In this document: piece by piece, positions 1 to 64,000 of the stretch | Numbering within the stretch: the first letter of the stretch is position 1 | How the letters are laid out: every line of letters begins with the position of its first letter | IMG/VR virus record: IMGVR_UViG_3300034105_003151 | Location: 32,001-96,000 of that record | DNA: 64,000 nucleotides | DNA from: a virus | Direction: 5' to 3' (one strand) | Translations under genes and position numbers: made by a program | Notes under the pieces: model-generated | What the model was told of the DNA's origin: nothing | What the model saw: the letters and a program-made list of their open reading frames with translations, nothing else | Database searches by the model: none

Positions 1-31
1 GAAAACGTATACAAATATCTTGATCAACAAA

Positions 32-715
32 ATGATTAACGATAACGATACTGAACTAAGTAATATCCATACGTTCAATATTGATGATGCCTCAAGAGAA
101 ATATATCTTCATCCATACATTGATTCATTAGAAGAACCTAGTGAAGCAACAATAGATTTTAGATGTGCAGTTAACTTGGAAAAAAATATTAGATATCTGG
201 ATAGTAAGTCTATTGAGCCTATTTTAGTACATATGCATTTGCCGGGCGGTAATTGGGAAGATGCATTAGGGATGTATGACTGTATTAAATTATGCAAGAG
301 TAGGGTGATTATTCTTGCTTATGGTAAAGTAGAATCTTCTAGTAGCATTATCTTACAGTCGGCTGGTTTAAGAATACTGATGCCTAATACATATGTGTTA
401 ATTCACTATGGGTCTTTTGGGTTAACAGAGAGTGACCACCCCGGCACTGCTATAAGCCACGCCCACTGGAATGAAAAAGAATTAGATAAAACACTAAATA
501 TCTTTACAGATAAGTGTATGGAAAGCCAATTAGCCAAAGAGAAAAAATGGAAAAGATTAATAACTAAGAAACATATTGCTGGTCAATTAAGAAGTAAAAG
601 TGATTGGATACTATCAGCAGAAGAGGCGGTGTATTATGGTTTTGCAGATGGGGTTTTGGGTACTAAAAAATTCCCCAATATAGACTATCTAAAAACCTTT
701 ATTAAGAAGCAATAA
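32..715 (+). CDS. clpP: ClpP-family (S14) serine protease
   Basis: HLPGG, GKVESSSS (nucleophile Ser), LIHYG (His) and DWILSAEEAVYYGFAD (Asp) match the ClpP layout; ATG at 32 (track start is TTG at 20). Confidence 0.85.
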   Translation: MINDNDTELSNIHTFNIDDASREIYLHPYIDSLEEPSEATIDFRCAVNLEKNIRYLDSKSIEPILVHMHLPGGNWEDALGMYDCIKLCKSRVIILAYGKVESSSSIILQSAGLRILMPNTYVLIHYGSFGLTESDHPGTAISHAHWNEKELDKTLNIFTDKCMESQLAKEKKWKRLITKKHIAGQLRSKSDWILSAEEAVYYGFADGVLGTKKFPNIDYLKTFIKKQ

Positions 716-1374
716 TGAATATAGAATATGCCAACTATGATATCGCATCAAACGAACAAGAATTCAAAGAAAACATAAACGCGGCCATAAAATATAAACT
801 ATCTGTAATTTCTGTATTACCCTCGTTTATAAAACTAGCTAAATCTAGTCTGGCCACTGAAACAGACTCTCTAATAAAATTAGCCGCAATTATAGATTAT
901 CCTTTAGGTGTTATGGATAATATAGAGAGAAAAAACTGTTTAATCCGTGCTATGGATAATGGTGCCCAAATTATCGAAATGGTAGTACCATCCTATTTAT
1001 TGTGTAATCGCAGATATGAGAAATTAAAACAGGACATCGTATCCTCTGCTGAGTTATGCGAGGCGGCAAAAGTTGAAGTCAGATATGTATTTGATTATAG
1101 TGTTTTTAATCAAGAAACAGTCTTAAAAGCCTCACACCTACTACATAATAATAAAATTAATACCATTTTAATGTCTACGGCTTTTAGACTAGATGATATA
1201 GCTGATCATATAATAGCCGCTTCCGTAGTAAAGAAAAAAATAAAAGATCTAAATATTATTATCAACGGTAATATTTGGAATAGTAGGCACATAGAACTCA
1301 TTAAAAAAATAGAAAATCTAGAAAGTGTTAGATGTTATTCTATTAATTCTCTAGATAAATTGGCTAATATGTAG
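715..1374 (+). CDS. DeoC/deoxyribose-phosphate aldolase-fold protein, probably catalytically inactive
   Basis: IDYPLG and GAQIIEMV resemble DeoC xFPLG and GAxEIDMV; the Schiff-base motif VKTSTG reads ILMSTA; TAATG coupling to clpP. Confidence 0.7.
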   Translation: MNIEYANYDIASNEQEFKENINAAIKYKLSVISVLPSFIKLAKSSLATETDSLIKLAAIIDYPLGVMDNIERKNCLIRAMDNGAQIIEMVVPSYLLCNRRYEKLKQDIVSSAELCEAAKVEVRYVFDYSVFNQETVLKASHLLHNNKINTILMSTAFRLDDIADHIIAASVVKKKIKDLNIIINGNIWNSRHIELIKKIENLESVRCYSINSLDKLANM

Positions 1375-1404
1375 TTAAATTATTTTTACGCTTTATGGAT
1401 TTTT

Positions 1405-1414
1405 AGGGGTATTA
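1405..1414 (+). promoter_or_regulatory. candidate phage promoter motif (AGGGGTATTA)
   Basis: variant of an RGKGTATT motif that recurs in intergenic gaps at 9885(+), 51544(-) and 57632(-). Confidence 0.35.
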
Positions 1415-1450
1415 TTATTTACAGATTACATCTTTTACATGGAGCAAAAT

Positions 1451-2026
1451 ATGGCCGAATTAAAACCAACTACAGGTGCTGCTTATACCGTTCCTTCTAA
1501 TGTTAAGGGTAGCGGAGCCGTAAATAATCGCGGAGTTGCTACAAGAACTGGCTCTGCCGCTTCTGGTAAACTATCTAACGTTGCTGTTAGCAGATATAGT
1601 GCTGGCGGATTCGGATCAGTAGTAATTGACAACTCATGGGTTGATAAAGCATTGAGTGCTGGTACTTTTCTTTCTAATACTCAAAGACCAATTGGAATAA
1701 GAGTAACTAGTACTTTAGCTGGTGTTGCTAATACAATTCTAAGATCAGGTGCTGATACTCCAGCATTTTTCAGAAGTATTCACAAGAGAGAAGTATGGAG
1801 AACTCATCTCTATACAACTGCTATTAGAGCAGGCGCTTGGAATATTACTACTGGTAGATGGACTAGCGGTATGGCTGGAATTAGTGGTGCTGGTTATGTA
1901 AGCGGAATTACTGATTCCGTTAATAGTGACGTTGCTGCTAATCCTAGTAGAACTGTCCCTGGTAGATTAGTGTTTAGAGGCGGTGCCGATCCAGTATCTA
2001 GAAACTATGCTAAAAAAACAGGCTGA
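1451..2026 (+). CDS. G/S/T/A-rich hypothetical protein, probable virion structural protein
   Basis: GGAG RBS before ATG 1451; small-residue-rich composition; flanked by a promoter motif and a terminator. Confidence 0.55.
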   Translation: MAELKPTTGAAYTVPSNVKGSGAVNNRGVATRTGSAASGKLSNVAVSRYSAGGFGSVVIDNSWVDKALSAGTFLSNTQRPIGIRVTSTLAGVANTILRSGADTPAFFRSIHKREVWRTHLYTTAIRAGAWNITTGRWTSGMAGISGAGYVSGITDSVNSDVAANPSRTVPGRLVFRGGADPVSRNYAKKTG

Positions 2027-2056
2027 TAGTCGAATATAATCAAATTTAAATCAAGG

Positions 2057-2092
2057 AAATAGGCCAATGATATTATATCGTTGGCTTATTTT
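2057..2092 (+). terminator. rho-independent terminator
   Basis: AAATAGGCCAATGATA-TTA-TATCGTTGGCTTATTTT hairpin immediately after the 1451-2026 gene. Confidence 0.7.
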
Positions 2093-2109
2093 ACTAATGG
2101 AGACAAGCA

Positions 2110-2415
2110 ATGGATCATATTTGGCAGTATATTGCCACAACTAGTATGGGTATTATAATAAGTGGTATTAGTTTTTGGTTAGTAATAGCTAAAAATATAG
2201 TAACCAAAGAAGAAGTTAAGCATATGATTGAACATCAATCTCCATATATAAGTGACAAACAGTTTATCATGGAGAAATTAGCAACACATAAAGAAATGCA
2301 GAGTCAATTTGCTAATGCTTTGCAACGTAACACAGAAGTTATGGTGGAACTAAAAACACAAATAGCTGTTTTAGGAGAAACATTAAAAGCCTTAGAAAAA
2401 AGAGTAGAAAATTAA
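2110..2415 (+). CDS. single-TM coiled-coil protein (holin-like)
   Basis: N-terminal hydrophobic helix followed by a heptad-like C-terminal region. Confidence 0.45.
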   Translation: MDHIWQYIATTSMGIIISGISFWLVIAKNIVTKEEVKHMIEHQSPYISDKQFIMEKLATHKEMQSQFANALQRNTEVMVELKTQIAVLGETLKALEKRVEN

Positions 2416-2432
2416 TATAAAGGGTAAAAACT

Positions 2433-2693
2433 ATGCCAAGACCATTCACAGATATCCAAGCTTGTATTAGTGGTAATGTTGTAAAAAACGGATCTATAGT
2501 AACTAATGCTAGACCCGGTGGAATTTTTTCAAAAGAATTAATAGGAGCAGAATCATTTGGAGGATTAACATTAGGTTTTCATAATAATATTTCTAGCTTA
2601 CCAACAATCGCAACATTGTCTAACAAGTATGGTAATAGATTCTATAATGGCGTTTTTGTTAGAATTGCATCAGCTTCTGGCGTAATAGGATAA
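2433..2693 (+). CDS. hypothetical protein
   Basis: 86-aa ORF with AGGG RBS, in operon. Confidence 0.55.
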   Translation: MPRPFTDIQACISGNVVKNGSIVTNARPGGIFSKELIGAESFGGLTLGFHNNISSLPTIATLSNKYGNRFYNGVFVRIASASGVIG

Positions 2694-2697
2694 ATAT

Positions 2698-3069
2698 ATG
2701 GCACTAATTAAACCGGGGTATAAAACTAGTGAATTCTGGTTTACTATGGTTTCTTTTCTTTTTAGCGGACTATATCTACTCGGTGTAATAGGAGATATAC
2801 AACATAAAGATGAATTGATTTCAAATGTAAGTCATGCCGTAGAGTCTTGCATATTGATCGGCGGTCAAACACTCGTTCTTTACAATTACATCAAAGGACG
2901 AAACCATATCAAAGAAACATGGTGGAGTTCAGCATCAGAAGAAGATAAGAAAGAACTAAAAGAATTCTATTATCGTAAAAAGAAAAAGAAAAAACCAACC
3001 AATGCAACTAAAAAAACTAGTACAAGAAAAAATATTGCTCCTAATAAACCAAGCGAAAGTGACGGCTAA
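2698..3069 (+). CDS. holin-like two-TM membrane protein with basic tail
   Basis: KPGYKTSEFW N-terminus of the type seen in small phage holin-like proteins; two hydrophobic segments; RKKKKKK tail. Confidence 0.55.
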   Translation: MALIKPGYKTSEFWFTMVSFLFSGLYLLGVIGDIQHKDELISNVSHAVESCILIGGQTLVLYNYIKGRNHIKETWWSSASEEDKKELKEFYYRKKKKKKPTNATKKTSTRKNIAPNKPSESDG

Positions 3070-3394
3070 TACTAGTCACATAAGTCTACGAGATGCTTGG
3101 AAAATACTAGATAATAACATTAGTGATGTTGTAGTCATTTTACAATACTTTGCTTATGACTTATCTAAGCCAGAAAAAAAAGCAAAAGCTATGGAGATAA
3201 TGAGTAATTTCTATGATAGTGTTTTTACTGTTGTAGATTTTCCTTTTGTTCCAAAACTTTTACAACCTGTAATGCAAAAATATGTAAAAATAATACTTAT
3301 GGCACTAGTTGATGCTGCAATTGACTCTTCTGTTAGAGATATGCACAGAAAACTAAACCCAGAGTTAATGATTGTGCAAAGTGGCGTTAATTAA
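3002..3394 (+). CDS. hypothetical protein
   Basis: 130-aa helical ORF overlapping the previous gene. Confidence 0.55.
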   Translation: MQLKKLVQEKILLLINQAKVTANTSHISLRDAWKILDNNISDVVVILQYFAYDLSKPEKKAKAMEIMSNFYDSVFTVVDFPFVPKLLQPVMQKYVKIILMALVDAAIDSSVRDMHRKLNPELMIVQSGVN

Positions 3395-3406
3395 AAAGGA
3401 AATAAA

Positions 3407-3817
3407 ATGAAAGATACATTATTTACTGTTAACTATGATGAATTTAGCAAAGGAATGAATTCTACTAATCTATTACTATATGCGGGCATTGGGCTTGCTG
3501 TTTTTGTACTATTTAATAAAGACCCACTAAATTATGCAAAAAGTGTGGTGGATTTTATCAAATCGAAGTTATCTGGGGTAACACGCTCTGTTACGCCTTT
3601 AGTTATTACAGATACAGCAACCGATCCAAAGCTTCCAGTATCTCTTCCTGCATATGAACCATCTAAGGATGAGTTATTTTTTACTCTTATTGAAAGCTGG
3701 AAAAAAACACGCGACTTAGCAGTAAAAACAAACTGTACGGAAGCTGTTAAGGTTGCCGATCAAATGTTTCCTTTTTTAAGTCCAAATGGTTGTAAGAAAA
3801 TCGAGGAAAAAGCATGA
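3407..3817 (+). CDS. membrane-anchored hypothetical protein
   Basis: AAGGA RBS; TM segment LLLYAGIGLAVFVLF. Confidence 0.65.
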   Translation: MKDTLFTVNYDEFSKGMNSTNLLLYAGIGLAVFVLFNKDPLNYAKSVVDFIKSKLSGVTRSVTPLVITDTATDPKLPVSLPAYEPSKDELFFTLIESWKKTRDLAVKTNCTEAVKVADQMFPFLSPNGCKKIEEKA

Positions 3818-4302
3818 ATAAAACAACTCTATTAATCGTCGCCGCTGTATTAATTTTTCTTGGAATATTTAAACCAGACCTCTCTAATCTGCTAAATAGA
3901 CCAGATCAGTCTGTAGTGGTGGAAGTTGTAGAATTAGCTGTTCCCGGTGATGACCTTAAAGTTGTCACGGAAAAACTGGTAAAAGTTATCAGTAGTAATG
4001 AAATTGACAAACAGACCAGCAATAGACTAAGAGATCTATATATTGATCTTGCCAAATTAACAGAACTTGACGAGGCAAATCAAATTATCACTAGTACAGA
4101 AGAAGTTCGTCAAGCTAATAGTATTTCTGGAATGATGCTAGGATTAGATATTAAGGGTAAATATAAAGATCTAGCAGAAGCCTCTAGACAAGTAATAGTA
4201 GAAGCTATTGGAGATGATCACATTCCTCTAAACAAAGATTTAAGACCAAAAGCTGTTAAAGCATTTTTAGCTTTAGCTTGGGCATACAACAACGTAAAGT
4301 GA
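3814..4302 (+). CDS. signal-anchored helical hypothetical protein
   Basis: N-terminal MNKTTLLIVAAVLIFLGIF; ATGA overlap. Confidence 0.65.
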   Translation: MNKTTLLIVAAVLIFLGIFKPDLSNLLNRPDQSVVVEVVELAVPGDDLKVVTEKLVKVISSNEIDKQTSNRLRDLYIDLAKLTELDEANQIITSTEEVRQANSISGMMLGLDIKGKYKDLAEASRQVIVEAIGDDHIPLNKDLRPKAVKAFLALAWAYNNVK

Positions 4303-4310
4303 GGTAGATA

Positions 4311-5237
4311 ATGCCAAAATATACTCCAGAACAATGGTATAACGAATACAAAAAGGGTTATTCTAGTTGTATTTTTGAGCCTCATCATTTTGAACACTTA
4401 ATGCAAACACTGAAGTATCCCTTATTTGGTGATGCTAGTGGTAGAATTAAAGGTAGTGGAAAAGGTAAATTATCTACTCCATATAAAAGTGTATTAAAGT
4501 TTGATAAAAAGGCTTACGAAGAAAGACAAACTACTGGAGACTGTGTAAGTCATGGTACTCGTAATGCTTGTGATATTGTAAGAGCCACAGAAATAGATAT
4601 TGGTGGAGAAAGAGAAGCATGGATCGCCCGTGGTGCTACAGAAGCAATATATGGTGCGCGTGGTTTTAGTGGAGAAGGAATGAGTTGTAGTCGTGCTGCC
4701 GAATTCGTAAGTAAGATCGGTGGTATTATTCTTCGTAAAAACTATCCAGGCATTGCCGATTTTAGTAAATACAATGGTAGTCTAGGAGCAGGTTGGGGAG
4801 GTCGTGGCCTTCCCGACAAGGTATTAGACCTTGCTAATGACCACCAGATTAAAACAGTAAGTTTAATAAAGACTATAGAAGAAGCTAGAGATGCACTAGC
4901 TAATAATTATTCTATAGCTGTATGTTCTAATTATGGCTTTAGTGATAAAAGAGATAAGAAAGGATATGCTCGCAGACAAGGCAATTGGGGTCATTGTATG
5001 GCTTGGACAGCGGCAGACGATACTGGTAATGATTGTGGATTTTTAGTCCAAAATAGTTGGGGCAAATGGAATGATGGTGGGCATCCAGATTGGGGTCCAA
5101 TTCCTGATGGGGCATTCTTAATTCATAGTGATGATGCGGCAGGAATGTTGGCACAAAATGGTGCATACGCATTTTCTAATTTCGATGGCTTTCCTGTACA
5201 AAAACTATTAAGTTATGGCTTTGAGGATTACCTATGA
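4311..5237 (+). CDS. papain-family (C1A-like) cysteine peptidase
   Basis: QTTGDCVSHG (oxyanion Gln, catalytic Cys), GHCM (His), QNSWG (Asn); GAGGT RBS. Confidence 0.85.
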   Translation: MPKYTPEQWYNEYKKGYSSCIFEPHHFEHLMQTLKYPLFGDASGRIKGSGKGKLSTPYKSVLKFDKKAYEERQTTGDCVSHGTRNACDIVRATEIDIGGEREAWIARGATEAIYGARGFSGEGMSCSRAAEFVSKIGGIILRKNYPGIADFSKYNGSLGAGWGGRGLPDKVLDLANDHQIKTVSLIKTIEEARDALANNYSIAVCSNYGFSDKRDKKGYARRQGNWGHCMAWTAADDTGNDCGFLVQNSWGKWNDGGHPDWGPIPDGAFLIHSDDAAGMLAQNGAYAFSNFDGFPVQKLLSYGFEDYL

Positions 5238-5410
5238 GACTAATAGATAAGATTGCTCTAAATAGTGCTATCAGAACATTAACTAAATTTCTACTTGATC
5301 TAATCAAATTATTTCAAGCTAAGAAAATTAACAGTCCATCTATTCCTTCTCCTATTGTAAAACCTAAAAAGAGAAAAAAGATACTTCCTTGGAGAAATAC
5401 AGATGAATAA
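5234..5410 (+). CDS. small basic amphipathic protein (58 aa, not in ORF track)
   Basis: MRLIDKIALNSAIRTLTKFLLDLIKLF...PWRNTDE; ATGA overlap with the peptidase stop; fills the gap. Confidence 0.55.
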   Translation: MRLIDKIALNSAIRTLTKFLLDLIKLFQAKKINSPSIPSPIVKPKKRKKILPWRNTDE

Positions 5411-5729
5411 AGTATTGATGGTTTTAGCTTTATCAACATTAATTGTAGGATCAAATAGTTTATACAATGGATCAACTACTGCTCCTGTGGTATTAGCTGG
5501 TGCTATTATAAAAACTAAACATGGAGATGTTGATGTTAAAAAATATAAACGCAAAGATTGTCCTGTCTGTAAGGGTAAGGGATGGTATATGAGTGGAGAC
5601 AATATTAGTAAGGTTGATTGTGGATATTGTGAGCCAGATAATGGAAAAACAGAAGAAGTATTAGCAGAAAAAATACCAGCTCAAACAAAACCTATTATTC
5701 CATCAAGAGGTAGTCATGGCGGAAAATAA
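5403..5729 (+). CDS. secreted small protein with CxxCxGxG zinc-finger-like motif
   Basis: signal-peptide-like N-terminus; CPVCKGKG ... CGYC. Confidence 0.65.
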   Translation: MNKVLMVLALSTLIVGSNSLYNGSTTAPVVLAGAIIKTKHGDVDVKKYKRKDCPVCKGKGWYMSGDNISKVDCGYCEPDNGKTEEVLAEKIPAQTKPIIPSRGSHGGK

Positions 5730-6108
5730 AGAACTAGAAAATATTGCCAAAAGAATTATTCAAAACGCTAATGTAACCGATCCCAAGTGTGGTAGTGTTA
5801 TTCTAGTCTTAACCGTTATTAGTGTTATCTTAAGTTTAGTAAGAGTTATTCAAGAGTGTAATAAAAAAGAAACATCCTCATTAAGTTCATCACAAGAAAA
5901 AACAACTGTTTATCAATCTGAAATTAAATCTTTGAGTGTTCGCCGTGGTTGGTTTACAAAAATGAGAATCAAAAAATTACTTAAAAAAGAATTATCATCC
6001 GAAGATTTTGAAAAATATGGATTAAGTTTAGTTGATTCTATTATTACTGCTGGAGAAAATATAACAGCAGAAGATACCCAAACTCTTATAGGTGCTGCAA
6101 ATGTTTAA
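5716..6108 (+). CDS. single-TM hypothetical protein
   Basis: TM segment SVILVLTVISVILSLV; GAGGT RBS. Confidence 0.6.
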   Translation: MAENKELENIAKRIIQNANVTDPKCGSVILVLTVISVILSLVRVIQECNKKETSSLSSSQEKTTVYQSEIKSLSVRRGWFTKMRIKKLLKKELSSEDFEKYGLSLVDSIITAGENITAEDTQTLIGAANV

Positions 6109-6343
6109 TATTCTAATATGGATAGTTTATGGATTATTTGTTGGAAGTATAGCAAAAAGCTTGGTTTCTGGCGATGAAAACTTCGGATTTTGGAAAACTA
6201 TAGCTTTGGGGGTTGCGGGAAGTTACGCAGGAGGTATTATATCGTACCTGCTCAACCTAGGACCGATGGAACCCACAGGGGTTATTCTAGGTGTTTTGGG
6301 AGCGGTCATATCCCTAATCCTATATAAAAAATTAGATACCTAA
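6101..6343 (+). CDS. GlsB/YeaQ/YmgE (transglycosylase-associated) membrane protein
   Basis: WIVYGLFVGSIAK...TIALGVAGSYAGG...GVLGAVISL three-TM pattern typical of the family. Confidence 0.8.
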   Translation: MFNILIWIVYGLFVGSIAKSLVSGDENFGFWKTIALGVAGSYAGGIISYLLNLGPMEPTGVILGVLGAVISLILYKKLDT

Positions 6344-6349
6344 AACACA

Positions 6350-6832
6350 ATGCGGAACAGACCAGATTGGACTTCTTACTTCCTTGGATTAGCCAAGGTT
6401 GTTTCTCAGCGTAGTCATGATGTTGATACACAGCATGGTTGTATAATAACAGATTCCTCTCATAATATTATAGGAACAGGATATAATGGTTTTGCTAGAG
6501 GAGGAAAGAGAGATGATACTCTACCTTTAACTAGACCAGAAAAATATTCATGGATGTTACACTCTGAAAGAAATGCTCTGGCTAATTGTGTAGTTAGACC
6601 AACTGGCGGCATCGCGTATGTAACAGGTCAATGCTGTAATGATTGCATTCAAGCCCTCTGGCAGCACGGCATAGACACTGTTTATATGATTGACGCTCAC
6701 GGATCGCATCTTTTAAATAACGCCGAACAGAAGGCAATATTCAGTAGATTTGTTGAGGATCATGATATCAAGATACATTATGTTAATCCAGATTTGTCTT
6801 GGTTGAAAACCCTAATCGATGGTGTATCCTGA
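6350..6832 (+). CDS. dCMP deaminase
   Basis: RPDWTSYFL, IIGTGYNG, HSERNA and CCNDC zinc deaminase motifs. Confidence 0.9.
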   Translation: MRNRPDWTSYFLGLAKVVSQRSHDVDTQHGCIITDSSHNIIGTGYNGFARGGKRDDTLPLTRPEKYSWMLHSERNALANCVVRPTGGIAYVTGQCCNDCIQALWQHGIDTVYMIDAHGSHLLNNAEQKAIFSRFVEDHDIKIHYVNPDLSWLKTLIDGVS

Positions 6833-6855
6833 CTTATTAAATAAAGGAGACAATC

Positions 6856-7830
6856 ATGATTTTCAACGAACAAATTTCTCGTAAGCCCGACTACTATCCT
6901 TGGACTCAAGAGTTCATGACTGCTATGCATAATGGTCATTGGACTCATACAGAGTTCACTTTTAGCAGCGATATACAAGATTTTAAGGTACATCTTTCTG
7001 ATATAGAAAAAGATATCATTATTCGCGCTCTATCTACTATCGGTCAATTAGAAATCAGTGTTAAAAAATTCTGGGCCAAACTCGGAGATAATCTCCCTCA
7101 TCCATCCATAAATGATATGGGATATGTTATGGCTAATATTGAAGTTATTCATGGCGATGCTTATGAAAGGCTATTGGAAGTTTTAGGTATTGATGGTAGT
7201 TTTGAAGAAATACTTGAACTAGATATTGTTAAAGGTAGAGTCAATTACTTACGCAAGCATCTTCATAAATTTCATTCTGATAATAAAAAGCAGTTTATTT
7301 ATTCTTTAATTCTGTTTACATTATTTGTAGAGAATATTGCTCTGTTTTCACAGTTTTATACTATCAGTTGGTTTATGAAGTATAAAAACTTACTAAAGGA
7401 CACTAATAAACAAGTAGAATATACCAGCAGAGAAGAAAACCTTCATGCACAAATTGGTATTAAGTTAATTAATGTTCTAAGATCAGAATATCCCGAACTA
7501 TTCGACGATGAACTCAAGAAAAAAATAGAATATGAAGCCAAAGAAGCAGTTAAATACGAGTGCGAGATTATCGAATGGATTGTGAATGGTTATAACCATG
7601 AATATCTTAATAGTACTCTTCTAGAACAATTTATCAAAAATAGAATGAATGAATCTCTAGTTCAAATTGGATATGATAAAGCTTTTGATATTAATGAACA
7701 AGAACTAGCTAAAACTATATGGTTTGATGAACAGGTATTGGGTAATGGCAAAACAGACTTTTTTCATAGCAAGCCTGTAGAATATTCTAGACACGGCCAG
7801 AGTTTTGATGAAACAGATTTATTCTCTTAA
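6856..7830 (+). CDS. nrdB: ribonucleotide reductase beta subunit (class Id-like)
   Basis: QLEISVKKFW, EVIHGDAY, VENIALFSQF, REENLH and DFFHSKPVEY. Confidence 0.93.
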   Translation: MIFNEQISRKPDYYPWTQEFMTAMHNGHWTHTEFTFSSDIQDFKVHLSDIEKDIIIRALSTIGQLEISVKKFWAKLGDNLPHPSINDMGYVMANIEVIHGDAYERLLEVLGIDGSFEEILELDIVKGRVNYLRKHLHKFHSDNKKQFIYSLILFTLFVENIALFSQFYTISWFMKYKNLLKDTNKQVEYTSREENLHAQIGIKLINVLRSEYPELFDDELKKKIEYEAKEAVKYECEIIEWIVNGYNHEYLNSTLLEQFIKNRMNESLVQIGYDKAFDINEQELAKTIWFDEQVLGNGKTDFFHSKPVEYSRHGQSFDETDLFS

Positions 7831-7858
7831 TATAATTTAAACTAGAAACTAAGCATCT

Positions 7859-9514
7859 ATGAATGACAAAAAATATTACTGGCTTAACACTAATAGCAGA
7901 ACCTTCTTAAAAAGAGACTATTTATTAGAAGGTGTTACTCCAGAACAAAGAATAAGAGAAATAGCAGAGAATGCTGAGAAGATACTCAAAATAAAAGGTT
8001 TTGCCGATAAGTTCGAAGACTATATGAGTAGAGGATTTTACTCATTAAGTACTCCTGTGTGGACTAACTTTGGAACAAAAAGAGGTTCTCCTGTTAGTTG
8101 TTTTAATTCTTATATTCCAGATACCATGCACGGCATTTTACAAAAAACTGCTGAAATTGGTATGATGAGTAAAATTGGTGGGGGAACTAGTGGATATTTT
8201 GGTGATGTTCGCCCTAGAGGCGCTATTATAAAATCTGACGGAGGTCAATCTAGTGGCCCCGTTCATTTTATGGAACTATTTGATAAGGCCGCAGAAGTAG
8301 TTTCTCAAGGTTCCACCAGAAGAGGTTCTTTTGCTGCATATTTACCAATAGATCATCCAGATATTGAAGAATTCTTACAGGTTCGTTCAGAAGGTCATCC
8401 TATCAAAAATATGAGTATCGGAGTAACAATCTCCGATGAATGGATGAAATCTGCCAAAGATGGAGATAAGGAAAAACGTAAAATTTGGGCGAAGGTGATA
8501 AAGAAAAGATTTGAATCGGGATACCCATATTTATTCTTTACAGATAACGCAAATAACCAAGCTCCACAAGTATATAAAGATAAAAATCTACTAATAAATG
8601 CTAGTAATCTTTGTACAGAAATCTTTTTACCCTCTAATGATTACTGGTCATTTGTATGCGTTCTATCTTCTTATAATCTTGCTATGTGGGATGAAATTGT
8701 TAAAACAGATGCTATAGAAGTCTTAATTTATTTCCTAGATGCAGTTGATGAAGAGTTTATAACTAAATGCGAGGGTGTTCCCTTCATGGAATCTGCATAT
8801 AATTTTGCAAAAGATAATAGGGCATTGGGTGCGGGCGTGTTAGGATGGCATACGTTACTCCAAACTAAAATGATTCCTTTTGACAGTATGCAGGCCAAAC
8901 TTTTAAATACCTCTATCTGGAAGACCATCAGAGAGCGAACAGACAAAGCTACTGTCGAACTGGCTCAAATTTTTGGTGAACCTCCGATACTTAAGGGTTA
9001 TGGTCGTAGAAACACAACAACATTAGCAGTCGCTCCTACTACTTCTAGTTCATTTATATTAGGTCAAGTAAGTCCTAGTATTGAACCATATAATAGTAAT
9101 TATTATGTCGAAAAATTAGCTAAAGGCAACTTTACGATTAAGAATCCTCAACTCAAAAAACTTCTTAAAGAAAAGAATAAAAATACAGAAGAAGTATGGA
9201 AAGATATTTTAGTTCGCGGAGGATCAGTTCAACATCTTAGTTTCTTAACGCAAGAAGAAAAAGATGTATTCAAAACTTTTGGTGAGATTAGTCAAAAAGA
9301 AATTGTTATTCAAGCCGCCCAAAGACAAAAATATATTGATCAGGGAATATCTCTCAATCTAACAATACCACCCACCTGTTCTGCAAAAGAAGTTAGTGAT
9401 CTGTTATTTTTTGGATGGGAAAATGGAATTAAGAGTTTTTATTATCAAAGATCGGCTAATCCTGCCCAAGAGTTAATGCGTAATATTTCAAATTGTACAT
9501 CATGTGAAGGATAA
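7859..9514 (+). CDS. nrdA: ribonucleotide reductase alpha subunit (short, no ATP cone)
   Basis: PVSCF, QGSTRRG, SNLCTEI, APTTSSS, YYQRS and C-terminal CTSCEG. Confidence 0.95.
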   Translation: MNDKKYYWLNTNSRTFLKRDYLLEGVTPEQRIREIAENAEKILKIKGFADKFEDYMSRGFYSLSTPVWTNFGTKRGSPVSCFNSYIPDTMHGILQKTAEIGMMSKIGGGTSGYFGDVRPRGAIIKSDGGQSSGPVHFMELFDKAAEVVSQGSTRRGSFAAYLPIDHPDIEEFLQVRSEGHPIKNMSIGVTISDEWMKSAKDGDKEKRKIWAKVIKKRFESGYPYLFFTDNANNQAPQVYKDKNLLINASNLCTEIFLPSNDYWSFVCVLSSYNLAMWDEIVKTDAIEVLIYFLDAVDEEFITKCEGVPFMESAYNFAKDNRALGAGVLGWHTLLQTKMIPFDSMQAKLLNTSIWKTIRERTDKATVELAQIFGEPPILKGYGRRNTTTLAVAPTTSSSFILGQVSPSIEPYNSNYYVEKLAKGNFTIKNPQLKKLLKEKNKNTEEVWKDILVRGGSVQHLSFLTQEEKDVFKTFGEISQKEIVIQAAQRQKYIDQGISLNLTIPPTCSAKEVSDLLFFGWENGIKSFYYQRSANPAQELMRNISNCTSCEG

Positions 9515-9519
9515 ATTAT

Positions 9520-9882
9520 ATGGGAAATCCGTTTATAGACCAAAAAAGATTCATGCAAGCCTGCGATCAAAGCGTATCAATATATGATCCCGCACAATTC
9601 GATCTTTATGTTAATCTTATGAGAGAAGAATGGGACGAATTAAATACGGCTATTGCAGAAGAAGATAAGGTAGAAACATTGGATGCCTTGATTGATTTTA
9701 TAGTTGTTACTGTTGGTGCTATTCATTCTATGGGTGCCAATGCTCAGGGTGCTTGGGATGAAGTAATGCATACTAATTTTGCTAAAGTAGATAATGATAC
9801 TGGTAAGGTAAGAAAAAGAGAAGATGGAAAGGTTTTAAAGCCAGATAATTGGAAAGCTCCAGATCTGAAACCCTTTATATAG
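9520..9882 (+). CDS. MazG-like/PRA-PH-like NTP pyrophosphohydrolase
   Basis: EEWDEL, ETLDALID, EVMHTNFAK, REDGKVLKP. Confidence 0.85.
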   Translation: MGNPFIDQKRFMQACDQSVSIYDPAQFDLYVNLMREEWDELNTAIAEEDKVETLDALIDFIVVTVGAIHSMGANAQGAWDEVMHTNFAKVDNDTGKVRKREDGKVLKPDNWKAPDLKPFI

Positions 9883-9884
9883 TC

Positions 9885-9893
9885 GGTGTATTA
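9885..9893 (+). promoter_or_regulatory. candidate phage promoter motif (GGTGTATTA)
   Basis: lies in the 64-bp gap upstream of phoH; motif recurs in other gaps. Confidence 0.4.
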
Positions 9894-9946
9894 CATACTG
9901 AGTCCTGTACTAATTAACTGCCTTATTTTATAGAAAAGGGTGGGCA

Positions 9947-10684
9947 TTGAAAAAAAACACCAACAGAAAAGCATCTAAGAAAAGAGTTATCGACCTAACT
10001 AATGAAATTAAAGGTAAAGAACTCACAAGGACATTTAGACAGACTTTAAGACCTCGTACTGAAAATCAAAAAGAATACATTAGAAGTATTGTAGAGAATG
10101 ATATAGTTATTTGTCAAGGATTAGCAGGTACGGGTAAAACCCACATAGCTATCGGTTTAGCACTAGAATATCTAATGGCTGATAAGGTTAAAAAGATCAT
10201 CATTACTAGACCGTGTGTAGAATCAGGCGAAAAAATGGGCTATCTACCGGGTTCAGCAGAAGAAAAGCTACATCCTTATCTATTGCCAATTTTAGATGAA
10301 ATTATGCACTTTATTAGTAAAGACCTTTATAATTCATTCAAGTTACATGAGAAGATTGAAATTGTACCACTTGCTCATATGAGAGGTCGTAACTTTCATC
10401 ATTCTTTTATTGTGGCTGACGAGTGTCAAAATGCTAAATACAAACAATTGAAAATGCTCTTGACAAGACTAGGCATGGGCAGTAAAATGATTCTGACAGG
10501 TGATGTTGGACAATCAGACCTAGATTGGAGAGACGCTGGAGGTTTCTCAACTGTGTTAAATGAACTAAGAACAATTGATCGTCTTGATATCGTCCAATTA
10601 CACGCATCAGATATTGTTAGAAATCCTATAATAGCAAGCATACTATCTAGACTAGATACTTATGAACAAACATCGAAAGGTTAA
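9947..10684 (+). CDS. phoH: PhoH-family ATPase
   Basis: GLAGTGKT, RPCVESGEKMGYLPG, MRGRNF, DECQN, TGDVGQSD. Confidence 0.95.
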   Translation: MKKNTNRKASKKRVIDLTNEIKGKELTRTFRQTLRPRTENQKEYIRSIVENDIVICQGLAGTGKTHIAIGLALEYLMADKVKKIIITRPCVESGEKMGYLPGSAEEKLHPYLLPILDEIMHFISKDLYNSFKLHEKIEIVPLAHMRGRNFHHSFIVADECQNAKYKQLKMLLTRLGMGSKMILTGDVGQSDLDWRDAGGFSTVLNELRTIDRLDIVQLHASDIVRNPIIASILSRLDTYEQTSKG

Positions 10685-10695
10685 TTTGATTTAAA

Positions 10696-11256
10696 ATGAA
10701 AATTGGTCACTCAAAGTGTTTGGTTTTAAATTCTGATTATACTCCAATGAGGATTATAGATTGGAAACGGGCACAAAAGTGGTATGCAAAGTATTTTGAA
10801 ACACCACTAGGTATTGAATTTATTGATTTCTATAAAGACGATTTTATCACTCGTTCTGGAAACAGATATGAACCAATACCAGCGATAGCTAAAACATTAT
10901 CTTATTTCGCTATGAAACACGGGGAAGTTAAGTTCTCTAGAAAAAACCTATTCACTAGAGATGATTTTACCTGTCAGTATTGTGGTGCAAAATTTGATGA
11001 TTTTAAGAAACTAACTTATGATCATGTAATTCCTAGATCAAAGTGGGATAAGAATACTTCACCTACAACTTGGACCAATATCGTGACAGCCTGCTATCCA
11101 TGTAATTCTAAGAAAGACAGTATGACACTTAAAGAAGCGGGTATGAAACTAAGAAATCTACCTAAAAAGCCATCGGGCGGTAAGAAGTATCTTGCTATCT
11201 ATGAATTCCTAGACAACATGACTAATATTCCAGAAGAATGGAAGCCATATGTCTGA
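10696..11256 (+). CDS. HNH endonuclease (McrA-like)
   Basis: LVLNSDY, RDDFTCQYCG, DHVIPRS, NIVTACYPCNSKK. Confidence 0.9.
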   Translation: MKIGHSKCLVLNSDYTPMRIIDWKRAQKWYAKYFETPLGIEFIDFYKDDFITRSGNRYEPIPAIAKTLSYFAMKHGEVKFSRKNLFTRDDFTCQYCGAKFDDFKKLTYDHVIPRSKWDKNTSPTTWTNIVTACYPCNSKKDSMTLKEAGMKLRNLPKKPSGGKKYLAIYEFLDNMTNIPEEWKPYV

Positions 11257-11362
11257 TAATGAAAAAAAGAAGATAAGAGAACAGGCGATATTAAGATGGA
11301 AAATAATGGGAGCCGCATCGTCAACAAAATACTGGACCGAAATACATAATAAGAAAGATTAA
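11249..11362 (+). CDS. small hypothetical protein (37 aa, not in ORF track)
   Basis: MSDNEKKKIREQAILRWKIMG...KKD fills the gap between the HNH and FmdB genes. Confidence 0.4.
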   Translation: MSDNEKKKIREQAILRWKIMGAASSTKYWTEIHNKKD

Positions 11363-11363
11363 T

Positions 11364-11756
11364 ATGCCAGAGTACACTTTTGTTTGCGAAAAATGCAACC
11401 ATAAATTCACAGATATCTTATCATTCTCACAATACGATGCCAAGGCATATAAGTGTGAAAAATGTAAAAACAAAAAACTAAACAGATGCTACCAAGATGA
11501 CTGTATTAATATCGCTGGTTCTATAAAAAAGTCTGATAGTGAATTAGGCACTGTTGGAGATTTAGCAGATAGAAATAGAGATAGAATGAGCGAAGACCAT
11601 AAGGAACATCTATTTAGAAAACATAATGAATACAGATTCAATAAACCAGACGATCCGCTACCAACAGGAATGAGTAGGTTAAAAAAGCCCTCAAAAAGAA
11701 AATGGAAATGGACAGAGAATCAGACAACCAGCAAGAAAAGAAAGAAGTTAAGCTAG
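11364..11756 (+). CDS. FmdB-family zinc-ribbon protein
   Basis: MPEYTFVCEKCNHKF...CEKC. Confidence 0.8.
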   Translation: MPEYTFVCEKCNHKFTDILSFSQYDAKAYKCEKCKNKKLNRCYQDDCINIAGSIKKSDSELGTVGDLADRNRDRMSEDHKEHLFRKHNEYRFNKPDDPLPTGMSRLKKPSKRKWKWTENQTTSKKRKKLS

Positions 11757-12094
11757 AAGAATTACATGAGATAATTTCTCCACAAGAAATGGAACAGTTC
11801 TATATCTTACTAGAAAAAATGCAAAAACTATCTAGTGCGGTAGAAAACTCTAACGAATCCTCTTCTGAAAAACCTTCTAGTATCACAATTACTGTTAATG
11901 CTTCATTAATCAAACAGGGTGAATCAGTCACAGTAGCGGACGAATTATTAGAAAAAATTCAAAAACATTATCAGATACCTATCTATGATAATAGTGATGA
12001 GTTTTTAATAAAACTATTTTCATCTATAGAAATTTCTCTGGAAAAGACCTGTTCAGAATACTTTATTAATCAAAAGAAGGGGAACAATGAGTGA
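11702..12094 (+). CDS. hypothetical protein
   Basis: acidic 130-aa ORF in operon. Confidence 0.5.
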   Translation: MEMDRESDNQQEKKEVKLEELHEIISPQEMEQFYILLEKMQKLSSAVENSNESSSEKPSSITITVNASLIKQGESVTVADELLEKIQKHYQIPIYDNSDEFLIKLFSSIEISLEKTCSEYFINQKKGNNE

Positions 12095-12482
12095 ATTTGC
12101 AATTAATCATCAGGAAGAATATCTTAAAGACGTAGAATATTTTACTGTACTTGGTAGTCAGGAATATTTGGATAATGATAAAAATCCACGAATAACAACA
12201 GACAACAACAAAGTACTTGCTAAAAGAATACATTATTACAATAGCGAAAAACAAATAGTTAAATCAAAGACTCGTCACTTGATAAAGGTGGGGGCACATG
12301 GTAGAATATATAATCCTATTGGACTGTATACAGAAGGTAGAGCAAATGTTGTAAATAAAAAAATAGGTAGAGAAGAATTTAGAATGAAAGAAGTAAATGA
12401 AAATACCTTTAATCTTTATTTATCTTTTCTGAGAACAAAAAATCCCGGTCATCTTACTTTAGCAGAAAGAGGAATGCAATGA
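12087..12482 (+). CDS. hypothetical protein
   Basis: GGGGA RBS; overlaps both neighbours. Confidence 0.65.
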   Translation: MSEFAINHQEEYLKDVEYFTVLGSQEYLDNDKNPRITTDNNKVLAKRIHYYNSEKQIVKSKTRHLIKVGAHGRIYNPIGLYTEGRANVVNKKIGREEFRMKEVNENTFNLYLSFLRTKNPGHLTLAERGMQ

Positions 12483-12811
12483 AGAAAATAGAAAAATACG
12501 CCATATTATATTTGGCTCTGTCTGGTAAAGAAGCGGAACAGATATCTAAGGAGCTAAAACTACCCATCAAAGCAGTGCAAAAAATAGTAGAAGAAACACA
12601 AAAGGTTGTGGAAACTGTTGTTGCAGAGAAGGATAATCCTACAAATCTTAATAAACCAGATAAGTTTATGATTAAACAAAGCGTTGCTGGTAAAGATCGT
12701 GGTGTTGCTGTTATGACACAGCAAGCATCTATGTTAGGAGACGCTTTAATGAAGAACATAGATCGTACAAGTAACAGATCTACTGATCATATTTTTAGAC
12801 CGAAGGGTTAA
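12479..12811 (+). CDS. hypothetical protein with possible N-terminal HTH
   Basis: GKEAEQISKELKLPIKAVQKIV is HTH-like. Confidence 0.55.
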   Translation: MKKIEKYAILYLALSGKEAEQISKELKLPIKAVQKIVEETQKVVETVVAEKDNPTNLNKPDKFMIKQSVAGKDRGVAVMTQQASMLGDALMKNIDRTSNRSTDHIFRPKG

Positions 12812-12812
12812 T

Positions 12813-13235
12813 GTGGCTAAAAAATATCCATCGAAATACTCCAATGGCAAAGAAGTGTCCGCTGCTCAATATATTACAGAGGTCATATGTGAGAAAAAAG
12901 CCCAGTATGAACGAAAAGACTTGCATTATCGTTTTTGGGTGAGTAAAGAATGGTCTGCTTATTATCGTAATCAAATAGCATCAGCCCACAAACTATTAAA
13001 ACAGTTTAGTGAAACAGCTATTGTAAAAGCATTATATCACGATAAAGCATCCAGAATTTACTCTTTGCGGGCACCTCACTTGCTTCCTATAATAAAAGAG
13101 GAGCAGGATAGGCTGGATGCAATGCCAGCACCAGTTGTTCCCAAAATAGACAGATTCGCTAATTCTGTTGGAAAAAATAGAACAGTCAAAAAGAACTCAC
13201 TAGATATATTAAGGGACATAGATAATGGGAATTAA
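12813..13235 (+). CDS. hypothetical protein upstream of recA
   Basis: 140-aa ORF, GTG start, overlaps recA. Confidence 0.6.
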   Translation: MAKKYPSKYSNGKEVSAAQYITEVICEKKAQYERKDLHYRFWVSKEWSAYYRNQIASAHKLLKQFSETAIVKALYHDKASRIYSLRAPHLLPIIKEEQDRLDAMPAPVVPKIDRFANSVGKNRTVKKNSLDILRDIDNGN

Positions 13236-14229
13236 AGAGACTATTACAAAGGAATTTGGCGATAATGTAATCATAGGAGGCAACCATCTTGTAGAAAAGA
13301 AATTAACTGTTATTCCTGTTAGTCCCGCAGTAGATATGATTTTGGGTGGAGGTATTCCAGAAGGTAGTTTTGTAACATTTACGGGTCAACCAAAATGCGG
13401 CAAAACATTAACCAGTTTAGATTTTGCATCTAATGCACAGAAAAAAGAATATGGTTCTCGCCCCGTGTACTATCTAAACATTGAGGGTCGTTTAAAACGC
13501 CGCGATCTCTTAGGTATCAAGGGATTAGACCTAGAGAATTTCAATATCATAGAATCTACTCAGGGTAATATCTTAACTGGTGAAAAATATCTAGAAATAG
13601 CCACCCAGATCATCAGCACTGTCCCTAACTGTATAATGATCATAGACTCATACTCTGCTATTTGTACAGAAGCAGAGATGACAAGTGGAATGGATAAAAT
13701 GCAACGAGCCGATGGTGCAAAACTCTTATCAAAGTTCTGTAGAAAAGCGGCCAACATCATTCCAGTCAACAAGAATATTGTCATTGGTATTACTCACTTA
13801 ATGGGTAATCCAACAGGATATGGTGCAGAATTTAAAGAGAAGAGTGGTCAATCTATCGGTTATCAATGCGATGTAAAGCTTCGTGCCAAAACATCTAAGC
13901 CTTGGTTATTAGGTACAGAGAATATTGAAATAGGAAAAGAAGTTGAATGGAAAGCAGAGTGGACAGCCATAGCTCCCCCTGGTGGTATTTGTACAAGTTA
14001 TATCAGATACGGTCAAGGGATTGATAGATATATGGAGATTATTGTATTAGGTTGCGATTTGGGTTTAATTGATAAGGCTGGTGCTTGGTATACACTATCT
14101 TATTTAGGGGATGAAACGAAAGCTAAGTTTCAGGGTACTGAAAAGATAAGAAATTTCTTACTAGAAAACGAAGAAGCTTATAATAAACTATTCAACGAAA
14201 TTCAAAAGATGATGGGGTTTACTAAGTGA
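13225..14229 (+). CDS. recA: RecA/UvsX-like recombinase
   Basis: GGGIPEG, Walker A GQPKCGKT, IIDSYSA, LIDKAGAWY. Confidence 0.9.
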   Translation: MGIKETITKEFGDNVIIGGNHLVEKKLTVIPVSPAVDMILGGGIPEGSFVTFTGQPKCGKTLTSLDFASNAQKKEYGSRPVYYLNIEGRLKRRDLLGIKGLDLENFNIIESTQGNILTGEKYLEIATQIISTVPNCIMIIDSYSAICTEAEMTSGMDKMQRADGAKLLSKFCRKAANIIPVNKNIVIGITHLMGNPTGYGAEFKEKSGQSIGYQCDVKLRAKTSKPWLLGTENIEIGKEVEWKAEWTAIAPPGGICTSYIRYGQGIDRYMEIIVLGCDLGLIDKAGAWYTLSYLGDETKAKFQGTEKIRNFLLENEEAYNKLFNEIQKMMGFTK

Positions 14230-14624
14230 TTAAAGTACGCGATCTAGATAATAATCTTATCAACTGGAATATTAATGGATGCTATCCGGGTAATGCTGCT
14301 AAATCTAGTTATCACTTATCGGCTAGGTCTTTAATCAAAGACTGTTATCCAACTATGCAGATATTAGAAGAGGTTCCTGTTTATCTCAGAAAAAATGAAA
14401 TAGTATACCTTGATTTCTACATACCTTTATTAAAAAAGTGCATAGAAATACACGGTGAACAACATTATAAATACGTTCCTCATTTTCATGGCAATGTCCT
14501 ATCTTTTGCAAAAGCACAGAAAAGAGATAAGGATAAAAAATACTGGTGCGAATTGAATGGAATATCTTTTGTAGAACTAGCTTACGATAAACAAGAAGAA
14601 TGGAAGGAATGCGTAATCAAATGA
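14226..14624 (+). CDS. PD-(D/E)xK endonuclease (Vsr/DUF559-like)
   Basis: LDFYIP...IEIHGEQHY...RDKDKKYWC. Confidence 0.75.
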   Translation: MIKVRDLDNNLINWNINGCYPGNAAKSSYHLSARSLIKDCYPTMQILEEVPVYLRKNEIVYLDFYIPLLKKCIEIHGEQHYKYVPHFHGNVLSFAKAQKRDKDKKYWCELNGISFVELAYDKQEEWKECVIK

Positions 14625-15109
14625 GAACGGCAAAAGAAGATATCGCTTATTGGGATAATATTCTAGATGATTATGAAAAAAGCATAGGACTACCCAAATA
14701 CAATAAATCTGCATTACCAGAAGAAGAACTAGAGTCTTATCTAACAATGGATAGACAAGTATTGGAAAAATTGACAAAAGAGGGTTGTGCGGAGATATGT
14801 TATAGACTGGCTCAGTTTGGTTTTCACATCCAGCGAACAATCAACAGAGAACACGCTAGACATAATTGGGCAGAGAATGAGATTAAGAAAACTATCGCTG
14901 ATGAGATTCAACAACAAAAGGGTTATGGCTATGTTGAAAAATCATTACAAGCCATTAAACACAATGAGCGAGCTTCAGCGTTAGATAGTATTAGAATTTA
15001 TTCTCAACAAAGAATAGATAGATTGTCTTATTTAGCCGGTGGTATTAAAAACCTATCTGATGCCGTTAGAACTATAGAAATGAACAGGGTGAGAAATAAT
15101 GGACATTGA
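14621..15109 (+). CDS. coiled-coil hypothetical protein (possible recombination mediator)
   Basis: all-helical ORF between recA and dnaB; ATGA overlap at 14621. Confidence 0.5.
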   Translation: MRTAKEDIAYWDNILDDYEKSIGLPKYNKSALPEEELESYLTMDRQVLEKLTKEGCAEICYRLAQFGFHIQRTINREHARHNWAENEIKKTIADEIQQQKGYGYVEKSLQAIKHNERASALDSIRIYSQQRIDRLSYLAGGIKNLSDAVRTIEMNRVRNNGH

Positions 15110-15530
15110 AAAATTAATAAAAGAAAATCCAGAACTATTACTAGCTATAGCAAATTTAATAGCCAAAGCTGGCGGGGATGAACAAGCGAATTCTGAACCT
15201 AAGCCTAAAAAAGCAAAACGTTCGCGTTCTAAAAAACCCGCCGTTAGTGTTGTAGAAGAAGATACTAAAATTAGGGTCAAGAGTACTAAATTCAGAAAGT
15301 CTAATAGACCAAATCTATTTGATAGTATGGAGATAAAAAACTCCCATAAGGCCGATGCTAAGACAGATAAAAAACTACTTAAAAATAGACGCCCATCAGA
15401 AAGAAGAGAAGCTCTGGATTTAATTAATGTAGTTTGTAGATGTTGTGGAAAAAAGGAAAAGATTAATCCCGGCATAGTTTACGATGTTGGAAGATATAAG
15501 TGCAATCAATGTTCTACGAGTAGTGGCTGA
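15099..15530 (+). CDS. basic protein with C-terminal zinc ribbon
   Basis: CRCC...CNQC; Lys-rich. Confidence 0.6.
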   Translation: MDIEKLIKENPELLLAIANLIAKAGGDEQANSEPKPKKAKRSRSKKPAVSVVEEDTKIRVKSTKFRKSNRPNLFDSMEIKNSHKADAKTDKKLLKNRRPSERREALDLINVVCRCCGKKEKINPGIVYDVGRYKCNQCSTSSG

Positions 15531-15547
15531 TAACAGAAAGGTTTATT

Positions 15548-17011
15548 GTGAATATTCTAAGCGACCCATCGGCAGAACGAGCAGTATTAGCTATTATTTG
15601 CCGTCATGGTGATATAGCTTATACTGAAGTTGCTGATATTATTTGTGAACAGTCATTTACTATCGATAGTAATCTTATTATATTTAAGTGTATACAGAAA
15701 ATATGTAATAGTAATGAATCAAATCAAATAGACGTTGCCTCCATCTACTCTGCGGCAAAAGAACTTAATCTGGACCATAAGTTAGAAAAGAAAGAAGAAG
15801 TTCAACACCTAAAAGCTATTATCGATTTTCCTGCAAAAATAGAGAATCTGCGTAAGTTTGCCGCTAAAATCAAAAAGCTAGAAATTGCCCGAAAGCTCCA
15901 CGCTAAAGTAGAGCAGATCAAGGATAGGTTATTAGATATCGATGGGTCTGAATCTATTACTGAAATTATGAGTTTGGCAGAGGAGCCAATCCTAAGTTTT
16001 AGTACAACTCTAGATGACTCTGATAATAATCCGGTCCCTATTGCCACAAATCTGACCGAATATCTAAAACAACTTAAAGAAAATCCAACAGACCAAATTG
16101 GTATTTCTACAGGGTTTTCAGCTTATGATTTTGCTATTGGGGGCGGATTAAGAGGTGGTACTATTAATGTTGTGGGTGCCCGTCCTAAAACTGGTAAAAC
16201 AGTATTTGCTGATAATGTTGGTTGTCATATTGCTATTAATCTTAATATTCCTGTACTAAATCTAGATACAGAAATGACAAAAGAAGATCATCTTCATAGA
16301 ATATTAGCGATGTTAACAGAAATAGAAATCAATAAGATCGAAACTGGAAAGTTCGCAGAGTCATCTATTCTAGAGGCTAAGATCAATGATGCTGCTGAAA
16401 AATTAAGTAAAGCACCATTGTATATTAAGAGTATTGCCGGAAAAGCTTTTGATGAACAGCTTAGTCTTATGCGTAGATGGATTATCAAACAGGTGGGATT
16501 AAATAGTGATGGCACAGCTAAACCCTGTGTTATTATTTATGACTATCTGAAGCTTATGGATAGTGCGGGTATCTCCCAGGATATGAAAGAATATCAAATC
16601 CTTGGATTTATGATGACTCATTTACATAACTTCGCCCACAAATATAAAATTCCTATCCTAGCATTTATGCAGCTAAATAGAGATGGTATTACTAAAGAGA
16701 CTACAGACTCTGCCAGTATGTCTGATCGTATTATCTGGCTATGTAGTAATTTCAGTATTTTTAAGCGTAAGAGCGATGAGGAAATAGCTCAGGACGGACC
16801 TACAAATGGTAATAGAAAGCTAATTACCCTAATTGCTAGACATGGTGGAGGTCTTGATGACAACGATTATATTAATTGTCATATGAAGGGTTGGTGTGCG
16901 AAGATTACAGAAGGTAAAACAAAATTGGAACTGCTAGGAAATAATAATGGTGAAGACAATGGATTCAAAATGGACGGAGAACAATCAGGGGACGAAGTTC
17001 CGTTCGATTGA
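15548..17011 (+). CDS. dnaB: DnaB-like replicative helicase
   Basis: SAERAVL N-terminus, GARPKTGKT, LDTEM, IYDYLKLM, QLNR, IARHGG. Confidence 0.95.
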   Translation: MNILSDPSAERAVLAIICRHGDIAYTEVADIICEQSFTIDSNLIIFKCIQKICNSNESNQIDVASIYSAAKELNLDHKLEKKEEVQHLKAIIDFPAKIENLRKFAAKIKKLEIARKLHAKVEQIKDRLLDIDGSESITEIMSLAEEPILSFSTTLDDSDNNPVPIATNLTEYLKQLKENPTDQIGISTGFSAYDFAIGGGLRGGTINVVGARPKTGKTVFADNVGCHIAINLNIPVLNLDTEMTKEDHLHRILAMLTEIEINKIETGKFAESSILEAKINDAAEKLSKAPLYIKSIAGKAFDEQLSLMRRWIIKQVGLNSDGTAKPCVIIYDYLKLMDSAGISQDMKEYQILGFMMTHLHNFAHKYKIPILAFMQLNRDGITKETTDSASMSDRIIWLCSNFSIFKRKSDEEIAQDGPTNGNRKLITLIARHGGGLDDNDYINCHMKGWCAKITEGKTKLELLGNNNGEDNGFKMDGEQSGDEVPFD

Positions 17012-18077
17012 TCAAGATAAGCTAAATGTTGTTTGCGACAGCTTATGCAATAGAATTACCGATCTGTTATCTGTGCTAAATATCGATTCTGATGAATATA
17101 CCGATACTAACGATAGAATTTCTATGTGCTGTCCTATTCATGGTGGAGACAATCCATCTGCCTTGAATTTATATCATACTGGCGATTCTTATAGAGGAAA
17201 TTGGAAGTGTAGAACTCATCAGTGTGAAAAGATATTCTTGCCTTCAATTGTTGGTTTTATTAGGGGCGTTTTATCTAAGCAAAAACTAAACTGGCAAAAA
17301 AGAGGTGATGATACTGTGTCTTTCAAGGACACTATGTTATTCGCCATGAAGTTCTTATCTATTAAGGACATCAATTCTATAAAAGTAGAACATAATCCTA
17401 ATGCTAGTTTTGTTAAGAATACTAATATTCTAAGTACTAAAGCTAAAAAAACTAATCTTGTACCCAGAAGCAAAATAGTATCATCATTACAAATTCCTAG
17501 TAAATACTTTCTTAATAGAGGGTTTTCAAAAGATATTCTGACAAAATATGATGTGGGCGACTGTTTTACTTCTGGAAAAGAAATGGTTGGTAGAGCAGTA
17601 GCTCCGATATATGATATGGACTATAAAGGCATGATAGGGTGTACCGGACGCACGATAAATAATGAATATTCTCCAAAGTGGCGACATAGTAAAGGATTTG
17701 TTGCAGAAGATCACTTGTACAATGTCTGGTTTGCAAAAGAAAGTATTCTGGACACTGGTAATGTTATTTTAGTGGAAAGCCCCGGCAATGTTTGGACTTT
17801 AGAACAGGCTGGTATTCATAATAGTTTAGCTACATTTGGTAGTCATCTTACAGATCGTCAAAAGATGATGTTAGATATGACAGGGGCTATGAAGATAATT
17901 ACGATAATGGATGGTGATGAAGCGGGCGAACTTGGCAGAAAGCAGATTGACGAAAAATGCTCTAAAACCTATAATATTGAACATATCATAATGCCCGCCA
18001 AAATGGACGTTGCTGAACTTTACAAGACTGACAAAGACTTATTCAAATCTCTAATTCTAGACAGGATCAAAAAATGA
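16947..18077 (+). CDS. dnaG: DNA primase (zinc-binding domain + Toprim)
   Basis: CPIHGGDN...WKCRTHQC, GCTGR, LVESPGN, DGDEAG. Confidence 0.85.
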   Translation: MVKTMDSKWTENNQGTKFRSIDQDKLNVVCDSLCNRITDLLSVLNIDSDEYTDTNDRISMCCPIHGGDNPSALNLYHTGDSYRGNWKCRTHQCEKIFLPSIVGFIRGVLSKQKLNWQKRGDDTVSFKDTMLFAMKFLSIKDINSIKVEHNPNASFVKNTNILSTKAKKTNLVPRSKIVSSLQIPSKYFLNRGFSKDILTKYDVGDCFTSGKEMVGRAVAPIYDMDYKGMIGCTGRTINNEYSPKWRHSKGFVAEDHLYNVWFAKESILDTGNVILVESPGNVWTLEQAGIHNSLATFGSHLTDRQKMMLDMTGAMKIITIMDGDEAGELGRKQIDEKCSKTYNIEHIIMPAKMDVAELYKTDKDLFKSLILDRIKK

Positions 18078-18850
18078 CAAAAATCATAGCATTCTCAGGT
18101 AAGAAAACAAGTGGTAAAAACACCAGTGCCAACTTCATGTACTCACTATTTCTGCTTCACTCTGGACTCTTTAAAGAAGTAGATATTGCAGATAATGGAT
18201 TTATTAGAGTTTTGAAGCAAAATGATCAGGAGGTTATTTTTGATCCACAACAGTATTATCTGGGTATTGGTGAAATTGATCTTGAAATAGCAGAAACAAT
18301 ATTCAAATTAACTCCAACTTTAACTATTTATAGTCTAGCAGACGCTTTGAAAAATGATGTCTGTATGAATATCTTGGGATTAACATATGAACAATGTTAT
18401 GATGAACAAGGTAAGAACCAAGAAACACATCTTAAATGGTCAGATATGCCGGGGATTGTAAAGTCTAAAAGAGGGCATATGACCGGCAGAGAGGTTATGG
18501 AGTATATAGGCACAGATGTATTTCGTGGTATAAGGAACAATGTTTGGAGTGACTGTACTATTAGAAGAATCGAAAGAGAATCTCCACAATTTGCTATTAT
18601 AACAGATGTGAGATTTCCAGACGAAGTAGATTCAATTTTTAAACATAATGAAGCTAATGAGGTGATTCGTCTAACTAGAAATCCAGTAGATTCAAAGTCA
18701 AAACCAGAGTGTGCATTAGATAAAGATAATTTTGACTGGAGTAATTTTAGTCACGTTATCGATAATGAAAACATGACAATTCAGGAACAAACAGACGCAT
18801 TACATCCTATTATTATGAATTTTATAGGTGCAACTAATGAACCCTCTTGA
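18074..18850 (+). CDS. deoxynucleoside monophosphate kinase
   Basis: IAFSGKKTSGKNT, LADALK, REVMEYIGTD, ITDVRFPDE. Confidence 0.88.
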   Translation: MTKIIAFSGKKTSGKNTSANFMYSLFLLHSGLFKEVDIADNGFIRVLKQNDQEVIFDPQQYYLGIGEIDLEIAETIFKLTPTLTIYSLADALKNDVCMNILGLTYEQCYDEQGKNQETHLKWSDMPGIVKSKRGHMTGREVMEYIGTDVFRGIRNNVWSDCTIRRIERESPQFAIITDVRFPDEVDSIFKHNEANEVIRLTRNPVDSKSKPECALDKDNFDWSNFSHVIDNENMTIQEQTDALHPIIMNFIGATNEPS

Positions 18851-18974
18851 GAATTTTATTGCCATATCACTCTACTTATGGGTTATGTTTCCGGTAGTAG
18901 GCTGGTCAATATTTTTATCTGTAATAGTTGCTATTTGTTATTTTTTCTACTACTTAGGTAAACATCATAAATGA
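18837..18974 (+). CDS. small membrane protein (45 aa, not in ORF track)
   Basis: MNPLENFIAISLYLWVMFPVVGWSIFLSVIVAICYFFYYLGKHHK; overlaps both neighbours. Confidence 0.5.
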   Translation: MNPLENFIAISLYLWVMFPVVGWSIFLSVIVAICYFFYYLGKHHK

Positions 18975-20014
18975 TAATTACATACTTTAGAAGTTCTTCC
19001 TATAACACCCATTCTAGCTGCGAACATCAGTACTTTATGGAGTATGTACTAGGGTGGCGAGGTAAAAGTGGGCTCAAAGCTGATAAAGGCACAATTGTTC
19101 ATAAAGTTTTAGAGATATTAGCCTTTATAAAATATAACAAGCAAAATAAAGAACAATATTTTACTGATGATATTGTTGGCACAATAGATATTAAAAAATA
19201 TGATCTAGATAAAATCATTAATATCGTATATGATTATTATAGTTTAGGCAATCCACATCATAAATGGACAGACAAGGATCGCCGTGACTGTAAAGACTGG
19301 ACTTACAAGACTATAGATTTCAACAATGGAATGTTCGATCCTAGAAATAGGGAAATAGTTTGTCCAGAACAAAAGTTTGATTTTGAGATCAAAAAACCCT
19401 GGGCTAAATATACTTTTGATACTCCCGAAGGTAAAATAACTGGACACTTAGCTCTCAAAGGGACCGTTGATCTTATAACTAAAGTTGATGATGGTTTTTA
19501 TGAGATTATAGATTGGAAAACGGGACGTAGAAAAAACTGGACAACTGGAGAGGAAAAAACCCAGGAAGTTCTTCAAAATGATCCACAGTTAAAAATCTAC
19601 CACTATGCTGTCCAACATTTGTATCCAGATGTTGAGAATATTATGGTTACCATTAACTATATCAATGATGGTGGTCCTTTTAGTATTTGTTTTGATAAGA
19701 ATGATTTATTAAAAACAGAATCTATGATAAGAGATAAATTTGAGAAGATTAAACACACAACAGTTCCCCGACTACATAAATCTTGGATGTGTAATAGGTT
19801 GTGTCATTTTGGAAAAAACACATTTGACACGGAAGGAATCGACGGTATAATTGAGTACCGCAGGGGACAAACAACACCGCTACACCAACCAATGACCATG
19901 TGTGAACAAATTAAGCATGATGTTGAGGTCAAAGGTATAGATGAAGTTGTTAAAGAATATACAAAGCCAAACTTTAGTGTGGGACATTATAAAGCCCCAG
20001 GAAGCATAGAATGA
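18971..20014 (+). CDS. Cas4/AddB-like PD-(D/E)xK exonuclease
   Basis: SSYNTHSSC, GTIVHKVLE, GTVDL, DWKTG, QLKIY, C-terminal CxxxC...C. Confidence 0.85.
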   Translation: MIITYFRSSSYNTHSSCEHQYFMEYVLGWRGKSGLKADKGTIVHKVLEILAFIKYNKQNKEQYFTDDIVGTIDIKKYDLDKIINIVYDYYSLGNPHHKWTDKDRRDCKDWTYKTIDFNNGMFDPRNREIVCPEQKFDFEIKKPWAKYTFDTPEGKITGHLALKGTVDLITKVDDGFYEIIDWKTGRRKNWTTGEEKTQEVLQNDPQLKIYHYAVQHLYPDVENIMVTINYINDGGPFSICFDKNDLLKTESMIRDKFEKIKHTTVPRLHKSWMCNRLCHFGKNTFDTEGIDGIIEYRRGQTTPLHQPMTMCEQIKHDVEVKGIDEVVKEYTKPNFSVGHYKAPGSIE

Positions 20015-20196
20015 CGAAAAAGGAATTAAAAAGAAAACTCAATGTCATAATAGATCAGTTAGATTCTGTTTCGACTGATCTAGCACGAACTAATTGTGAT
20101 GATAAATTTGCTAATGAAGAACGAATTAGAGACTGGTTCAATGGAATTTATGCGGCTACCACCGGATTAGTTAGAATAGTTAAGGATGAAATATGA
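20011..20196 (+). CDS. hypothetical protein
   Basis: ATGA-coupled 61-aa ORF. Confidence 0.55.
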   Translation: MTKKELKRKLNVIIDQLDSVSTDLARTNCDDKFANEERIRDWFNGIYAATTGLVRIVKDEI

Positions 20197-20597
20197 GCAA
20201 GCCGTGGATTCATGCTAAAAATAGTGCCCGAAAATTTGGAGGGGTTCCCGAAGATTATATGGCTATTCATAATCTAATGGATAGTAGCAAAGGAGCTATT
20301 GCAGATAATAGACATAGAACATTGACTCATAATAGCTGGTTTATTAGTGCCGATGGACCACTTGAAAAGATTTTTGGTGCGGTTATAAAGAACTCTGATA
20401 ATAAAGAAGTTTCTGTTAGAGATATCGGAGAACAGCATATCCTTGAAGATTTCGGTATGAAATTTATTCCCACGGCCCAAGACTATCTTCAAGAGATGGA
20501 AATCAAGAACTGGATGAATAATGGTAAGGAGGGTGTTCCTTCTTCTTTTACAAAGATTGAGAAAACTAAAACTCGTAAGGTTATTAACTTAGACTAA
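20193..20597 (+). CDS. DUF6915-like protein
   Basis: HAKNSARKFGG...IHNLMDSSK...HRTLTH...GEQHILED. Confidence 0.75.
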   Translation: MSKPWIHAKNSARKFGGVPEDYMAIHNLMDSSKGAIADNRHRTLTHNSWFISADGPLEKIFGAVIKNSDNKEVSVRDIGEQHILEDFGMKFIPTAQDYLQEMEIKNWMNNGKEGVPSSFTKIEKTKTRKVINLD

Positions 20598-20607
20598 AGG
20601 AAATACT

Positions 20608-21048
20608 ATGAAAACTGAAACAAAACTAAAGTTAGAAGAACTCCACCTTGCTATTAGTGAGGCAAAGAAAAAGATGTTGAAAGAGTCAAACGCTATTTTC
20701 AATACTGTTGCAAAAGAACTTTTTGAAACACATGAGCAACTAGAAGAGTTTTCTTGGACACAATATACTCCATATTGGAGTGATGGAGAGACTTGTTATT
20801 TTAATGTTAATGATGCCATGATTAACGGAGAAGAGGGGATAAGTGATTGGGAGGTTAAAGACGCCAGAAAAAATAAAGAAAGTCAAGAGAAAATTGCGGT
20901 TTTAGAAAATCTTGTAGAGATTACTTCCGATGTTCAAGAACTACTCGACTCTATAGGGGAAGAATGTCTTGAGGAAATGTTTGGAGATCACGCACAAATT
21001 ACAGTAACAAAAGATTCTGTTGTTGTTGATAGTTTTGATCATGACTGA
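20608..21048 (+). CDS. conserved phage hypothetical protein
   Basis: WTQYTPYWSDGETC...FGDH...DHD. Confidence 0.7.
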   Translation: MKTETKLKLEELHLAISEAKKKMLKESNAIFNTVAKELFETHEQLEEFSWTQYTPYWSDGETCYFNVNDAMINGEEGISDWEVKDARKNKESQEKIAVLENLVEITSDVQELLDSIGEECLEEMFGDHAQITVTKDSVVVDSFDHD

Positions 21049-21145
21049 AAAGATTTTCATATGTTACTAGGACGTAAAAAGGAGAAAAAATGACTAAGAG
21101 AGAGATTTTCAATCAAGAGAATATGCTACCGAAGAACATAAAATT

Positions 21146-21550
21146 ATGAAGAATCAATTCTTTAAATTTTTGGAAGACGCCACACAACTAGATGGAATAG
21201 AAGCCCTGAATCTTGCAAAACAGAGGGAAAAAGATTTCAAAGACTCTATTAGCAAAGTTTGTGAACAAGAAGGCTATAAGGTCTTACTATCTGAAATAAA
21301 AGCACAGAATAAAATTATTGACAAACTCAAAGCTCGCGTGGTCGAACTGGAAAAGCAGTTGAATACTCTTCTAGAGTCTCAATTGTGGGGGGTAAATTGC
21401 AAGCCGTCCGGGACCGACTGGTTAACGAAGGAGGATCGGGAAAAGCTTCTGCATCTCTCCTACAGTCTAGATTACGTTCAATATGCGACATCAGCAGACT
21501 TCATTCGATCCCTTCTCGCCCGTTTGACGCCTCCAGAGGTTAGAGAATAA
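21146..21550 (+). CDS. hypothetical protein (3' half GC-rich)
   Basis: coiled-coil ORF with a compositional shift near 21330. Confidence 0.55.
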   Translation: MKNQFFKFLEDATQLDGIEALNLAKQREKDFKDSISKVCEQEGYKVLLSEIKAQNKIIDKLKARVVELEKQLNTLLESQLWGVNCKPSGTDWLTKEDREKLLHLSYSLDYVQYATSADFIRSLLARLTPPEVRE

Positions 21551-21735
21551 TGGACAAAGGAAACACCACAGGTAAAACAGTGGGTGATGCGATTGTTTTT
21601 GGGGTTTTGCTAATAGACGCTCTACAGAAAGCATTAATAACACTAATGATTATTAGTATCGTCTTATTTCCACTAGGAATATGGAAAGCTATCGAAATAA
21701 TTCTTTGGATTTGGGAGAGATATAATGGCAATTAA
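21550..21735 (+). CDS. small membrane protein
   Basis: hydrophobic 61-aa ORF; TAATG coupling. Confidence 0.55.
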   Translation: MDKGNTTGKTVGDAIVFGVLLIDALQKALITLMIISIVLFPLGIWKAIEIILWIWERYNGN

Positions 21736-22057
21736 AAAAGGCTGTGTTGCTAGATGTAAAGCGGGGATGTTAGGATTAGTAACTAGCGATTCGCCCCAAA
21801 TGACTCGTTATGGTAAAATGGCATGGATAGGAGTTCAGCTATCGCCAGACAAAGCTGGTGGTGAATGGTGTTCTCAAGATCCAGAACTTATTAGTGAGTC
21901 TGTAGAAGACCTTATTTTCTCTCGTCAAGCCACCACTTTCTTTACTAAGGAAAAGATTATAGTCGAGGATCTTTCTAACGAGGATAAGAAATCTATACTT
22001 TTGAATGGATGGATTATTGACAGTATGAAAGACAAGTTCTCAGGAGAAACAAAATGA
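21725..22057 (+). CDS. hypothetical protein
   Basis: GGAGA RBS; overlapping ORF. Confidence 0.6.
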   Translation: MAIKKGCVARCKAGMLGLVTSDSPQMTRYGKMAWIGVQLSPDKAGGEWCSQDPELISESVEDLIFSRQATTFFTKEKIIVEDLSNEDKKSILLNGWIIDSMKDKFSGETK

Positions 22058-22260
22058 TAGGACAGGTTTTACAAATTATCGGAATTTTAGCTATAGGACT
22101 TGGATTAGCAGCTTCAATCCTTGGAGCGATATGGAGAATGGAGACTATAATTAGACTTGAAGAACAATCAAAACAAACTGATACAAACATAAAGTTATTG
22201 TCTCAAAGTCAAATAAATATAGAGGAAAGACTTATTAAGTTGGAGGGGAAACAATCATGA
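22054..22260 (+). CDS. small TM + coiled-coil protein
   Basis: N-terminal TM; ATGA overlaps. Confidence 0.55.
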   Translation: MIGQVLQIIGILAIGLGLAASILGAIWRMETIIRLEEQSKQTDTNIKLLSQSQINIEERLIKLEGKQS

Positions 22261-22601
22261 TTCCAGAAGAGTGGGTAAAATCTCATAAGACAGAATTTGA
22301 ATTATTCGGCGTTCAATTAGAAGAGTGGAGTAGAGACGAATTACTAGCCGCTATTGGATGGTTAAATAATAATCTCGAATGGGAGAGAGAAAATCATGAC
22401 AAATGTATGAATCGTATACTACGGTTGGTCGAATTGAACGTGCAACTTCATCAACTTATCAAAGAGGGCAAGGATGAAGAGGATGAAGGAGAAAAGATTC
22501 GTGATGAATTAGACCAATATTGGTATAGTTTTTCAGAGATTGATCAAGAGTGGTTGAGGAAGTTTTCAGCTAGCCTATACAAACTATGGGAGAGTAAATG
22601 A
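22257..22601 (+). CDS. hypothetical protein
   Basis: acidic helical ORF; GGAGG RBS. Confidence 0.55.
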   Translation: MIPEEWVKSHKTEFELFGVQLEEWSRDELLAAIGWLNNNLEWERENHDKCMNRILRLVELNVQLHQLIKEGKDEEDEGEKIRDELDQYWYSFSEIDQEWLRKFSASLYKLWESK

Positions 22602-22640
22602 ACGATCTATTAGAAGAAATTATTAATAAAGGACCATCTA

Positions 22641-22889
22641 ATGGGATATCCAATGACCTATCCGAGAGTAATTAACCGCAATCATTTAATTGGTGGATAT
22701 AGCGTTGAACCCAACACCTATCCTGCACAAAGATTAATAGCTGGTGATTTGCGACGATTTGAGCAAGACGCTAGAGATAATAGATACGGTCAACAGATTG
22801 CTGATGCCGCAGGAGTACCTCTTGAAGTAGCACAGCGAGTTTTAACAGCATTATTTACAGATTGTGGACATACACAGGAACCCAAATGA
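22641..22889 (+). CDS. hypothetical protein
   Basis: AAGGA RBS; stop overlaps the dnaE-N start. Confidence 0.55.
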   Translation: MGYPMTYPRVINRNHLIGGYSVEPNTYPAQRLIAGDLRRFEQDARDNRYGQQIADAAGVPLEVAQRVLTALFTDCGHTQEPK

Positions 22890-24754
22890 AAAACTATATT
22901 CCCCTTCACGCACATAGTCATGACTCATTACTCGACGGGCTGAGTCGCCCCGAGCAAATAGCCGCCCGTTGTAAAAAAATAGCAGCATCGGCCTGTGCTT
23001 TAACGGATCATGGAACTATCTCTGGTACTGTAAAGTTTCATAATGTGATGAAAAAGGCTGGAATCAAACCTATCTTGGGTTGTGAACTATATATCAGTGA
23101 TCAAGATTGTAAGATCAAAACTCCCGAGAATAGAAAACTAAGCCATCTAGTGGTTTTAGCTAAGAATAAAAAAGGATGGAAGAATCTTATTAAGATAGTA
23201 TCAGAAAGTAATAAATTAGAAAATCTCTATTATAAACCAAGACTAGATCTCAAAACTCTAGGAGAATTAGTAGACGGTAATCTAATAGCTTTTGCTGGAC
23301 ACTTAGGATCAACATTGTCTAATAAGATTATGCAGTTAGATGATTCTGATTGGAAAAATCAAGGGCTGTCTCATGTGGGGCTATTAACTGATATTTTTGG
23401 AAAAGAAAACTTCTTCCTAGAAGCACAGTTAATGGATAAGCAGTATAATCCAGATCAAGTGATCGTGACAGAAAAAGTGCGTGAACTTGCTAAATTAACA
23501 GGATTGAAAGTCATATGCACACCAGACGCCCACTATGCTGAAAAGAGCGATAGTGTTGATCAGAGGATTTTGTTATGTAATAATCTTAAGACTACTATAG
23601 CTGATGTTAATAAGAAAATCATTGAGAATGAGAGTTTTGGAATGGACTGTTTTTTCCGTTCTGATAACTATCATATTCTAGATAGTTTTGAAATGTCGGC
23701 CCTACATACAGAAGAAGAGATTGAGAATACCAATCTGATCAATAGTATGATAGAGCTTTATGATGTTAATTCAAAGCCCCTATTGCCATCATTTCCTTGT
23801 CCACCAGAATTCGACCAAGATGAATATTTAAGACATCTTTGTAGAGCAGGATGGAAAACTAAAATAGATTCGATCATCCCTAAAGAAGATCACGAACAAT
23901 ATGTTGACAGAATAAAGATGGAGTTGGGTGTTCTCCAGGGAGCCGGATTGTCTAGTTACTTTTTAATCCTGCAAGACGTACTAAACTACGTTCGACAAAA
24001 CAATTGGCTTCCGGGGCCAGGAAGAGGAAGTGCTGCGGGCTGTCTGGTGTCGTATCTGGTTAGCATCACGGCTATTGATCCAATCAAGTATGATCTAATG
24101 TTTGAAAGATTTTATAACTCTGGTCGTAATACGGTTGATCATATATCTCTACCAGATATTGACGTAGACATTCCTATTAGACAAAGAGGGAATATTATCA
24201 ACTATATTAAGGATAAATATGGTCATGATAAAGTATCTCAAATGATTACTTTTAATAAGATGAAGGGACGAGGAGCAATTAAAGACGTTCTAAGAGTATA
24301 TGGAAACGTCTCTTTTGCCGAAATGAATGAGATTACTAAGTTTATTCCTGATGAATCTAAAATCTCTGACGAACTACAACAAATGAAAGAAGATGGTGGT
24401 GAGGCATCTATTATTCGATGGGCACTAGAGAATAATTCTAAGGAACTATCTCCATGGTGTCAATTAGAAGAGGATGGAACTCTATCGGGTCCACTATCTA
24501 AGAGATTTGAGCAGGCAATTAGATTAGAGGGTACTAAAACAAACCAGAGTAAACACGCTGCTGGTCTAGCAATTAGCTCAACCCCACTTGCTGAAATCTG
24601 CCCGATGATTTATGATAGTAAGACAGGAAATCCTATTGCGGGTATGGAAATGGCAGATTTAGAAAGTCTTGGTATAGTTAAGATGGATATTCTTGGCGTG
24701 GCAATGTTAGATAAAATGATGGCTATTAGAGATATGTTAAAAATAGGAGCATAA
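22886..24754 (+). CDS. dnaE: DNA polymerase III alpha, N-terminal part (PHP + palm)
   Basis: LHAHSHDSLLDG, TDHG, GPGRGSAAG, FERFYN, PDIDVD, KHAAG, VKMDILG, then stop. Confidence 0.93.
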   Translation: MKNYIPLHAHSHDSLLDGLSRPEQIAARCKKIAASACALTDHGTISGTVKFHNVMKKAGIKPILGCELYISDQDCKIKTPENRKLSHLVVLAKNKKGWKNLIKIVSESNKLENLYYKPRLDLKTLGELVDGNLIAFAGHLGSTLSNKIMQLDDSDWKNQGLSHVGLLTDIFGKENFFLEAQLMDKQYNPDQVIVTEKVRELAKLTGLKVICTPDAHYAEKSDSVDQRILLCNNLKTTIADVNKKIIENESFGMDCFFRSDNYHILDSFEMSALHTEEEIENTNLINSMIELYDVNSKPLLPSFPCPPEFDQDEYLRHLCRAGWKTKIDSIIPKEDHEQYVDRIKMELGVLQGAGLSSYFLILQDVLNYVRQNNWLPGPGRGSAAGCLVSYLVSITAIDPIKYDLMFERFYNSGRNTVDHISLPDIDVDIPIRQRGNIINYIKDKYGHDKVSQMITFNKMKGRGAIKDVLRVYGNVSFAEMNEITKFIPDESKISDELQQMKEDGGEASIIRWALENNSKELSPWCQLEEDGTLSGPLSKRFEQAIRLEGTKTNQSKHAAGLAISSTPLAEICPMIYDSKTGNPIAGMEMADLESLGIVKMDILGVAMLDKMMAIRDMLKIGA

Positions 24755-24757
24755 ATT

Positions 24758-24934
24758 ATGACTAAGCAATTTTCAGAATTAGCTGTTGGCGATAAGTTCA
24801 AATGGGTAGATGGTGAAGTCTATACAAAGATAGAGCAAGAGCCGATTAATTGCTGCACATATAATAGTGCTGTGAATGATCAGGGTGGTAAGATTCAAGT
24901 TGAACCAATTAAGGATGTAGAGGTATTGGAATGA
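24758..24934 (+). CDS. small beta-rich hypothetical protein (58 aa, not in ORF track)
   Basis: MTKQFSELAVGDKFKWVDGEVYTKI...VEVLE; AGGAG RBS; ATGA overlap with the exonuclease. Confidence 0.65.
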   Translation: MTKQFSELAVGDKFKWVDGEVYTKIEQEPINCCTYNSAVNDQGGKIQVEPIKDVEVLE

Positions 24935-25632
24935 TATCTTATAATAAGATTGCTGTATTTGATTTTGAAACAGACGGAAGTAATCCCAAAGTATGTAGCC
25001 CCGTCCAACTAGCTTGTGTAATGATAGATCCTATTAAGAACGAGATTCTAGAAGGATCTGAGTTTAATATAGAGATGAAACCTGACAAACTAGAACAAGA
25101 TTCCTCTTACTCATATAAGAATGAGGCAGACGGTAATATTTTGGAGTGGCACTCTAAGGTTAGAGCTTGTTCAGAAGCGGATATTTTAGATAGATGGAAA
25201 AATGCAGCACCTCAAAAACAGGCTTGGCAGATGTTTATTCAATATCTAGACAAGTATCACTGTAGGGCAAGTAAGAAGACTAAGTTCTCATCTCCCATAG
25301 CGGCTGGATATAACATACAAAGATTTGACTTAAAGATCATAGAGCGATTAAGTTTGAAATATGATAATGCCTCTAAAGAGGGTGAAAGCGAAATATTTCA
25401 TCCAAGAGACAATCTAGATGTTATGTTTATGCTTTATCCTTGGTTTAGAAACTTAGATGATGTTAAAAGTCTATCTCTAGATAATGTTAGACAATATCTT
25501 GGCATACCAACCGAAGGGGGACACGATGCCTTGAAAGACGTTCGTGATACTGCTGATATATTAATTAGACTACTAAAACTACATAAGAGCTTATCTCAAA
25601 AAATTCTATTCAAGGATTCTTGCAAAAAATGA
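24931..25632 (+). CDS. DEDDh 3'-5' exonuclease (DnaQ-like)
   Basis: VFDFETDG, GYNIQRFD, HDALKD. Confidence 0.88.
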   Translation: MISYNKIAVFDFETDGSNPKVCSPVQLACVMIDPIKNEILEGSEFNIEMKPDKLEQDSSYSYKNEADGNILEWHSKVRACSEADILDRWKNAAPQKQAWQMFIQYLDKYHCRASKKTKFSSPIAAGYNIQRFDLKIIERLSLKYDNASKEGESEIFHPRDNLDVMFMLYPWFRNLDDVKSLSLDNVRQYLGIPTEGGHDALKDVRDTADILIRLLKLHKSLSQKILFKDSCKK

Positions 25633-27191
25633 CAATATTTGATGGCGATATTTCTAAGATAGATCTAGACGATGCTGCAACCTGGGATTTGATTGGCTCC
25701 GGTAATACTAAAGGATGCTTTCAATTAGAAAGTCGCCTCGGTAGAACTATGGCAAAAAAGTTAAAACCAGAAAATATAGAGCAGCTTTCTGCTTTAATTG
25801 CTGTTCTGCGACCGGGAAGTTTAAATGCTATACGAGATGGTAAAAGCGTTAGTAATCACTATATAGACAAGAAAAATGGCAATGAATCTGTAGACTTTTT
25901 CCATGAGTCTTTAATACCAATATTAAACACTACTTATGGTGAGATGATTTATCAGGAACAAGCCATCCGTATTGCTAAAGAAATAGCGGGATTCAATCCA
26001 GAAGAAGCAGATAATCTAAGAAAGGCTATTGGTAAGAAACAAGCCAATGTTATGGCGGCTCTTAAACAAAGCTTTCTGGATGGATGTAAAAGATTAGGAT
26101 ATGTGAATGATAATGAAGCAGAACAGATTTTTGGATGGATAGAAAAGAGTCAAAAATATTCATTCAATAAAAGTCATTCTGTATGCTATTGTTCTAGTTC
26201 TTACTTATCGGCATACGCCAAAGCTCATCATCCTATACAGTTCTTTACTGCTTATCTACAATTTGCTGAAGATAAGATGGACCCTCATGCAGAGATTAAG
26301 GAGTTGTATCAGAATGCCACAGAAATGGGAATATCTATAGAAAAACCTGATCTTAGATTACTAAATAGTACATTTATTCTCAAGAATAATAAGATTTATT
26401 TTGGTCTTACTAATATCAAAGGATTTGGTGATTCTGCATACGATAAGCTGGTTAATGAAGTAAACAACAATAAACTTGTAATAGACAATATGAAGTGGAT
26501 GAATTTATTACATCTATTATCCAAGCTAAACTCTACGTCTGCAAAAGCTATATTACAGTCTGGTGCTGCTGATTTTATAGGCTTGAGCAGAAATAAGATG
26601 ATGTTCGATTATGATATTTTCTGTGAGTTAACTAATAAAGAATCTAGTTTTGTTATTGGTCATATTGATATTGTTGGGTCAGATAAGAAATTAGAAGACC
26701 ATATATCTAATTTGATTAATAATGGTAAGATTGCAGCAAAAAGAAAAGATGTCATAAATAATCTACTTTCTAGTTTGTATCATCCTCCCTATTCTATGGA
26801 CGATCATATAGACTGGATTGTTGACACAGAACACACCTTATTAGGCTGTAATATTACTTGCTCCAAAGTAGATCGATATGATACCAGTATGATTAATTAC
26901 TCTTGTCAGGACTTCAAACAGGGTAATACTAGTTCTAATTTGCTATTGGTTGGCGAGATAGAAAATATGAATGTGACCAAGGTAAAAAACGGTCAAAGTA
27001 AAGGTAAGGAAATGGCATTTCTTACTATTACAGACGGGACAGCAGTTATAGATTCTGTTATCTGTTTTGCTGAAAAGTTTAAAGAATTCAGAAATCAGTT
27101 ATTCGTTGGTAATGTTCTAGTTTTCAGTGGAAATAAGTCTAAGGATAAAGATTCGTTTGTAGTTGATAAAATCTTTTTACCTAGAACTTGA
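25629..27191 (+). CDS. dnaE: DNA polymerase III alpha, C-terminal part (fingers, HhH, OB)
   Basis: GCFQLES, LRPG, IYQEQ, ADNLRKAIGKK, YSFNKSHS, GLTNIKG, MAFLTITD. Confidence 0.92.
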   Translation: MTIFDGDISKIDLDDAATWDLIGSGNTKGCFQLESRLGRTMAKKLKPENIEQLSALIAVLRPGSLNAIRDGKSVSNHYIDKKNGNESVDFFHESLIPILNTTYGEMIYQEQAIRIAKEIAGFNPEEADNLRKAIGKKQANVMAALKQSFLDGCKRLGYVNDNEAEQIFGWIEKSQKYSFNKSHSVCYCSSSYLSAYAKAHHPIQFFTAYLQFAEDKMDPHAEIKELYQNATEMGISIEKPDLRLLNSTFILKNNKIYFGLTNIKGFGDSAYDKLVNEVNNNKLVIDNMKWMNLLHLLSKLNSTSAKAILQSGAADFIGLSRNKMMFDYDIFCELTNKESSFVIGHIDIVGSDKKLEDHISNLINNGKIAAKRKDVINNLLSSLYHPPYSMDDHIDWIVDTEHTLLGCNITCSKVDRYDTSMINYSCQDFKQGNTSSNLLLVGEIENMNVTKVKNGQSKGKEMAFLTITDGTAVIDSVICFAEKFKEFRNQLFVGNVLVFSGNKSKDKDSFVVDKIFLPRT

Positions 27192-27215
27192 CAAAGTTTA
27201 GTTCGACGTTACTAT
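27188..27215 (+). promoter_or_regulatory. sigma70-like promoter upstream of ssb
   Basis: TTGACA (27188-93), 16-nt spacer, TACTAT (27210-15). Confidence 0.55.
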
Positions 27216-27254
27216 TGAGTGTTGGGTTTACTTTTACATGGAGAAAGTTTTATT

Positions 27255-27668
27255 ATGAAGAATGAGAATTTAGTTATTTTGGTTGGTAATCTAACAAGAG
27301 ATCCAGAACTACGCTATGTTGGTACTTCTGGTAAGTCTACTGCCGTAGTAAACTTTAGACTTGCTGTGTCTGACGAATACAAGACAGCTAATGGTGAGTT
27401 TAATAAGATTACTACATATGTAAACTGCGAAGCTTGGGATAGTGCAGCAGAGCGTATCAATAATGTTTTACATAAGGGTGATCCTGTCTTTATTAGAGGG
27501 TCATTACGAATGGACGAGTGGGAAAAGGATGGTAAGAAGCAAACGTCTCTTAAAATTAGAGTGAATTCATTTACTCCTATTCTAAGAACATCTTCACCAA
27601 GACCGGAACCTGTTGGAGCTAGTTCGTCAGTGGATTCAGAACCTTTGGATGATAACCATCCATTTTGA
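27255..27668 (+). CDS. ssb: single-stranded DNA-binding protein
   Basis: VILVGNLTRDPELRY, CEAWD, KGDPVFIRGSL, acidic tail ending PF; GGAGA RBS before ATG 27255. Confidence 0.95.
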   Translation: MKNENLVILVGNLTRDPELRYVGTSGKSTAVVNFRLAVSDEYKTANGEFNKITTYVNCEAWDSAAERINNVLHKGDPVFIRGSLRMDEWEKDGKKQTSLKIRVNSFTPILRTSSPRPEPVGASSSVDSEPLDDNHPF

Positions 27669-27677
27669 TTCTAAGGA

Positions 27678-27798
27678 AAATCGGAGGCGAAAGGTAATCG
27701 CTAGAGCAATGAGTAACTGATGCTAGGTGTGTCGTTGTCCAATAAAATCATTTATTAGGAAACATCAGTGTGCGGGGTTCGATTCCCCGCCCGATTTC
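27678..27798 (+). ncRNA. non-canonical tRNA-like RNA (no recognisable anticodon arm)
   Basis: acceptor-like AAATCGG/CCGATTT; D-arm GCGA-AAGGTAA-TCGC; T-arm GCGGGG-TTCGATT-CCCCGC; central ACTGATG/CATCAGT helix. Confidence 0.65.
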
Positions 27799-27829
27799 TT
27801 ATCTAACAGTATACAACAATAGAGATATT

Positions 27830-29470
27830 ATGAAAAAGAAGATATTAGTTTGTTCAGAATCTATAAAGACCCACTCTGGTTTTGGAGTCTATAACAAACG
27901 ACTCCTAGAATCCTTGCATAATACAGGCAAATATGAGATTGCTGAATTTGCTAGTTACGGATTTATTGGGGAAAAAGAGAGTCTTAATATCCCCTGGAAG
28001 TATTATCCTAATCATGTAACAAGAGAAGATCCTCGTTCTCAAGAACTAAACTCTATACCAGAAAATCAGTTTGGAAGATGGAGATTTGATAGAGTATTAC
28101 TAGATTTTAAACCAGATATAGTAATAGATGTTAGAGATTATTGGATGAGTTATTTTGAAGGCAACAGTCCTCTCCGTAAGTATTTTAAATGGTTTTTGAT
28201 GCCAACTGTTGATAGTGCCCCACAAAAAGAAGAATGGTTAGAAACTTATCTAAATGCTGATAAAATATTTACATATTCTGATTGGGGAAGAGATGTATTA
28301 AATCAACAAACATCAAATAGTATAAACTTTGCAGATGTTGTATCTCCTGGCGTAAATCTTAACCAGTTCAATATCGATAAAGATACTTCTGGTATACGCA
28401 GAGCCTTATTAATAGACCCAGAATCTATTATTATAGGAACAGTAATGCGTAATCAACCACGCAAGCTATACCCAGAATTAATCAGAGCATTTGAGAAAAT
28501 AATAGAAAAACTAGACCCAGCTACTGCTGAAAAAACATTCCTATATTTTCACACCTGTTATCCAGACAATGGGTGGGACTTTGTTGAATTGATCAAGGGA
28601 TCAAGTGTTGCTGATAAAATCTATTTCACTTACGCATGTAGAAACTGTGGTGCTGTTTTTGCGTCACTATTCTCTGACTGCATACAACCCTGTGTAAAGT
28701 GCAAGCAAAAATCTGCATTTACTCCGAATGTTTCTAATGGATTAGATACTGAGGTCTTGATCAAGATCATCAATTCTTTTGATATCTATGTGCAATATGC
28801 TATTTGTGAGGGATTTGGTATGCCGCAAATAGAAGCTGCGGCCTGCGGACTGCCTGTTATAACAGTAGATTATAGTGCTATGATTGATGTTATAAATAAA
28901 TTAGAAGCTACTCCAGTCAAGGTGGGGGCTTATTATAAAGAATTAGCAACTTCTGCTATTAGGGTATATCCTGATGAAAATGACTTTATTGAAAAGGCTA
29001 TTGAGTTAATAAATATACCTAGACCTATTCGTAAAAAAATAGGCTATAATTCAAGAGAGCTGGTTGAGAAACACTATGATTGGGATAAGATTGTTTTATC
29101 TTGGATGAAGCATATAGATGAAGCAGAGTCTACACAACACTTGTGGAATAATCCTATTGTTTCTTTAATCCCAACAATAGACAAGAAAAGTCTACCTAAT
29201 AATAAAAATATAATAGAGTTAATGTATCATATACACAAGAACTATTTAGAAAAAATGAATGACTCTATAGGTAAATATTCTCTATTAAAACAAATAGGAT
29301 TCGCACAACGAGGGTTTATATTTGATAAACTAGATACTAGAGTATTTAATATCGAAAATATCATAGATAACATTAATATACAAATAGAAAACCATAATAA
29401 ATCAGAAATTGCTAGAGTAAATTCTAGTGTTCTTATAGAGGAGGATTACATAACTTATGCCAACCAATAA
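27830..29470 (+). CDS. GT-B (GT4-like) glycosyltransferase with inserted CxxC..CxxC
   Basis: SGFGVY, VMRNQPRK, EGFGMPQIEAAACGLPV; the track GTG start overlaps the RNA T-arm, so ATG 27830 is used. Confidence 0.88.
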   Translation: MKKKILVCSESIKTHSGFGVYNKRLLESLHNTGKYEIAEFASYGFIGEKESLNIPWKYYPNHVTREDPRSQELNSIPENQFGRWRFDRVLLDFKPDIVIDVRDYWMSYFEGNSPLRKYFKWFLMPTVDSAPQKEEWLETYLNADKIFTYSDWGRDVLNQQTSNSINFADVVSPGVNLNQFNIDKDTSGIRRALLIDPESIIIGTVMRNQPRKLYPELIRAFEKIIEKLDPATAEKTFLYFHTCYPDNGWDFVELIKGSSVADKIYFTYACRNCGAVFASLFSDCIQPCVKCKQKSAFTPNVSNGLDTEVLIKIINSFDIYVQYAICEGFGMPQIEAAACGLPVITVDYSAMIDVINKLEATPVKVGAYYKELATSAIRVYPDENDFIEKAIELINIPRPIRKKIGYNSRELVEKHYDWDKIVLSWMKHIDEAESTQHLWNNPIVSLIPTIDKKSLPNNKNIIELMYHIHKNYLEKMNDSIGKYSLLKQIGFAQRGFIFDKLDTRVFNIENIIDNINIQIENHNKSEIARVNSSVLIEEDYITYANQ

Positions 29471-30218
29471 GACCCCAACAACAAACTGTAGTGCTTGTGA
29501 TTTTTTTAACGAAACTTGTCAGTTAGATATTCCTTCAAAATTACAAAATCAGTATCCTGATATTTATACAGTTGAGAATTTTGTAGATAACACTATCACT
29601 AATTTCTTATGTCCTGTGGGGATTAGTAAAGAGGCACTAACTGATCTCTCTAAAGAAGAGAAGCAAGAAAGAGCTATTAGGGGCAATAATGCCGGTATCT
29701 ATTTAATCTATTTCTTGGACAATAATGATATCGATACTCTGGAAAAGAACCTAGAATACTTGAAGAAATCATTTACTGTTCCCTCTTATATGTCTATTGT
29801 GAAGCCGGTGAATAGTCAACTACAATCAGAAGACATCGTAGCTCTACTACAAAAATACAATGTTTGTGCATGGAAATTGCATAATATGGTAGAAGAATTA
29901 GATAATTTTAAAACGGTGGATTTCATATTGGATACTAATATTGGTAAAAATAATACCAGATTCTATATGATTTGGGATAATCAACCACTGCCAGAATCAT
30001 ATCTAAATACTGTAAATGACGCCCTCACATACTTGTCTGCATTAAAACCTATAATAACCCCGATTACAAATTCTAAAGGAACAGTACTCTATACTGGTTG
30101 TGTGATTCCTTTTAGATTATATCGAAATGAACAGAATCAAAAGTGTCATTCTATTACTGTTTTTAATCTTTTTGACGAGAATAATATTGATCAATATCTA
30201 TCGGTGACAATACAATGA
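29457..30218 (+). CDS. hypothetical protein of the glycosylation cluster (N-terminal Cys cluster)
   Basis: CSAC...C...C; GAGGAGG RBS. Confidence 0.55.
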   Translation: MPTNKTPTTNCSACDFFNETCQLDIPSKLQNQYPDIYTVENFVDNTITNFLCPVGISKEALTDLSKEEKQERAIRGNNAGIYLIYFLDNNDIDTLEKNLEYLKKSFTVPSYMSIVKPVNSQLQSEDIVALLQKYNVCAWKLHNMVEELDNFKTVDFILDTNIGKNNTRFYMIWDNQPLPESYLNTVNDALTYLSALKPIITPITNSKGTVLYTGCVIPFRLYRNEQNQKCHSITVFNLFDENNIDQYLSVTIQ

Positions 30219-30856
30219 TAGACGTAGTATTACTATGTAGTGGGATTGCTAAGGGCATGAAGAGTTATGGCCCCCGATCAATTGTGCCCATTGGCAAAAC
30301 AAATAAGCCCTTTATCCTGCATCAAATAGCTTCTATTAAAAAACAGAAACCAAGAGCTAATATTTATGTGGTTGTGGGGTTTAATAGTAAAAAAATCAAA
30401 ACAATCATAGAAGATGAGTATCCTAATGTAAATTTTATATCACATGAAAACTATGAAAATGAGAACAATGGTGGAGCCTTATTAGAAGCACTTAAAGTAA
30501 TAGATAATAAATGTTTTATTTTTGATGACGGGGTGTGTTGTTCATCTTTAGTTAATAGTAAACAATCATATATCCCCATTCTCAATAAACTTAACAAAAA
30601 ATTCAATATAGGAAGCATCAGTCAAGATAATAATGTGATTAATCTATTCTATGATTTACCAAATAATTGGGCAGAATTCTTTTTTCTAACAAAAGAAGAT
30701 CTACTAAAAACAAAAAACATTATGGAAGATAAGATGAGAAATATGTTCTTATTTGAAGTTCTTAACTGTCTAATAGATAAAGATATAAGATTTTTACATT
30801 CCGAAACAGAAAACAAAAAAGTAGACAAAATTATTAATCATAAGGTGAGTGTATAA
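30215..30856 (+). CDS. sugar/choline-phosphate nucleotidyltransferase-like protein
   Basis: VVLLCSGIAKGMKSYGPRSIV, VVVGF, NYENEN (NTP_transf/LicC pattern). Confidence 0.75.
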   Translation: MIDVVLLCSGIAKGMKSYGPRSIVPIGKTNKPFILHQIASIKKQKPRANIYVVVGFNSKKIKTIIEDEYPNVNFISHENYENENNGGALLEALKVIDNKCFIFDDGVCCSSLVNSKQSYIPILNKLNKKFNIGSISQDNNVINLFYDLPNNWAEFFFLTKEDLLKTKNIMEDKMRNMFLFEVLNCLIDKDIRFLHSETENKKVDKIINHKVSV

Positions 30857-31539
30857 TGAGCATTTTTTGGAGTCCAATAGGTTCAGATAGAGCGACTGTT
30901 TTATTAACACAGGCATTATCAAATATTGCTGGGTTTAATATTTATACTTTTGATGCAGATTCTATAGAACAAATGGTGGGTTATTATAATCCTAATTATA
31001 TAGTATTGAATGATAAGCAATATAAAGACAACATTCAAAAAATAGATTCCTTGAATAAGAACTTCCACACCAAGATTATTACTACGAATATTTCTAGTAG
31101 AAAAAGCAATAAACTAAAAACTATACAGATTGACCCGAACTCGTTTAGTTTGTATAATGAATACCATACTCCATCTAGTTCTGGTATTGGTAGTAATTAT
31201 TATTTTTGTGATTTAGATAATTCTAATCCGTCTAATAATTTATCATTAGAATCTATTACCTATCCCAAGTTTAAAACTAATATAGTTAAGTTAGTGAATT
31301 GTCCTACTTTTAATCATCCTCAAAATATCGGGATAGCATCTGAACAAGAAATACTTAATATGATTCATGGGTGCGATATCTATATCAATATCAGTAATCA
31401 ATATATAATTGATGCGCTTATGATGGATAAAAAAATACTTAATCTATCAGAATCAAATAATTATGCTGATGCTGAAATATTCCCAAAACCAGAAATCATT
31501 AAAACGTCAGAGGTAATTAAAAAATGCGTAAGAATGTAG
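30856..31539 (+). CDS. hypothetical protein, possible degenerate glycosyltransferase domain
   Basis: HPQNIG...CDIYI...DALMMDKK resembles a GT-B C-terminal lobe. Confidence 0.45.
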   Translation: MSIFWSPIGSDRATVLLTQALSNIAGFNIYTFDADSIEQMVGYYNPNYIVLNDKQYKDNIQKIDSLNKNFHTKIITTNISSRKSNKLKTIQIDPNSFSLYNEYHTPSSSGIGSNYYFCDLDNSNPSNNLSLESITYPKFKTNIVKLVNCPTFNHPQNIGIASEQEILNMIHGCDIYINISNQYIIDALMMDKKILNLSESNNYADAEIFPKPEIIKTSEVIKKCVRM

Positions 31540-31994
31540 GAAGTATCCTAATAGAAACAAAAACAGAAAATGATAGCAATGTTGCTCATCTATTAAATGG
31601 ATTGGCTTTTAAAAAAGATATCAATTTCAGCTTGTTCACGCCCGATTTTTCAATCATTATGAACCAGCCAAAATTCTTTACAATATTACCTTTGCATGAA
31701 GCAAAGTTCTATTTTGGTTCTTTATTCATTTGGGATTTAATCATGTTGGACCTAATTACTTCTCCACCAGTTTTTCCTAATTTAGAAAAAATACTATTCT
31801 ATCAGAACGCAGATTTACCATGGATGAGAAATAAGAACGTCCCATATTCTACATGGAATAGATTTTTTAATAATCCAAGAGTACAAATATTCACAGATAA
31901 TATGTTGGCTAAAGATATTATTAACAACACTTGGAATTCTAATTGTAAATTTCTTCATCAAATTAACCCGGATACACTATATGAAATCCTATGA
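31524..31994 (+). CDS. hypothetical protein of the glycosylation cluster
   Basis: 156-aa alpha/beta ORF overlapping its neighbours. Confidence 0.5.
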   Translation: MRKNVGSILIETKTENDSNVAHLLNGLAFKKDINFSLFTPDFSIIMNQPKFFTILPLHEAKFYFGSLFIWDLIMLDLITSPPVFPNLEKILFYQNADLPWMRNKNVPYSTWNRFFNNPRVQIFTDNMLAKDIINNTWNSNCKFLHQINPDTLYEIL

Positions 31995-32775
31995 AAAAAT
32001 GTCGGATAATGAAAAGCAAATCCTGATACAAGACTATTATATTGGTAAACTTATGAGCTTTGCCGAAATAGCAGATTTAACAGATACATATGCTAATAGA
32101 ATCAGAAGAGATGCTATAAAACTCAAAATACAAATCAGAAACAAAAGCGAAGCTCAAAAACTAGCTCTAGAATGTGGTCGCCATAAACATCCCACAAAGG
32201 GTGAAAAACGATCAGAAGAAGTGAAGCAGAAGATTGGGGCTGGTATAATGCAGTCCTGGGAGAATATGTCCGAGGAGGCATTAAATGGTCGAAAGTTAAA
32301 AGCTAAAGAAAATTGGGACAAATTATCAGAGGATGAGAAGGCGAACTTTACTCATAAGGCCAATTTAGCTGTTCGTAAAGCTAGCGACGAGGGAACAAAG
32401 TTAGAGAAATACTTACATAACGCCCTATTAAAAGAGGGATATAGGGTTGAGTTTCATAAAGAGCAGTTTCTTTTAACGACCAAGTTGCAAATTGACCTGT
32501 TCCTACCTACAATGAACGTAGCAATCGAAATTGACGGCCCAAGTCATTTTTCTCCCATTTGGGGACAGGATGCTCTGGATAAGAATATTAAATATGACAA
32601 TAAAAAGAGCGGGTTGATTTTAGGTAAAGGTATGGTTCTTATAAGAATCAAACAACAAAAAGACTTCTCAAAAACCAGAGCCTCCCAAATACTAGATAAA
32701 CTATTGATAGAGATTAAACAGATAGAGTTTAAGTTTCCCGAACCTGGGGATAGAAACATAGAAATAGGAGATTGA
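31981..32775 (+). CDS. endonuclease with NUMOD3-like DNA-binding region and Vsr/DUF559-like nuclease domain
   Basis: KGEKRSEEVKQKI; TKLE...QIDLF...IEIDGPSH. Confidence 0.75.
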   Translation: MKSYEKMSDNEKQILIQDYYIGKLMSFAEIADLTDTYANRIRRDAIKLKIQIRNKSEAQKLALECGRHKHPTKGEKRSEEVKQKIGAGIMQSWENMSEEALNGRKLKAKENWDKLSEDEKANFTHKANLAVRKASDEGTKLEKYLHNALLKEGYRVEFHKEQFLLTTKLQIDLFLPTMNVAIEIDGPSHFSPIWGQDALDKNIKYDNKKSGLILGKGMVLIRIKQQKDFSKTRASQILDKLLIEIKQIEFKFPEPGDRNIEIGD

Positions 32776-32778
32776 TAA

Positions 32779-33489
32779 ATGGTTAAAAACAAAACAACAA
32801 CAACAGCAGCAGTGGAAACAACAACAGAAGAAAAGAAGATTCTTTCGGTTCATGATGTTGAATGGACTGACTATGTGCTATCTCTATTAACAGAAGATGA
32901 ATTCTTTAATGGTAATCCCACAACCGATGGTTTGCGTAGAATATTTGAGAAGGCTCTTGAGGTATTTTTGATAGGTAATGAAACAACTATTATTCAGGTT
33001 CCTACTAAGGAAAATGAAAACCGGGCGTCTGCACAAGTTACTTTAACCTTTGTTCCTAAAGCTGCTATGCATATGTCAGATAAGCCTATTTTCAAAGTCG
33101 TAGGTTCTAGTGATGCTTATTGGGGCAATACTGATAAGCTATATAGAAATCACTTAATTGCTGTGGCCGAAACCAAGGCGGAAGGTCGTGCTTTGCGTAA
33201 GGCACTAAAGCTTAGAAAAACAATTACGGCTGACGAAGCTCCGGTTGATGTTGCAGAAGATAACAGTATCACTTCAACACAGATCGGATTCCTCTCTCAT
33301 AAGTGTTCTTCTTTAGATATAAATGTAAAGAAACTACTTGACAGTATGGGTCTTGATAGCGATAATATAGCGAAGGTTCCTTATTCTGATGCTCAACAAA
33401 TACCCGGAGTATTGTCTAAGTATCAGCAAGATTTAGGTACTATTCCTGAGAGTATTAAAGGTTATGACCCTAATTGGAGAGAAGTATGA
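32779..33489 (+). CDS. Rad52/Sak-like single-strand annealing protein (putative)
   Basis: ASAQVTLTF...GSSDA...AVAETKAEGRALRKAL, then ITSTQI; Rad52-fold-like pattern. Confidence 0.55.
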   Translation: MVKNKTTTTAAVETTTEEKKILSVHDVEWTDYVLSLLTEDEFFNGNPTTDGLRRIFEKALEVFLIGNETTIIQVPTKENENRASAQVTLTFVPKAAMHMSDKPIFKVVGSSDAYWGNTDKLYRNHLIAVAETKAEGRALRKALKLRKTITADEAPVDVAEDNSITSTQIGFLSHKCSSLDINVKKLLDSMGLDSDNIAKVPYSDAQQIPGVLSKYQQDLGTIPESIKGYDPNWREV

Positions 33490-33836
33490 AAGTAATTTAT
33501 AACATCAGCGATAAGCTGTCATTTGAAGTTGAGTCAAAAAGCCAAAAGGATCTATTTGGAGAACTAGCAAGTATTCAAGAAATCTTTGGCGAAGATAAGT
33601 GTGGGGTGTGCGGTAATTCTAATTTAAGATTCGTAACACGCGAAGTGGATGGTAATGCATTCTACGAGTTACGATGTGGTAATCATTCTTGTAAGGCTGT
33701 TCTAGGTTTTGGACAGCACAAAAAGAGTGACACACTATTCCCGCAGCGTAAGGACAAAGAAGGAAAGTATCTACCTAATAACGGATGGCACAAGTGGCAA
33801 CCAACAACAGAAGAAAGCAAAGCTCCGAAAAAGTAA
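33486..33836 (+). CDS. zinc-finger hypothetical protein
   Basis: CGVCG...ELRCGNHSC; ATGA overlap. Confidence 0.65.
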   Translation: MKVIYNISDKLSFEVESKSQKDLFGELASIQEIFGEDKCGVCGNSNLRFVTREVDGNAFYELRCGNHSCKAVLGFGQHKKSDTLFPQRKDKEGKYLPNNGWHKWQPTTEESKAPKK

Positions 33837-34627
33837 AACTATCGTTCTTTGCTAGTTTATTTTTTCACACGGCGTTCTTGTTGATTCTTTCTTGCATAAT
33901 ACTAAGAGCAGAAACAAAACCTGCTCCGATTCTTAATCTAAATTTTTCAGAAGAAATATCTGTTTTTGAGGATTTAGAAGTATTACCGCTTGAAATAGAG
34001 GTTCTTGAAAATAATCAAGAGATTCATAACGAAGAGTCCGAGACTATTCAGATACAACTGGATAGCTCGGATTTTTCTTTTGATACGCCCGAAATCTTTC
34101 AGGAGACGATCCCTGGGCTTGTTATTAAAGATGAGCCTGCTGAGACTGCCAAAATTAAAACAATGCCCGCACAGTCAATCAGACGGCACGATAGCGGGTT
34201 TGGAAATGGTCCAGAGGAGATGAAATCCAGACTGCGAGTTACCGGAGCTAAAACTGGAGATATTCAAATCTCTATATCTTGGGACAATAGTAATGACATT
34301 GATCTTTGGGTGCATTGCTCGGGTTCTAATTTTGAAGAATATATTGGCTGGAATAATAAGATGGGATTTAGTGGTGGTTGGCTAGATGTGGATGCTAATA
34401 TCTATCCTTATAGTTTAACTAAAACACCTGTGGAAAATATCTTTTGGGCCACCAATTCAGCACCAAGAGCCAGATACTTTGTTTATGTTCATTTTTATCA
34501 AAAATGGGATACCGCAGATACTACCCAGGTTTTAATCAGAGTTCTGCAAAACGGTCGGGAGACTTATAGGAAGGTTAGTTTGAGATTTGGAGAAGAACCC
34601 CGCCAAGTCTTATCTTTTCAACATTGA
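33785..34627 (+). CDS. membrane-anchored YfaP/DUF2135-like protein
   Basis: TM SLFFHTAFLLIL; GDIQISISWDNSNDIDLWV, LDVDAN, PVENIFW, YFVYVHFY. Confidence 0.7.
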   Translation: MAQVATNNRRKQSSEKVKLSFFASLFFHTAFLLILSCIILRAETKPAPILNLNFSEEISVFEDLEVLPLEIEVLENNQEIHNEESETIQIQLDSSDFSFDTPEIFQETIPGLVIKDEPAETAKIKTMPAQSIRRHDSGFGNGPEEMKSRLRVTGAKTGDIQISISWDNSNDIDLWVHCSGSNFEEYIGWNNKMGFSGGWLDVDANIYPYSLTKTPVENIFWATNSAPRARYFVYVHFYQKWDTADTTQVLIRVLQNGRETYRKVSLRFGEEPRQVLSFQH

Positions 34628-34957
34628 GTTGATCCATATTTCTAGTCTTATGGTCTTATTTAACCACCATTCATTTAACCATTGCTGTCTCGCTGGACAG
34701 TTACATTCTTTTCTGGTTAGTCTATAGATTCGCTCTTTGGTAATTCCGAAGAAAGTTAAAACTTTCTCAATAAGATCACCCAACATAATTTTTGGTAAGA
34801 CTAAACGAATCTTACTTTTAGGCATAGGATTTTGTTTGAGAATCTTTTTGGCAGAAATAGGGCGTGGGGGTTTACAGTTTCTTATTAATGATGGTAAGTC
34901 TGTTTCGTATCCACACACCTCACATCTTCCGTGAATAAATTTGCACAAATTAGACAT
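34610..34957 (-). CDS. small Cys-containing phage protein
   Basis: CxxC; LGDLIEKVLTFFGI...CNCPARQQWLN. Confidence 0.65.
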   Translation of the reverse strand: MSNLCKFIHGRCEVCGYETDLPSLIRNCKPPRPISAKKILKQNPMPKSKIRLVLPKIMLGDLIEKVLTFFGITKERIYRLTRKECNCPARQQWLNEWWLNKTIRLEIWINSMLKR

Positions 34958-36407
34958 TATATGACACCGTAATGTTTAATCCTGTTGGTGGAGTTCCAGA
35001 CCCTATATAGTAATACCAATTATTTTCAGGAGGAATAGGAAGATAGTATGGAATGGTTTTAGAAATACTGAAATCGGTAATTTCATGACATATTCTAGGT
35101 CTGCAATTTGTGTGGCCTTTATAAGAAAAACTCTGACTCCCAAAAGATGGTTTAGCATCCACTTCTATAAAATAATTAACATAATCTCCACTACAGACAA
35201 ATGGGACTCCACTATTATAGCTTGATAGTTTACCCAATAAGGGTGTGACTTTTAATTCTATTAATCTATAATCAACATTATTATCAGTATTAGAGTCAGC
35301 AATTTTAAAAGACCCATACCAAAATCCATATATCCAATCTAGTTCATAACTATTACTTAAGTCTGAAAAATGAGGAACACCACTCAAACTAACAGACACA
35401 ATAATAGGAGCTACGTCGCAAACTACCATATCAACATAACCTCCAGAAAAATCAACTGTATATTCATATGGGTCAAAGTTTGGATAATATGGACTAACAA
35501 CTCTTTCTCTCCAGCATTCAACACACACCTCTTCATCTATAGTACAACCAGGGTCTGCATAAGTAAAAACACCAGATGCTCCGGTATTCATTATTTTACA
35601 CTGACACATATTTAATGGGTTACTTACTGGTTCTGTAGGATAGCGAGTATTGGCTAAACCACTACTATCAAATATATATTGTGATACTTTTTGATTAGGA
35701 TAAATAGTGTATCCAGTTGTAGAGAAAGAAAAATTACAAATAGCATCGCTGATTCCTTCCCCACCACCAAAAGAAGGATCAAAAGGCGCATTATAATTAA
35801 GAGTATCCATTAGTCCGGTCCCGGTATTATCTATGTTTCGAAAATTATCTTTATAACTTAAATATCCACTAGAACATATGGACTCAATCCATTGTTCTCC
35901 TTCATAATGTCCTCCTTTTGTTAAGCTTAATAATCCATATTCAGTACTATAAGATAGATTATCACTAGTCGGAGAATTACCTCCAACATTTGAAAAAGGA
36001 AAACTTACACTGTCTAATTTACCTCTATAATAATAAATATAGAAATTACTAATATCCCATAGATAAGACTCACATCTATTATGTAAACACGTTAAATATG
36101 TACAGATATAGCTATCATAAGAAGGATATGTTGTTTCAACGCTATATAATTTATAGTATCGATATGTTCTAAAGATTGTGTTTGGATCTCTAACATAATC
36201 TATATAGTAATCGTAACCACCATTCTGCTCATAGCCGGTAGGTACTGGATAAGATCCAGTTAGATTTACTAGGAATGTATCAACATTATTAAAACATCCG
36301 TCACATTTACAACAATATTGACATTCTCCACATTTTGAACCTAACATAAATCCACCAGCAACTGTTCCAATAGCAGATAGAGTTTCTATATCGAATAAAT
36401 AATCCAT
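34950..36407 (-). CDS. Cys/Tyr-rich putative tail-tip or receptor-binding protein
   Basis: about 20 Cys; directly downstream of the tail-tip gene; AGAGGA RBS before ATG 36407. Confidence 0.55.
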   Translation of the reverse strand: MDYLFDIETLSAIGTVAGGFMLGSKCGECQYCCKCDGCFNNVDTFLVNLTGSYPVPTGYEQNGGYDYYIDYVRDPNTIFRTYRYYKLYSVETTYPSYDSYICTYLTCLHNRCESYLWDISNFYIYYYRGKLDSVSFPFSNVGGNSPTSDNLSYSTEYGLLSLTKGGHYEGEQWIESICSSGYLSYKDNFRNIDNTGTGLMDTLNYNAPFDPSFGGGEGISDAICNFSFSTTGYTIYPNQKVSQYIFDSSGLANTRYPTEPVSNPLNMCQCKIMNTGASGVFTYADPGCTIDEEVCVECWRERVVSPYYPNFDPYEYTVDFSGGYVDMVVCDVAPIIVSVSLSGVPHFSDLSNSYELDWIYGFWYGSFKIADSNTDNNVDYRLIELKVTPLLGKLSSYNSGVPFVCSGDYVNYFIEVDAKPSFGSQSFSYKGHTNCRPRICHEITDFSISKTIPYYLPIPPENNWYYYIGSGTPPTGLNITVSYNV

Positions 36408-36415
36408 AAATCCTC

Positions 36416-39400
36416 TTAACACTCCGCAGCAATTAAATAATAATTTCCATCTTGATGATGACTTATACTACACCATTTACCACTACCAATATTGGCATAG
36501 TTATTGTACGCATACATATAAAATTGTTTACCTAACCAATTATCAGGAATATAACCGCTCGTATTACTATTAAAAAATCCAGTATTTGGTGGTAGTTTAA
36601 TCGCACAAGAATCTCCAAAAGAACAGTTATAATACATATTATCATATCTGCTTAGTGGTAATCTTTGATAAGTTCCTTTGTTCCATATTCCTGTTGTTTT
36701 ACACATTAATGCTGATGTATTATTTACAGATGAAACTACCCACTCATTTCTTATATAGGTAAACATACCCATTTGTCCTGGGATTAAACCAAATCCTAAT
36801 GGATTATTAAAAACACCAGAGATATATCCAGAATAAGCAGAATGACGATAGGGAATATCTCTACTATAACTATCAATTAATAAAACTATACCAGTTTTTG
36901 CTACTCTATATTGTGACCCATTTAAGAAAGGAGTTCTATTTTCTTGCATACTAATATCATATATCATACCAGATGTTGATATGTTATTTCTGCTAATGGG
37001 TTCATAATAGCCTAAACTCTCATCATAATAACAAAGTATTTTAGCACCACTAGGGGCACCATAAGATGCTGTACTGTCTTTAACAAAAACTAATCTTTTT
37101 TCTCCGCTAGGAAGAGGACTTCCGCTGTCAACAACATTTAAATAACCTCTAGCAGCAAAATTGGGTTTAAGATCATCTTCTAGTTTTACAGAAACAAATT
37201 TAGGTTGAGGCGATGACCACACTTTGCGTTCTTGGTTCCATCTTAAATCAACGGGGCCGGCAACCCATGTATCTGGTCTTAATCCCCAACCGCTAGCAAA
37301 TGTATTTTCTTTATAGGCGTCAGTCCATCCTGTGCCGGGAACCCATGTTTGATTTTTACCAAGAATAGTCCCACTAAAAGAAGGATTATAAGATCCAGTA
37401 CTATCTGTTTTAGACGCTATCTTCAATGGATTACCGCTGGCATCAATAGATTTAGGATCACCACTACTATTAGGCACAGGGAATCCTTCTATATCATATC
37501 CCCAGCCATTAATAACAAGTGGTCCCTTTAGTCCTAAAAATCTATAGTTCATTAGGTGAGATGATGGAGTTCTTCCATTTTCTAAATCAAACTGATAACT
37601 ATTCCAGTCTAAATTTGAAGAAGAAGCATTCTGATCCAAATACCCACTATCATCTAACGCTAAATTATCATTAAAAGATAATGATCCCTTCATAGGAACT
37701 AAACTACGACCTACAACATCTATTTGATGAGCATTATAGTCGCCACTTTGAGCGAATCTATTACGAAGCTCCCCCGTTGGCATGATAAAAGGATTTAAGT
37801 CTACATAACTAATTTGTTTACGTCTCATCTGTTCAATAAGACCCGACATTTTAGTTAAATCTCTAATAGTACCAGTATCTGCTTGACTAGATAATAAATA
37901 TACACTACTACTATTATACTTGTCTAATGAACCTGTAGAATTAATTATAGAAGAAGATGATTCACAACTATCACAATATTTTGATATTCCACTTTCTGTA
38001 TACGCCTTAGTACCGTTACATACTGGACAATATGCTGTGATATATTTTTTAAAAGCTGTGGTAGAACCATTAAGTGTTGGATAAAAAGATACTGGAGACA
38101 ATAATCCATCTAGACTCATAATAGCCTTAGATGCATACTGACTATCAAATTCTTGTGGTAATTCTCTAGCATCTTGCAGAGTAACAATAGAGTTTTGTTT
38201 TAGTGAATCTCTTGTCCATGAACCATATTTAAATCTGCCGGGCGACCCAGATGCTTTGGGACTGATATAAGGATAAGAATATCCTACCAAAATACCCATA
38301 GGAGAATATTCATTTAACTTTGATGTTTTATAATTAAAATTATTAACCGTTGGAGAGCTACTTAATGCCAGCATTTTTGCTGCTACATTTCTTACCTTTT
38401 GATTAATATCTCTATTTAATTTGATGGTTGTTCTAGCACTATTTTGTAGCTTATCAGCATTTTCTTTATTAAATAGTGAGAACTTACGAGTAAATGTTCT
38501 AAACGTATATGTTGTTGTTGGTCCCTGCTCACTAATCTGAACTTGAACATTGCTAATTGTAGGACCGTTAAATGTATCAGCCGCCGCTTTTAGTTCATCT
38601 CCCAGTTTTAACAGGGGGAGGCCATAGGTTACTAATTGACCTTCTTCAGTTGTAATATTGTAATTATTTTCAGAACCAACTAATTGCAGGGCTGCTTCGT
38701 CTAGTACTCTCATACCACCATAGTTCCAAGGAACAAGCCCCTCATTAACTTCTACTTTTGTTCCTCCAACTAGGTTTTCCAACCTTGTTACTGCATTATT
38801 AGAAAAGATAGTATTAGCGGCACGATCAGGAGTACTAACCCAGGGTCCATAAACAGAGTTATTGAATTGAATCGGAACTCCAACAAATGCTGGCATAGCC
38901 GCTTTAGGGGCGATACTAATATTGTTATATTGTTTATTTCCAAAGTCTTGAGCAAATGGCGAAGGAGTGCTATTGTTGTTAAACAAAGGAATAAGGGATA
39001 GTATTTTCTTTCCTACAGATGCTGAAACCCCTGTATATTTACTAGCGAGGAATTCTACCGCCGCAGTTGTCACATTTAATGCTTCTGGGTAAACAGGATT
39101 TAGATGAATACCTTCGCTTTTCACTATGACTTTTGCAGTTAGGGCTCCTCCGACATAGTAGGGCACAATATTCTTTTCTACTGTTGCTTTTGTATATAGT
39201 TTGTATCCCGGTATATTGTAAGTACCAAATGCATCAGGAACAGTAGAACCAACACCCACAACATACTGATTATTATCTGGAGTTATACTTAAAGAGGGTT
39301 CATAAAAACTACTTAATGCCGACGATCCGCCAGCAAAACTTAAACCAGCTTTTAGATAAGCATCGTGTTTCCAAAAATTAAACCACTCATTATAGTTTGA

Positions 39401-41935
39401 ATTTCCAGCAGCATTAGCCGTCCACCAATTTTTACCATATGCTTTTTGATAATTAAATTGGTAAGTATAGTTATATCCAATTATTGGCTCAATAGATCCA
39501 TTGTCTTGTGTTAAACTATCCATACTAGCACTACCAACATATAAATGATCGTCTATAATATTGCCCGGTTCTTCCCAGGCAAAATCTGTTGGCTCATAAG
39601 AATAGTATGTTTCTAATGTTCCATCTAATAAATATAATGGATCATTATTAGAGTCTACTCCAACTTGTATTTGAGGGCTAAACTCTCTAGCGTCTGTCCA
39701 ATAAGCTGGTGTTGGAACAGAAACCATAAACTGTTTACCATAATAAGTATTTCCAATATCTCCTAAGAAATTTTGCAGTTTTGTTAAAACGTCTAATACT
39801 ACAGGATTTGCATTATAGTTAGCTTCTCTTCCCATAGGAATAGAACCGTGACCATGTCTTGAATTATTATACTTGTTATAGTTTTCAGAAATACCATTAA
39901 CCATTAATTTGAATGCGCCATTACCCAAAATAGGATATATAATTTTATCCCATAAATCTAAGCACCCACTAGAACTTCCATTAATTTTAGTATAATCTTT
40001 TATTACAGCAGAAATGAATCCTGCAAAAGAGTCTGGCCCCTGCATTGCTGCTCTGATTTCTGTTTCACTAACATTAACAGTAGAGGGAGTTGCGAAAGAA
40101 TAACCTATACCCAGTCCTATTTCAGTATTTGTAAACTGTACTAAATAATCAGCATCAATTGGTTGACTACTAACAGGGTCCAACCCTTCTGCTCTACGAT
40201 AAACTTTTCTTACAGCGCCAGTAATATTATTGGTTCCAAAATATGGACATATAGCATCCGTATCAGATGCCGCATATAGTGCATTCAGTACTTGCCCAAT
40301 TGAACCAGCGACTTTTTGTGTAGCTGAAAAATTACCATAAATAGATGATCCCGTACCCTCCCAATCAGCATCGGAAGTATTAAAGTTTGTTGAATTTGGT
40401 AATTCTACTCGACCGTAATATGTTTTTCCACTATCGTAATTAGTATAATATGATGGGTTTCTCGTACTAGTAATATCTGGGTAGCGATAATAACTATATT
40501 TTGTTTGATGATCTATAGTAACAAATCCACCAGTGATAGAGTTATATCTTAAAGTAGATTGCTTAAGTGCATATTTTGTAAGTTTAACCTGATATAGTCT
40601 TTGTTGCTTCCCACCAATAATCATCGTTCTTACTGGATCAGAAGAATTATAGGATTTACCTTTAGAGTATTCTATAACACTGGTTCCTAGTGATGCAGCA
40701 TATGAGATGAAACTATCGACTGCTCCATCGTATGTTTGACTAAGTGTGGATACAGTATTGACTGTGATGACCGGGGCTATTAATCCAGAAGATATGGATA
40801 GTGATAAACCAATAAAGAATTGTCGGCCTGTACTTGAACAAACTGAACTAATAAAATCCTGTAGGGACATTGTACTTTGAGAAATTCTCATATAAGACAA
40901 TAGTGAAGATATTTCTATATCGCTTAATGCAGATAGATCGACTCTGTATCCTAGTCTGTATTGTCCATAACCATCTTGTTGTGGGTATATTAAACCCATA
41001 TCATAAGAACTAGTAATAACAGAACCATTACTCTTAAGAGTAGGCATTCGTCCTATTATTCTTGCAAAAGGTGAGAACTTATAAATATTATTGTTGGGTG
41101 AGGATGAACTTAATAAAGCGTCCACGGCTGTTATTACATTATTTGCTGGTATGCCTTCTGAATTTCTTCCAGAATATCCATACAAAACAGGAATAGCTTG
41201 AGATAATCCTAGTGCTTCTAAATAACCATAAACATTAATAACATTAGGAGTATTACCTTCTGCTATTAATCCTTGATAGCTTTCTCCAGCAGTATTTCTA
41301 GCATAGCCAGGAAAACCATAAGAATCTCTTGTTCCATTATTATAGATACGAAAAACTGTACCACTATAACTATCTAGAATTAAATTAGTTTGATTTAATA
41401 AGTGAGTGGGCGATTCTATAATAACAGTCCATATTTTAGTTCCTCCCGCACCTCCATTATTACTATAACTCTGCACTACTCCATTGAATTCAAAATTATC
41501 AAACTTAAAATATACAGCAGAACCCAGGATGTCTATATCATTTCCATAAAACCCTGGATCTGCACCATAGTGATATCTAGATATTAAAGAAGACCCGTAT
41601 GGTACATAGTAAACTTTGCCCGGTATGAGTGAGTTTCCATCAGAATCCTTTTGAAAACTATCTGCGGCCCTGCTTACTAAATAATCATTATTTGTACTGT
41701 TTGTAGCTGGTCTAGTTACTGGATTTCCTGCACCATCTGTAAAATAAGGATATTCACAAGAATCTTCTATTATTTCCACTGTTAATCTGCTGGATTCGCC
41801 CGTCCAAGCTAAAGACGAATTATAGCTTTTAACACTGCATCCTAAGAATAATGTTTGAGCATATTTACTTCCATTACATAATACATATGTTCTAGAAGAT
41901 CCACCATTTTGTCCATCTCTGATAATTGTTGTCAT
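36416..41935 (-). CDS. large tail-tip/baseplate hub protein
   Basis: 1839-aa beta-rich ORF two genes downstream of the tape measure gene. Confidence 0.65.
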   Translation of the reverse strand: MTTIIRDGQNGGSSRTYVLCNGSKYAQTLFLGCSVKSYNSSLAWTGESSRLTVEIIEDSCEYPYFTDGAGNPVTRPATNSTNNDYLVSRAADSFQKDSDGNSLIPGKVYYVPYGSSLISRYHYGADPGFYGNDIDILGSAVYFKFDNFEFNGVVQSYSNNGGAGGTKIWTVIIESPTHLLNQTNLILDSYSGTVFRIYNNGTRDSYGFPGYARNTAGESYQGLIAEGNTPNVINVYGYLEALGLSQAIPVLYGYSGRNSEGIPANNVITAVDALLSSSSPNNNIYKFSPFARIIGRMPTLKSNGSVITSSYDMGLIYPQQDGYGQYRLGYRVDLSALSDIEISSLLSYMRISQSTMSLQDFISSVCSSTGRQFFIGLSLSISSGLIAPVITVNTVSTLSQTYDGAVDSFISYAASLGTSVIEYSKGKSYNSSDPVRTMIIGGKQQRLYQVKLTKYALKQSTLRYNSITGGFVTIDHQTKYSYYRYPDITSTRNPSYYTNYDSGKTYYGRVELPNSTNFNTSDADWEGTGSSIYGNFSATQKVAGSIGQVLNALYAASDTDAICPYFGTNNITGAVRKVYRRAEGLDPVSSQPIDADYLVQFTNTEIGLGIGYSFATPSTVNVSETEIRAAMQGPDSFAGFISAVIKDYTKINGSSSGCLDLWDKIIYPILGNGAFKLMVNGISENYNKYNNSRHGHGSIPMGREANYNANPVVLDVLTKLQNFLGDIGNTYYGKQFMVSVPTPAYWTDAREFSPQIQVGVDSNNDPLYLLDGTLETYYSYEPTDFAWEEPGNIIDDHLYVGSASMDSLTQDNGSIEPIIGYNYTYQFNYQKAYGKNWWTANAAGNSNYNEWFNFWKHDAYLKAGLSFAGGSSALSSFYEPSLSITPDNNQYVVGVGSTVPDAFGTYNIPGYKLYTKATVEKNIVPYYVGGALTAKVIVKSEGIHLNPVYPEALNVTTAAVEFLASKYTGVSASVGKKILSLIPLFNNNSTPSPFAQDFGNKQYNNISIAPKAAMPAFVGVPIQFNNSVYGPWVSTPDRAANTIFSNNAVTRLENLVGGTKVEVNEGLVPWNYGGMRVLDEAALQLVGSENNYNITTEEGQLVTYGLPLLKLGDELKAAADTFNGPTISNVQVQISEQGPTTTYTFRTFTRKFSLFNKENADKLQNSARTTIKLNRDINQKVRNVAAKMLALSSSPTVNNFNYKTSKLNEYSPMGILVGYSYPYISPKASGSPGRFKYGSWTRDSLKQNSIVTLQDARELPQEFDSQYASKAIMSLDGLLSPVSFYPTLNGSTTAFKKYITAYCPVCNGTKAYTESGISKYCDSCESSSSIINSTGSLDKYNSSSVYLLSSQADTGTIRDLTKMSGLIEQMRRKQISYVDLNPFIMPTGELRNRFAQSGDYNAHQIDVVGRSLVPMKGSLSFNDNLALDDSGYLDQNASSSNLDWNSYQFDLENGRTPSSHLMNYRFLGLKGPLVINGWGYDIEGFPVPNSSGDPKSIDASGNPLKIASKTDSTGSYNPSFSGTILGKNQTWVPGTGWTDAYKENTFASGWGLRPDTWVAGPVDLRWNQERKVWSSPQPKFVSVKLEDDLKPNFAARGYLNVVDSGSPLPSGEKRLVFVKDSTASYGAPSGAKILCYYDESLGYYEPISRNNISTSGMIYDISMQENRTPFLNGSQYRVAKTGIVLLIDSYSRDIPYRHSAYSGYISGVFNNPLGFGLIPGQMGMFTYIRNEWVVSSVNNTSALMCKTTGIWNKGTYQRLPLSRYDNMYYNCSFGDSCAIKLPPNTGFFNSNTSGYIPDNWLGKQFYMYAYNNYANIGSGKWCSISHHQDGNYYLIAAEC

Positions 41936-41938
41936 ATA

Positions 41939-43660
41939 TTATGCACATCCTGTCGAGTATACCCAAGATATATCCCAGCTAAATCTTCCTTCCATCGGAT
42001 TCCATACTTGATTATTTGAAGTTATAAATACTATTCCTGTATTAGATATACCATAACTACTTGTTGGTGCCAATGTAGCAAACGCAACAGGAGCTATTGG
42101 TTTAAAAGATTCGATCAACTGTGTCAATTGTCTAAATTCTGCCCTGTTCTTGTTTATTACGCAGTCTGGTGACTGTGGATGAGCTTGGTTGTATCCGGTT
42201 GGTGCTGGATAAACGATCTCAACATTCACCCTTCTTTCGCTCTTTGAGTTTCCTACCTTTTCCAATTTTGGTCCTAGTGGGCGACCCAATATAAATGCTT
42301 CTGCTATTTGATCACTAGCAATATTGTCCGTTACTGTTACCACACTAGATAATACCCCGGAAAGCCACGCACCGGGCTTATTATTGTAAGACACATTATA
42401 AGAAATTGTTCCGGCAATAGGATTCAATGTTTCTGAATAACTTACCGGAGTTATATTTAATGGATTAGGAGTTGTTCCAATCCACTGTACAGGCAAACTT
42501 CTGCCCGCTGGAGCAGAGGGATTTGGTACAGAGGATAGGGCTTGACTAGCTCTCTGATATAAGAACGGTTTAACGCCAGAAACATAAGAACCTAGGGCAT
42601 TAAAATACTTATTATTTGAAGATGTTTGATTACTAAAGTTTTTCTTAAACAAGCCTGATATATTTCCTGTCATAGCAACATCGGGAAAAACACTAAAACC
42701 GGCACTAGCTTCTTCTAATCCTCTGATTGTGCCCTGTACTGTTACTGTTTTGATAGTTTTATCGTCTGTACTAATTTCCCAGGTAAAATCTTCAGTATAT
42801 TTGACTCCTGTACCCAAAGCTAACCAAGTATCACTTAGACTATATGTTCCAGCACTAATTGTAGAATCTATAGTTCTCATATGATTATAGAGTCTTAATC
42901 CTTCTGATGTTGCTGCATTATAAATACCTATTCCAGAAGGAGAAGAAGATGATGTATAGACACTATTTGCCTTGTTTAAGACCCATTTTGCCGCTTGTGC
43001 ATATGCTTGTGATCTTGATGATCCTGTATCTAGTGTATGTCCAACGGCACTAATCTTATGACTAATTCTGTATTGCAGGAAATTGGTGATGTTATATCCT
43101 GTTGACAAGATATTCATCTGAGTTAATGAAGGAGGTTGGGCTGTTGATACGCTACTATTATTGAATTCGTATATTCTAGAATTAGTAGTGCTATTATAAT
43201 AAGCAACTTCATCTAAAGGTTCTACTGTCCATGATTCGTCAAATGATTCGATGAGTCCATTACTAACATCTTTTGAATATATGCTTTCTAAAGATAGATT
43301 ATAGGGGATTGTAGTTACCCAATTATTATTACTTTTTTCTGCATTGGCACTACTGAAATATGTACCGCTAAATTCTAATATCAAAGCTGAATCACAATAT
43401 ACTTGAAAAGATTTTCCTTGTTTATTATTATCGCTGAAGAAATCAATAATTCCACTATAAGATTTTAAACATCCACTAGTATTATTGCCAAAAATTAAAC
43501 CATCTAAACTAATAGTACTTTTGTAAGATAAGATATTGCCATCAAAATCCTTTGTAGGATTTGTACTAATAGTCATAAGAGGAGTAGGAGTAGCATTAAG
43601 CACAGAATCTGTGATAACATTAAAAGTTGATCCACCATAATTATATGTGATATTAGCCAT
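41939..43660 (-). CDS. distal tail/hub-like protein
   Basis: 573-aa beta-rich ORF directly after the tape measure gene. Confidence 0.55.
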   Translation of the reverse strand: MANITYNYGGSTFNVITDSVLNATPTPLMTISTNPTKDFDGNILSYKSTISLDGLIFGNNTSGCLKSYSGIIDFFSDNNKQGKSFQVYCDSALILEFSGTYFSSANAEKSNNNWVTTIPYNLSLESIYSKDVSNGLIESFDESWTVEPLDEVAYYNSTTNSRIYEFNNSSVSTAQPPSLTQMNILSTGYNITNFLQYRISHKISAVGHTLDTGSSRSQAYAQAAKWVLNKANSVYTSSSSPSGIGIYNAATSEGLRLYNHMRTIDSTISAGTYSLSDTWLALGTGVKYTEDFTWEISTDDKTIKTVTVQGTIRGLEEASAGFSVFPDVAMTGNISGLFKKNFSNQTSSNNKYFNALGSYVSGVKPFLYQRASQALSSVPNPSAPAGRSLPVQWIGTTPNPLNITPVSYSETLNPIAGTISYNVSYNNKPGAWLSGVLSSVVTVTDNIASDQIAEAFILGRPLGPKLEKVGNSKSERRVNVEIVYPAPTGYNQAHPQSPDCVINKNRAEFRQLTQLIESFKPIAPVAFATLAPTSSYGISNTGIVFITSNNQVWNPMEGRFSWDISWVYSTGCA

Positions 43661-43662
43661 CT

Positions 43663-46600
43663 TTAACTTCCTTCGTTTTGTCTATTTTTACGCATGAACG
43701 ATTCTTCAATCGATTTCTTAACTAATTCCCCTAGTGGTCCTGCTAGAACATTTTGTAATATTGCGGCCCCATTAATAATCACATTAACATCGTGTTTTCC
43801 TTCTACCCCAACACTAGAAGGCAATACTTCCTTCATCTGCTGTACAAAATTATTTAGGGTCGTCGCTAATCCGTCCATAGACTGAGATCCAGCTACTGGT
43901 CCTACTGATCCTCCGTTCTGTCTATATATTACCCCGCCATTAGAATATCCTCTGTTGATATTTTCTAATAGGCCGATATTTTTTTGTGTTGACTTTCTAT
44001 TAACAACATACTCACCCTTACTTAACATTGCTGGAACAGTGTCTGTTCCTCTAGGAATCATACCACCAGTACTCCATCCTTCTATTCTTTTAGCGCCCGT
44101 TCTCATAGTATAATTAGCATTTTTCATTGCTGTTATTCTATTATTATACGCCTCTCCTCTTTGCGTTCTTTGGTTCTTAAACTGATTAGCCCTATCATCT
44201 CTCATCTGCTGTAATTCTTTCATTCTTCTTTGACCTATGCTAAACATACTAACACTATCCCCGTTCATGTTTCTGATATAGGCTTCTTGCATAATGTTAT
44301 AGCCCATTCTAGCAAAATCCAAACTTGACATTTCGTGGATATTTTTATTTCCAAAGAAAGTATTTTGAAGCTGCTGATTACCAGCCACATCTGTTTTAAC
44401 ACCACCTCCAAAGGGCATTCCTCCATTATTTAGATATGATGTCGCCCCTGATCTACCTCTAATATCTATACCAGAACCCCCGTTTGTACTGCCTTTACCT
44501 ACTTCAAACTTTCCAATACGAGGAATCGATCCTCCACCGGCTCTATTGATAGACTTTAATAATGGTAGATGTTTTGATGTCGATTTAGCGTTAACAACAA
44601 ACTCTCCTGGCGTAAGCATCGCAGGAACAGTATCTGTACCCTTGGGTTGGAAATTAATTAATTGTCCTTTTGAAGCATATACCATTCCACCATCAACTTT
44701 ATTGATTGGTTTTTTGTTTTTACTATTATGTTTAGCTTCCATGCCAGCTATATCAATATCTCTTGCTTCTCTTTCTGTTTGTTCCCAGGAGTATTCTTCA
44801 TGGTCATCACGATCTAAATCACCAGCTAATTGATTTCTTTTTACCCAATAGTAAAATAGTCTAACAAGACTTGTCTTTGTTTCGCCACTCTTCCACTGTC
44901 CCATTTTTGCAGTAGTTGTCTTGCTATATAATTCGGGATATTTCTCTTCATATCCGCTACCATAGTTTATATCAGGAAACTCGCCTGTTATTTTTTTCTT
45001 AGGAAAAAATAATTCTTTTGGGACATCGTTAATATGTGCAAATCCATAATCTGTTAGCGCTTGTTTTAAAGATTCTGGAGCAAATTTATTCCATTTATAT
45101 GTACCAGATTTAGTTTTTTCTCCTAAATTATTATATCTTTGAGCAGTAATTGTTTCGGCGTTCCAGTCTACTGCATCTATGCTAGCAAACATACCTCCTC
45201 TTTCTTCTGCTGTTCCGTATCTTTTACCTGTATTTCCTCTTGATTGAAAAAATCTAGGATTAGTTTCTCTACGACCACCAGCAGCATTGGTTTCCACCAT
45301 ATCAAAAGAACCTCCTTGTCCCATAAATTCTCCACCATTTTTTAACATGGAGTCTCTCTTTGAGGTATCTTTATCATCCATTAAGTTTGTAACACCAGTA
45401 GATCTTTTTCCTATATCTCTGGAGTTTTGTAAAGTATAAGCGCTTAATGCTTTACTTTGTTCTACAGCCAATGCTCTTGATTCATAAGAAAGTTTTTTCC
45501 AATTAACTTTAACTATTTGATTATTATCTGCTCGTCTTAAAGCTACCCAAGATAAACTATGATCAACGGGTTCTTCAAGACTAGCCATAACACTAAATTT
45601 TCCAGACTTATCAGTAAATTTTGCTGGTTTTGGTCTACTAATTCTCTCGTCTGATCCTGCAAATCCTCCATCTTTTAAGTAATTTACATCTCCACCTTTA
45701 CTACGATTAATACTGTGTAACAATCCCATATTTTTAGATGCAGATTTAGAATTAACAACAAATTCACCAGGGGTCAACATTGCTGGCACGGTATCTGTGC
45801 CTTTGGGCTTGAAATTAATTAATTTACCTCCTGATGCATATACAACTCCTCCGTTGTTAAATGGTGCTGCTTGAGCGCCACGCATTGCTGCTTGTCTATC
45901 TTCTTCTGCTTGTCTTTTTTGATCTTTAGATTCTATTTCTATACCAAGATTTTCAGAATTAGGCGATTGTGTTCTATTTTGTAAATCCTTTTTTTGCCGA
46001 GCCGCTTCTGCTTCTCTGCGTCCTTGATCAACAATTCCAGCGGCCCATCCCGGCCCAAATTGACCATTAACTGGTTGTACTTGATTTGGTACTTGAGTTT
46101 TTTCTAATCCTCTTTCTGTTGCGGCTCTTGCTAGACTTTCGTTTAGTGATGCCGTAGCGGCATTGATACCAGTAATTAGTTCATTAGCTGTATTTTCCAA
46201 TAGTCTCTTTGACTCATCATCAAGTTTAGCTGCTTCTGTTACCGCCTGTTGTTGCATTGCTCTTAATATTTCGGCTTCTGCTCTTAGGGCTTTAAGTACA
46301 GGATCTCTATCTGCTCTTTGATCTGGAGTTTCTCTTAATTGAGCAATTATATTTTTGAGTATAGGATTATTATTTGTTCCTTGGGCTTTAGCCATAGATT
46401 CAAGCATATTAGCTTTCATATTATCTATGTCTGGCCCACTAACTCCCGCTACCTTAACTAATTCATCAAACATTTGCAATGCGTTTTTATTTTCATTAGC
46501 ATACGCTTGTTGAGCTTCCATAACGGCTTCTTGTACGCTCTTACCATCATTAAGCGCTTGAAAATATGCCTGTTGTGCATCGCTAGATTGTTGTATATTG

Positions 46601-49600
46601 CTTACATTTCCTCTGATGGCATTATTCATAACAACAAAACTACGATTCATATCCATTAATTCTTTAGGAGTACTAGTAACCATTTTTTCTGCTAGTCCTT
46701 GACCAGCAGCTTTGGTAGCTTCTAAAAGTCCTACTCTTTTTTGCATTTCGTTAAATATATCACTGATACTAGCTTCTAAAGTTTGTGGAAGCTTTAAAAG
46801 TTCTTCTTTAGTTCTAGCAATAGCAGTATTAAAGGCTTGAACGTTTTGTGTTAATCTACCGGCCATAGCAAAATTATTATTGTTTAAAGCATTAGTAGCC
46901 TGATTAGCAGCATTGTCTCTTTGGTTCTGCATATCTTTTATTTTTGCAGATAGATTTTGTGGCGTTGCCTGGGCTCCTCCTAGCATAGAGTTACGAGACA
47001 CAGATGCCATACGAGCATTGATTTTTTCTCTATAGTCTACCCTGGACCCCAATGCTTCTTTTTGAGAAAGCCTACTACTAGCTTGCATAGACAATAGATC
47101 ATTTTCTCTATCGAATTTTTTGTATTCAATTTCTACTATACTAGCTGTTATCTTTGATAATGCCGCAAAATTATCAGATACAAGCTTAAGACTTTCTTGC
47201 ATTGCTTTGGAGGCTTTATCGGATACTCCTTTTAATGGGCCTGTTATTTTTTCTAAAACAGCATTCCAATCAACGGCTTGTCCATTTTTTGCTGCTTCGT
47301 CTATAGCTCCACTTATTGAATTATTTAGCGTATCTATTAATCCTCTAGATATATTACCTTCTCCAAAATTAGCAACAATATTAGCCTCTAATGTTCTTCT
47401 GATACTATCACCAATATCTGGATTAGCTTTTCCTTGTTTTTCAGCATTTTTAATAGTTGTAGATGTTAATGAATCTAGAGAATCTCCAAAATTAACTAAT
47501 CTTTCAGCAACTGGACCCATATCTCCTAACAGTTTAGAACCAGACGATACGGCTTTGGCACGATCTTCTTTAGAGTATGCAGATGGATTTTTAAGTATAT
47601 CAATATTTTGCTCTGCTGCTGATGCTCTAACTGTTGTTTTACCCGAAATAATCTCTTCGGCTTTATTAGAAATATTAGCTAAATCAAAAGAAGACTTATT
47701 TAAAGACTGAGAAACTACATCAAATGATGTTTCTATGCTAAGTATAGATTTCTTTAAAAGAATTGCTGCTTGTCTGGCTTCTTCTGCCGCCTTTGCTGTT
47801 TTAATAGTTGCGTCTTCGGCAGCAAAAAGATTAGCTGCTTCTGATGCTAAAAATTCTTGTCTCTTTTTTTCAAATGCGGCCTGGGCTTCATCGGCACCCT
47901 TATCATTTCCTGCATATCTTAAGTTTTCAATATATGAATCCTGAGCAGCTACCATTTGGATGTATTCTTTGCTTGATCTAGCAACTAGCATATTTAGCTG
48001 TTTAAATTCTTCTGGGTCCATAGATGTTGCTAATTCAGCAAAAGTTTTATTAGTGGCCTTCATATCGGCAACTATAATATTTTTAGTTTCTTGTAGAGGC
48101 TTACTGAACTGAGAAGAATACTCTTGAGCAAAACTACTAATATTTTTTTGTATATCAGCTTGAGATCCACTAGTATCAAATTTTTTAGGAGCAACCGTCA
48201 ATGCGAGTCCAGCTACAACATCTCGTTGCATCATGGCATTTTGTCTATTTTCTTCTGTTCTATCAGTAACATAAGCAGCGGTATTTTTAGTTAGTCTTTC
48301 TCCTTGCATTTCTAAATCTTTTTTATTTGCCTCTAATTTAAAAGCTTTGGCAGCTTTTTCTGCTTCATAAAATCCCATCGTTAGTCCTATTAATGCTCCA
48401 GCAGTACCTCCAATAGCTGTTCCTAATGGACCAAACATAGAACCAACAGCAGCGCCTGTAGATCCATAATTAAGAGCATTCGTACCCATATGATTTACTT
48501 GTCTACCAGCGTCTGTAGATTCTCCACCCAAAGCAGAAGAAACACTACTAATAGCCGCTCCTCCTCCCATCATAAGGCCAAGACTAGCTAGTGGGTTTGT
48601 TGGTCCTTTGGGTAATTTCTTAGCTATTCCTGTCATTCCTAATTGGGCGAATAGTCCTCTTAATCCTGTAGTTGCTGGCCCCATACCCTTAAAAGATGTT
48701 GCTGTGTTATTTGCTGCTTGTCCAACATTTTGTAATGCCTGTGCTGTTTTTTGAGCCTGTGCAGAAATACCACTTGTTATCCAAGGATTAATATTTTGAG
48801 GAGAAGCCATTTGCCCGGTTCCTCCTGTCCACGGATTTCCTCCTTGGGCAAATTTTTGTACTCCTCCTCCTTTATTGAATCCCTGAACTTTATCAGCATG
48901 ATTCATTTTATGAAGAGAAGATAGTCCTATGCGACTAGCAGCTTTTTTATTTATAACAAATTCGCCAGGAGTTAGTAGCGCAGGAACGGTATCTTGTGGA
49001 GAACCACCCTTGGCAAATTTTTGAATAGGACCACCAAAATTTCTTGATTGAATAATTCCTTGCTGTCTTAAAGATTGGAATGCTTGTAAATCCTTTTTTT
49101 GCGTACTACTCAATATTTCATTATTTTGAGACTTATCAAATATACTCCAAAGATAATCTTTTCTCTTAGGGCTAATCTTTGTTTCTTCTCCACCTCTTTG
49201 TCTATTTTTTACTATTCCTAATTCATTATTAATCTGTCTCTGAGCTTTGGCTTGTAATGATCCATCTCCTGTAAACTGCGCACCGTCAAAAGAAGCTTTT
49301 GCATCTACCCACTTTTTTGGTAAATTACTATAATTATCTTTTAATTGTGATGGTAATCCATCTGGAAAATCAAAAGGTCTTTGAGCTTCTGTTTGTCCAA
49401 AAGGACCAGCCTTCATTGTTCTTAGAACGTCTTCAAATAGGTTTCCTCTGGTTCCTTCATTAATACCACTTAAGAAAGAATCTTGATCTTTTTTATTGAT
49501 TTTAGTTGCTGGAACACCTAAATCTTTAGATAATAAACGAGTAGCATAATTGACCCCTCTAATAACACCCTCATTTATAGCAGCCATAAAAGATTGGTTG

Positions 49601-51468
49601 GTTTCTTTATTTAAACCTTCTTTTATTCCTATTATTTCTTTGGTTTCATTGCCCAGGGTAACTCCAAAAGTTTTTGAAGATGGTTTCTGCCCATATTCTA
49701 ATACGGCAGCACCAACTCTAGGATCTCTTTTTAGATCATCAACAATTCCTCCATTAGCATACTTATTCATTCCTGCTAGTTTATCCGCACCAATAGCCTG
49801 AACAGCTTTTTTACGAATAACAAATTCGCCAGGAGTTAACATAGCAGGAACAGTATCGCCGTTTCCTTGACCGGGAACAAAACCTCCACTAGCAAATCTA
49901 GGAATTGATCCTCCTTCATGGCGACGTAATCCGCCCACAAATCCTCTACCAAAACTAACAGCAGCACCAGCACCTCTAATAGTTCCAATAGCTAACAATG
50001 CTGGCATAATTCCCTTGGCAGCATCTGCTAGTTTGATTAGTGAGCTAGTTAAATCTAGTGTTAATTTAATAAATGTTTGAAATCCTTGGCTTTCACCAAT
50101 AGATCTAACTAAAGCAATAAACTCTTCACGAACCTTAGTCATCTTATTAGCAACACTCTCTTGAGCAATCGCGGCATCTTTTGCAAGAGAACCTTGACCC
50201 TGTTGGGCGACCTTAAGAGCTTCCTGGGCAGTTGCAAATTGTTGAATAAGAGGAATAACCTTACCAATTTGACGGAATCCACCAAGTTCTTCTACTATTT
50301 GACTAAACTTTAGATCTCTTGGGTCTAGTTTGCTTAATCCTTCGCTTAGTCTACGAGAAGCTTCATATGGCCCAACGAACTTTCCTTCTAAGTCCGTTAA
50401 TACAACTCCGAATTGTTTTAGGGCATCGATGGTATCTTTTCTCTGTAGTCTAGTAAAGATGGTTCTTAGGCCAGTAGAAATTGTTTCAGCACTTTCACGG
50501 GTAGTTGCTCTGATACTTGTGAATACTGCAATAAACTCATTAAGAGCATCCTTACCTTCACTAACACCTTTACTAGCTGTTGCGAACACACCTCCCGTTC
50601 TTTGAATAGCTGTAATAATGTCACCGGCTTCTACAGCGAACTTAGCAGCAACAGCATTAACACTACCGAGCGCACCTTCAAGATCACCGGCTCCAATATT
50701 AAACTGTCTCATAAGAGCAATAGAGCCTTCTACCGTATCATTCAGGCTATCGAACGATGGAGCAAGGGCACTAAGGGCAAGAGCTTTTAGGGCTTTTTCA
50801 GTATCGCGGGCACTTAGACCGGCCTGAGCTAAAGTACTAGATACTTTAATTAAGTCATTAGAAGCCACACCAAGATTAACTGATAATCCAGTAATCTCTC
50901 TTACCAATCCATCAAGTCCAGATAAACTAGTATCAGTAACCTGTGCTACTCTAACTAATTCTTTGTTAAATTCAACGAATTCTTTAGTAGCAGAATCTAG
51001 AGAATTACCAAACTTATATATGATACTAGTAACAGTTGCCATAGCAGCAAATCTTCTAACAGCTATAGCACTTTGGCGACCAAATTCTTCAAATTGATTA
51101 CCGCATTGTTGAGTATTTCTTCTAAGTGCTGTTAGACTAGTAGCTAATTGACCAGCAGCAGTGGCATTATTTTGTAGATTCTGTTGTAGGTTATTTAATG
51201 GATTATTAGCTTGACCGATTGCTTGACCCAAAGCTCTAATAGCTTGAGCGGCACTATTTGCATTTGTTGATGTATTATTAAGTACGCTATTTAAATTAGT
51301 TAGCGATGATGTTAGTTTAGTTATGTTTCCCGTAGTATTATTACTTACATTAACATTTACGTTAGCATTAATATTCCCAATCTGCTGCTTAATATTTTTT
51401 ACAATACTAGCAACGTTGGTTGGTCCTTGTAGATTTAGTTGTGCTGTTAAATTAAATCCAGATGCCAT
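43663..51468 (-). CDS. tail tape measure protein (TP901-like core) with repeated modules and cargo domains
   Basis: 2601 aa, Ala/Gln/Lys-rich helical; TP901-type core (LAQAGL, NAVAAKFA, ESAETISTGLRTIF); five DTVPA[ML]L[TS]xGE[FY]V modules. Confidence 0.92.
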   Translation of the reverse strand: MASGFNLTAQLNLQGPTNVASIVKNIKQQIGNINANVNVNVSNNTTGNITKLTSSLTNLNSVLNNTSTNANSAAQAIRALGQAIGQANNPLNNLQQNLQNNATAAGQLATSLTALRRNTQQCGNQFEEFGRQSAIAVRRFAAMATVTSIIYKFGNSLDSATKEFVEFNKELVRVAQVTDTSLSGLDGLVREITGLSVNLGVASNDLIKVSSTLAQAGLSARDTEKALKALALSALAPSFDSLNDTVEGSIALMRQFNIGAGDLEGALGSVNAVAAKFAVEAGDIITAIQRTGGVFATASKGVSEGKDALNEFIAVFTSIRATTRESAETISTGLRTIFTRLQRKDTIDALKQFGVVLTDLEGKFVGPYEASRRLSEGLSKLDPRDLKFSQIVEELGGFRQIGKVIPLIQQFATAQEALKVAQQGQGSLAKDAAIAQESVANKMTKVREEFIALVRSIGESQGFQTFIKLTLDLTSSLIKLADAAKGIMPALLAIGTIRGAGAAVSFGRGFVGGLRRHEGGSIPRFASGGFVPGQGNGDTVPAMLTPGEFVIRKKAVQAIGADKLAGMNKYANGGIVDDLKRDPRVGAAVLEYGQKPSSKTFGVTLGNETKEIIGIKEGLNKETNQSFMAAINEGVIRGVNYATRLLSKDLGVPATKINKKDQDSFLSGINEGTRGNLFEDVLRTMKAGPFGQTEAQRPFDFPDGLPSQLKDNYSNLPKKWVDAKASFDGAQFTGDGSLQAKAQRQINNELGIVKNRQRGGEETKISPKRKDYLWSIFDKSQNNEILSSTQKKDLQAFQSLRQQGIIQSRNFGGPIQKFAKGGSPQDTVPALLTPGEFVINKKAASRIGLSSLHKMNHADKVQGFNKGGGVQKFAQGGNPWTGGTGQMASPQNINPWITSGISAQAQKTAQALQNVGQAANNTATSFKGMGPATTGLRGLFAQLGMTGIAKKLPKGPTNPLASLGLMMGGGAAISSVSSALGGESTDAGRQVNHMGTNALNYGSTGAAVGSMFGPLGTAIGGTAGALIGLTMGFYEAEKAAKAFKLEANKKDLEMQGERLTKNTAAYVTDRTEENRQNAMMQRDVVAGLALTVAPKKFDTSGSQADIQKNISSFAQEYSSQFSKPLQETKNIIVADMKATNKTFAELATSMDPEEFKQLNMLVARSSKEYIQMVAAQDSYIENLRYAGNDKGADEAQAAFEKKRQEFLASEAANLFAAEDATIKTAKAAEEARQAAILLKKSILSIETSFDVVSQSLNKSSFDLANISNKAEEIISGKTTVRASAAEQNIDILKNPSAYSKEDRAKAVSSGSKLLGDMGPVAERLVNFGDSLDSLTSTTIKNAEKQGKANPDIGDSIRRTLEANIVANFGEGNISRGLIDTLNNSISGAIDEAAKNGQAVDWNAVLEKITGPLKGVSDKASKAMQESLKLVSDNFAALSKITASIVEIEYKKFDRENDLLSMQASSRLSQKEALGSRVDYREKINARMASVSRNSMLGGAQATPQNLSAKIKDMQNQRDNAANQATNALNNNNFAMAGRLTQNVQAFNTAIARTKEELLKLPQTLEASISDIFNEMQKRVGLLEATKAAGQGLAEKMVTSTPKELMDMNRSFVVMNNAIRGNVSNIQQSSDAQQAYFQALNDGKSVQEAVMEAQQAYANENKNALQMFDELVKVAGVSGPDIDNMKANMLESMAKAQGTNNNPILKNIIAQLRETPDQRADRDPVLKALRAEAEILRAMQQQAVTEAAKLDDESKRLLENTANELITGINAATASLNESLARAATERGLEKTQVPNQVQPVNGQFGPGWAAGIVDQGRREAEAARQKKDLQNRTQSPNSENLGIEIESKDQKRQAEEDRQAAMRGAQAAPFNNGGVVYASGGKLINFKPKGTDTVPAMLTPGEFVVNSKSASKNMGLLHSINRSKGGDVNYLKDGGFAGSDERISRPKPAKFTDKSGKFSVMASLEEPVDHSLSWVALRRADNNQIVKVNWKKLSYESRALAVEQSKALSAYTLQNSRDIGKRSTGVTNLMDDKDTSKRDSMLKNGGEFMGQGGSFDMVETNAAGGRRETNPRFFQSRGNTGKRYGTAEERGGMFASIDAVDWNAETITAQRYNNLGEKTKSGTYKWNKFAPESLKQALTDYGFAHINDVPKELFFPKKKITGEFPDINYGSGYEEKYPELYSKTTTAKMGQWKSGETKTSLVRLFYYWVKRNQLAGDLDRDDHEEYSWEQTEREARDIDIAGMEAKHNSKNKKPINKVDGGMVYASKGQLINFQPKGTDTVPAMLTPGEFVVNAKSTSKHLPLLKSINRAGGGSIPRIGKFEVGKGSTNGGSGIDIRGRSGATSYLNNGGMPFGGGVKTDVAGNQQLQNTFFGNKNIHEMSSLDFARMGYNIMQEAYIRNMNGDSVSMFSIGQRRMKELQQMRDDRANQFKNQRTQRGEAYNNRITAMKNANYTMRTGAKRIEGWSTGGMIPRGTDTVPAMLSKGEYVVNRKSTQKNIGLLENINRGYSNGGVIYRQNGGSVGPVAGSQSMDGLATTLNNFVQQMKEVLPSSVGVEGKHDVNVIINGAAILQNVLAGPLGELVKKSIEESFMRKNRQNEGS
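44005..49900 (-). repeat. five dispersed DTVPAMLTPGEFV modules within the tape measure gene
   Basis: Asp codons start at 49857, 48993, 45795, 44634 and 44043 (about aa 538, 826, 1892, 2279, 2476). Confidence 0.85.
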
Positions 51469-51485
51469 ATGTTTTCCTATTTCTT

Positions 51486-51519
51486 AAAAAAAACGCCATG
51501 CTGCGAGAACAACATGGCG
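51486..51519 (-). terminator. rho-independent terminator upstream of the tape measure gene
   Basis: minus strand CGCCATGTTG-TTCTCG-CAGCATGGCG followed by T8. Confidence 0.8.
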
Positions 51520-51543
51520 ATTCTAAATAATACCACTAGCTTT

Positions 51544-51553
51544 TAATACACTA
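51544..51553 (-). promoter_or_regulatory. candidate phage promoter motif (TAGTGTATTA)
   Basis: same motif as at 9885 and 57632. Confidence 0.35.
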
Positions 51554-51554
51554 A

Positions 51555-52388
51555 TTAGTCTTGTTTTTGTTCTGATTTTACCTCTTCAACCTTGGCCGGT
51601 TTTTCATCAAAAACCACAGGTTTTCCATCATCGTCTAGGAATGGTTGCTCGTCTACTAGAAATTCACCATCTTTAGTTAGTAGATTACCAAACTTATCAA
51701 TTCTACGATTATCAGTATCTACATAAAACCCGTCTTTATCTACTAGCTTGCCATCACGATCTGTTAAATGGCCTTCTTTATTAACAAAGTGTAGATCAGT
51801 ATTTACGAACTTATACTTTAGTAAGAACTTGTTTTCTGGTAGATTTTTTTCATAACTACTATCTAGGCCATAAAATAGTTCCGCATAATTACGAGCAGCT
51901 TCAGCAGCTAGGGGTTCTGATCCTCTGTTGAGATAATCTTCTAGATTTTCAAAACACTTAGAATTATCTGACTTTTTAAATGCACAAGCAGATACCAGAT
52001 AATCAAACTGAGCATTATCAGCCTGACCTTCCGCACTGTTAGAATCTAGAGAATTTCTCGACATTAACAAATCTCTAATAGACTTGCGACTATCAGCAAT
52101 TTCTAGGGCTAGGGCGCGAGCTTCTGATAATTTAATACCACCCCTAGCAAGTCTCTTTTCTTGAGAGGTGAGATTTTTTTGAAGGTTCTTTAGTTCATTT
52201 TCCTTCTCATCACTCCACATTCCCTGCTTAATCAATACGTCATTGATCTTTCCCCTAACAATTGCTCCGCTACTAATAGCATCAGCAAAAGCAGAGTTAT
52301 ATATCTTCTTGGCTTCTTTTTGATCAGATAGTGTTGCAGAACGAACATAGTACTGAACATCGTCAATTGTAAAATCTTTCGTTTTCAT
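51555..52388 (-). CDS. putative tail assembly chaperone
   Basis: between the tube and tape measure genes; C-terminal DxDG repeats. Confidence 0.5.
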   Translation of the reverse strand: MKTKDFTIDDVQYYVRSATLSDQKEAKKIYNSAFADAISSGAIVRGKINDVLIKQGMWSDEKENELKNLQKNLTSQEKRLARGGIKLSEARALALEIADSRKSIRDLLMSRNSLDSNSAEGQADNAQFDYLVSACAFKKSDNSKCFENLEDYLNRGSEPLAAEAARNYAELFYGLDSSYEKNLPENKFLLKYKFVNTDLHFVNKEGHLTDRDGKLVDKDGFYVDTDNRRIDKFGNLLTKDGEFLVDEQPFLDDDGKPVVFDEKPAKVEEVKSEQKQD

Positions 52389-52699
52389 TCTCTATTCTCC
52401 TTGTCCTTGTTTATAACGGGAAATCTGTAATTATATCGGGTGTTTTTACTACCGGATAGTATTTTAGTTAAATCTTCTTCCAATAGTCGTTTCTGTTTAT
52501 TTCCATGATTTAGGATATTATTCCTAACATCTTGCCACATATTATCAAAATACCCCTCTTGCTCTGTCAATTGATCTGCATTATCTTTATAGTGCGCCCA
52601 CAGATAACCAAAGACATTTTCAAACTTTGACAATGAACCAATCATCGTTGTTTCTAATGCTTTGATCGCCCGCTGAACACACTCTTCTGTATTGTTCAT
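52385..52699 (-). CDS. hypothetical protein (tail module)
   Basis: ATGA-coupled helical ORF. Confidence 0.6.
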   Translation of the reverse strand: MNNTEECVQRAIKALETTMIGSLSKFENVFGYLWAHYKDNADQLTEQEGYFDNMWQDVRNNILNHGNKQKRLLEEDLTKILSGSKNTRYNYRFPVINKDKENRE

Positions 52700-53730
52700 T
52701 TTTTCCTCTGGCTATTTAGTTGTTGTAATAGGTCTGATTTAACATCCGGCAAATCTATTACATTAATCCCTTGTTCGTTATTCTTAATCAAGTTCTCTCT
52801 TTGTTTTATTATTCTTTGAGATTCTAAAGAATTCAATCCAATAATTTCCGATGCAGATTCTCTATCTGCTACAATAAACATTTCTTTCGCGTTCCTATGT
52901 TTATCATATACACTATTTGCTTCATTTTCTTTCTTTTGTGCATCATTTTTTTGTTTTTGATATAACATCCAACCATCTAACATATCATCATCAGCGATTA
53001 TTTTTTCATCTGGACACTCAGGATGTTCATAAATCCTGTCATACATCATAGATAGGTTAATTAGACTTTTTTGTTCTTCAGTTAGTGAGGTGGGAGATTT
53101 TCCAAATACATTACTTTTGTCACAATTCCAAATTGATTTCCAATGTTCGCTTCTTGCTACTTCTTTCAATTCGTTATTAGTAATATTGTAGGAATGAATA
53201 CAAGATATCAATAGGTTAAAAAAATGCTGATCATTAGCTTCTAGATTTTTAGAAAACACTCTTTTTTTTGAGAGCTTATCATATAAGGTATTGATAATGA
53301 CGAATTCTGTTTTTCGGGTTTGAGCATAATCTTCTAGAGTTAAATAGTCTAAGCTATGCTTATTTTCATATAGAGATATTAGTGATTCCTTATATACTTC
53401 AAGATCCTTTCGAATAATTTTAATCCTATTGGCATTCAATCTACTAGAATACAAGTCCAACTTAGTCTTATCTATAGTCTTTTCTAATTGTGTTATTTGT
53501 TTATCATTGTCTTGATTCCATAACTTTAGCTTTCTCAACCAGTATTCGGCGTCTGGTCTTCTCATTACATCAGAAAATTTATTGTTCTCTAAAATTGAAC
53601 TATATAATCTTTCTGCTTCATATTTTATGGATAATGAAGGACATTTGAGTATATACTCTTTATTATCATGTTCAAAGTATAGTTTTTCTGAACAGATTCT
53701 ATAAATTAAATAAGAAACATTAGATTCCAT
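52696..53730 (-). CDS. hypothetical protein, possible tail assembly chaperone
   Basis: 344-aa helical ORF; YEHPECP...DDDMLDGW. Confidence 0.55.
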   Translation of the reverse strand: MESNVSYLIYRICSEKLYFEHDNKEYILKCPSLSIKYEAERLYSSILENNKFSDVMRRPDAEYWLRKLKLWNQDNDKQITQLEKTIDKTKLDLYSSRLNANRIKIIRKDLEVYKESLISLYENKHSLDYLTLEDYAQTRKTEFVIINTLYDKLSKKRVFSKNLEANDQHFFNLLISCIHSYNITNNELKEVARSEHWKSIWNCDKSNVFGKSPTSLTEEQKSLINLSMMYDRIYEHPECPDEKIIADDDMLDGWMLYQKQKNDAQKKENEANSVYDKHRNAKEMFIVADRESASEIIGLNSLESQRIIKQRENLIKNNEQGINVIDLPDVKSDLLQQLNSQRKK

Positions 53731-53879
53731 TAAGATACAACTGTTTTATTTTCCTGTAGTTCTCTGATGATATTATCTTTTTCGGATAATTTCTTTTGTA
53801 AAGAATCTATTACAGACTGAAGGGAAACGATATCTAAGTAAAGCTTCCCAACAGTCATGTATAGTTTTTCGGGGTCCAT
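53730..53879 (-). CDS. small coiled-coil protein (49 aa, not in ORF track)
   Basis: MDPEKLYMTVGKLYLDIVSLQ...VVS; TAATG overlap with the next gene. Confidence 0.55.
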   Translation of the reverse strand: MDPEKLYMTVGKLYLDIVSLQSVIDSLQKKLSEKDNIIRELQENKTVVS

Positions 53880-53893
53880 TGTTAATCCAATCC

Positions 53894-54976
53894 TTAGAGA
53901 ATATTATTGACACCACTTACAGAGAAGGAGTTAAATGTTTGGTAACTATAAGAAACTTCTACGTTACCACCACCAGTATCTCCACCTGTTTGATTAGCAC
54001 TTGTTAATCTATTAGTTGTTCCTAGATCAAACACATAAGCCGTACTAGTACTGTTAGGATCACAAATACGAATAACGATAGGCAAGTTAGTCAAGTTACC
54101 AGCGGCACTAGCAGAACATCCAACTTGAGTGCTAAAGTCATCTGCGTTTACTTGCGCACCGCTAACGGCTGTCACAGAAAATTCACTAGTAACTTCTACA
54201 GGGAAGTTGATATAGCGATAATATGGGGCTCTTACACCTAGCTTATTGATAGATTCACGACCAATATTACAATTAAGGGTAATACTATTGATGTGAACAG
54301 TACCAGCGGTTGCTGTTAGTCCAGCAATACCTCCACCAGAACCAGTTGGTAGAACACTAGTAGTAGTATCTAGTGACCATCTACGAGCAATTCTCTTGAC
54401 TTCATTTCCTGGTAGACCAGAATTAAAGCTAGTAATTCCACCACCAGTAGAAGGTTGCCATCTTAGATTGTTACTAACTAATGTTAGATCTTCTGTAAAA
54501 TTACCATCACTATTAAAGTTAAAAGCAATACTGCTTACATATGTTCCGCTACTAACAGCATACGCCTGTGCTGCTCCATTTGTTGTAATAACAGATTCAT
54601 CCCAAATACCAAGAGCAATATCACATCTACGATCAGAGATTTGAGTTAAACCTAAACCATTACTAAGAGAAGGTCCGGTCATTGATGATCCTGAAAGAGT
54701 ACCACTACCATCTAAACATAAGTTATATAACAGTCTTGTTCCGTCTAGAATACTATTAAGTGTAATTTCAACGTCTGGTACTTCTTCAATATTTGAATAC
54801 AGACCAAGCTGACCTAATTGATAAGCTTGTTCTAGATTGAAGTTTGTATTCATACCTATACTTTGAACTCCTCTAGCAACAACTTCGCTACCATAAATGT
54901 TATTTCCAGCAGCATTTGCTTGACATGGTCTAATCTTTACGGCTTGAACAGCATAGAAAATACGATTATTTGGCAT
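53894..54976 (-). CDS. major tail tube protein
   Basis: beta-rich G/S/T protein between the neck and chaperone genes; GVQSIG, FNLEQAYQLG, GRESINKLG, FPVEVT. Confidence 0.75.
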   Translation of the reverse strand: MPNNRIFYAVQAVKIRPCQANAAGNNIYGSEVVARGVQSIGMNTNFNLEQAYQLGQLGLYSNIEEVPDVEITLNSILDGTRLLYNLCLDGSGTLSGSSMTGPSLSNGLGLTQISDRRCDIALGIWDESVITTNGAAQAYAVSSGTYVSSIAFNFNSDGNFTEDLTLVSNNLRWQPSTGGGITSFNSGLPGNEVKRIARRWSLDTTTSVLPTGSGGGIAGLTATAGTVHINSITLNCNIGRESINKLGVRAPYYRYINFPVEVTSEFSVTAVSGAQVNADDFSTQVGCSASAAGNLTNLPIVIRICDPNSTSTAYVFDLGTTNRLTSANQTGGDTGGGNVEVSYSYQTFNSFSVSGVNNIL

Positions 54977-54995
54977 TTGAAGAACCCCTATAAGG

Positions 54996-55937
54996 TTAGA
55001 AAATAATTTCGGTAGTTAATCTAACAATACACCAAAACAAAGTTGACGATACATTTTGTTGTGCGTCTATAAATGATACATCTTTAATAGACATTGTATT
55101 CCATAATAAATCATCTCTGCTAATAAGTTGACCGTAATTTAATCCTGAAGGATTACGAGATCCATTTCTATTTAACCCATCATAATTTCCCACGGCTACT
55201 TTATTAATATCATAAATTTTAAGATATTTTTCTTCTTGTAGTTTTAAGATATCAACTATATTTTTTCTTTGAGCATCAGATTCTGTATAAATATGGGCTA
55301 AGATATCTTGATTACGATAACAAACTAAAGACCCTAATTCGTATGGTTCTGCATTTGTTCTAGCAATAGACTCTATTATAATACATGGTAGCGGAAGAGA
55401 GTGGTTATTTTCCACGCTAGTATTAATATTTTTATAATTTAAAGTTTGTAATATTCTTCTACCTTCATGATCACTAGAGTTCAATACTTTGCACCATTTA
55501 TAAGCATAATTCATAGATACAGAAGTTGTTGGAGAAACAGCCTTGTCAAAAACTACTTGACTATTATTATAGTCTAGAGTATATGTCACTGCTCCGCTTC
55601 CCGATGGCCCTGGATAAAAAACATTATTTACAGTTAGTCCACTAATTTGTATAGGGGTTTGCGTATTATAAGATATTCCTGTTTCCCAGACCCATGGTGA
55701 TTTATGAGTTCCCCAAACAATATTTTCTTTATATGCAGGATCTTTTATTGGTTTTAGTTTATTAAGACTATTATTGTATAAACCACTTGCTGGAGCGACT
55801 ATATTTACAAAACCCCCAATATTTAAAAAACCATAGTCTATAAAATTTCGTAGATTTTCTTCTACAGAATTAATATAGAATGTGTCCGATAAGCTCGTCA
55901 CAAAGTTAAATTTTCCAAAATCATTATTGACGCTCAT
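54996..55937 (-). CDS. tail terminator/neck protein (putative)
   Basis: LPCIIIE...PYELGS; lies upstream of the tube gene. Confidence 0.55.
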   Translation of the reverse strand: MSVNNDFGKFNFVTSLSDTFYINSVEENLRNFIDYGFLNIGGFVNIVAPASGLYNNSLNKLKPIKDPAYKENIVWGTHKSPWVWETGISYNTQTPIQISGLTVNNVFYPGPSGSGAVTYTLDYNNSQVVFDKAVSPTTSVSMNYAYKWCKVLNSSDHEGRRILQTLNYKNINTSVENNHSLPLPCIIIESIARTNAEPYELGSLVCYRNQDILAHIYTESDAQRKNIVDILKLQEEKYLKIYDINKVAVGNYDGLNRNGSRNPSGLNYGQLISRDDLLWNTMSIKDVSFIDAQQNVSSTLFWCIVRLTTEIIF

Positions 55938-56590
55938 ATATTACTCTTTATTGTAGACTGTATAATTGCAACTACTTGTTTTTCGCATGTACTTAATGCT
56001 CTTGTTATCCAGTTATTAGTGATCGTTCCTGCGTATTGAGGAGGAACTCTCCAATTTGTATTAGAACGTTTCATTAATGCACCACCAGTTCTTGAATAGG
56101 TGCTAGGTTCAAGAACCACTTCATAATTTTTTACAATGGGCGAACTACCTTCAAATAACAACCATTCTAACCAAGGTAATGAATACTGTCTTTGTAAATC
56201 GATTACTCTAGCATTAGAAGATAATGTAATTGCTTGTAAATCCTGCTTACCTATCATCTTATATACAAAACCTCCACTTATTCCATAGTTTGTAATTTTA
56301 GTATTTTTATTATCTATCTGACCAGTCTCTACCAGGGCTTGTACCAGCTCATCTATACTGTTTGGATTTGCTATACCAAGTTCATATCTAAGGGTTCCTG
56401 TTTTAAGTGAAAGATATTCGGGTTCGTCTCTTAATGCTTTAGCTACTATTTTTTGAATACTCAGATTAATAATAGGTAAACTTTTTTGAATTGTTTTATT
56501 CACTTCTGATAATAAAGAATTAAGAATTAAAGTCCTAACTTGTTTATCACTTTCTAGTATTTTAGCAGATATTCTCACGGTAGGGTCCAA
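55934..56590 (-). CDS. neck/tail completion protein (putative)
   Basis: LPWLEWLL...NNWITRA; position in neck module. Confidence 0.5.
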   Translation of the reverse strand: MDPTVRISAKILESDKQVRTLILNSLLSEVNKTIQKSLPIINLSIQKIVAKALRDEPEYLSLKTGTLRYELGIANPNSIDELVQALVETGQIDNKNTKITNYGISGGFVYKMIGKQDLQAITLSSNARVIDLQRQYSLPWLEWLLFEGSSPIVKNYEVVLEPSTYSRTGGALMKRSNTNWRVPPQYAGTITNNWITRALSTCEKQVVAIIQSTIKSNI

Positions 56591-57084
56591 TTAGTTAATA
56601 AGTAGTCTTGATTACCAAATCCTAAAGGAGTAGGATATCCAGATTTTGTATATAGATTGTTATTAGTAGGTAAAGAAGAATTAAGAACTGCTTGAGTACA
56701 ATTTTCTAATTTATTAAGCAGAGATATCGGGCATAGTGTTTGTGCTGCCATATTAGGAATGTTAACAAATTTTGGCCCCCAGTTCATCCAATATTTACTA
56801 TCAATTATAACTGCCATATATACTGTTTCTTGTGAGTCATAATCTACCTTACCAAAACCACCACAAACGGGACACAAACTACCTTCTTGAAAACTTACTG
56901 GTCCAGAATTATTATACTTATTTAGTGATTGATTTAATATTGTGTCATACACACAGTTATTGCAAAACTTATAATTTGTAGAATTATATTTTAATATACA
57001 AGGTACTGTTAATCCATCTTGTGCTAAAATCATATCTATATGAGTATTAAATAATGCTTTTAGTTCTGGAGTAATTAGGTTCAT
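56575..57084 (-). CDS. head-closure-like protein with zinc-finger insert (putative)
   Basis: CNNC...CPVCGGFG; position in neck module. Confidence 0.5.
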   Translation of the reverse strand: MNLITPELKALFNTHIDMILAQDGLTVPCILKYNSTNYKFCNNCVYDTILNQSLNKYNNSGPVSFQEGSLCPVCGGFGKVDYDSQETVYMAVIIDSKYWMNWGPKFVNIPNMAAQTLCPISLLNKLENCTQAVLNSSLPTNNNLYTKSGYPTPLGFGNQDYLLTNWTLP

Positions 57085-57596
57085 GAGTAAAAGTCTCTAC
57101 TTCTAGCGAGATTAGTACGAATACTTCTTGGATCAAACTTATTACCAACGAACGGAGAAAGAACAGCACGAACAGCAGTTGCTTCTTTTACGTCCCAATG
57201 ACTTGTTAATTCGTCATAGAATGCACACGGTCCCTGTTCTATAATTAACTTAATTCCAGTGAGATTTCCAGCAACACTTAATTGTGCCGGTCCTAGAGAG
57301 GCTCTAATGCCTTCGCTAGCGGCTTTTGTTCTTAATGTACTCTGATCTACTAAACACGCAGCTTTAAGACTTACTAGCATAACAAAAATATTGTCATTGC
57401 TAATAGATGGATCAGGAGTAATATTTGGATCAACAACATTTATTTCGTATGGTGTTTCAAGATTAACATCAAACTCTACTTGTTTTGCAGCAACTGTGAT
57501 GACCTGAAGTAGTCTTTCGTCGCTATATGTGGGACTATCTGATAAATCATTAATTAGTGTTCTAACAATAATAGGTATTTCAATATTCCAACTCAT
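57081..57596 (-). CDS. head-tail adaptor-like protein (putative)
   Basis: VRTLINDL...YSDERL is an adaptor-type N-terminus. Confidence 0.55.
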   Translation of the reverse strand: MSWNIEIPIIVRTLINDLSDSPTYSDERLLQVITVAAKQVEFDVNLETPYEINVVDPNITPDPSISNDNIFVMLVSLKAACLVDQSTLRTKAASEGIRASLGPAQLSVAGNLTGIKLIIEQGPCAFYDELTSHWDVKEATAVRAVLSPFVGNKFDPRSIRTNLARSRDFYS

Positions 57597-57631
57597 ATAG
57601 GTTTCTCCGATAATTTAATTTTTACAATAAC

Positions 57632-57641
57632 AAATACACTA
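57632..57641 (-). promoter_or_regulatory. candidate phage promoter motif (TAGTGTATTT)
   Basis: lies in the gap ahead of the neck/tail operon. Confidence 0.4.
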
Positions 57642-58184
57642 AATACTGGACCCTTCTATAAAAGCTCGGTCAAGATCACTTGCTGATAATCCTAGCTGAA
57701 AAGCCAGAGAGTTTATCCACTGATACGATCTTTCGATATATGGAGCATATTCCCATTCTGTTCGTATACTTTCTCTTAAGACCGGATCTTCTATAGAGTC
57801 TATAACAGAATTTATCATATTGAGATCAATACCATTATGAATTAGCCACAATCTAGCTTGTCTAGCACTAATCCTCTCCCCAGGAACAACAGTCTCTAAA
57901 GAAACTAATTTTTCATTCATGTCAGAAACTTTTTTGTCTAAAACGGATACTGGAGATGCTGGGTCAATTGTGATTAATGGATTTTCCCCAGGGTTTCGCG
58001 GTGTCAGTCCTAGATCTAAACACGCCTGAACGTATTCCTGATGATTTGTGCCTATCCAATACACTGTAGTACCAGCACCAACTGTTGTAACACAATTAGA
58101 GGGAGTTAGTCCGTCATAATAAGACACCCCATCTGATAGTATCCAGTATGTTGGCTCTTTTGGAAAAATAATCTGAGAAGTCAT
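57639..58184 (-). CDS. fibre-associated hypothetical protein
   Basis: C-terminal ISARQARLWL...EWEYA...LGLSASDLDRAF domain of the type seen next to fibre genes; ATGA start at 58184. Confidence 0.6.
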   Translation of the reverse strand: MTSQIIFPKEPTYWILSDGVSYYDGLTPSNCVTTVGAGTTVYWIGTNHQEYVQACLDLGLTPRNPGENPLITIDPASPVSVLDKKVSDMNEKLVSLETVVPGERISARQARLWLIHNGIDLNMINSVIDSIEDPVLRESIRTEWEYAPYIERSYQWINSLAFQLGLSASDLDRAFIEGSSI

Positions 58185-61177
58185 GCTTGAAACCCTCCAT
58201 CGGTAATCGTCCATCCGTAGTTTACTAGTCGCTGTCTAGCACCGGAGCTAGCGGCGGTATATTTAGCGGTGCCAAAGTTTACGTTTATTCCTGTGGCCCA
58301 GGGCTTTATTGGATTTCCTGTGGAAGTAGTGGCCCATGAATTCAATAATAAGTCATAGTTGCCACTTCCAATATTAGTATTTATCATGAAATTATTAAAA
58401 TTGGTACAATTACATAGATTCCAACCAGTTAACGATACTTGTAGACTACTACAGTTTGTGAACATATTGCTGACTGTTGTTATTCCTGTAACATTCCAAT
58501 TGTTCAAGCCGTTTCCTATAAATGATGCGGCACCGAAAAACATATTAGAACAGACATTATTTCCTTGAAAAGTCCAGTTTGAAAAATCACCAGAAGTCAT
58601 AAGATTTCCACCAAACATATTGATACAATCTGCACCATTTGGTATAGTCCATCCAGTAATCCCGACCTTCAACGAGCCGTTAGTAAACATAGAAGCAAAA
58701 GTCACACTTTTACTAATGTTCCAATTGCTTAGTCCTGAGCCTGCAAAACTAGTACAACCACCAAACATATTAAACAACGTATTTTTGGTAGTATTCCAAT
58801 TGCTTGCATCAAAATTTAGATTAGCGTTGTTAGTAAATATACTATTCATATTACTTATTCCGCTAGTATTCCAAGATTCCAATCCAACTCCTCTAAAATT
58901 TGTACATCCATTAAACATATTGGTACAGTTGATATTATTCCCATTAAAGATCCAGTTTGAAAAATTACCAGAGTTTATGTTAGATGCCCCCTGAAACATA
59001 CTAGTGAGATTAGCTCCGCTTGCTATAGTCCAGCCACTAATACCAACTGTTGACGAATTAGTATTATTCAAAAACATATTGCTAAAGTTTGTGCATTTGC
59101 TTACATTCCAGTTGCTTAATCCACTTTTTGCAAAATTATTAGCTGTTTGAAAAGCATTTGCCATTGTAGTAACATTAGCAACATTCCATCCACTCAAATT
59201 GTTATTAAAATTAGTGTTGCCCAAAAACATATTAGTCATGTTGCTGATACCACTAGTATTCCAATAGTCCAATCCAATTCCTCGGAAGTTTGTACATCCA
59301 TTAAACATACTAGTGCAATTGATTCCGCTTCCATTGAAGGTCCAATTTTGAAAATTAGCAGAATTTATAGCAGTAGAACTTTGAAACATACTAGAAAGAT
59401 TTGCATCACTAGCTATAGTCCAACCGCTAATTCCAACAGCTAAAGGATTGACTTGGTTCATAAACATACTGCTAAAATTTATACACTTATTTGGCCTCCA
59501 ATTACTTAATCCACTTCCCGCAAAGGAATTAGCCCCTCGAAACATATTAGCCATATTTGTAACATTGCTAGTATCCCAACCACTAACATTAGTATTAAAA
59601 TTCCCGCATAACAAAAACATACCACTCATATTGGTAACATTGCTAGTATTCCAATTGCTTAAATTTCCAACAATCATTGTTGAGTTTATGTTTTCAAACA
59701 TTCGATTCATATCAACAATTCCGCTGGTATTCCACGAGCTAAGATCAACATTTAAACTATTGAATGCCGCCGGATAATTAAAACCTGCAAACATTCTAGC
59801 AGTACTACTATTTGAACCAAAAGTCCATCCTGATAAGGAAATAAATTTACTTGCATATGTATCTCCAAACATTCCTAAGCAATTAGCTCCACTTGCTATA
59901 TTCCAGTTGTCTATTCTTATAGAAGCATTTCCTCCAGCATTTAGACCAACAGATCTTAACATAAAATACTGAAAATTGGTTACTTTGCTGACATTCCAAT
60001 TACTTAAATCAGCAACCATAAAATCACTACCAAACTGAAACATACTGCTCATATTTGTAACACCGCTCACATTCCAATCGTTTAATCCACTCTTCGTTCC
60101 ATTCACACCGTAGAACATATTGTTAAGATTTGTTACCCCTCTTAAATCCCAGCTTGGCATATACAAATTAGTTACGCTAGCGGGGGCACTAGTTCCCGCA
60201 TTAAACATACCATTTGCAAGTGATGTTAATCTCCATCCTGAAAGGGTGCAGTTGTTTAATGTGGCTCCAAGAAACATATTTATAGTATTATTTCCGCTCC
60301 AATTTATAAAAGAACAATCGTTTATATTCGAAAAAGAGAACATCGACGGAGCCCCATTACACGCCCATCCACTAAAAGTAATGTTTGACAGTCTGGTATT
60401 TGTAAATGCATTTCCGAAATTCACCACCAGATTAGTATTCCAATTCCAGTCTCCATTAACGGTAATATTACAATTTTGAAAAGATCTTCTCATATCAATA
60501 ACATTCGAAGTGTCCCATTGGGTAAAATTACTGGTATTAAGATTTGAACATCCATTAAAACAATCGGCCAAATTTCTTCTAAAAGGGGCACCAGCAGCAG
60601 GGTCCGTGGGCTTGATATAAGGAGGAACACTCAAAAGACTAGCTCCGCAAGCAGAGTGATTCACGACGGTGGTGATCGTAACTAAATCCCCATAAGATAA
60701 AATAGCAACCGTTGCCAATCCAGCATGTGGAACATTAGTAATCGTATATCCCATTATTCCTTTAATAACAACTGTGTATATACCATGTTTAGGATAAGTA
60801 TGAGACACAGTAAAGAGACTTATAGAAAGTGCAGTTGGCTCAAATCTTGTTTCATAACTTCCAGGTCTTCTAATCTGAGTTGTTCCCGCCGGAATAAGTC
60901 CTCCACTCGTACCGTCTCCCCAGAATATCTCTATAACAGATCCTTGAAGACTTATTCCCATAGATAAAACAATAGTTGTTGATCCACCCTTAGTAGTATC
61001 TATTACCATCACAAAATCTTTACTACTAAAACCATCATTGTTTCCAATCCTAAAGTCATCAATTTTAGGATAATGATAAGGAGTCGGGACTGTTTGCGGA
61101 ATTCCCAATAAAGGTTTTATTCCAACAAGGTCTGTGGCGACAGAAAAATTTGGAGTACCAAGTATGCCGTTATTCAC
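58181..61177 (-). CDS. DUF285/BspA-like repeat surface protein (putative adhesin)
   Basis: many W[DN]TSNVTNMxxMF repeats; IFWGDG...HTY PKD-like segment; C-terminal GWTITDGG. Confidence 0.85.
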   Translation of the reverse strand: MNNGILGTPNFSVATDLVGIKPLLGIPQTVPTPYHYPKIDDFRIGNNDGFSSKDFVMVIDTTKGGSTTIVLSMGISLQGSVIEIFWGDGTSGGLIPAGTTQIRRPGSYETRFEPTALSISLFTVSHTYPKHGIYTVVIKGIMGYTITNVPHAGLATVAILSYGDLVTITTVVNHSACGASLLSVPPYIKPTDPAAGAPFRRNLADCFNGCSNLNTSNFTQWDTSNVIDMRRSFQNCNITVNGDWNWNTNLVVNFGNAFTNTRLSNITFSGWACNGAPSMFSFSNINDCSFINWSGNNTINMFLGATLNNCTLSGWRLTSLANGMFNAGTSAPASVTNLYMPSWDLRGVTNLNNMFYGVNGTKSGLNDWNVSGVTNMSSMFQFGSDFMVADLSNWNVSKVTNFQYFMLRSVGLNAGGNASIRIDNWNIASGANCLGMFGDTYASKFISLSGWTFGSNSSTARMFAGFNYPAAFNSLNVDLSSWNTSGIVDMNRMFENINSTMIVGNLSNWNTSNVTNMSGMFLLCGNFNTNVSGWDTSNVTNMANMFRGANSFAGSGLSNWRPNKCINFSSMFMNQVNPLAVGISGWTIASDANLSSMFQSSTAINSANFQNWTFNGSGINCTSMFNGCTNFRGIGLDYWNTSGISNMTNMFLGNTNFNNNLSGWNVANVTTMANAFQTANNFAKSGLSNWNVSKCTNFSNMFLNNTNSSTVGISGWTIASGANLTSMFQGASNINSGNFSNWIFNGNNINCTNMFNGCTNFRGVGLESWNTSGISNMNSIFTNNANLNFDASNWNTTKNTLFNMFGGCTSFAGSGLSNWNISKSVTFASMFTNGSLKVGITGWTIPNGADCINMFGGNLMTSGDFSNWTFQGNNVCSNMFFGAASFIGNGLNNWNVTGITTVSNMFTNCSSLQVSLTGWNLCNCTNFNNFMINTNIGSGNYDLLLNSWATTSTGNPIKPWATGINVNFGTAKYTAASSGARQRLVNYGWTITDGGFQA
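58385..59516 (-). repeat. three ~390-bp super-repeats within the DUF285 gene
   Basis: SGLSNW...VGI[ST]GWTI...FxNWxFxG...MF units start near 59516, 59126 and 58739. Confidence 0.7.
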
Positions 61178-61572
61178 AGATCTGCCCCTAGTGCTATGAT
61201 ATTAAAACCTTGAGCCGGCCCTACGCTATTAGTAGCACTTAAAATCTGGCCACTCATTAATACAAGGTTATTGTAGGTTGTACTAATTCTTGTGGCCTTA
61301 ACGCTCGCGGAGGGAGCGGCTACTGCGATAGTTATTTCATCAAATAATGGATTACCAACAATTCCAACTCCAGAGATATAAACTCTAGCTAGACCAGCAA
61401 CGGTTGTTCCTGTTGCCTGAATAACAATTTCGGCTATTCTTGTGCCATTACTTGCCCCACTGGCAAATGGAACGTATCCAGACCCTGAGATTCCATCTCG
61501 GTTGTTATTTAGAATCGTTACAAAACCATTTCCAATTTCTGGAATTACTGCAAATGCCGGATTATCAGCCAT
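61174..61572 (-). CDS. small virion/fibre-associated protein
   Basis: beta-rich 132-aa ORF; AAGGA RBS. Confidence 0.6.
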   Translation of the reverse strand: MADNPAFAVIPEIGNGFVTILNNNRDGISGSGYVPFASGASNGTRIAEIVIQATGTTVAGLARVYISGVGIVGNPLFDEITIAVAAPSASVKATRISTTYNNLVLMSGQILSATNSVGPAQGFNIIALGADL

Positions 61573-61583
61573 GTTATTTTCCT

Positions 61584-63800
61584 TTATCTATAAGTTGACC
61601 ATAAGAATAAATTTTTCCCATTGTTCACATTTACACCATTGATAAATAACGAATTATTACTAAAGGTTAATCCGCTTTGACCAATTATGCCCGAGCTTGT
61701 TCCGTCTGAAACTAATACTCTTCCAGAGCCTGGATCGGATACGGAAACACTGCTTCCTCCACCCCCACCAGAAGCGTTAATTGTATAAATTCCGCTAGTA
61801 CTAGTGATAGTTACATTATTACCGGGGAGTAGTTCCTTAACTGGCAACAGCCCGCTGACTCCGCTATCAAAATTTGAAATATCAGAAACTAAATGGGTGT
61901 GTCCACTTAAGCTAACACCCGTATTATTTAGTCTTAGATAATTAAAAACATTCAATCCACTAGATGCAGTACCACTTGCAAAACTTAAACCGTATGTTAC
62001 AAGCATATTAGGTACTATAGCACCTACAAGCGGATTATTATTTCCAATAGAAGTGTTTCCATCTTCGTCCACATTAAAGCTAGGAGTGTTACAGACAAAG
62101 AGGGTATCTACATATAAGTTATTAAATACGGCATCGTTTAACTGAGCATAAGGAGTTAGTAATCCACTAACACTGCTATTAAAATTACCAATATCTGAAC
62201 TTGTTATTCCGCTGTTACGCCAAAGCGATCCGTCATATTTCAAAAATTGTCCACTAATCGCTCCGGTTGTTGCAACATTATGTAGTTCTTCTAGTTCAAA
62301 ACCATTTTGTATAGAAACCTCTATGATCCCTTGATTAACGTGATTTCTAACTATTTTGCCGACAACTACCATATGATTTGGGGCAGTTGGTTTTATGGCT
62401 GTTAAGTTGCCAGAAACACTCGGGCTTAGATATAGAGTACTGCCCTCCACAGCACCAAACTGGTCAGTATTAACATCAATCAATTCTCCAAAAACAACAA
62501 CATCTCCAGCACTATTATTATTTATCTGACTAGCGGTAATGCCGTAAGTTTTACTAGATCCAGCTTCACTAGAAGCGATAGATTTTTGTATTGTTGGCCT
62601 ATTCCCATGACCTCCATTAATATAAACCACAGTCATCTTTGGTAAAGTAGATCCGGTCCTATTTTCGCATCTTGTTATTAATGAAGAAGCACTACTAGCA
62701 GCAACACCATATGCTGTCACAGTATAAATTCCAGAAGTCACCCCTATCTGTATTCCAGAACCGGCGAGAATGTCTTTTACAGAAATAAGATTATTAACCG
62801 ATGTATTAAAGTCTGTTATTTGCGAGCTAGTATGAGTATGCCCGCTTAAACTTACAGGAACTCCGTTTACCCGCAGGGTTATAAAGTTGCCACTATTTAA
62901 TAAAGCATAGGGAGTTAGCAGTCCACTTACTGATGAATTAAAGTTTGTAATATCGCTTGAAGTATGATTATGTCCTACTAAGCTGTAATTGCCACTTGGC
63001 TGTAAACCTGTTACAGAAACAGAGAATAGTCCGGTTGTTGAAACGATATTAACATATCCACTACCAATCACATTTTTAACTGGTATTAATGAGCTAACAC
63101 TAGAGTTAAAATCTGTTATTTGTGAGCTAGTATGCGTATGTCCACTTATGCTATAGTTTCCACTAGGCTGTAATCCCGTGACCGATACCGTAAAAACCCC
63201 TCCAGAAGACGCTACAGAAGCGTATCCGCTGCCCAATATATTTTTTACTGACAATAGTCCACTTACGCTAGAATTAAAATCAGTTATTGCTGAAGCTGTG
63301 TGGGAGTGTCCGCTGATGCTAACAGGAGTTCCGCTTATAGACAGAGAATTAAAATTACCTGTACCAGATATTACGTTTATGGATACTCCACTATTTAATA
63401 GACTCTGTATCTGAGAACTACTAAGACCGAATGTTCCGGTTGTATATATTGTGTATAAATTTCCATTTTGACTTACAGAGATACCGCTGGTTCCTGAAAG
63501 AGTAATATTTTGAGCAAGAGCATTTATAGTTATTGATCCGTCTAGTCCAGAAGCAAATACTATTCCCGATCCAGAATATAATCCACTCACTCTATTTATA
63601 GGTAATAATCCTGTTGTATAACTTATAGGATAGGTGTCTGGAAAATCACTAGGAAGTATTTTATCTCTATTACTAATTTCTAAGTAAACACCACCAGAAG
63701 TAATTATTTCTATAGAAGGAACATCTGTGCCACTAGCCCCAACGGCTACTTCTAAAGAATAAGACGGTTGTTCTATTATTTCAATATTAAAATCTGTCAT
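61584..63800 (-). CDS. tail fibre-like protein with GHxH..ITDFNSSV repeats
   Basis: five GH[TSN]H repeats, S/G/T/N-rich; ATGA start at 63800. Confidence 0.7.
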   Translation of the reverse strand: MTDFNIEIIEQPSYSLEVAVGASGTDVPSIEIITSGGVYLEISNRDKILPSDFPDTYPISYTTGLLPINRVSGLYSGSGIVFASGLDGSITINALAQNITLSGTSGISVSQNGNLYTIYTTGTFGLSSSQIQSLLNSGVSINVISGTGNFNSLSISGTPVSISGHSHTASAITDFNSSVSGLLSVKNILGSGYASVASSGGVFTVSVTGLQPSGNYSISGHTHTSSQITDFNSSVSSLIPVKNVIGSGYVNIVSTTGLFSVSVTGLQPSGNYSLVGHNHTSSDITNFNSSVSGLLTPYALLNSGNFITLRVNGVPVSLSGHTHTSSQITDFNTSVNNLISVKDILAGSGIQIGVTSGIYTVTAYGVAASSASSLITRCENRTGSTLPKMTVVYINGGHGNRPTIQKSIASSEAGSSKTYGITASQINNNSAGDVVVFGELIDVNTDQFGAVEGSTLYLSPSVSGNLTAIKPTAPNHMVVVGKIVRNHVNQGIIEVSIQNGFELEELHNVATTGAISGQFLKYDGSLWRNSGITSSDIGNFNSSVSGLLTPYAQLNDAVFNNLYVDTLFVCNTPSFNVDEDGNTSIGNNNPLVGAIVPNMLVTYGLSFASGTASSGLNVFNYLRLNNTGVSLSGHTHLVSDISNFDSGVSGLLPVKELLPGNNVTITSTSGIYTINASGGGGGSSVSVSDPGSGRVLVSDGTSSGIIGQSGLTFSNNSLFINGVNVNNGKNLFLWSTYR

Positions 63801-64000
63801 ATTTGACACTCTAAAGCGGTTGTGCTTTGACTAAATCTCTTAACTATAGTAATAACTCCATAGAGTATTCTTTCTGTAAAAAATCCTCCATTAGTATAGA
63901 AATTATCTGGACTTTGTAATTCAAAGTCATATTTTGCAGTATTAAATAGGTAGCTGTTGGTAGTGGTTGCGGGCCATAATAAAGTGAATTTTCCATTAGG
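63797..64000 (-). CDS. partial gene, BppU-like baseplate/fibre-attachment protein
   Basis: open frame from the window edge: GKFTLLWPATTT...AKYDFELQSP...RILYGVITIVKR. Confidence 0.55.
   Translation of the reverse strand, partial: PNGKFTLLWPATTTNSYLFNTAKYDFELQSPDNFYTNGGFFTERILYGVITIVKRFSQSTTALECQI

Follow-up and report, generated by a model that had tools for sequence, protein, structure and literature searches.

The tape measure protein (TMP) of an uncultured 151-kb lake phage contained five copies of one module between otherwise unrelated segments, and comparison with related TMPs showed that the variable segments (cassettes) were gained, lost, and replaced by recombination with crossovers in or at the modules. 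The explanation that we regard as likely, taken as a whole, is that the recombining modules are iterated joints, which fence segments evolving independently of one another. Positions below are numbered in the window, the whole stretch of 64,000 nucleotides of phage DNA that was analysed (Table 1).

Table 1. Features of the TMP gene, in window numbering; amino acid (aa) ranges refer to the TMP.
Feature	Position	Strand	Description
TMP gene	43663..51468	-	one ORF, 2601 aa plus stop, ATG start
N-core (aa 1–511; cluster 0)	49936..51468	-	holds PF10145; 121/121 proteins, 60–98% identity
Module 1 (aa 512–582, core 538–550)	49723..49935	-	module HMM 76 bits
Slot-A cassette (aa 583–798)	49075..49722	-	compact alpha/beta domain (alignments, AF2)
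Module 2 (aa 799–878, core 826–838)	48835..49074	-	HMM 74 bits
Ruler (aa 879–1862; cluster 1)	45883..48834	-	118/121 proteins; helix-favouring composition
Module 3 (aa 1863–1937, core 1892–1904)	45658..45882	-	HMM 99 bits; left arm of indel crossover
Cassette 52 (aa 1938–2247)	44728..45657	-	310 aa, orphan, aromatic-rich, SHD1-like start
Module 4 (aa 2248–2317, core 2279–2291)	44518..44727	-	HMM 92 bits; right arm of indel crossover
Cassette 22 (aa 2318–2452; cluster 22)	44113..44517	-	partly helical
Module 5 (aa 2453–2521, core 2476–2488)	43906..44112	-	HMM 72 bits; sub-terminal copy
C-terminal end (aa 2522–2601; cluster 2)	43666..43905	-	68/121 proteins; 96–99% identical in P0002–P0004
Module-to-module unit missing from nearest relative (L002)	44650..45810	-	1161 nt, 387 aa; blastn offsets

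The TMP is a genuine giant TP901-type ruler protein of a freshwater phage lineage. Pfam PF10145 (PhageMin_Tail) matched aa 193–395 with E = 1.5e-21 (77.6 bits, cut-off 33.2), and this above-cut-off match places the protein in the TP901 family; the PHROG TMP families phrog_28, 167, and 4211 also matched, and NCBIfam gave no match to the whole TMP. Besides a weak match to PF20721 (aa 988–1032), PF10145 was the only Pfam family recognised in the chain, and Pfam yielded nothing usable for the modules or for any of the inserts. The gene order, with ORFs of 344, 104, and 277 aa before the TMP and of 573 and 1839 aa after it, was the same in relatives, and no family match was obtained for any of these five neighbours. 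The 344-aa ORF is a tube candidate. In a tail gene block, two small chaperone-sized ORFs would be expected before the TMP, and large ORFs of distal-tail and hub size after it. The TMP family was large and uncultured, with 2560 hits, and 121 proteins (the query and 120 relatives) were compared. These 121 listed TMPs were 1524–4506 aa long (the two shortest possibly truncated) and all contained two to seven modules, in a layout of N-core, module, variable slot A, module, ruler of ~1000 aa, module-plus-cassette units, and C-end. The only Pfam domains on record among the 120 relatives were PF10145, PF03983 (one protein), and PF06009 (two proteins). Among 50,697 phage records searched by megablast and tblastn, there was no close relative of the TMP, only the PF10145 core being found at ~24% identity in SPbeta and others, and no related locus was confirmed in the viral contigs searched.

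As the first-pass annotation had described, the pattern DTVPA[ML]L[TS].GE[FY]V matched the TMP at exactly five places (aa 538, 826, 1892, 2279, and 2476), where the number of chance matches computed from the TMP composition was ~2e-11, and every GG motif that it had listed beside the modules was found in the protein. Each core sits within a module of ~70 aa bearing [FY]xxGG flanks. Twelve of the 13 [FYW]x2-3GG motifs lay in module neighbourhoods, which make up 23% of the TMP length, and across the family these motifs were enriched 12-fold near modules (1.8 vs 0.15 per 100 aa). In the AF2 model, module 1 formed a beta-hairpin plus helices. At the nucleotide level the module cores were islands of similarity common to co-occurring phages; other lake contigs matched module 1 over its ~45-nt core only, and module 2 was an island of 86–92% identity amid diverged DNA in two relatives. 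The cores differed mostly at synonymous sites, which indicates selection on the protein sequence itself; it is as protein under purifying selection, and not as recent DNA repeats, that the modules persist. Module 5 is the equivalent of the single copy in ordinary TMPs. The module was also present, with a second partial copy, in the otherwise unrelated 3404-aa TMP of Nodularia phage 2AV2, which provided no calibration of tail length.

Homology breakpoints fell within modules in 54–68% of cases vs 9–10% by chance, a 6- to 7-fold enrichment. In the nearest relative, L002, which lacks exactly one module-to-module unit, a three-way alignment showed that the single module at the indel was chimeric, joining module 3 of the query to module 4, and placed the crossover within 14 nt common to both, AATTAATTAATTTC (codons 1882–1886 / 2269–2273). 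In two other relatives, L008 and L010, ~90% DNA identity was regained at module 5, from aa 2473. Cassette content differed in 53 of the 87 pairs with near-identical cores, and TMPs of phages from the same lakes were 98–99% identical at their ends and different in their interiors. The ruler was likewise exchanged as a block, with 33% vs 98% identity between relatives. The alignment of related TMPs, for which the first-pass annotation had asked, showed that inter-module segments vary and that breakpoints concentrate at modules, and its proposal of modules as recombination-swappable junctions was strongly supported by the indel, the identity regained at module 5, the breakpoint enrichment, and the differing pairs. 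A cassette-less form of the joint was not found among the contigs of four lake runs, contigs being prone to drop rare variants. Every sequence here is metagenomic and assemblers can be misled by repeats, so that the multi-module gene or the cassette differences might be chimeric assemblies across the repeats; we regard this as extremely improbable. No two module copies have more than ~14 identical nucleotides in common. The entire gene was spanned, without a single difference, by contigs from two runs (2020 and 2024, each flagged as a possible source), and two further lake runs held identical pieces of cassette 52 on short contigs. Two independent fragments (P0122 and P0123) also cover cassette 52, and the same architecture occurred in hundreds of independent assemblies.

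The inserts between modules 1 and 2, 3 and 4, and 4 and 5 fell in three separate BLAST clusters (7, 52, and 22, respectively) and are mutually unrelated, as had been claimed. The slot-A cassette, described earlier as nuclease-like, occurred in about half of the 120 relatives. Its AF2 model had a pLDDT of mostly 85–94 over aa ~575–754, falling to 60 only at aa 685–694. Three motifs were invariant in 19 TMPs with 38–82% identity, namely GNLFE (E679), FDF (D700), and VDAKAS (D722 and K724), and they form the ordered, conserved E...D...(D/E)xK series of PD-(D/E)xK nucleases. The nuclease-like description agrees with these four invariant residues, but the searches found no matching nuclease family or fold. 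Pfam gave no match at E ≤ 10, phmmer against the PDB found no solved nuclease, and the Atlas feature search (best score 0.86) returned no named family; no fold match was found in PDB Foldseek, VIA wide, Atlas, or BFVD with a model that included the floppy modules. The search for free-standing homologues returned none, only one probable fragment of 206 aa. The slot-A domain may possibly be a metal-dependent nuclease, or it may bind DNA ends.

The start of cassette 52 had been called SHD1-like. The query itself (aa 1905–2278) gave no match to SHD1 (PF03983) at E ≤ 10; the likeness held only through a relative, P0030, whose aa ~3080–3127 align with query aa ~1943–1998 (window ~45475–45642) and whose aa 3080–3133 match PF03983 (E = 9.7e-8, 32.2 bits, cut-off 23.7). 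The description of an orphan insert was correct, because a phmmer search of aa 1936–2255 against 1.84 billion representatives returned only the two near-identical fragments P0122 and P0123. An Atlas feature search with cassette 52 (best score 0.75) named no family. The AF2 model of aa 1860–2601 had a mean pLDDT of 41.5, with the fragment probably misaligned against multi-module relatives, and was uninformative on cassette 52. In cassette 22, AF2 predicted helices over aa ~2369–2449 with a pLDDT of 72–87.

The ruler contained a glycine-zipper hydrophobic stretch at aa ~960–1040, and the C-terminal end was modelled by AF2 as helices, which probably dock on the hub, by analogy with residues 818–849 of lambda gpHC, bound to gpI. 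If the variable segments were extended helices as well, the gain or loss of cassettes would only alter the tail length. Deletion or duplication of TMP segments alters the tail length in lambda and TP901-1, and the 5002-aa TMP of P23-45 defines an extremely long tail. At 1.5 Å per residue, lengths of 1524–4506 aa would correspond to tails of ~230–680 nm. Some cassette families, such as cluster 10, were ruler-like in composition, and cassette 22 is partly helical. However, we consider a pure ruler improbable, in view of the compact alpha/beta fold of slot A at high pLDDT, of the content of aromatic residues (10.6% in cassette 52 vs 4.2% in the ruler), and of the length of the ruler block, which is conserved (quartiles 1009–1189 aa) while the total TMP length varies three-fold.

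In the joint explanation that we prefer, one unit of ~70–100 aa is iterated two to seven times along the TMP chain. Each unit begins and ends with [FY]xxGG and has a beta-hairpin (DTVPAMLTPGEFV) followed by short helices in between. Its probable ancestor is the sub-terminal unit that occurs once in ordinary TMPs, among them lambda gpH (aa 733–786). The copies fence slot A, which modules 1 and 2 enclose, and the one or more cassettes that come after the ruler and before the hub-docking C-terminus. We infer that each module forms a self-contained joint in the protein, which accepts foreign, partly globular domains and leaves the core, ruler, and hub end undisturbed when such domains are spliced in. 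Candidate roles of the module are docking or processing of the lambda gpH type, and at infection the cassettes may exit the tail together with the TMP, with the envelope or the cell interior as their site of action. The earlier view of the TMP as delivering interchangeable effectors is plausible, but the case for it in this family is weak: slot A is the one enzyme-like cassette, by its motif only, and no Pfam enzyme domain was found in the variable segments of the 120 relatives. Free interchange did not hold, since the cassette families were slot-specific.

Alternatively, the variable segments might be host-specific parts of a trans-envelope channel or binding surfaces, and not effectors. Their diversification would then be driven by host range or superinfection exclusion, with modules as mere structural joints that are not cut. 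TMPs determine the dependence on inner-membrane proteins, as in lambda with ManYZ and HK97 with PtsG, and exclusion proteins, Ltp among them, act on TMPs as their targets. ManYZ and gene H mutations are mentioned for lambda (PMC12617516). Slot-specific cassettes that lack enzyme families, the very fast turnover of cassettes among near-identical phages of the same lakes, and the peptide-binding type of domain to which SHD1 belongs are all consistent with such adaptors to entry. However, slot A keeps its catalytic-looking E/D/D/K over 38–82% identity, a pattern that suggests an active site more than it does a binding surface undergoing diversification. We hold the assignment of the segments to host-specific entry as somewhat unlikely, and give the same tentative standing to diversification by host pressure with uncut modules.

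Each module could also mark a maturation cut of the lambda gpH type in its glycine-rich flank, which would divide the TMP into up to six pieces (core, slot A, ruler, two cassettes, and a gpHC-like C-terminal piece of ~15 kDa) that are released separately at infection. This polyprotein reading adds to the joint explanation and does not exclude it. The module HMM matched lambda gpH aa 733–786 with 19.4 bits (E = 3.5e-8 in a one-sequence test), a homology that provides a real precedent for the module as a putative cleavage or threading signal. The gpH cut, at aa ~690–730, lies in a glycine-rich region just upstream of this unit, and the tail tip retains gpHC (PMC12617516); the distance from the last module to the C-end corresponds to ~15 kDa here and ~14 kDa in gpHC. 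T5 pb2 is cut after R1127, at the boundary of the ruler and an enzyme domain, with the fragment remaining in the virion (PMC10038345), and the AEGGMMY that follows this cut resembles the GG-hydrophobic-aromatic start of the module, as a short-motif lead only. Across the family, GG was found upstream of 87% and downstream of 97% of modules. However, the GG positions were only loosely conserved (commonest offset in 60% of modules), which argues against a fixed protease site; the strongest conservation lay in the hairpin and not in a scissile site, the module HMM did not match T5 pb2 (score -3), and the TMP gene was split at a module in no relative examined. Of the two proteases that had been read in the window, the ClpP-like gene was found (20–715, + strand), distant from the TMP and among non-structural genes, and the papain-like one was not, as PF00112 had no match across the whole 151-kb genome at E ≤ 1. 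Pfam found no peptidase domain within the TMP. Several recognisable enzyme domains in one chain, by which a polyprotein would be identified, were absent from the query TMP. Cutting at each module is, on balance, rather doubtful. We also consider it unlikely that the module is the unit by which a general maturation reaction (gpH to gpH* and gpHC) recognises TMPs, or by which TMPs process themselves, with giant TMPs as true structural polyproteins; if this were so, the TMP would be cut at every module into virion-borne proteins, one of them nuclease-like, that enter the host before the DNA.

TMPs with an embedded enzyme are already known in T5, TM4, and P23-45, and we found no published account of a TMP family with one conserved, iterated joint as the crossover point of cassettes. 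The homologue of this joint in lambda gpH is the part of that protein that is understood least. If the joint explanation holds, it accounts for the fast uptake and shedding of foreign domains despite tight assembly constraints, and the variants with two to seven copies are a natural set for probing the role of the sub-terminal unit of gpH and the cutting of TMPs. Dozens of orphan domains would be defined in this way, including the conserved E/D/DxK domain; they probably reach the host before the DNA does.

In T-even phages, the conserved glycine-rich motifs or His boxes of the tail-fibre adhesins gp37/gp38 reportedly border the hypervariable segments and are the places where these recombine (Tetart 1998, Trojet 2011). 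There, as here, short conserved protein motifs are crossover sites within one structural gene, whereas the protein is a different one, acts in receptor binding, and has much smaller segments. Mycobacteriophage TMPs, such as that of TM4, are reported to embed peptidoglycan-hydrolase motifs (Piuri and Hatfull 2006); small foreign motifs or domains within such a TMP likewise aid infection, but they are recognisable cell-wall enzymes and no repeated module fences them. Polyvalent proteins of phages and conjugative elements, which are very large, carry disparate domains, are proposed to be delivered with DNA, and are sometimes proteolysed (Iyer et al. 2017, PMC5512222), resemble this TMP as very large virion- or transfer-associated chains. 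They differ in their many recognisable enzyme domains and embedded peptidases, the recognisable ones being absent from this TMP, and tape measure proteins are unmentioned in that paper (PMC5512222). Sle1-type effectors of actinobacterial contractile injection systems share a TMP-derived scaffold with exchangeable functional domains, but are injection-system cargo and not a phage tail ruler, and have a single C-terminal functional domain (PMC13277306). In Thermus phage P23-45, gp96 is a giant 5002-aa TMP with a functional non-ruler domain, being fused to a virion RNA polymerase, which acts in the host after ejection; it differs in having a single N-terminal enzyme of known family, and neither the abstract nor a term search of the paper turned up a repeated joint module or cassette exchange (PMC10770324). 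In T5, the cut of pb2 (pb2* and pb2C) parts an enzyme-bearing C-terminal piece, which stays in the tail, from the ruler (PMC10038345), but there is one cut, the cargo is a known peptidoglycan hydrolase, and the module HMM found no match. The module matched the phage Chi TMP weakly (8vjh_Q aa 1327–1368, E = 0.39 PDB-wide). Lambda gpH has one copy of the unit and no inserted domains, whereas five copies fence unrelated segments here, and its Pfam families are PF06791 and PF09718 (the latter covering 627–701 only) in place of PF10145. Of these two TMPs, cleavage has been shown only for that of lambda. The lambda unit lies in gpHC, just past the glycine-rich cut region, and the tail tip is where the extreme C-end is docked (PMC12617516). 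Both proteins share [FY]AxGG, the PA...GEFV hairpin, a helix, and YATGG, and in both the last module lies ~120 aa from the C-end.

The long minus-strand open reading frame listed in the table is the gene of a tail tape measure protein (TMP). Its product matched PhageMin_Tail (Pfam PF10145) at aa 193–395 with an E-value of 1.5e-21 and several PHROG tape-measure families, and it lies in a gene order (344, 104, and 277 aa, TMP, 573 and 1839 aa) that was recurrent in relatives. The virus record of 151,300 bp, of which the window covers bases 32001–96000, was rated complete by CheckV. No close cultured phage was found, the best matches being to the PF10145 core of SPbeta-like phages at about 24% identity. 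At the place equivalent to that of the 998-aa protein, which could function as a variable surface or receptor-binding protein, relatives encoded DUF285 proteins of other lengths (656 and 764 aa). The first-pass annotation had listed two proteases; the ClpP was confirmed as a ClpP-like gene in the non-structural block, distant from the head and tail genes, and no papain-type C1 peptidase was detected anywhere in the genome. Neither finding bears on TMP processing.

Coordinates of the TMP gene and other genes discussed (in the window unless another locus is named)
Feature	Position	Strand	Description
TMP gene	43663–51468	-	Single ORF, 2601 codons
104-aa ORF	52385–52699	-	Directly upstream of the chaperone-sized 277-aa ORF; candidate tail assembly chaperone by position; sub-threshold TaqI restriction endonuclease match (E 5e-4), probably chance
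DUF285 protein	58181–61177	-	998 aa, structural block; eight DUF285 (PF03382) repeats, E 4e-102
Phage-tail-repeat protein	61584–63809	-	741 aa; PF12789 match, E 4e-9; probably fibre
Ribonucleotide reductase small subunit	6856–7830	+	PF00268; plus-strand non-structural block
ClpP-like gene	20–715	+	PF00574, 58.8 bits
TMP P0045	8001–15830 (locus L012)		Member of a subfamily of TMPs of about 2300–2700 aa
TMP of Nodularia phage vB_NpeS-2AV2	6379–16593 (locus L007)		3404 aa; cultured 139-kb cyanophage

In the query TMP, all five proposed copies of DTVPA[ML]L[TS]xGE[FY]V were recovered as exact matches at aa 538, 826, 1892, 2279, and 2476 (modules 1–5), with about 2e-11 matches expected by chance from the composition of the protein. 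An HMM built from 439 family copies described a module of approximately 70 aa, consisting of GG-hydrophobic-hydrophobic-Y-A-x-GG, about ten residues, DTVPAMLTPGEFV, K-x-A helices, and then [FY]xxGG. The paired GG flanks were likewise borne out: 12 of the 13 [FYW]x2-3GG motifs in the query TMP adjoined modules, and across the whole family this motif was 12-fold enriched beside modules, GG being found upstream of 87% and downstream of 97% of them at variable exact offsets. In the AlphaFold prediction, which had moderate confidence (pLDDT about 55–72), the module core forms a beta-hairpin and, after it, two short helices. The query copies differed at most synonymous sites, and modules 3 and 4 showed a pS of 0.83 and a pN of 0.024 over the core, which indicated peptide-level selection on old duplicates. 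The modules are protein elements and not only DNA repeats, and are under selection at the protein level. Under this coding constraint, islands of nucleotide similarity of about 45 nt still remained at the module cores. Four lake-water metagenomes contained many contigs that had no other relation to the window and aligned with it at the module 1, 3, and 4 cores alone, diverging immediately on both sides; recombination among co-occurring phages could plausibly use these core islands as substrates.

A word-indexed protein search returned 2560 relatives of the query TMP with lengths of 1430–4552 aa; contigs of about 150 kb carried many of them. The query and 120 relatives were cut at their modules and the pieces clustered. 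All 121 proteins had between two and seven modules and an N-core of about 515 aa; a ruler (median 1082 aa) was near-universal, a C-end of about 130 aa was common, and the variable pieces formed 133 further clusters, 84 of them singletons. The general plan was N-core, module, slot A, module, ruler, one or more module-cassette units, module, and C-end, which in cluster numbers reads 0-7-1-52-22-2 for the query. Slot A, between modules 1 and 2, was occupied by 34 families and the post-ruler slots by 94, with none common to both. Thus, cassette families are strictly slot-specific, and exchange preserves positional homology. TMPs of the P0045 subfamily had just two modules, one on either side of slot A, and a long Ala/Gly/Pro-rich stretch instead of a module near the C-end; since no module lies there, hub docking cannot be the general function of the module.

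The slot-A domain of the query (aa 583–798), which is also embedded in larger slot-A families and was present in some half of the 120 relatives, was predicted by AlphaFold as a compact alpha/beta fold with block pLDDT mostly 85–94. The first-pass annotation had described this insert as nuclease-like. Its GNLFE, FDF, and VDAKAS motifs (E679, D700, D722, and K724) were invariant in 19 sequences of 38–82% identity, and this E/D/DxK motif stood; neither a nuclease nor any named protein was linked to the domain by sequence and fold searches of Pfam, Atlas, PDB, and BFVD or by a search for free-standing homologues. A nuclease-like domain is therefore possible from the motif, at somewhat less than an even chance. 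The orphan status of cassette 52 (aa 1938–2247) held: a search of 1.84 billion representatives yielded two near-identical fragments and nothing else. The SHD1 likeness held in part: the first 55 or so residues of cassette 52 aligned with the Pfam-recognised SHD1 of the relative P0030, but Pfam gave no match in the query itself. Aromatic residues made up 10.6% of cassette 52 versus 4.2% of the ruler, and cassette 22 (aa 2318–2452) was partly helical in the predicted structure. That the cassettes are simply extra ruler seems improbable. No enzyme family on record was found in any variable segment of the 120 relatives. The cassettes may be effectors; a role as entry adaptors is conceivable, though we regard this as doubtful.

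That modules are swappable junctions, as had been proposed, was supported by five lines of evidence: breakpoints, a one-unit indel, mosaic identities, DNA breakpoints, and recurrent events. Of 7333 internal ends of pairwise HSPs (at least 50% identity and at least 150 aa), 63% fell inside a module, compared with 9.6% of random positions; when 20 aa on either side were included, the figures were 82% and 15%. The pairs are not independent, and any conserved island naturally draws alignments in. This enrichment held at identities of at least 70% and at least 85%. Between one fifth and one third of the breakpoints were situated elsewhere. The nearest relative, P0002, whose DNA was 95.7% identical over the tail genes, lacked exactly 1161 nt (387 aa), which is the spacing from module 3 to module 4. 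Its single module there had the left side of module 3 and the right side of module 4, switching in a 14-nt stretch common to both (codons 1882–1886); because this stretch is too short to collapse, assembler collapse is an unlikely origin of the indel. Identity to the query in N-core, slot A, ruler, and C-end was 98, 51, 33, and 99% for the relative P0004, and 95, 80, 62, and 96% for P0003, respectively. In the DNA of these two phages, similarity was lost after aa 751–758 or so, an island of 86–92% identity stood at module 2, and about 90% identity returned at aa 2473, three codons ahead of the module-5 core. Their rulers diverged to this extent despite all flanking tail genes being about 90% identical to those of the window; even the length-determining ruler is exchanged as a cassette. 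Cassette content differed in 53 of 87 pairs with N-cores at least 90% identical, and in six such pairs inspected, similarity resumed a few residues from the module start. Cassettes have been gained, lost, and replaced with crossovers in the modules. The phage inhabits freshwater lakes, as indicated by the four lake-water metagenome runs: the whole TMP gene was spanned with zero differences by contigs from a 2020 run and a 2024 run, both flagged as possible sources of the DNA, identical pieces of cassette 52 occurred in two further lake runs, and the independent fragments P0122 and P0123 also covered this cassette.

By tblastn, module 3 had a single counterpart in each of the annotated TMPs from 71 cultured phages, including those of Gordonia, Streptomyces, Burkholderia, Ralstonia, and Nodularia; in one Burkholderia and one Streptomyces phage it lay 65–76 aa from the C-end. 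The TMP of phage vB_NpeS-2AV2 had a complete module and a partial one at about aa 996–1111, far from the C-end, making this phage a possible experimental model for an internal module. The module HMM also matched aa 733–786 of lambda gpH (19.4 bits, E 3.5e-8 in a single-sequence test), a stretch with no Pfam model (PF09718 ends at aa 701) that is alike in all features: FATGG, the PA...GEFV hairpin, a helix, and YATGG. In lambda, cleavage in the glycine-rich region of gpH removes a C-terminal piece of about 14 kDa, gpHC, and leaves gpH*, roughly aa 1–710; residues 690–817 or so are unresolved, and 818–849 dock on gpI in the tip (PMC12617516). The module is therefore the start of gpHC, and the last module plus C-end of the query are of similar size, about 15 kDa. 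By analogy with lambda, each module might also be a maturation cut, which we consider unlikely. The T5 protein pb2, which is cleaved after R1127 at a point separating the ruler from the enzyme domain (PMC10038345), did not match the module HMM. Just after that cut, within aa 1121–1140 (locus L013), AEGGMMYPG resembles the GG-hydrophobic-hydrophobic-aromatic module start, a likeness that amounts to a lead only.

Taken together, we consider it probable that the module is an autonomous joint derived from the sub-terminal unit of ordinary TMPs, admitting foreign domains, and that the cassettes are carried out of the tail with the TMP. Inherited from that unit, such a joint would let foreign domains enter the chain with no loss of function in the core, ruler, and hub end, and the cassettes would exit together with the protein that carries them. 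A TMP-fused enzyme able to act in the host is known in gp96 of phage P23-45 (PMC10770324). Polyvalent proteins (PMC5512222) and the Sle1-type effectors of contractile injection systems (PMC13277306) are functional analogues of the query TMP, not its relatives.
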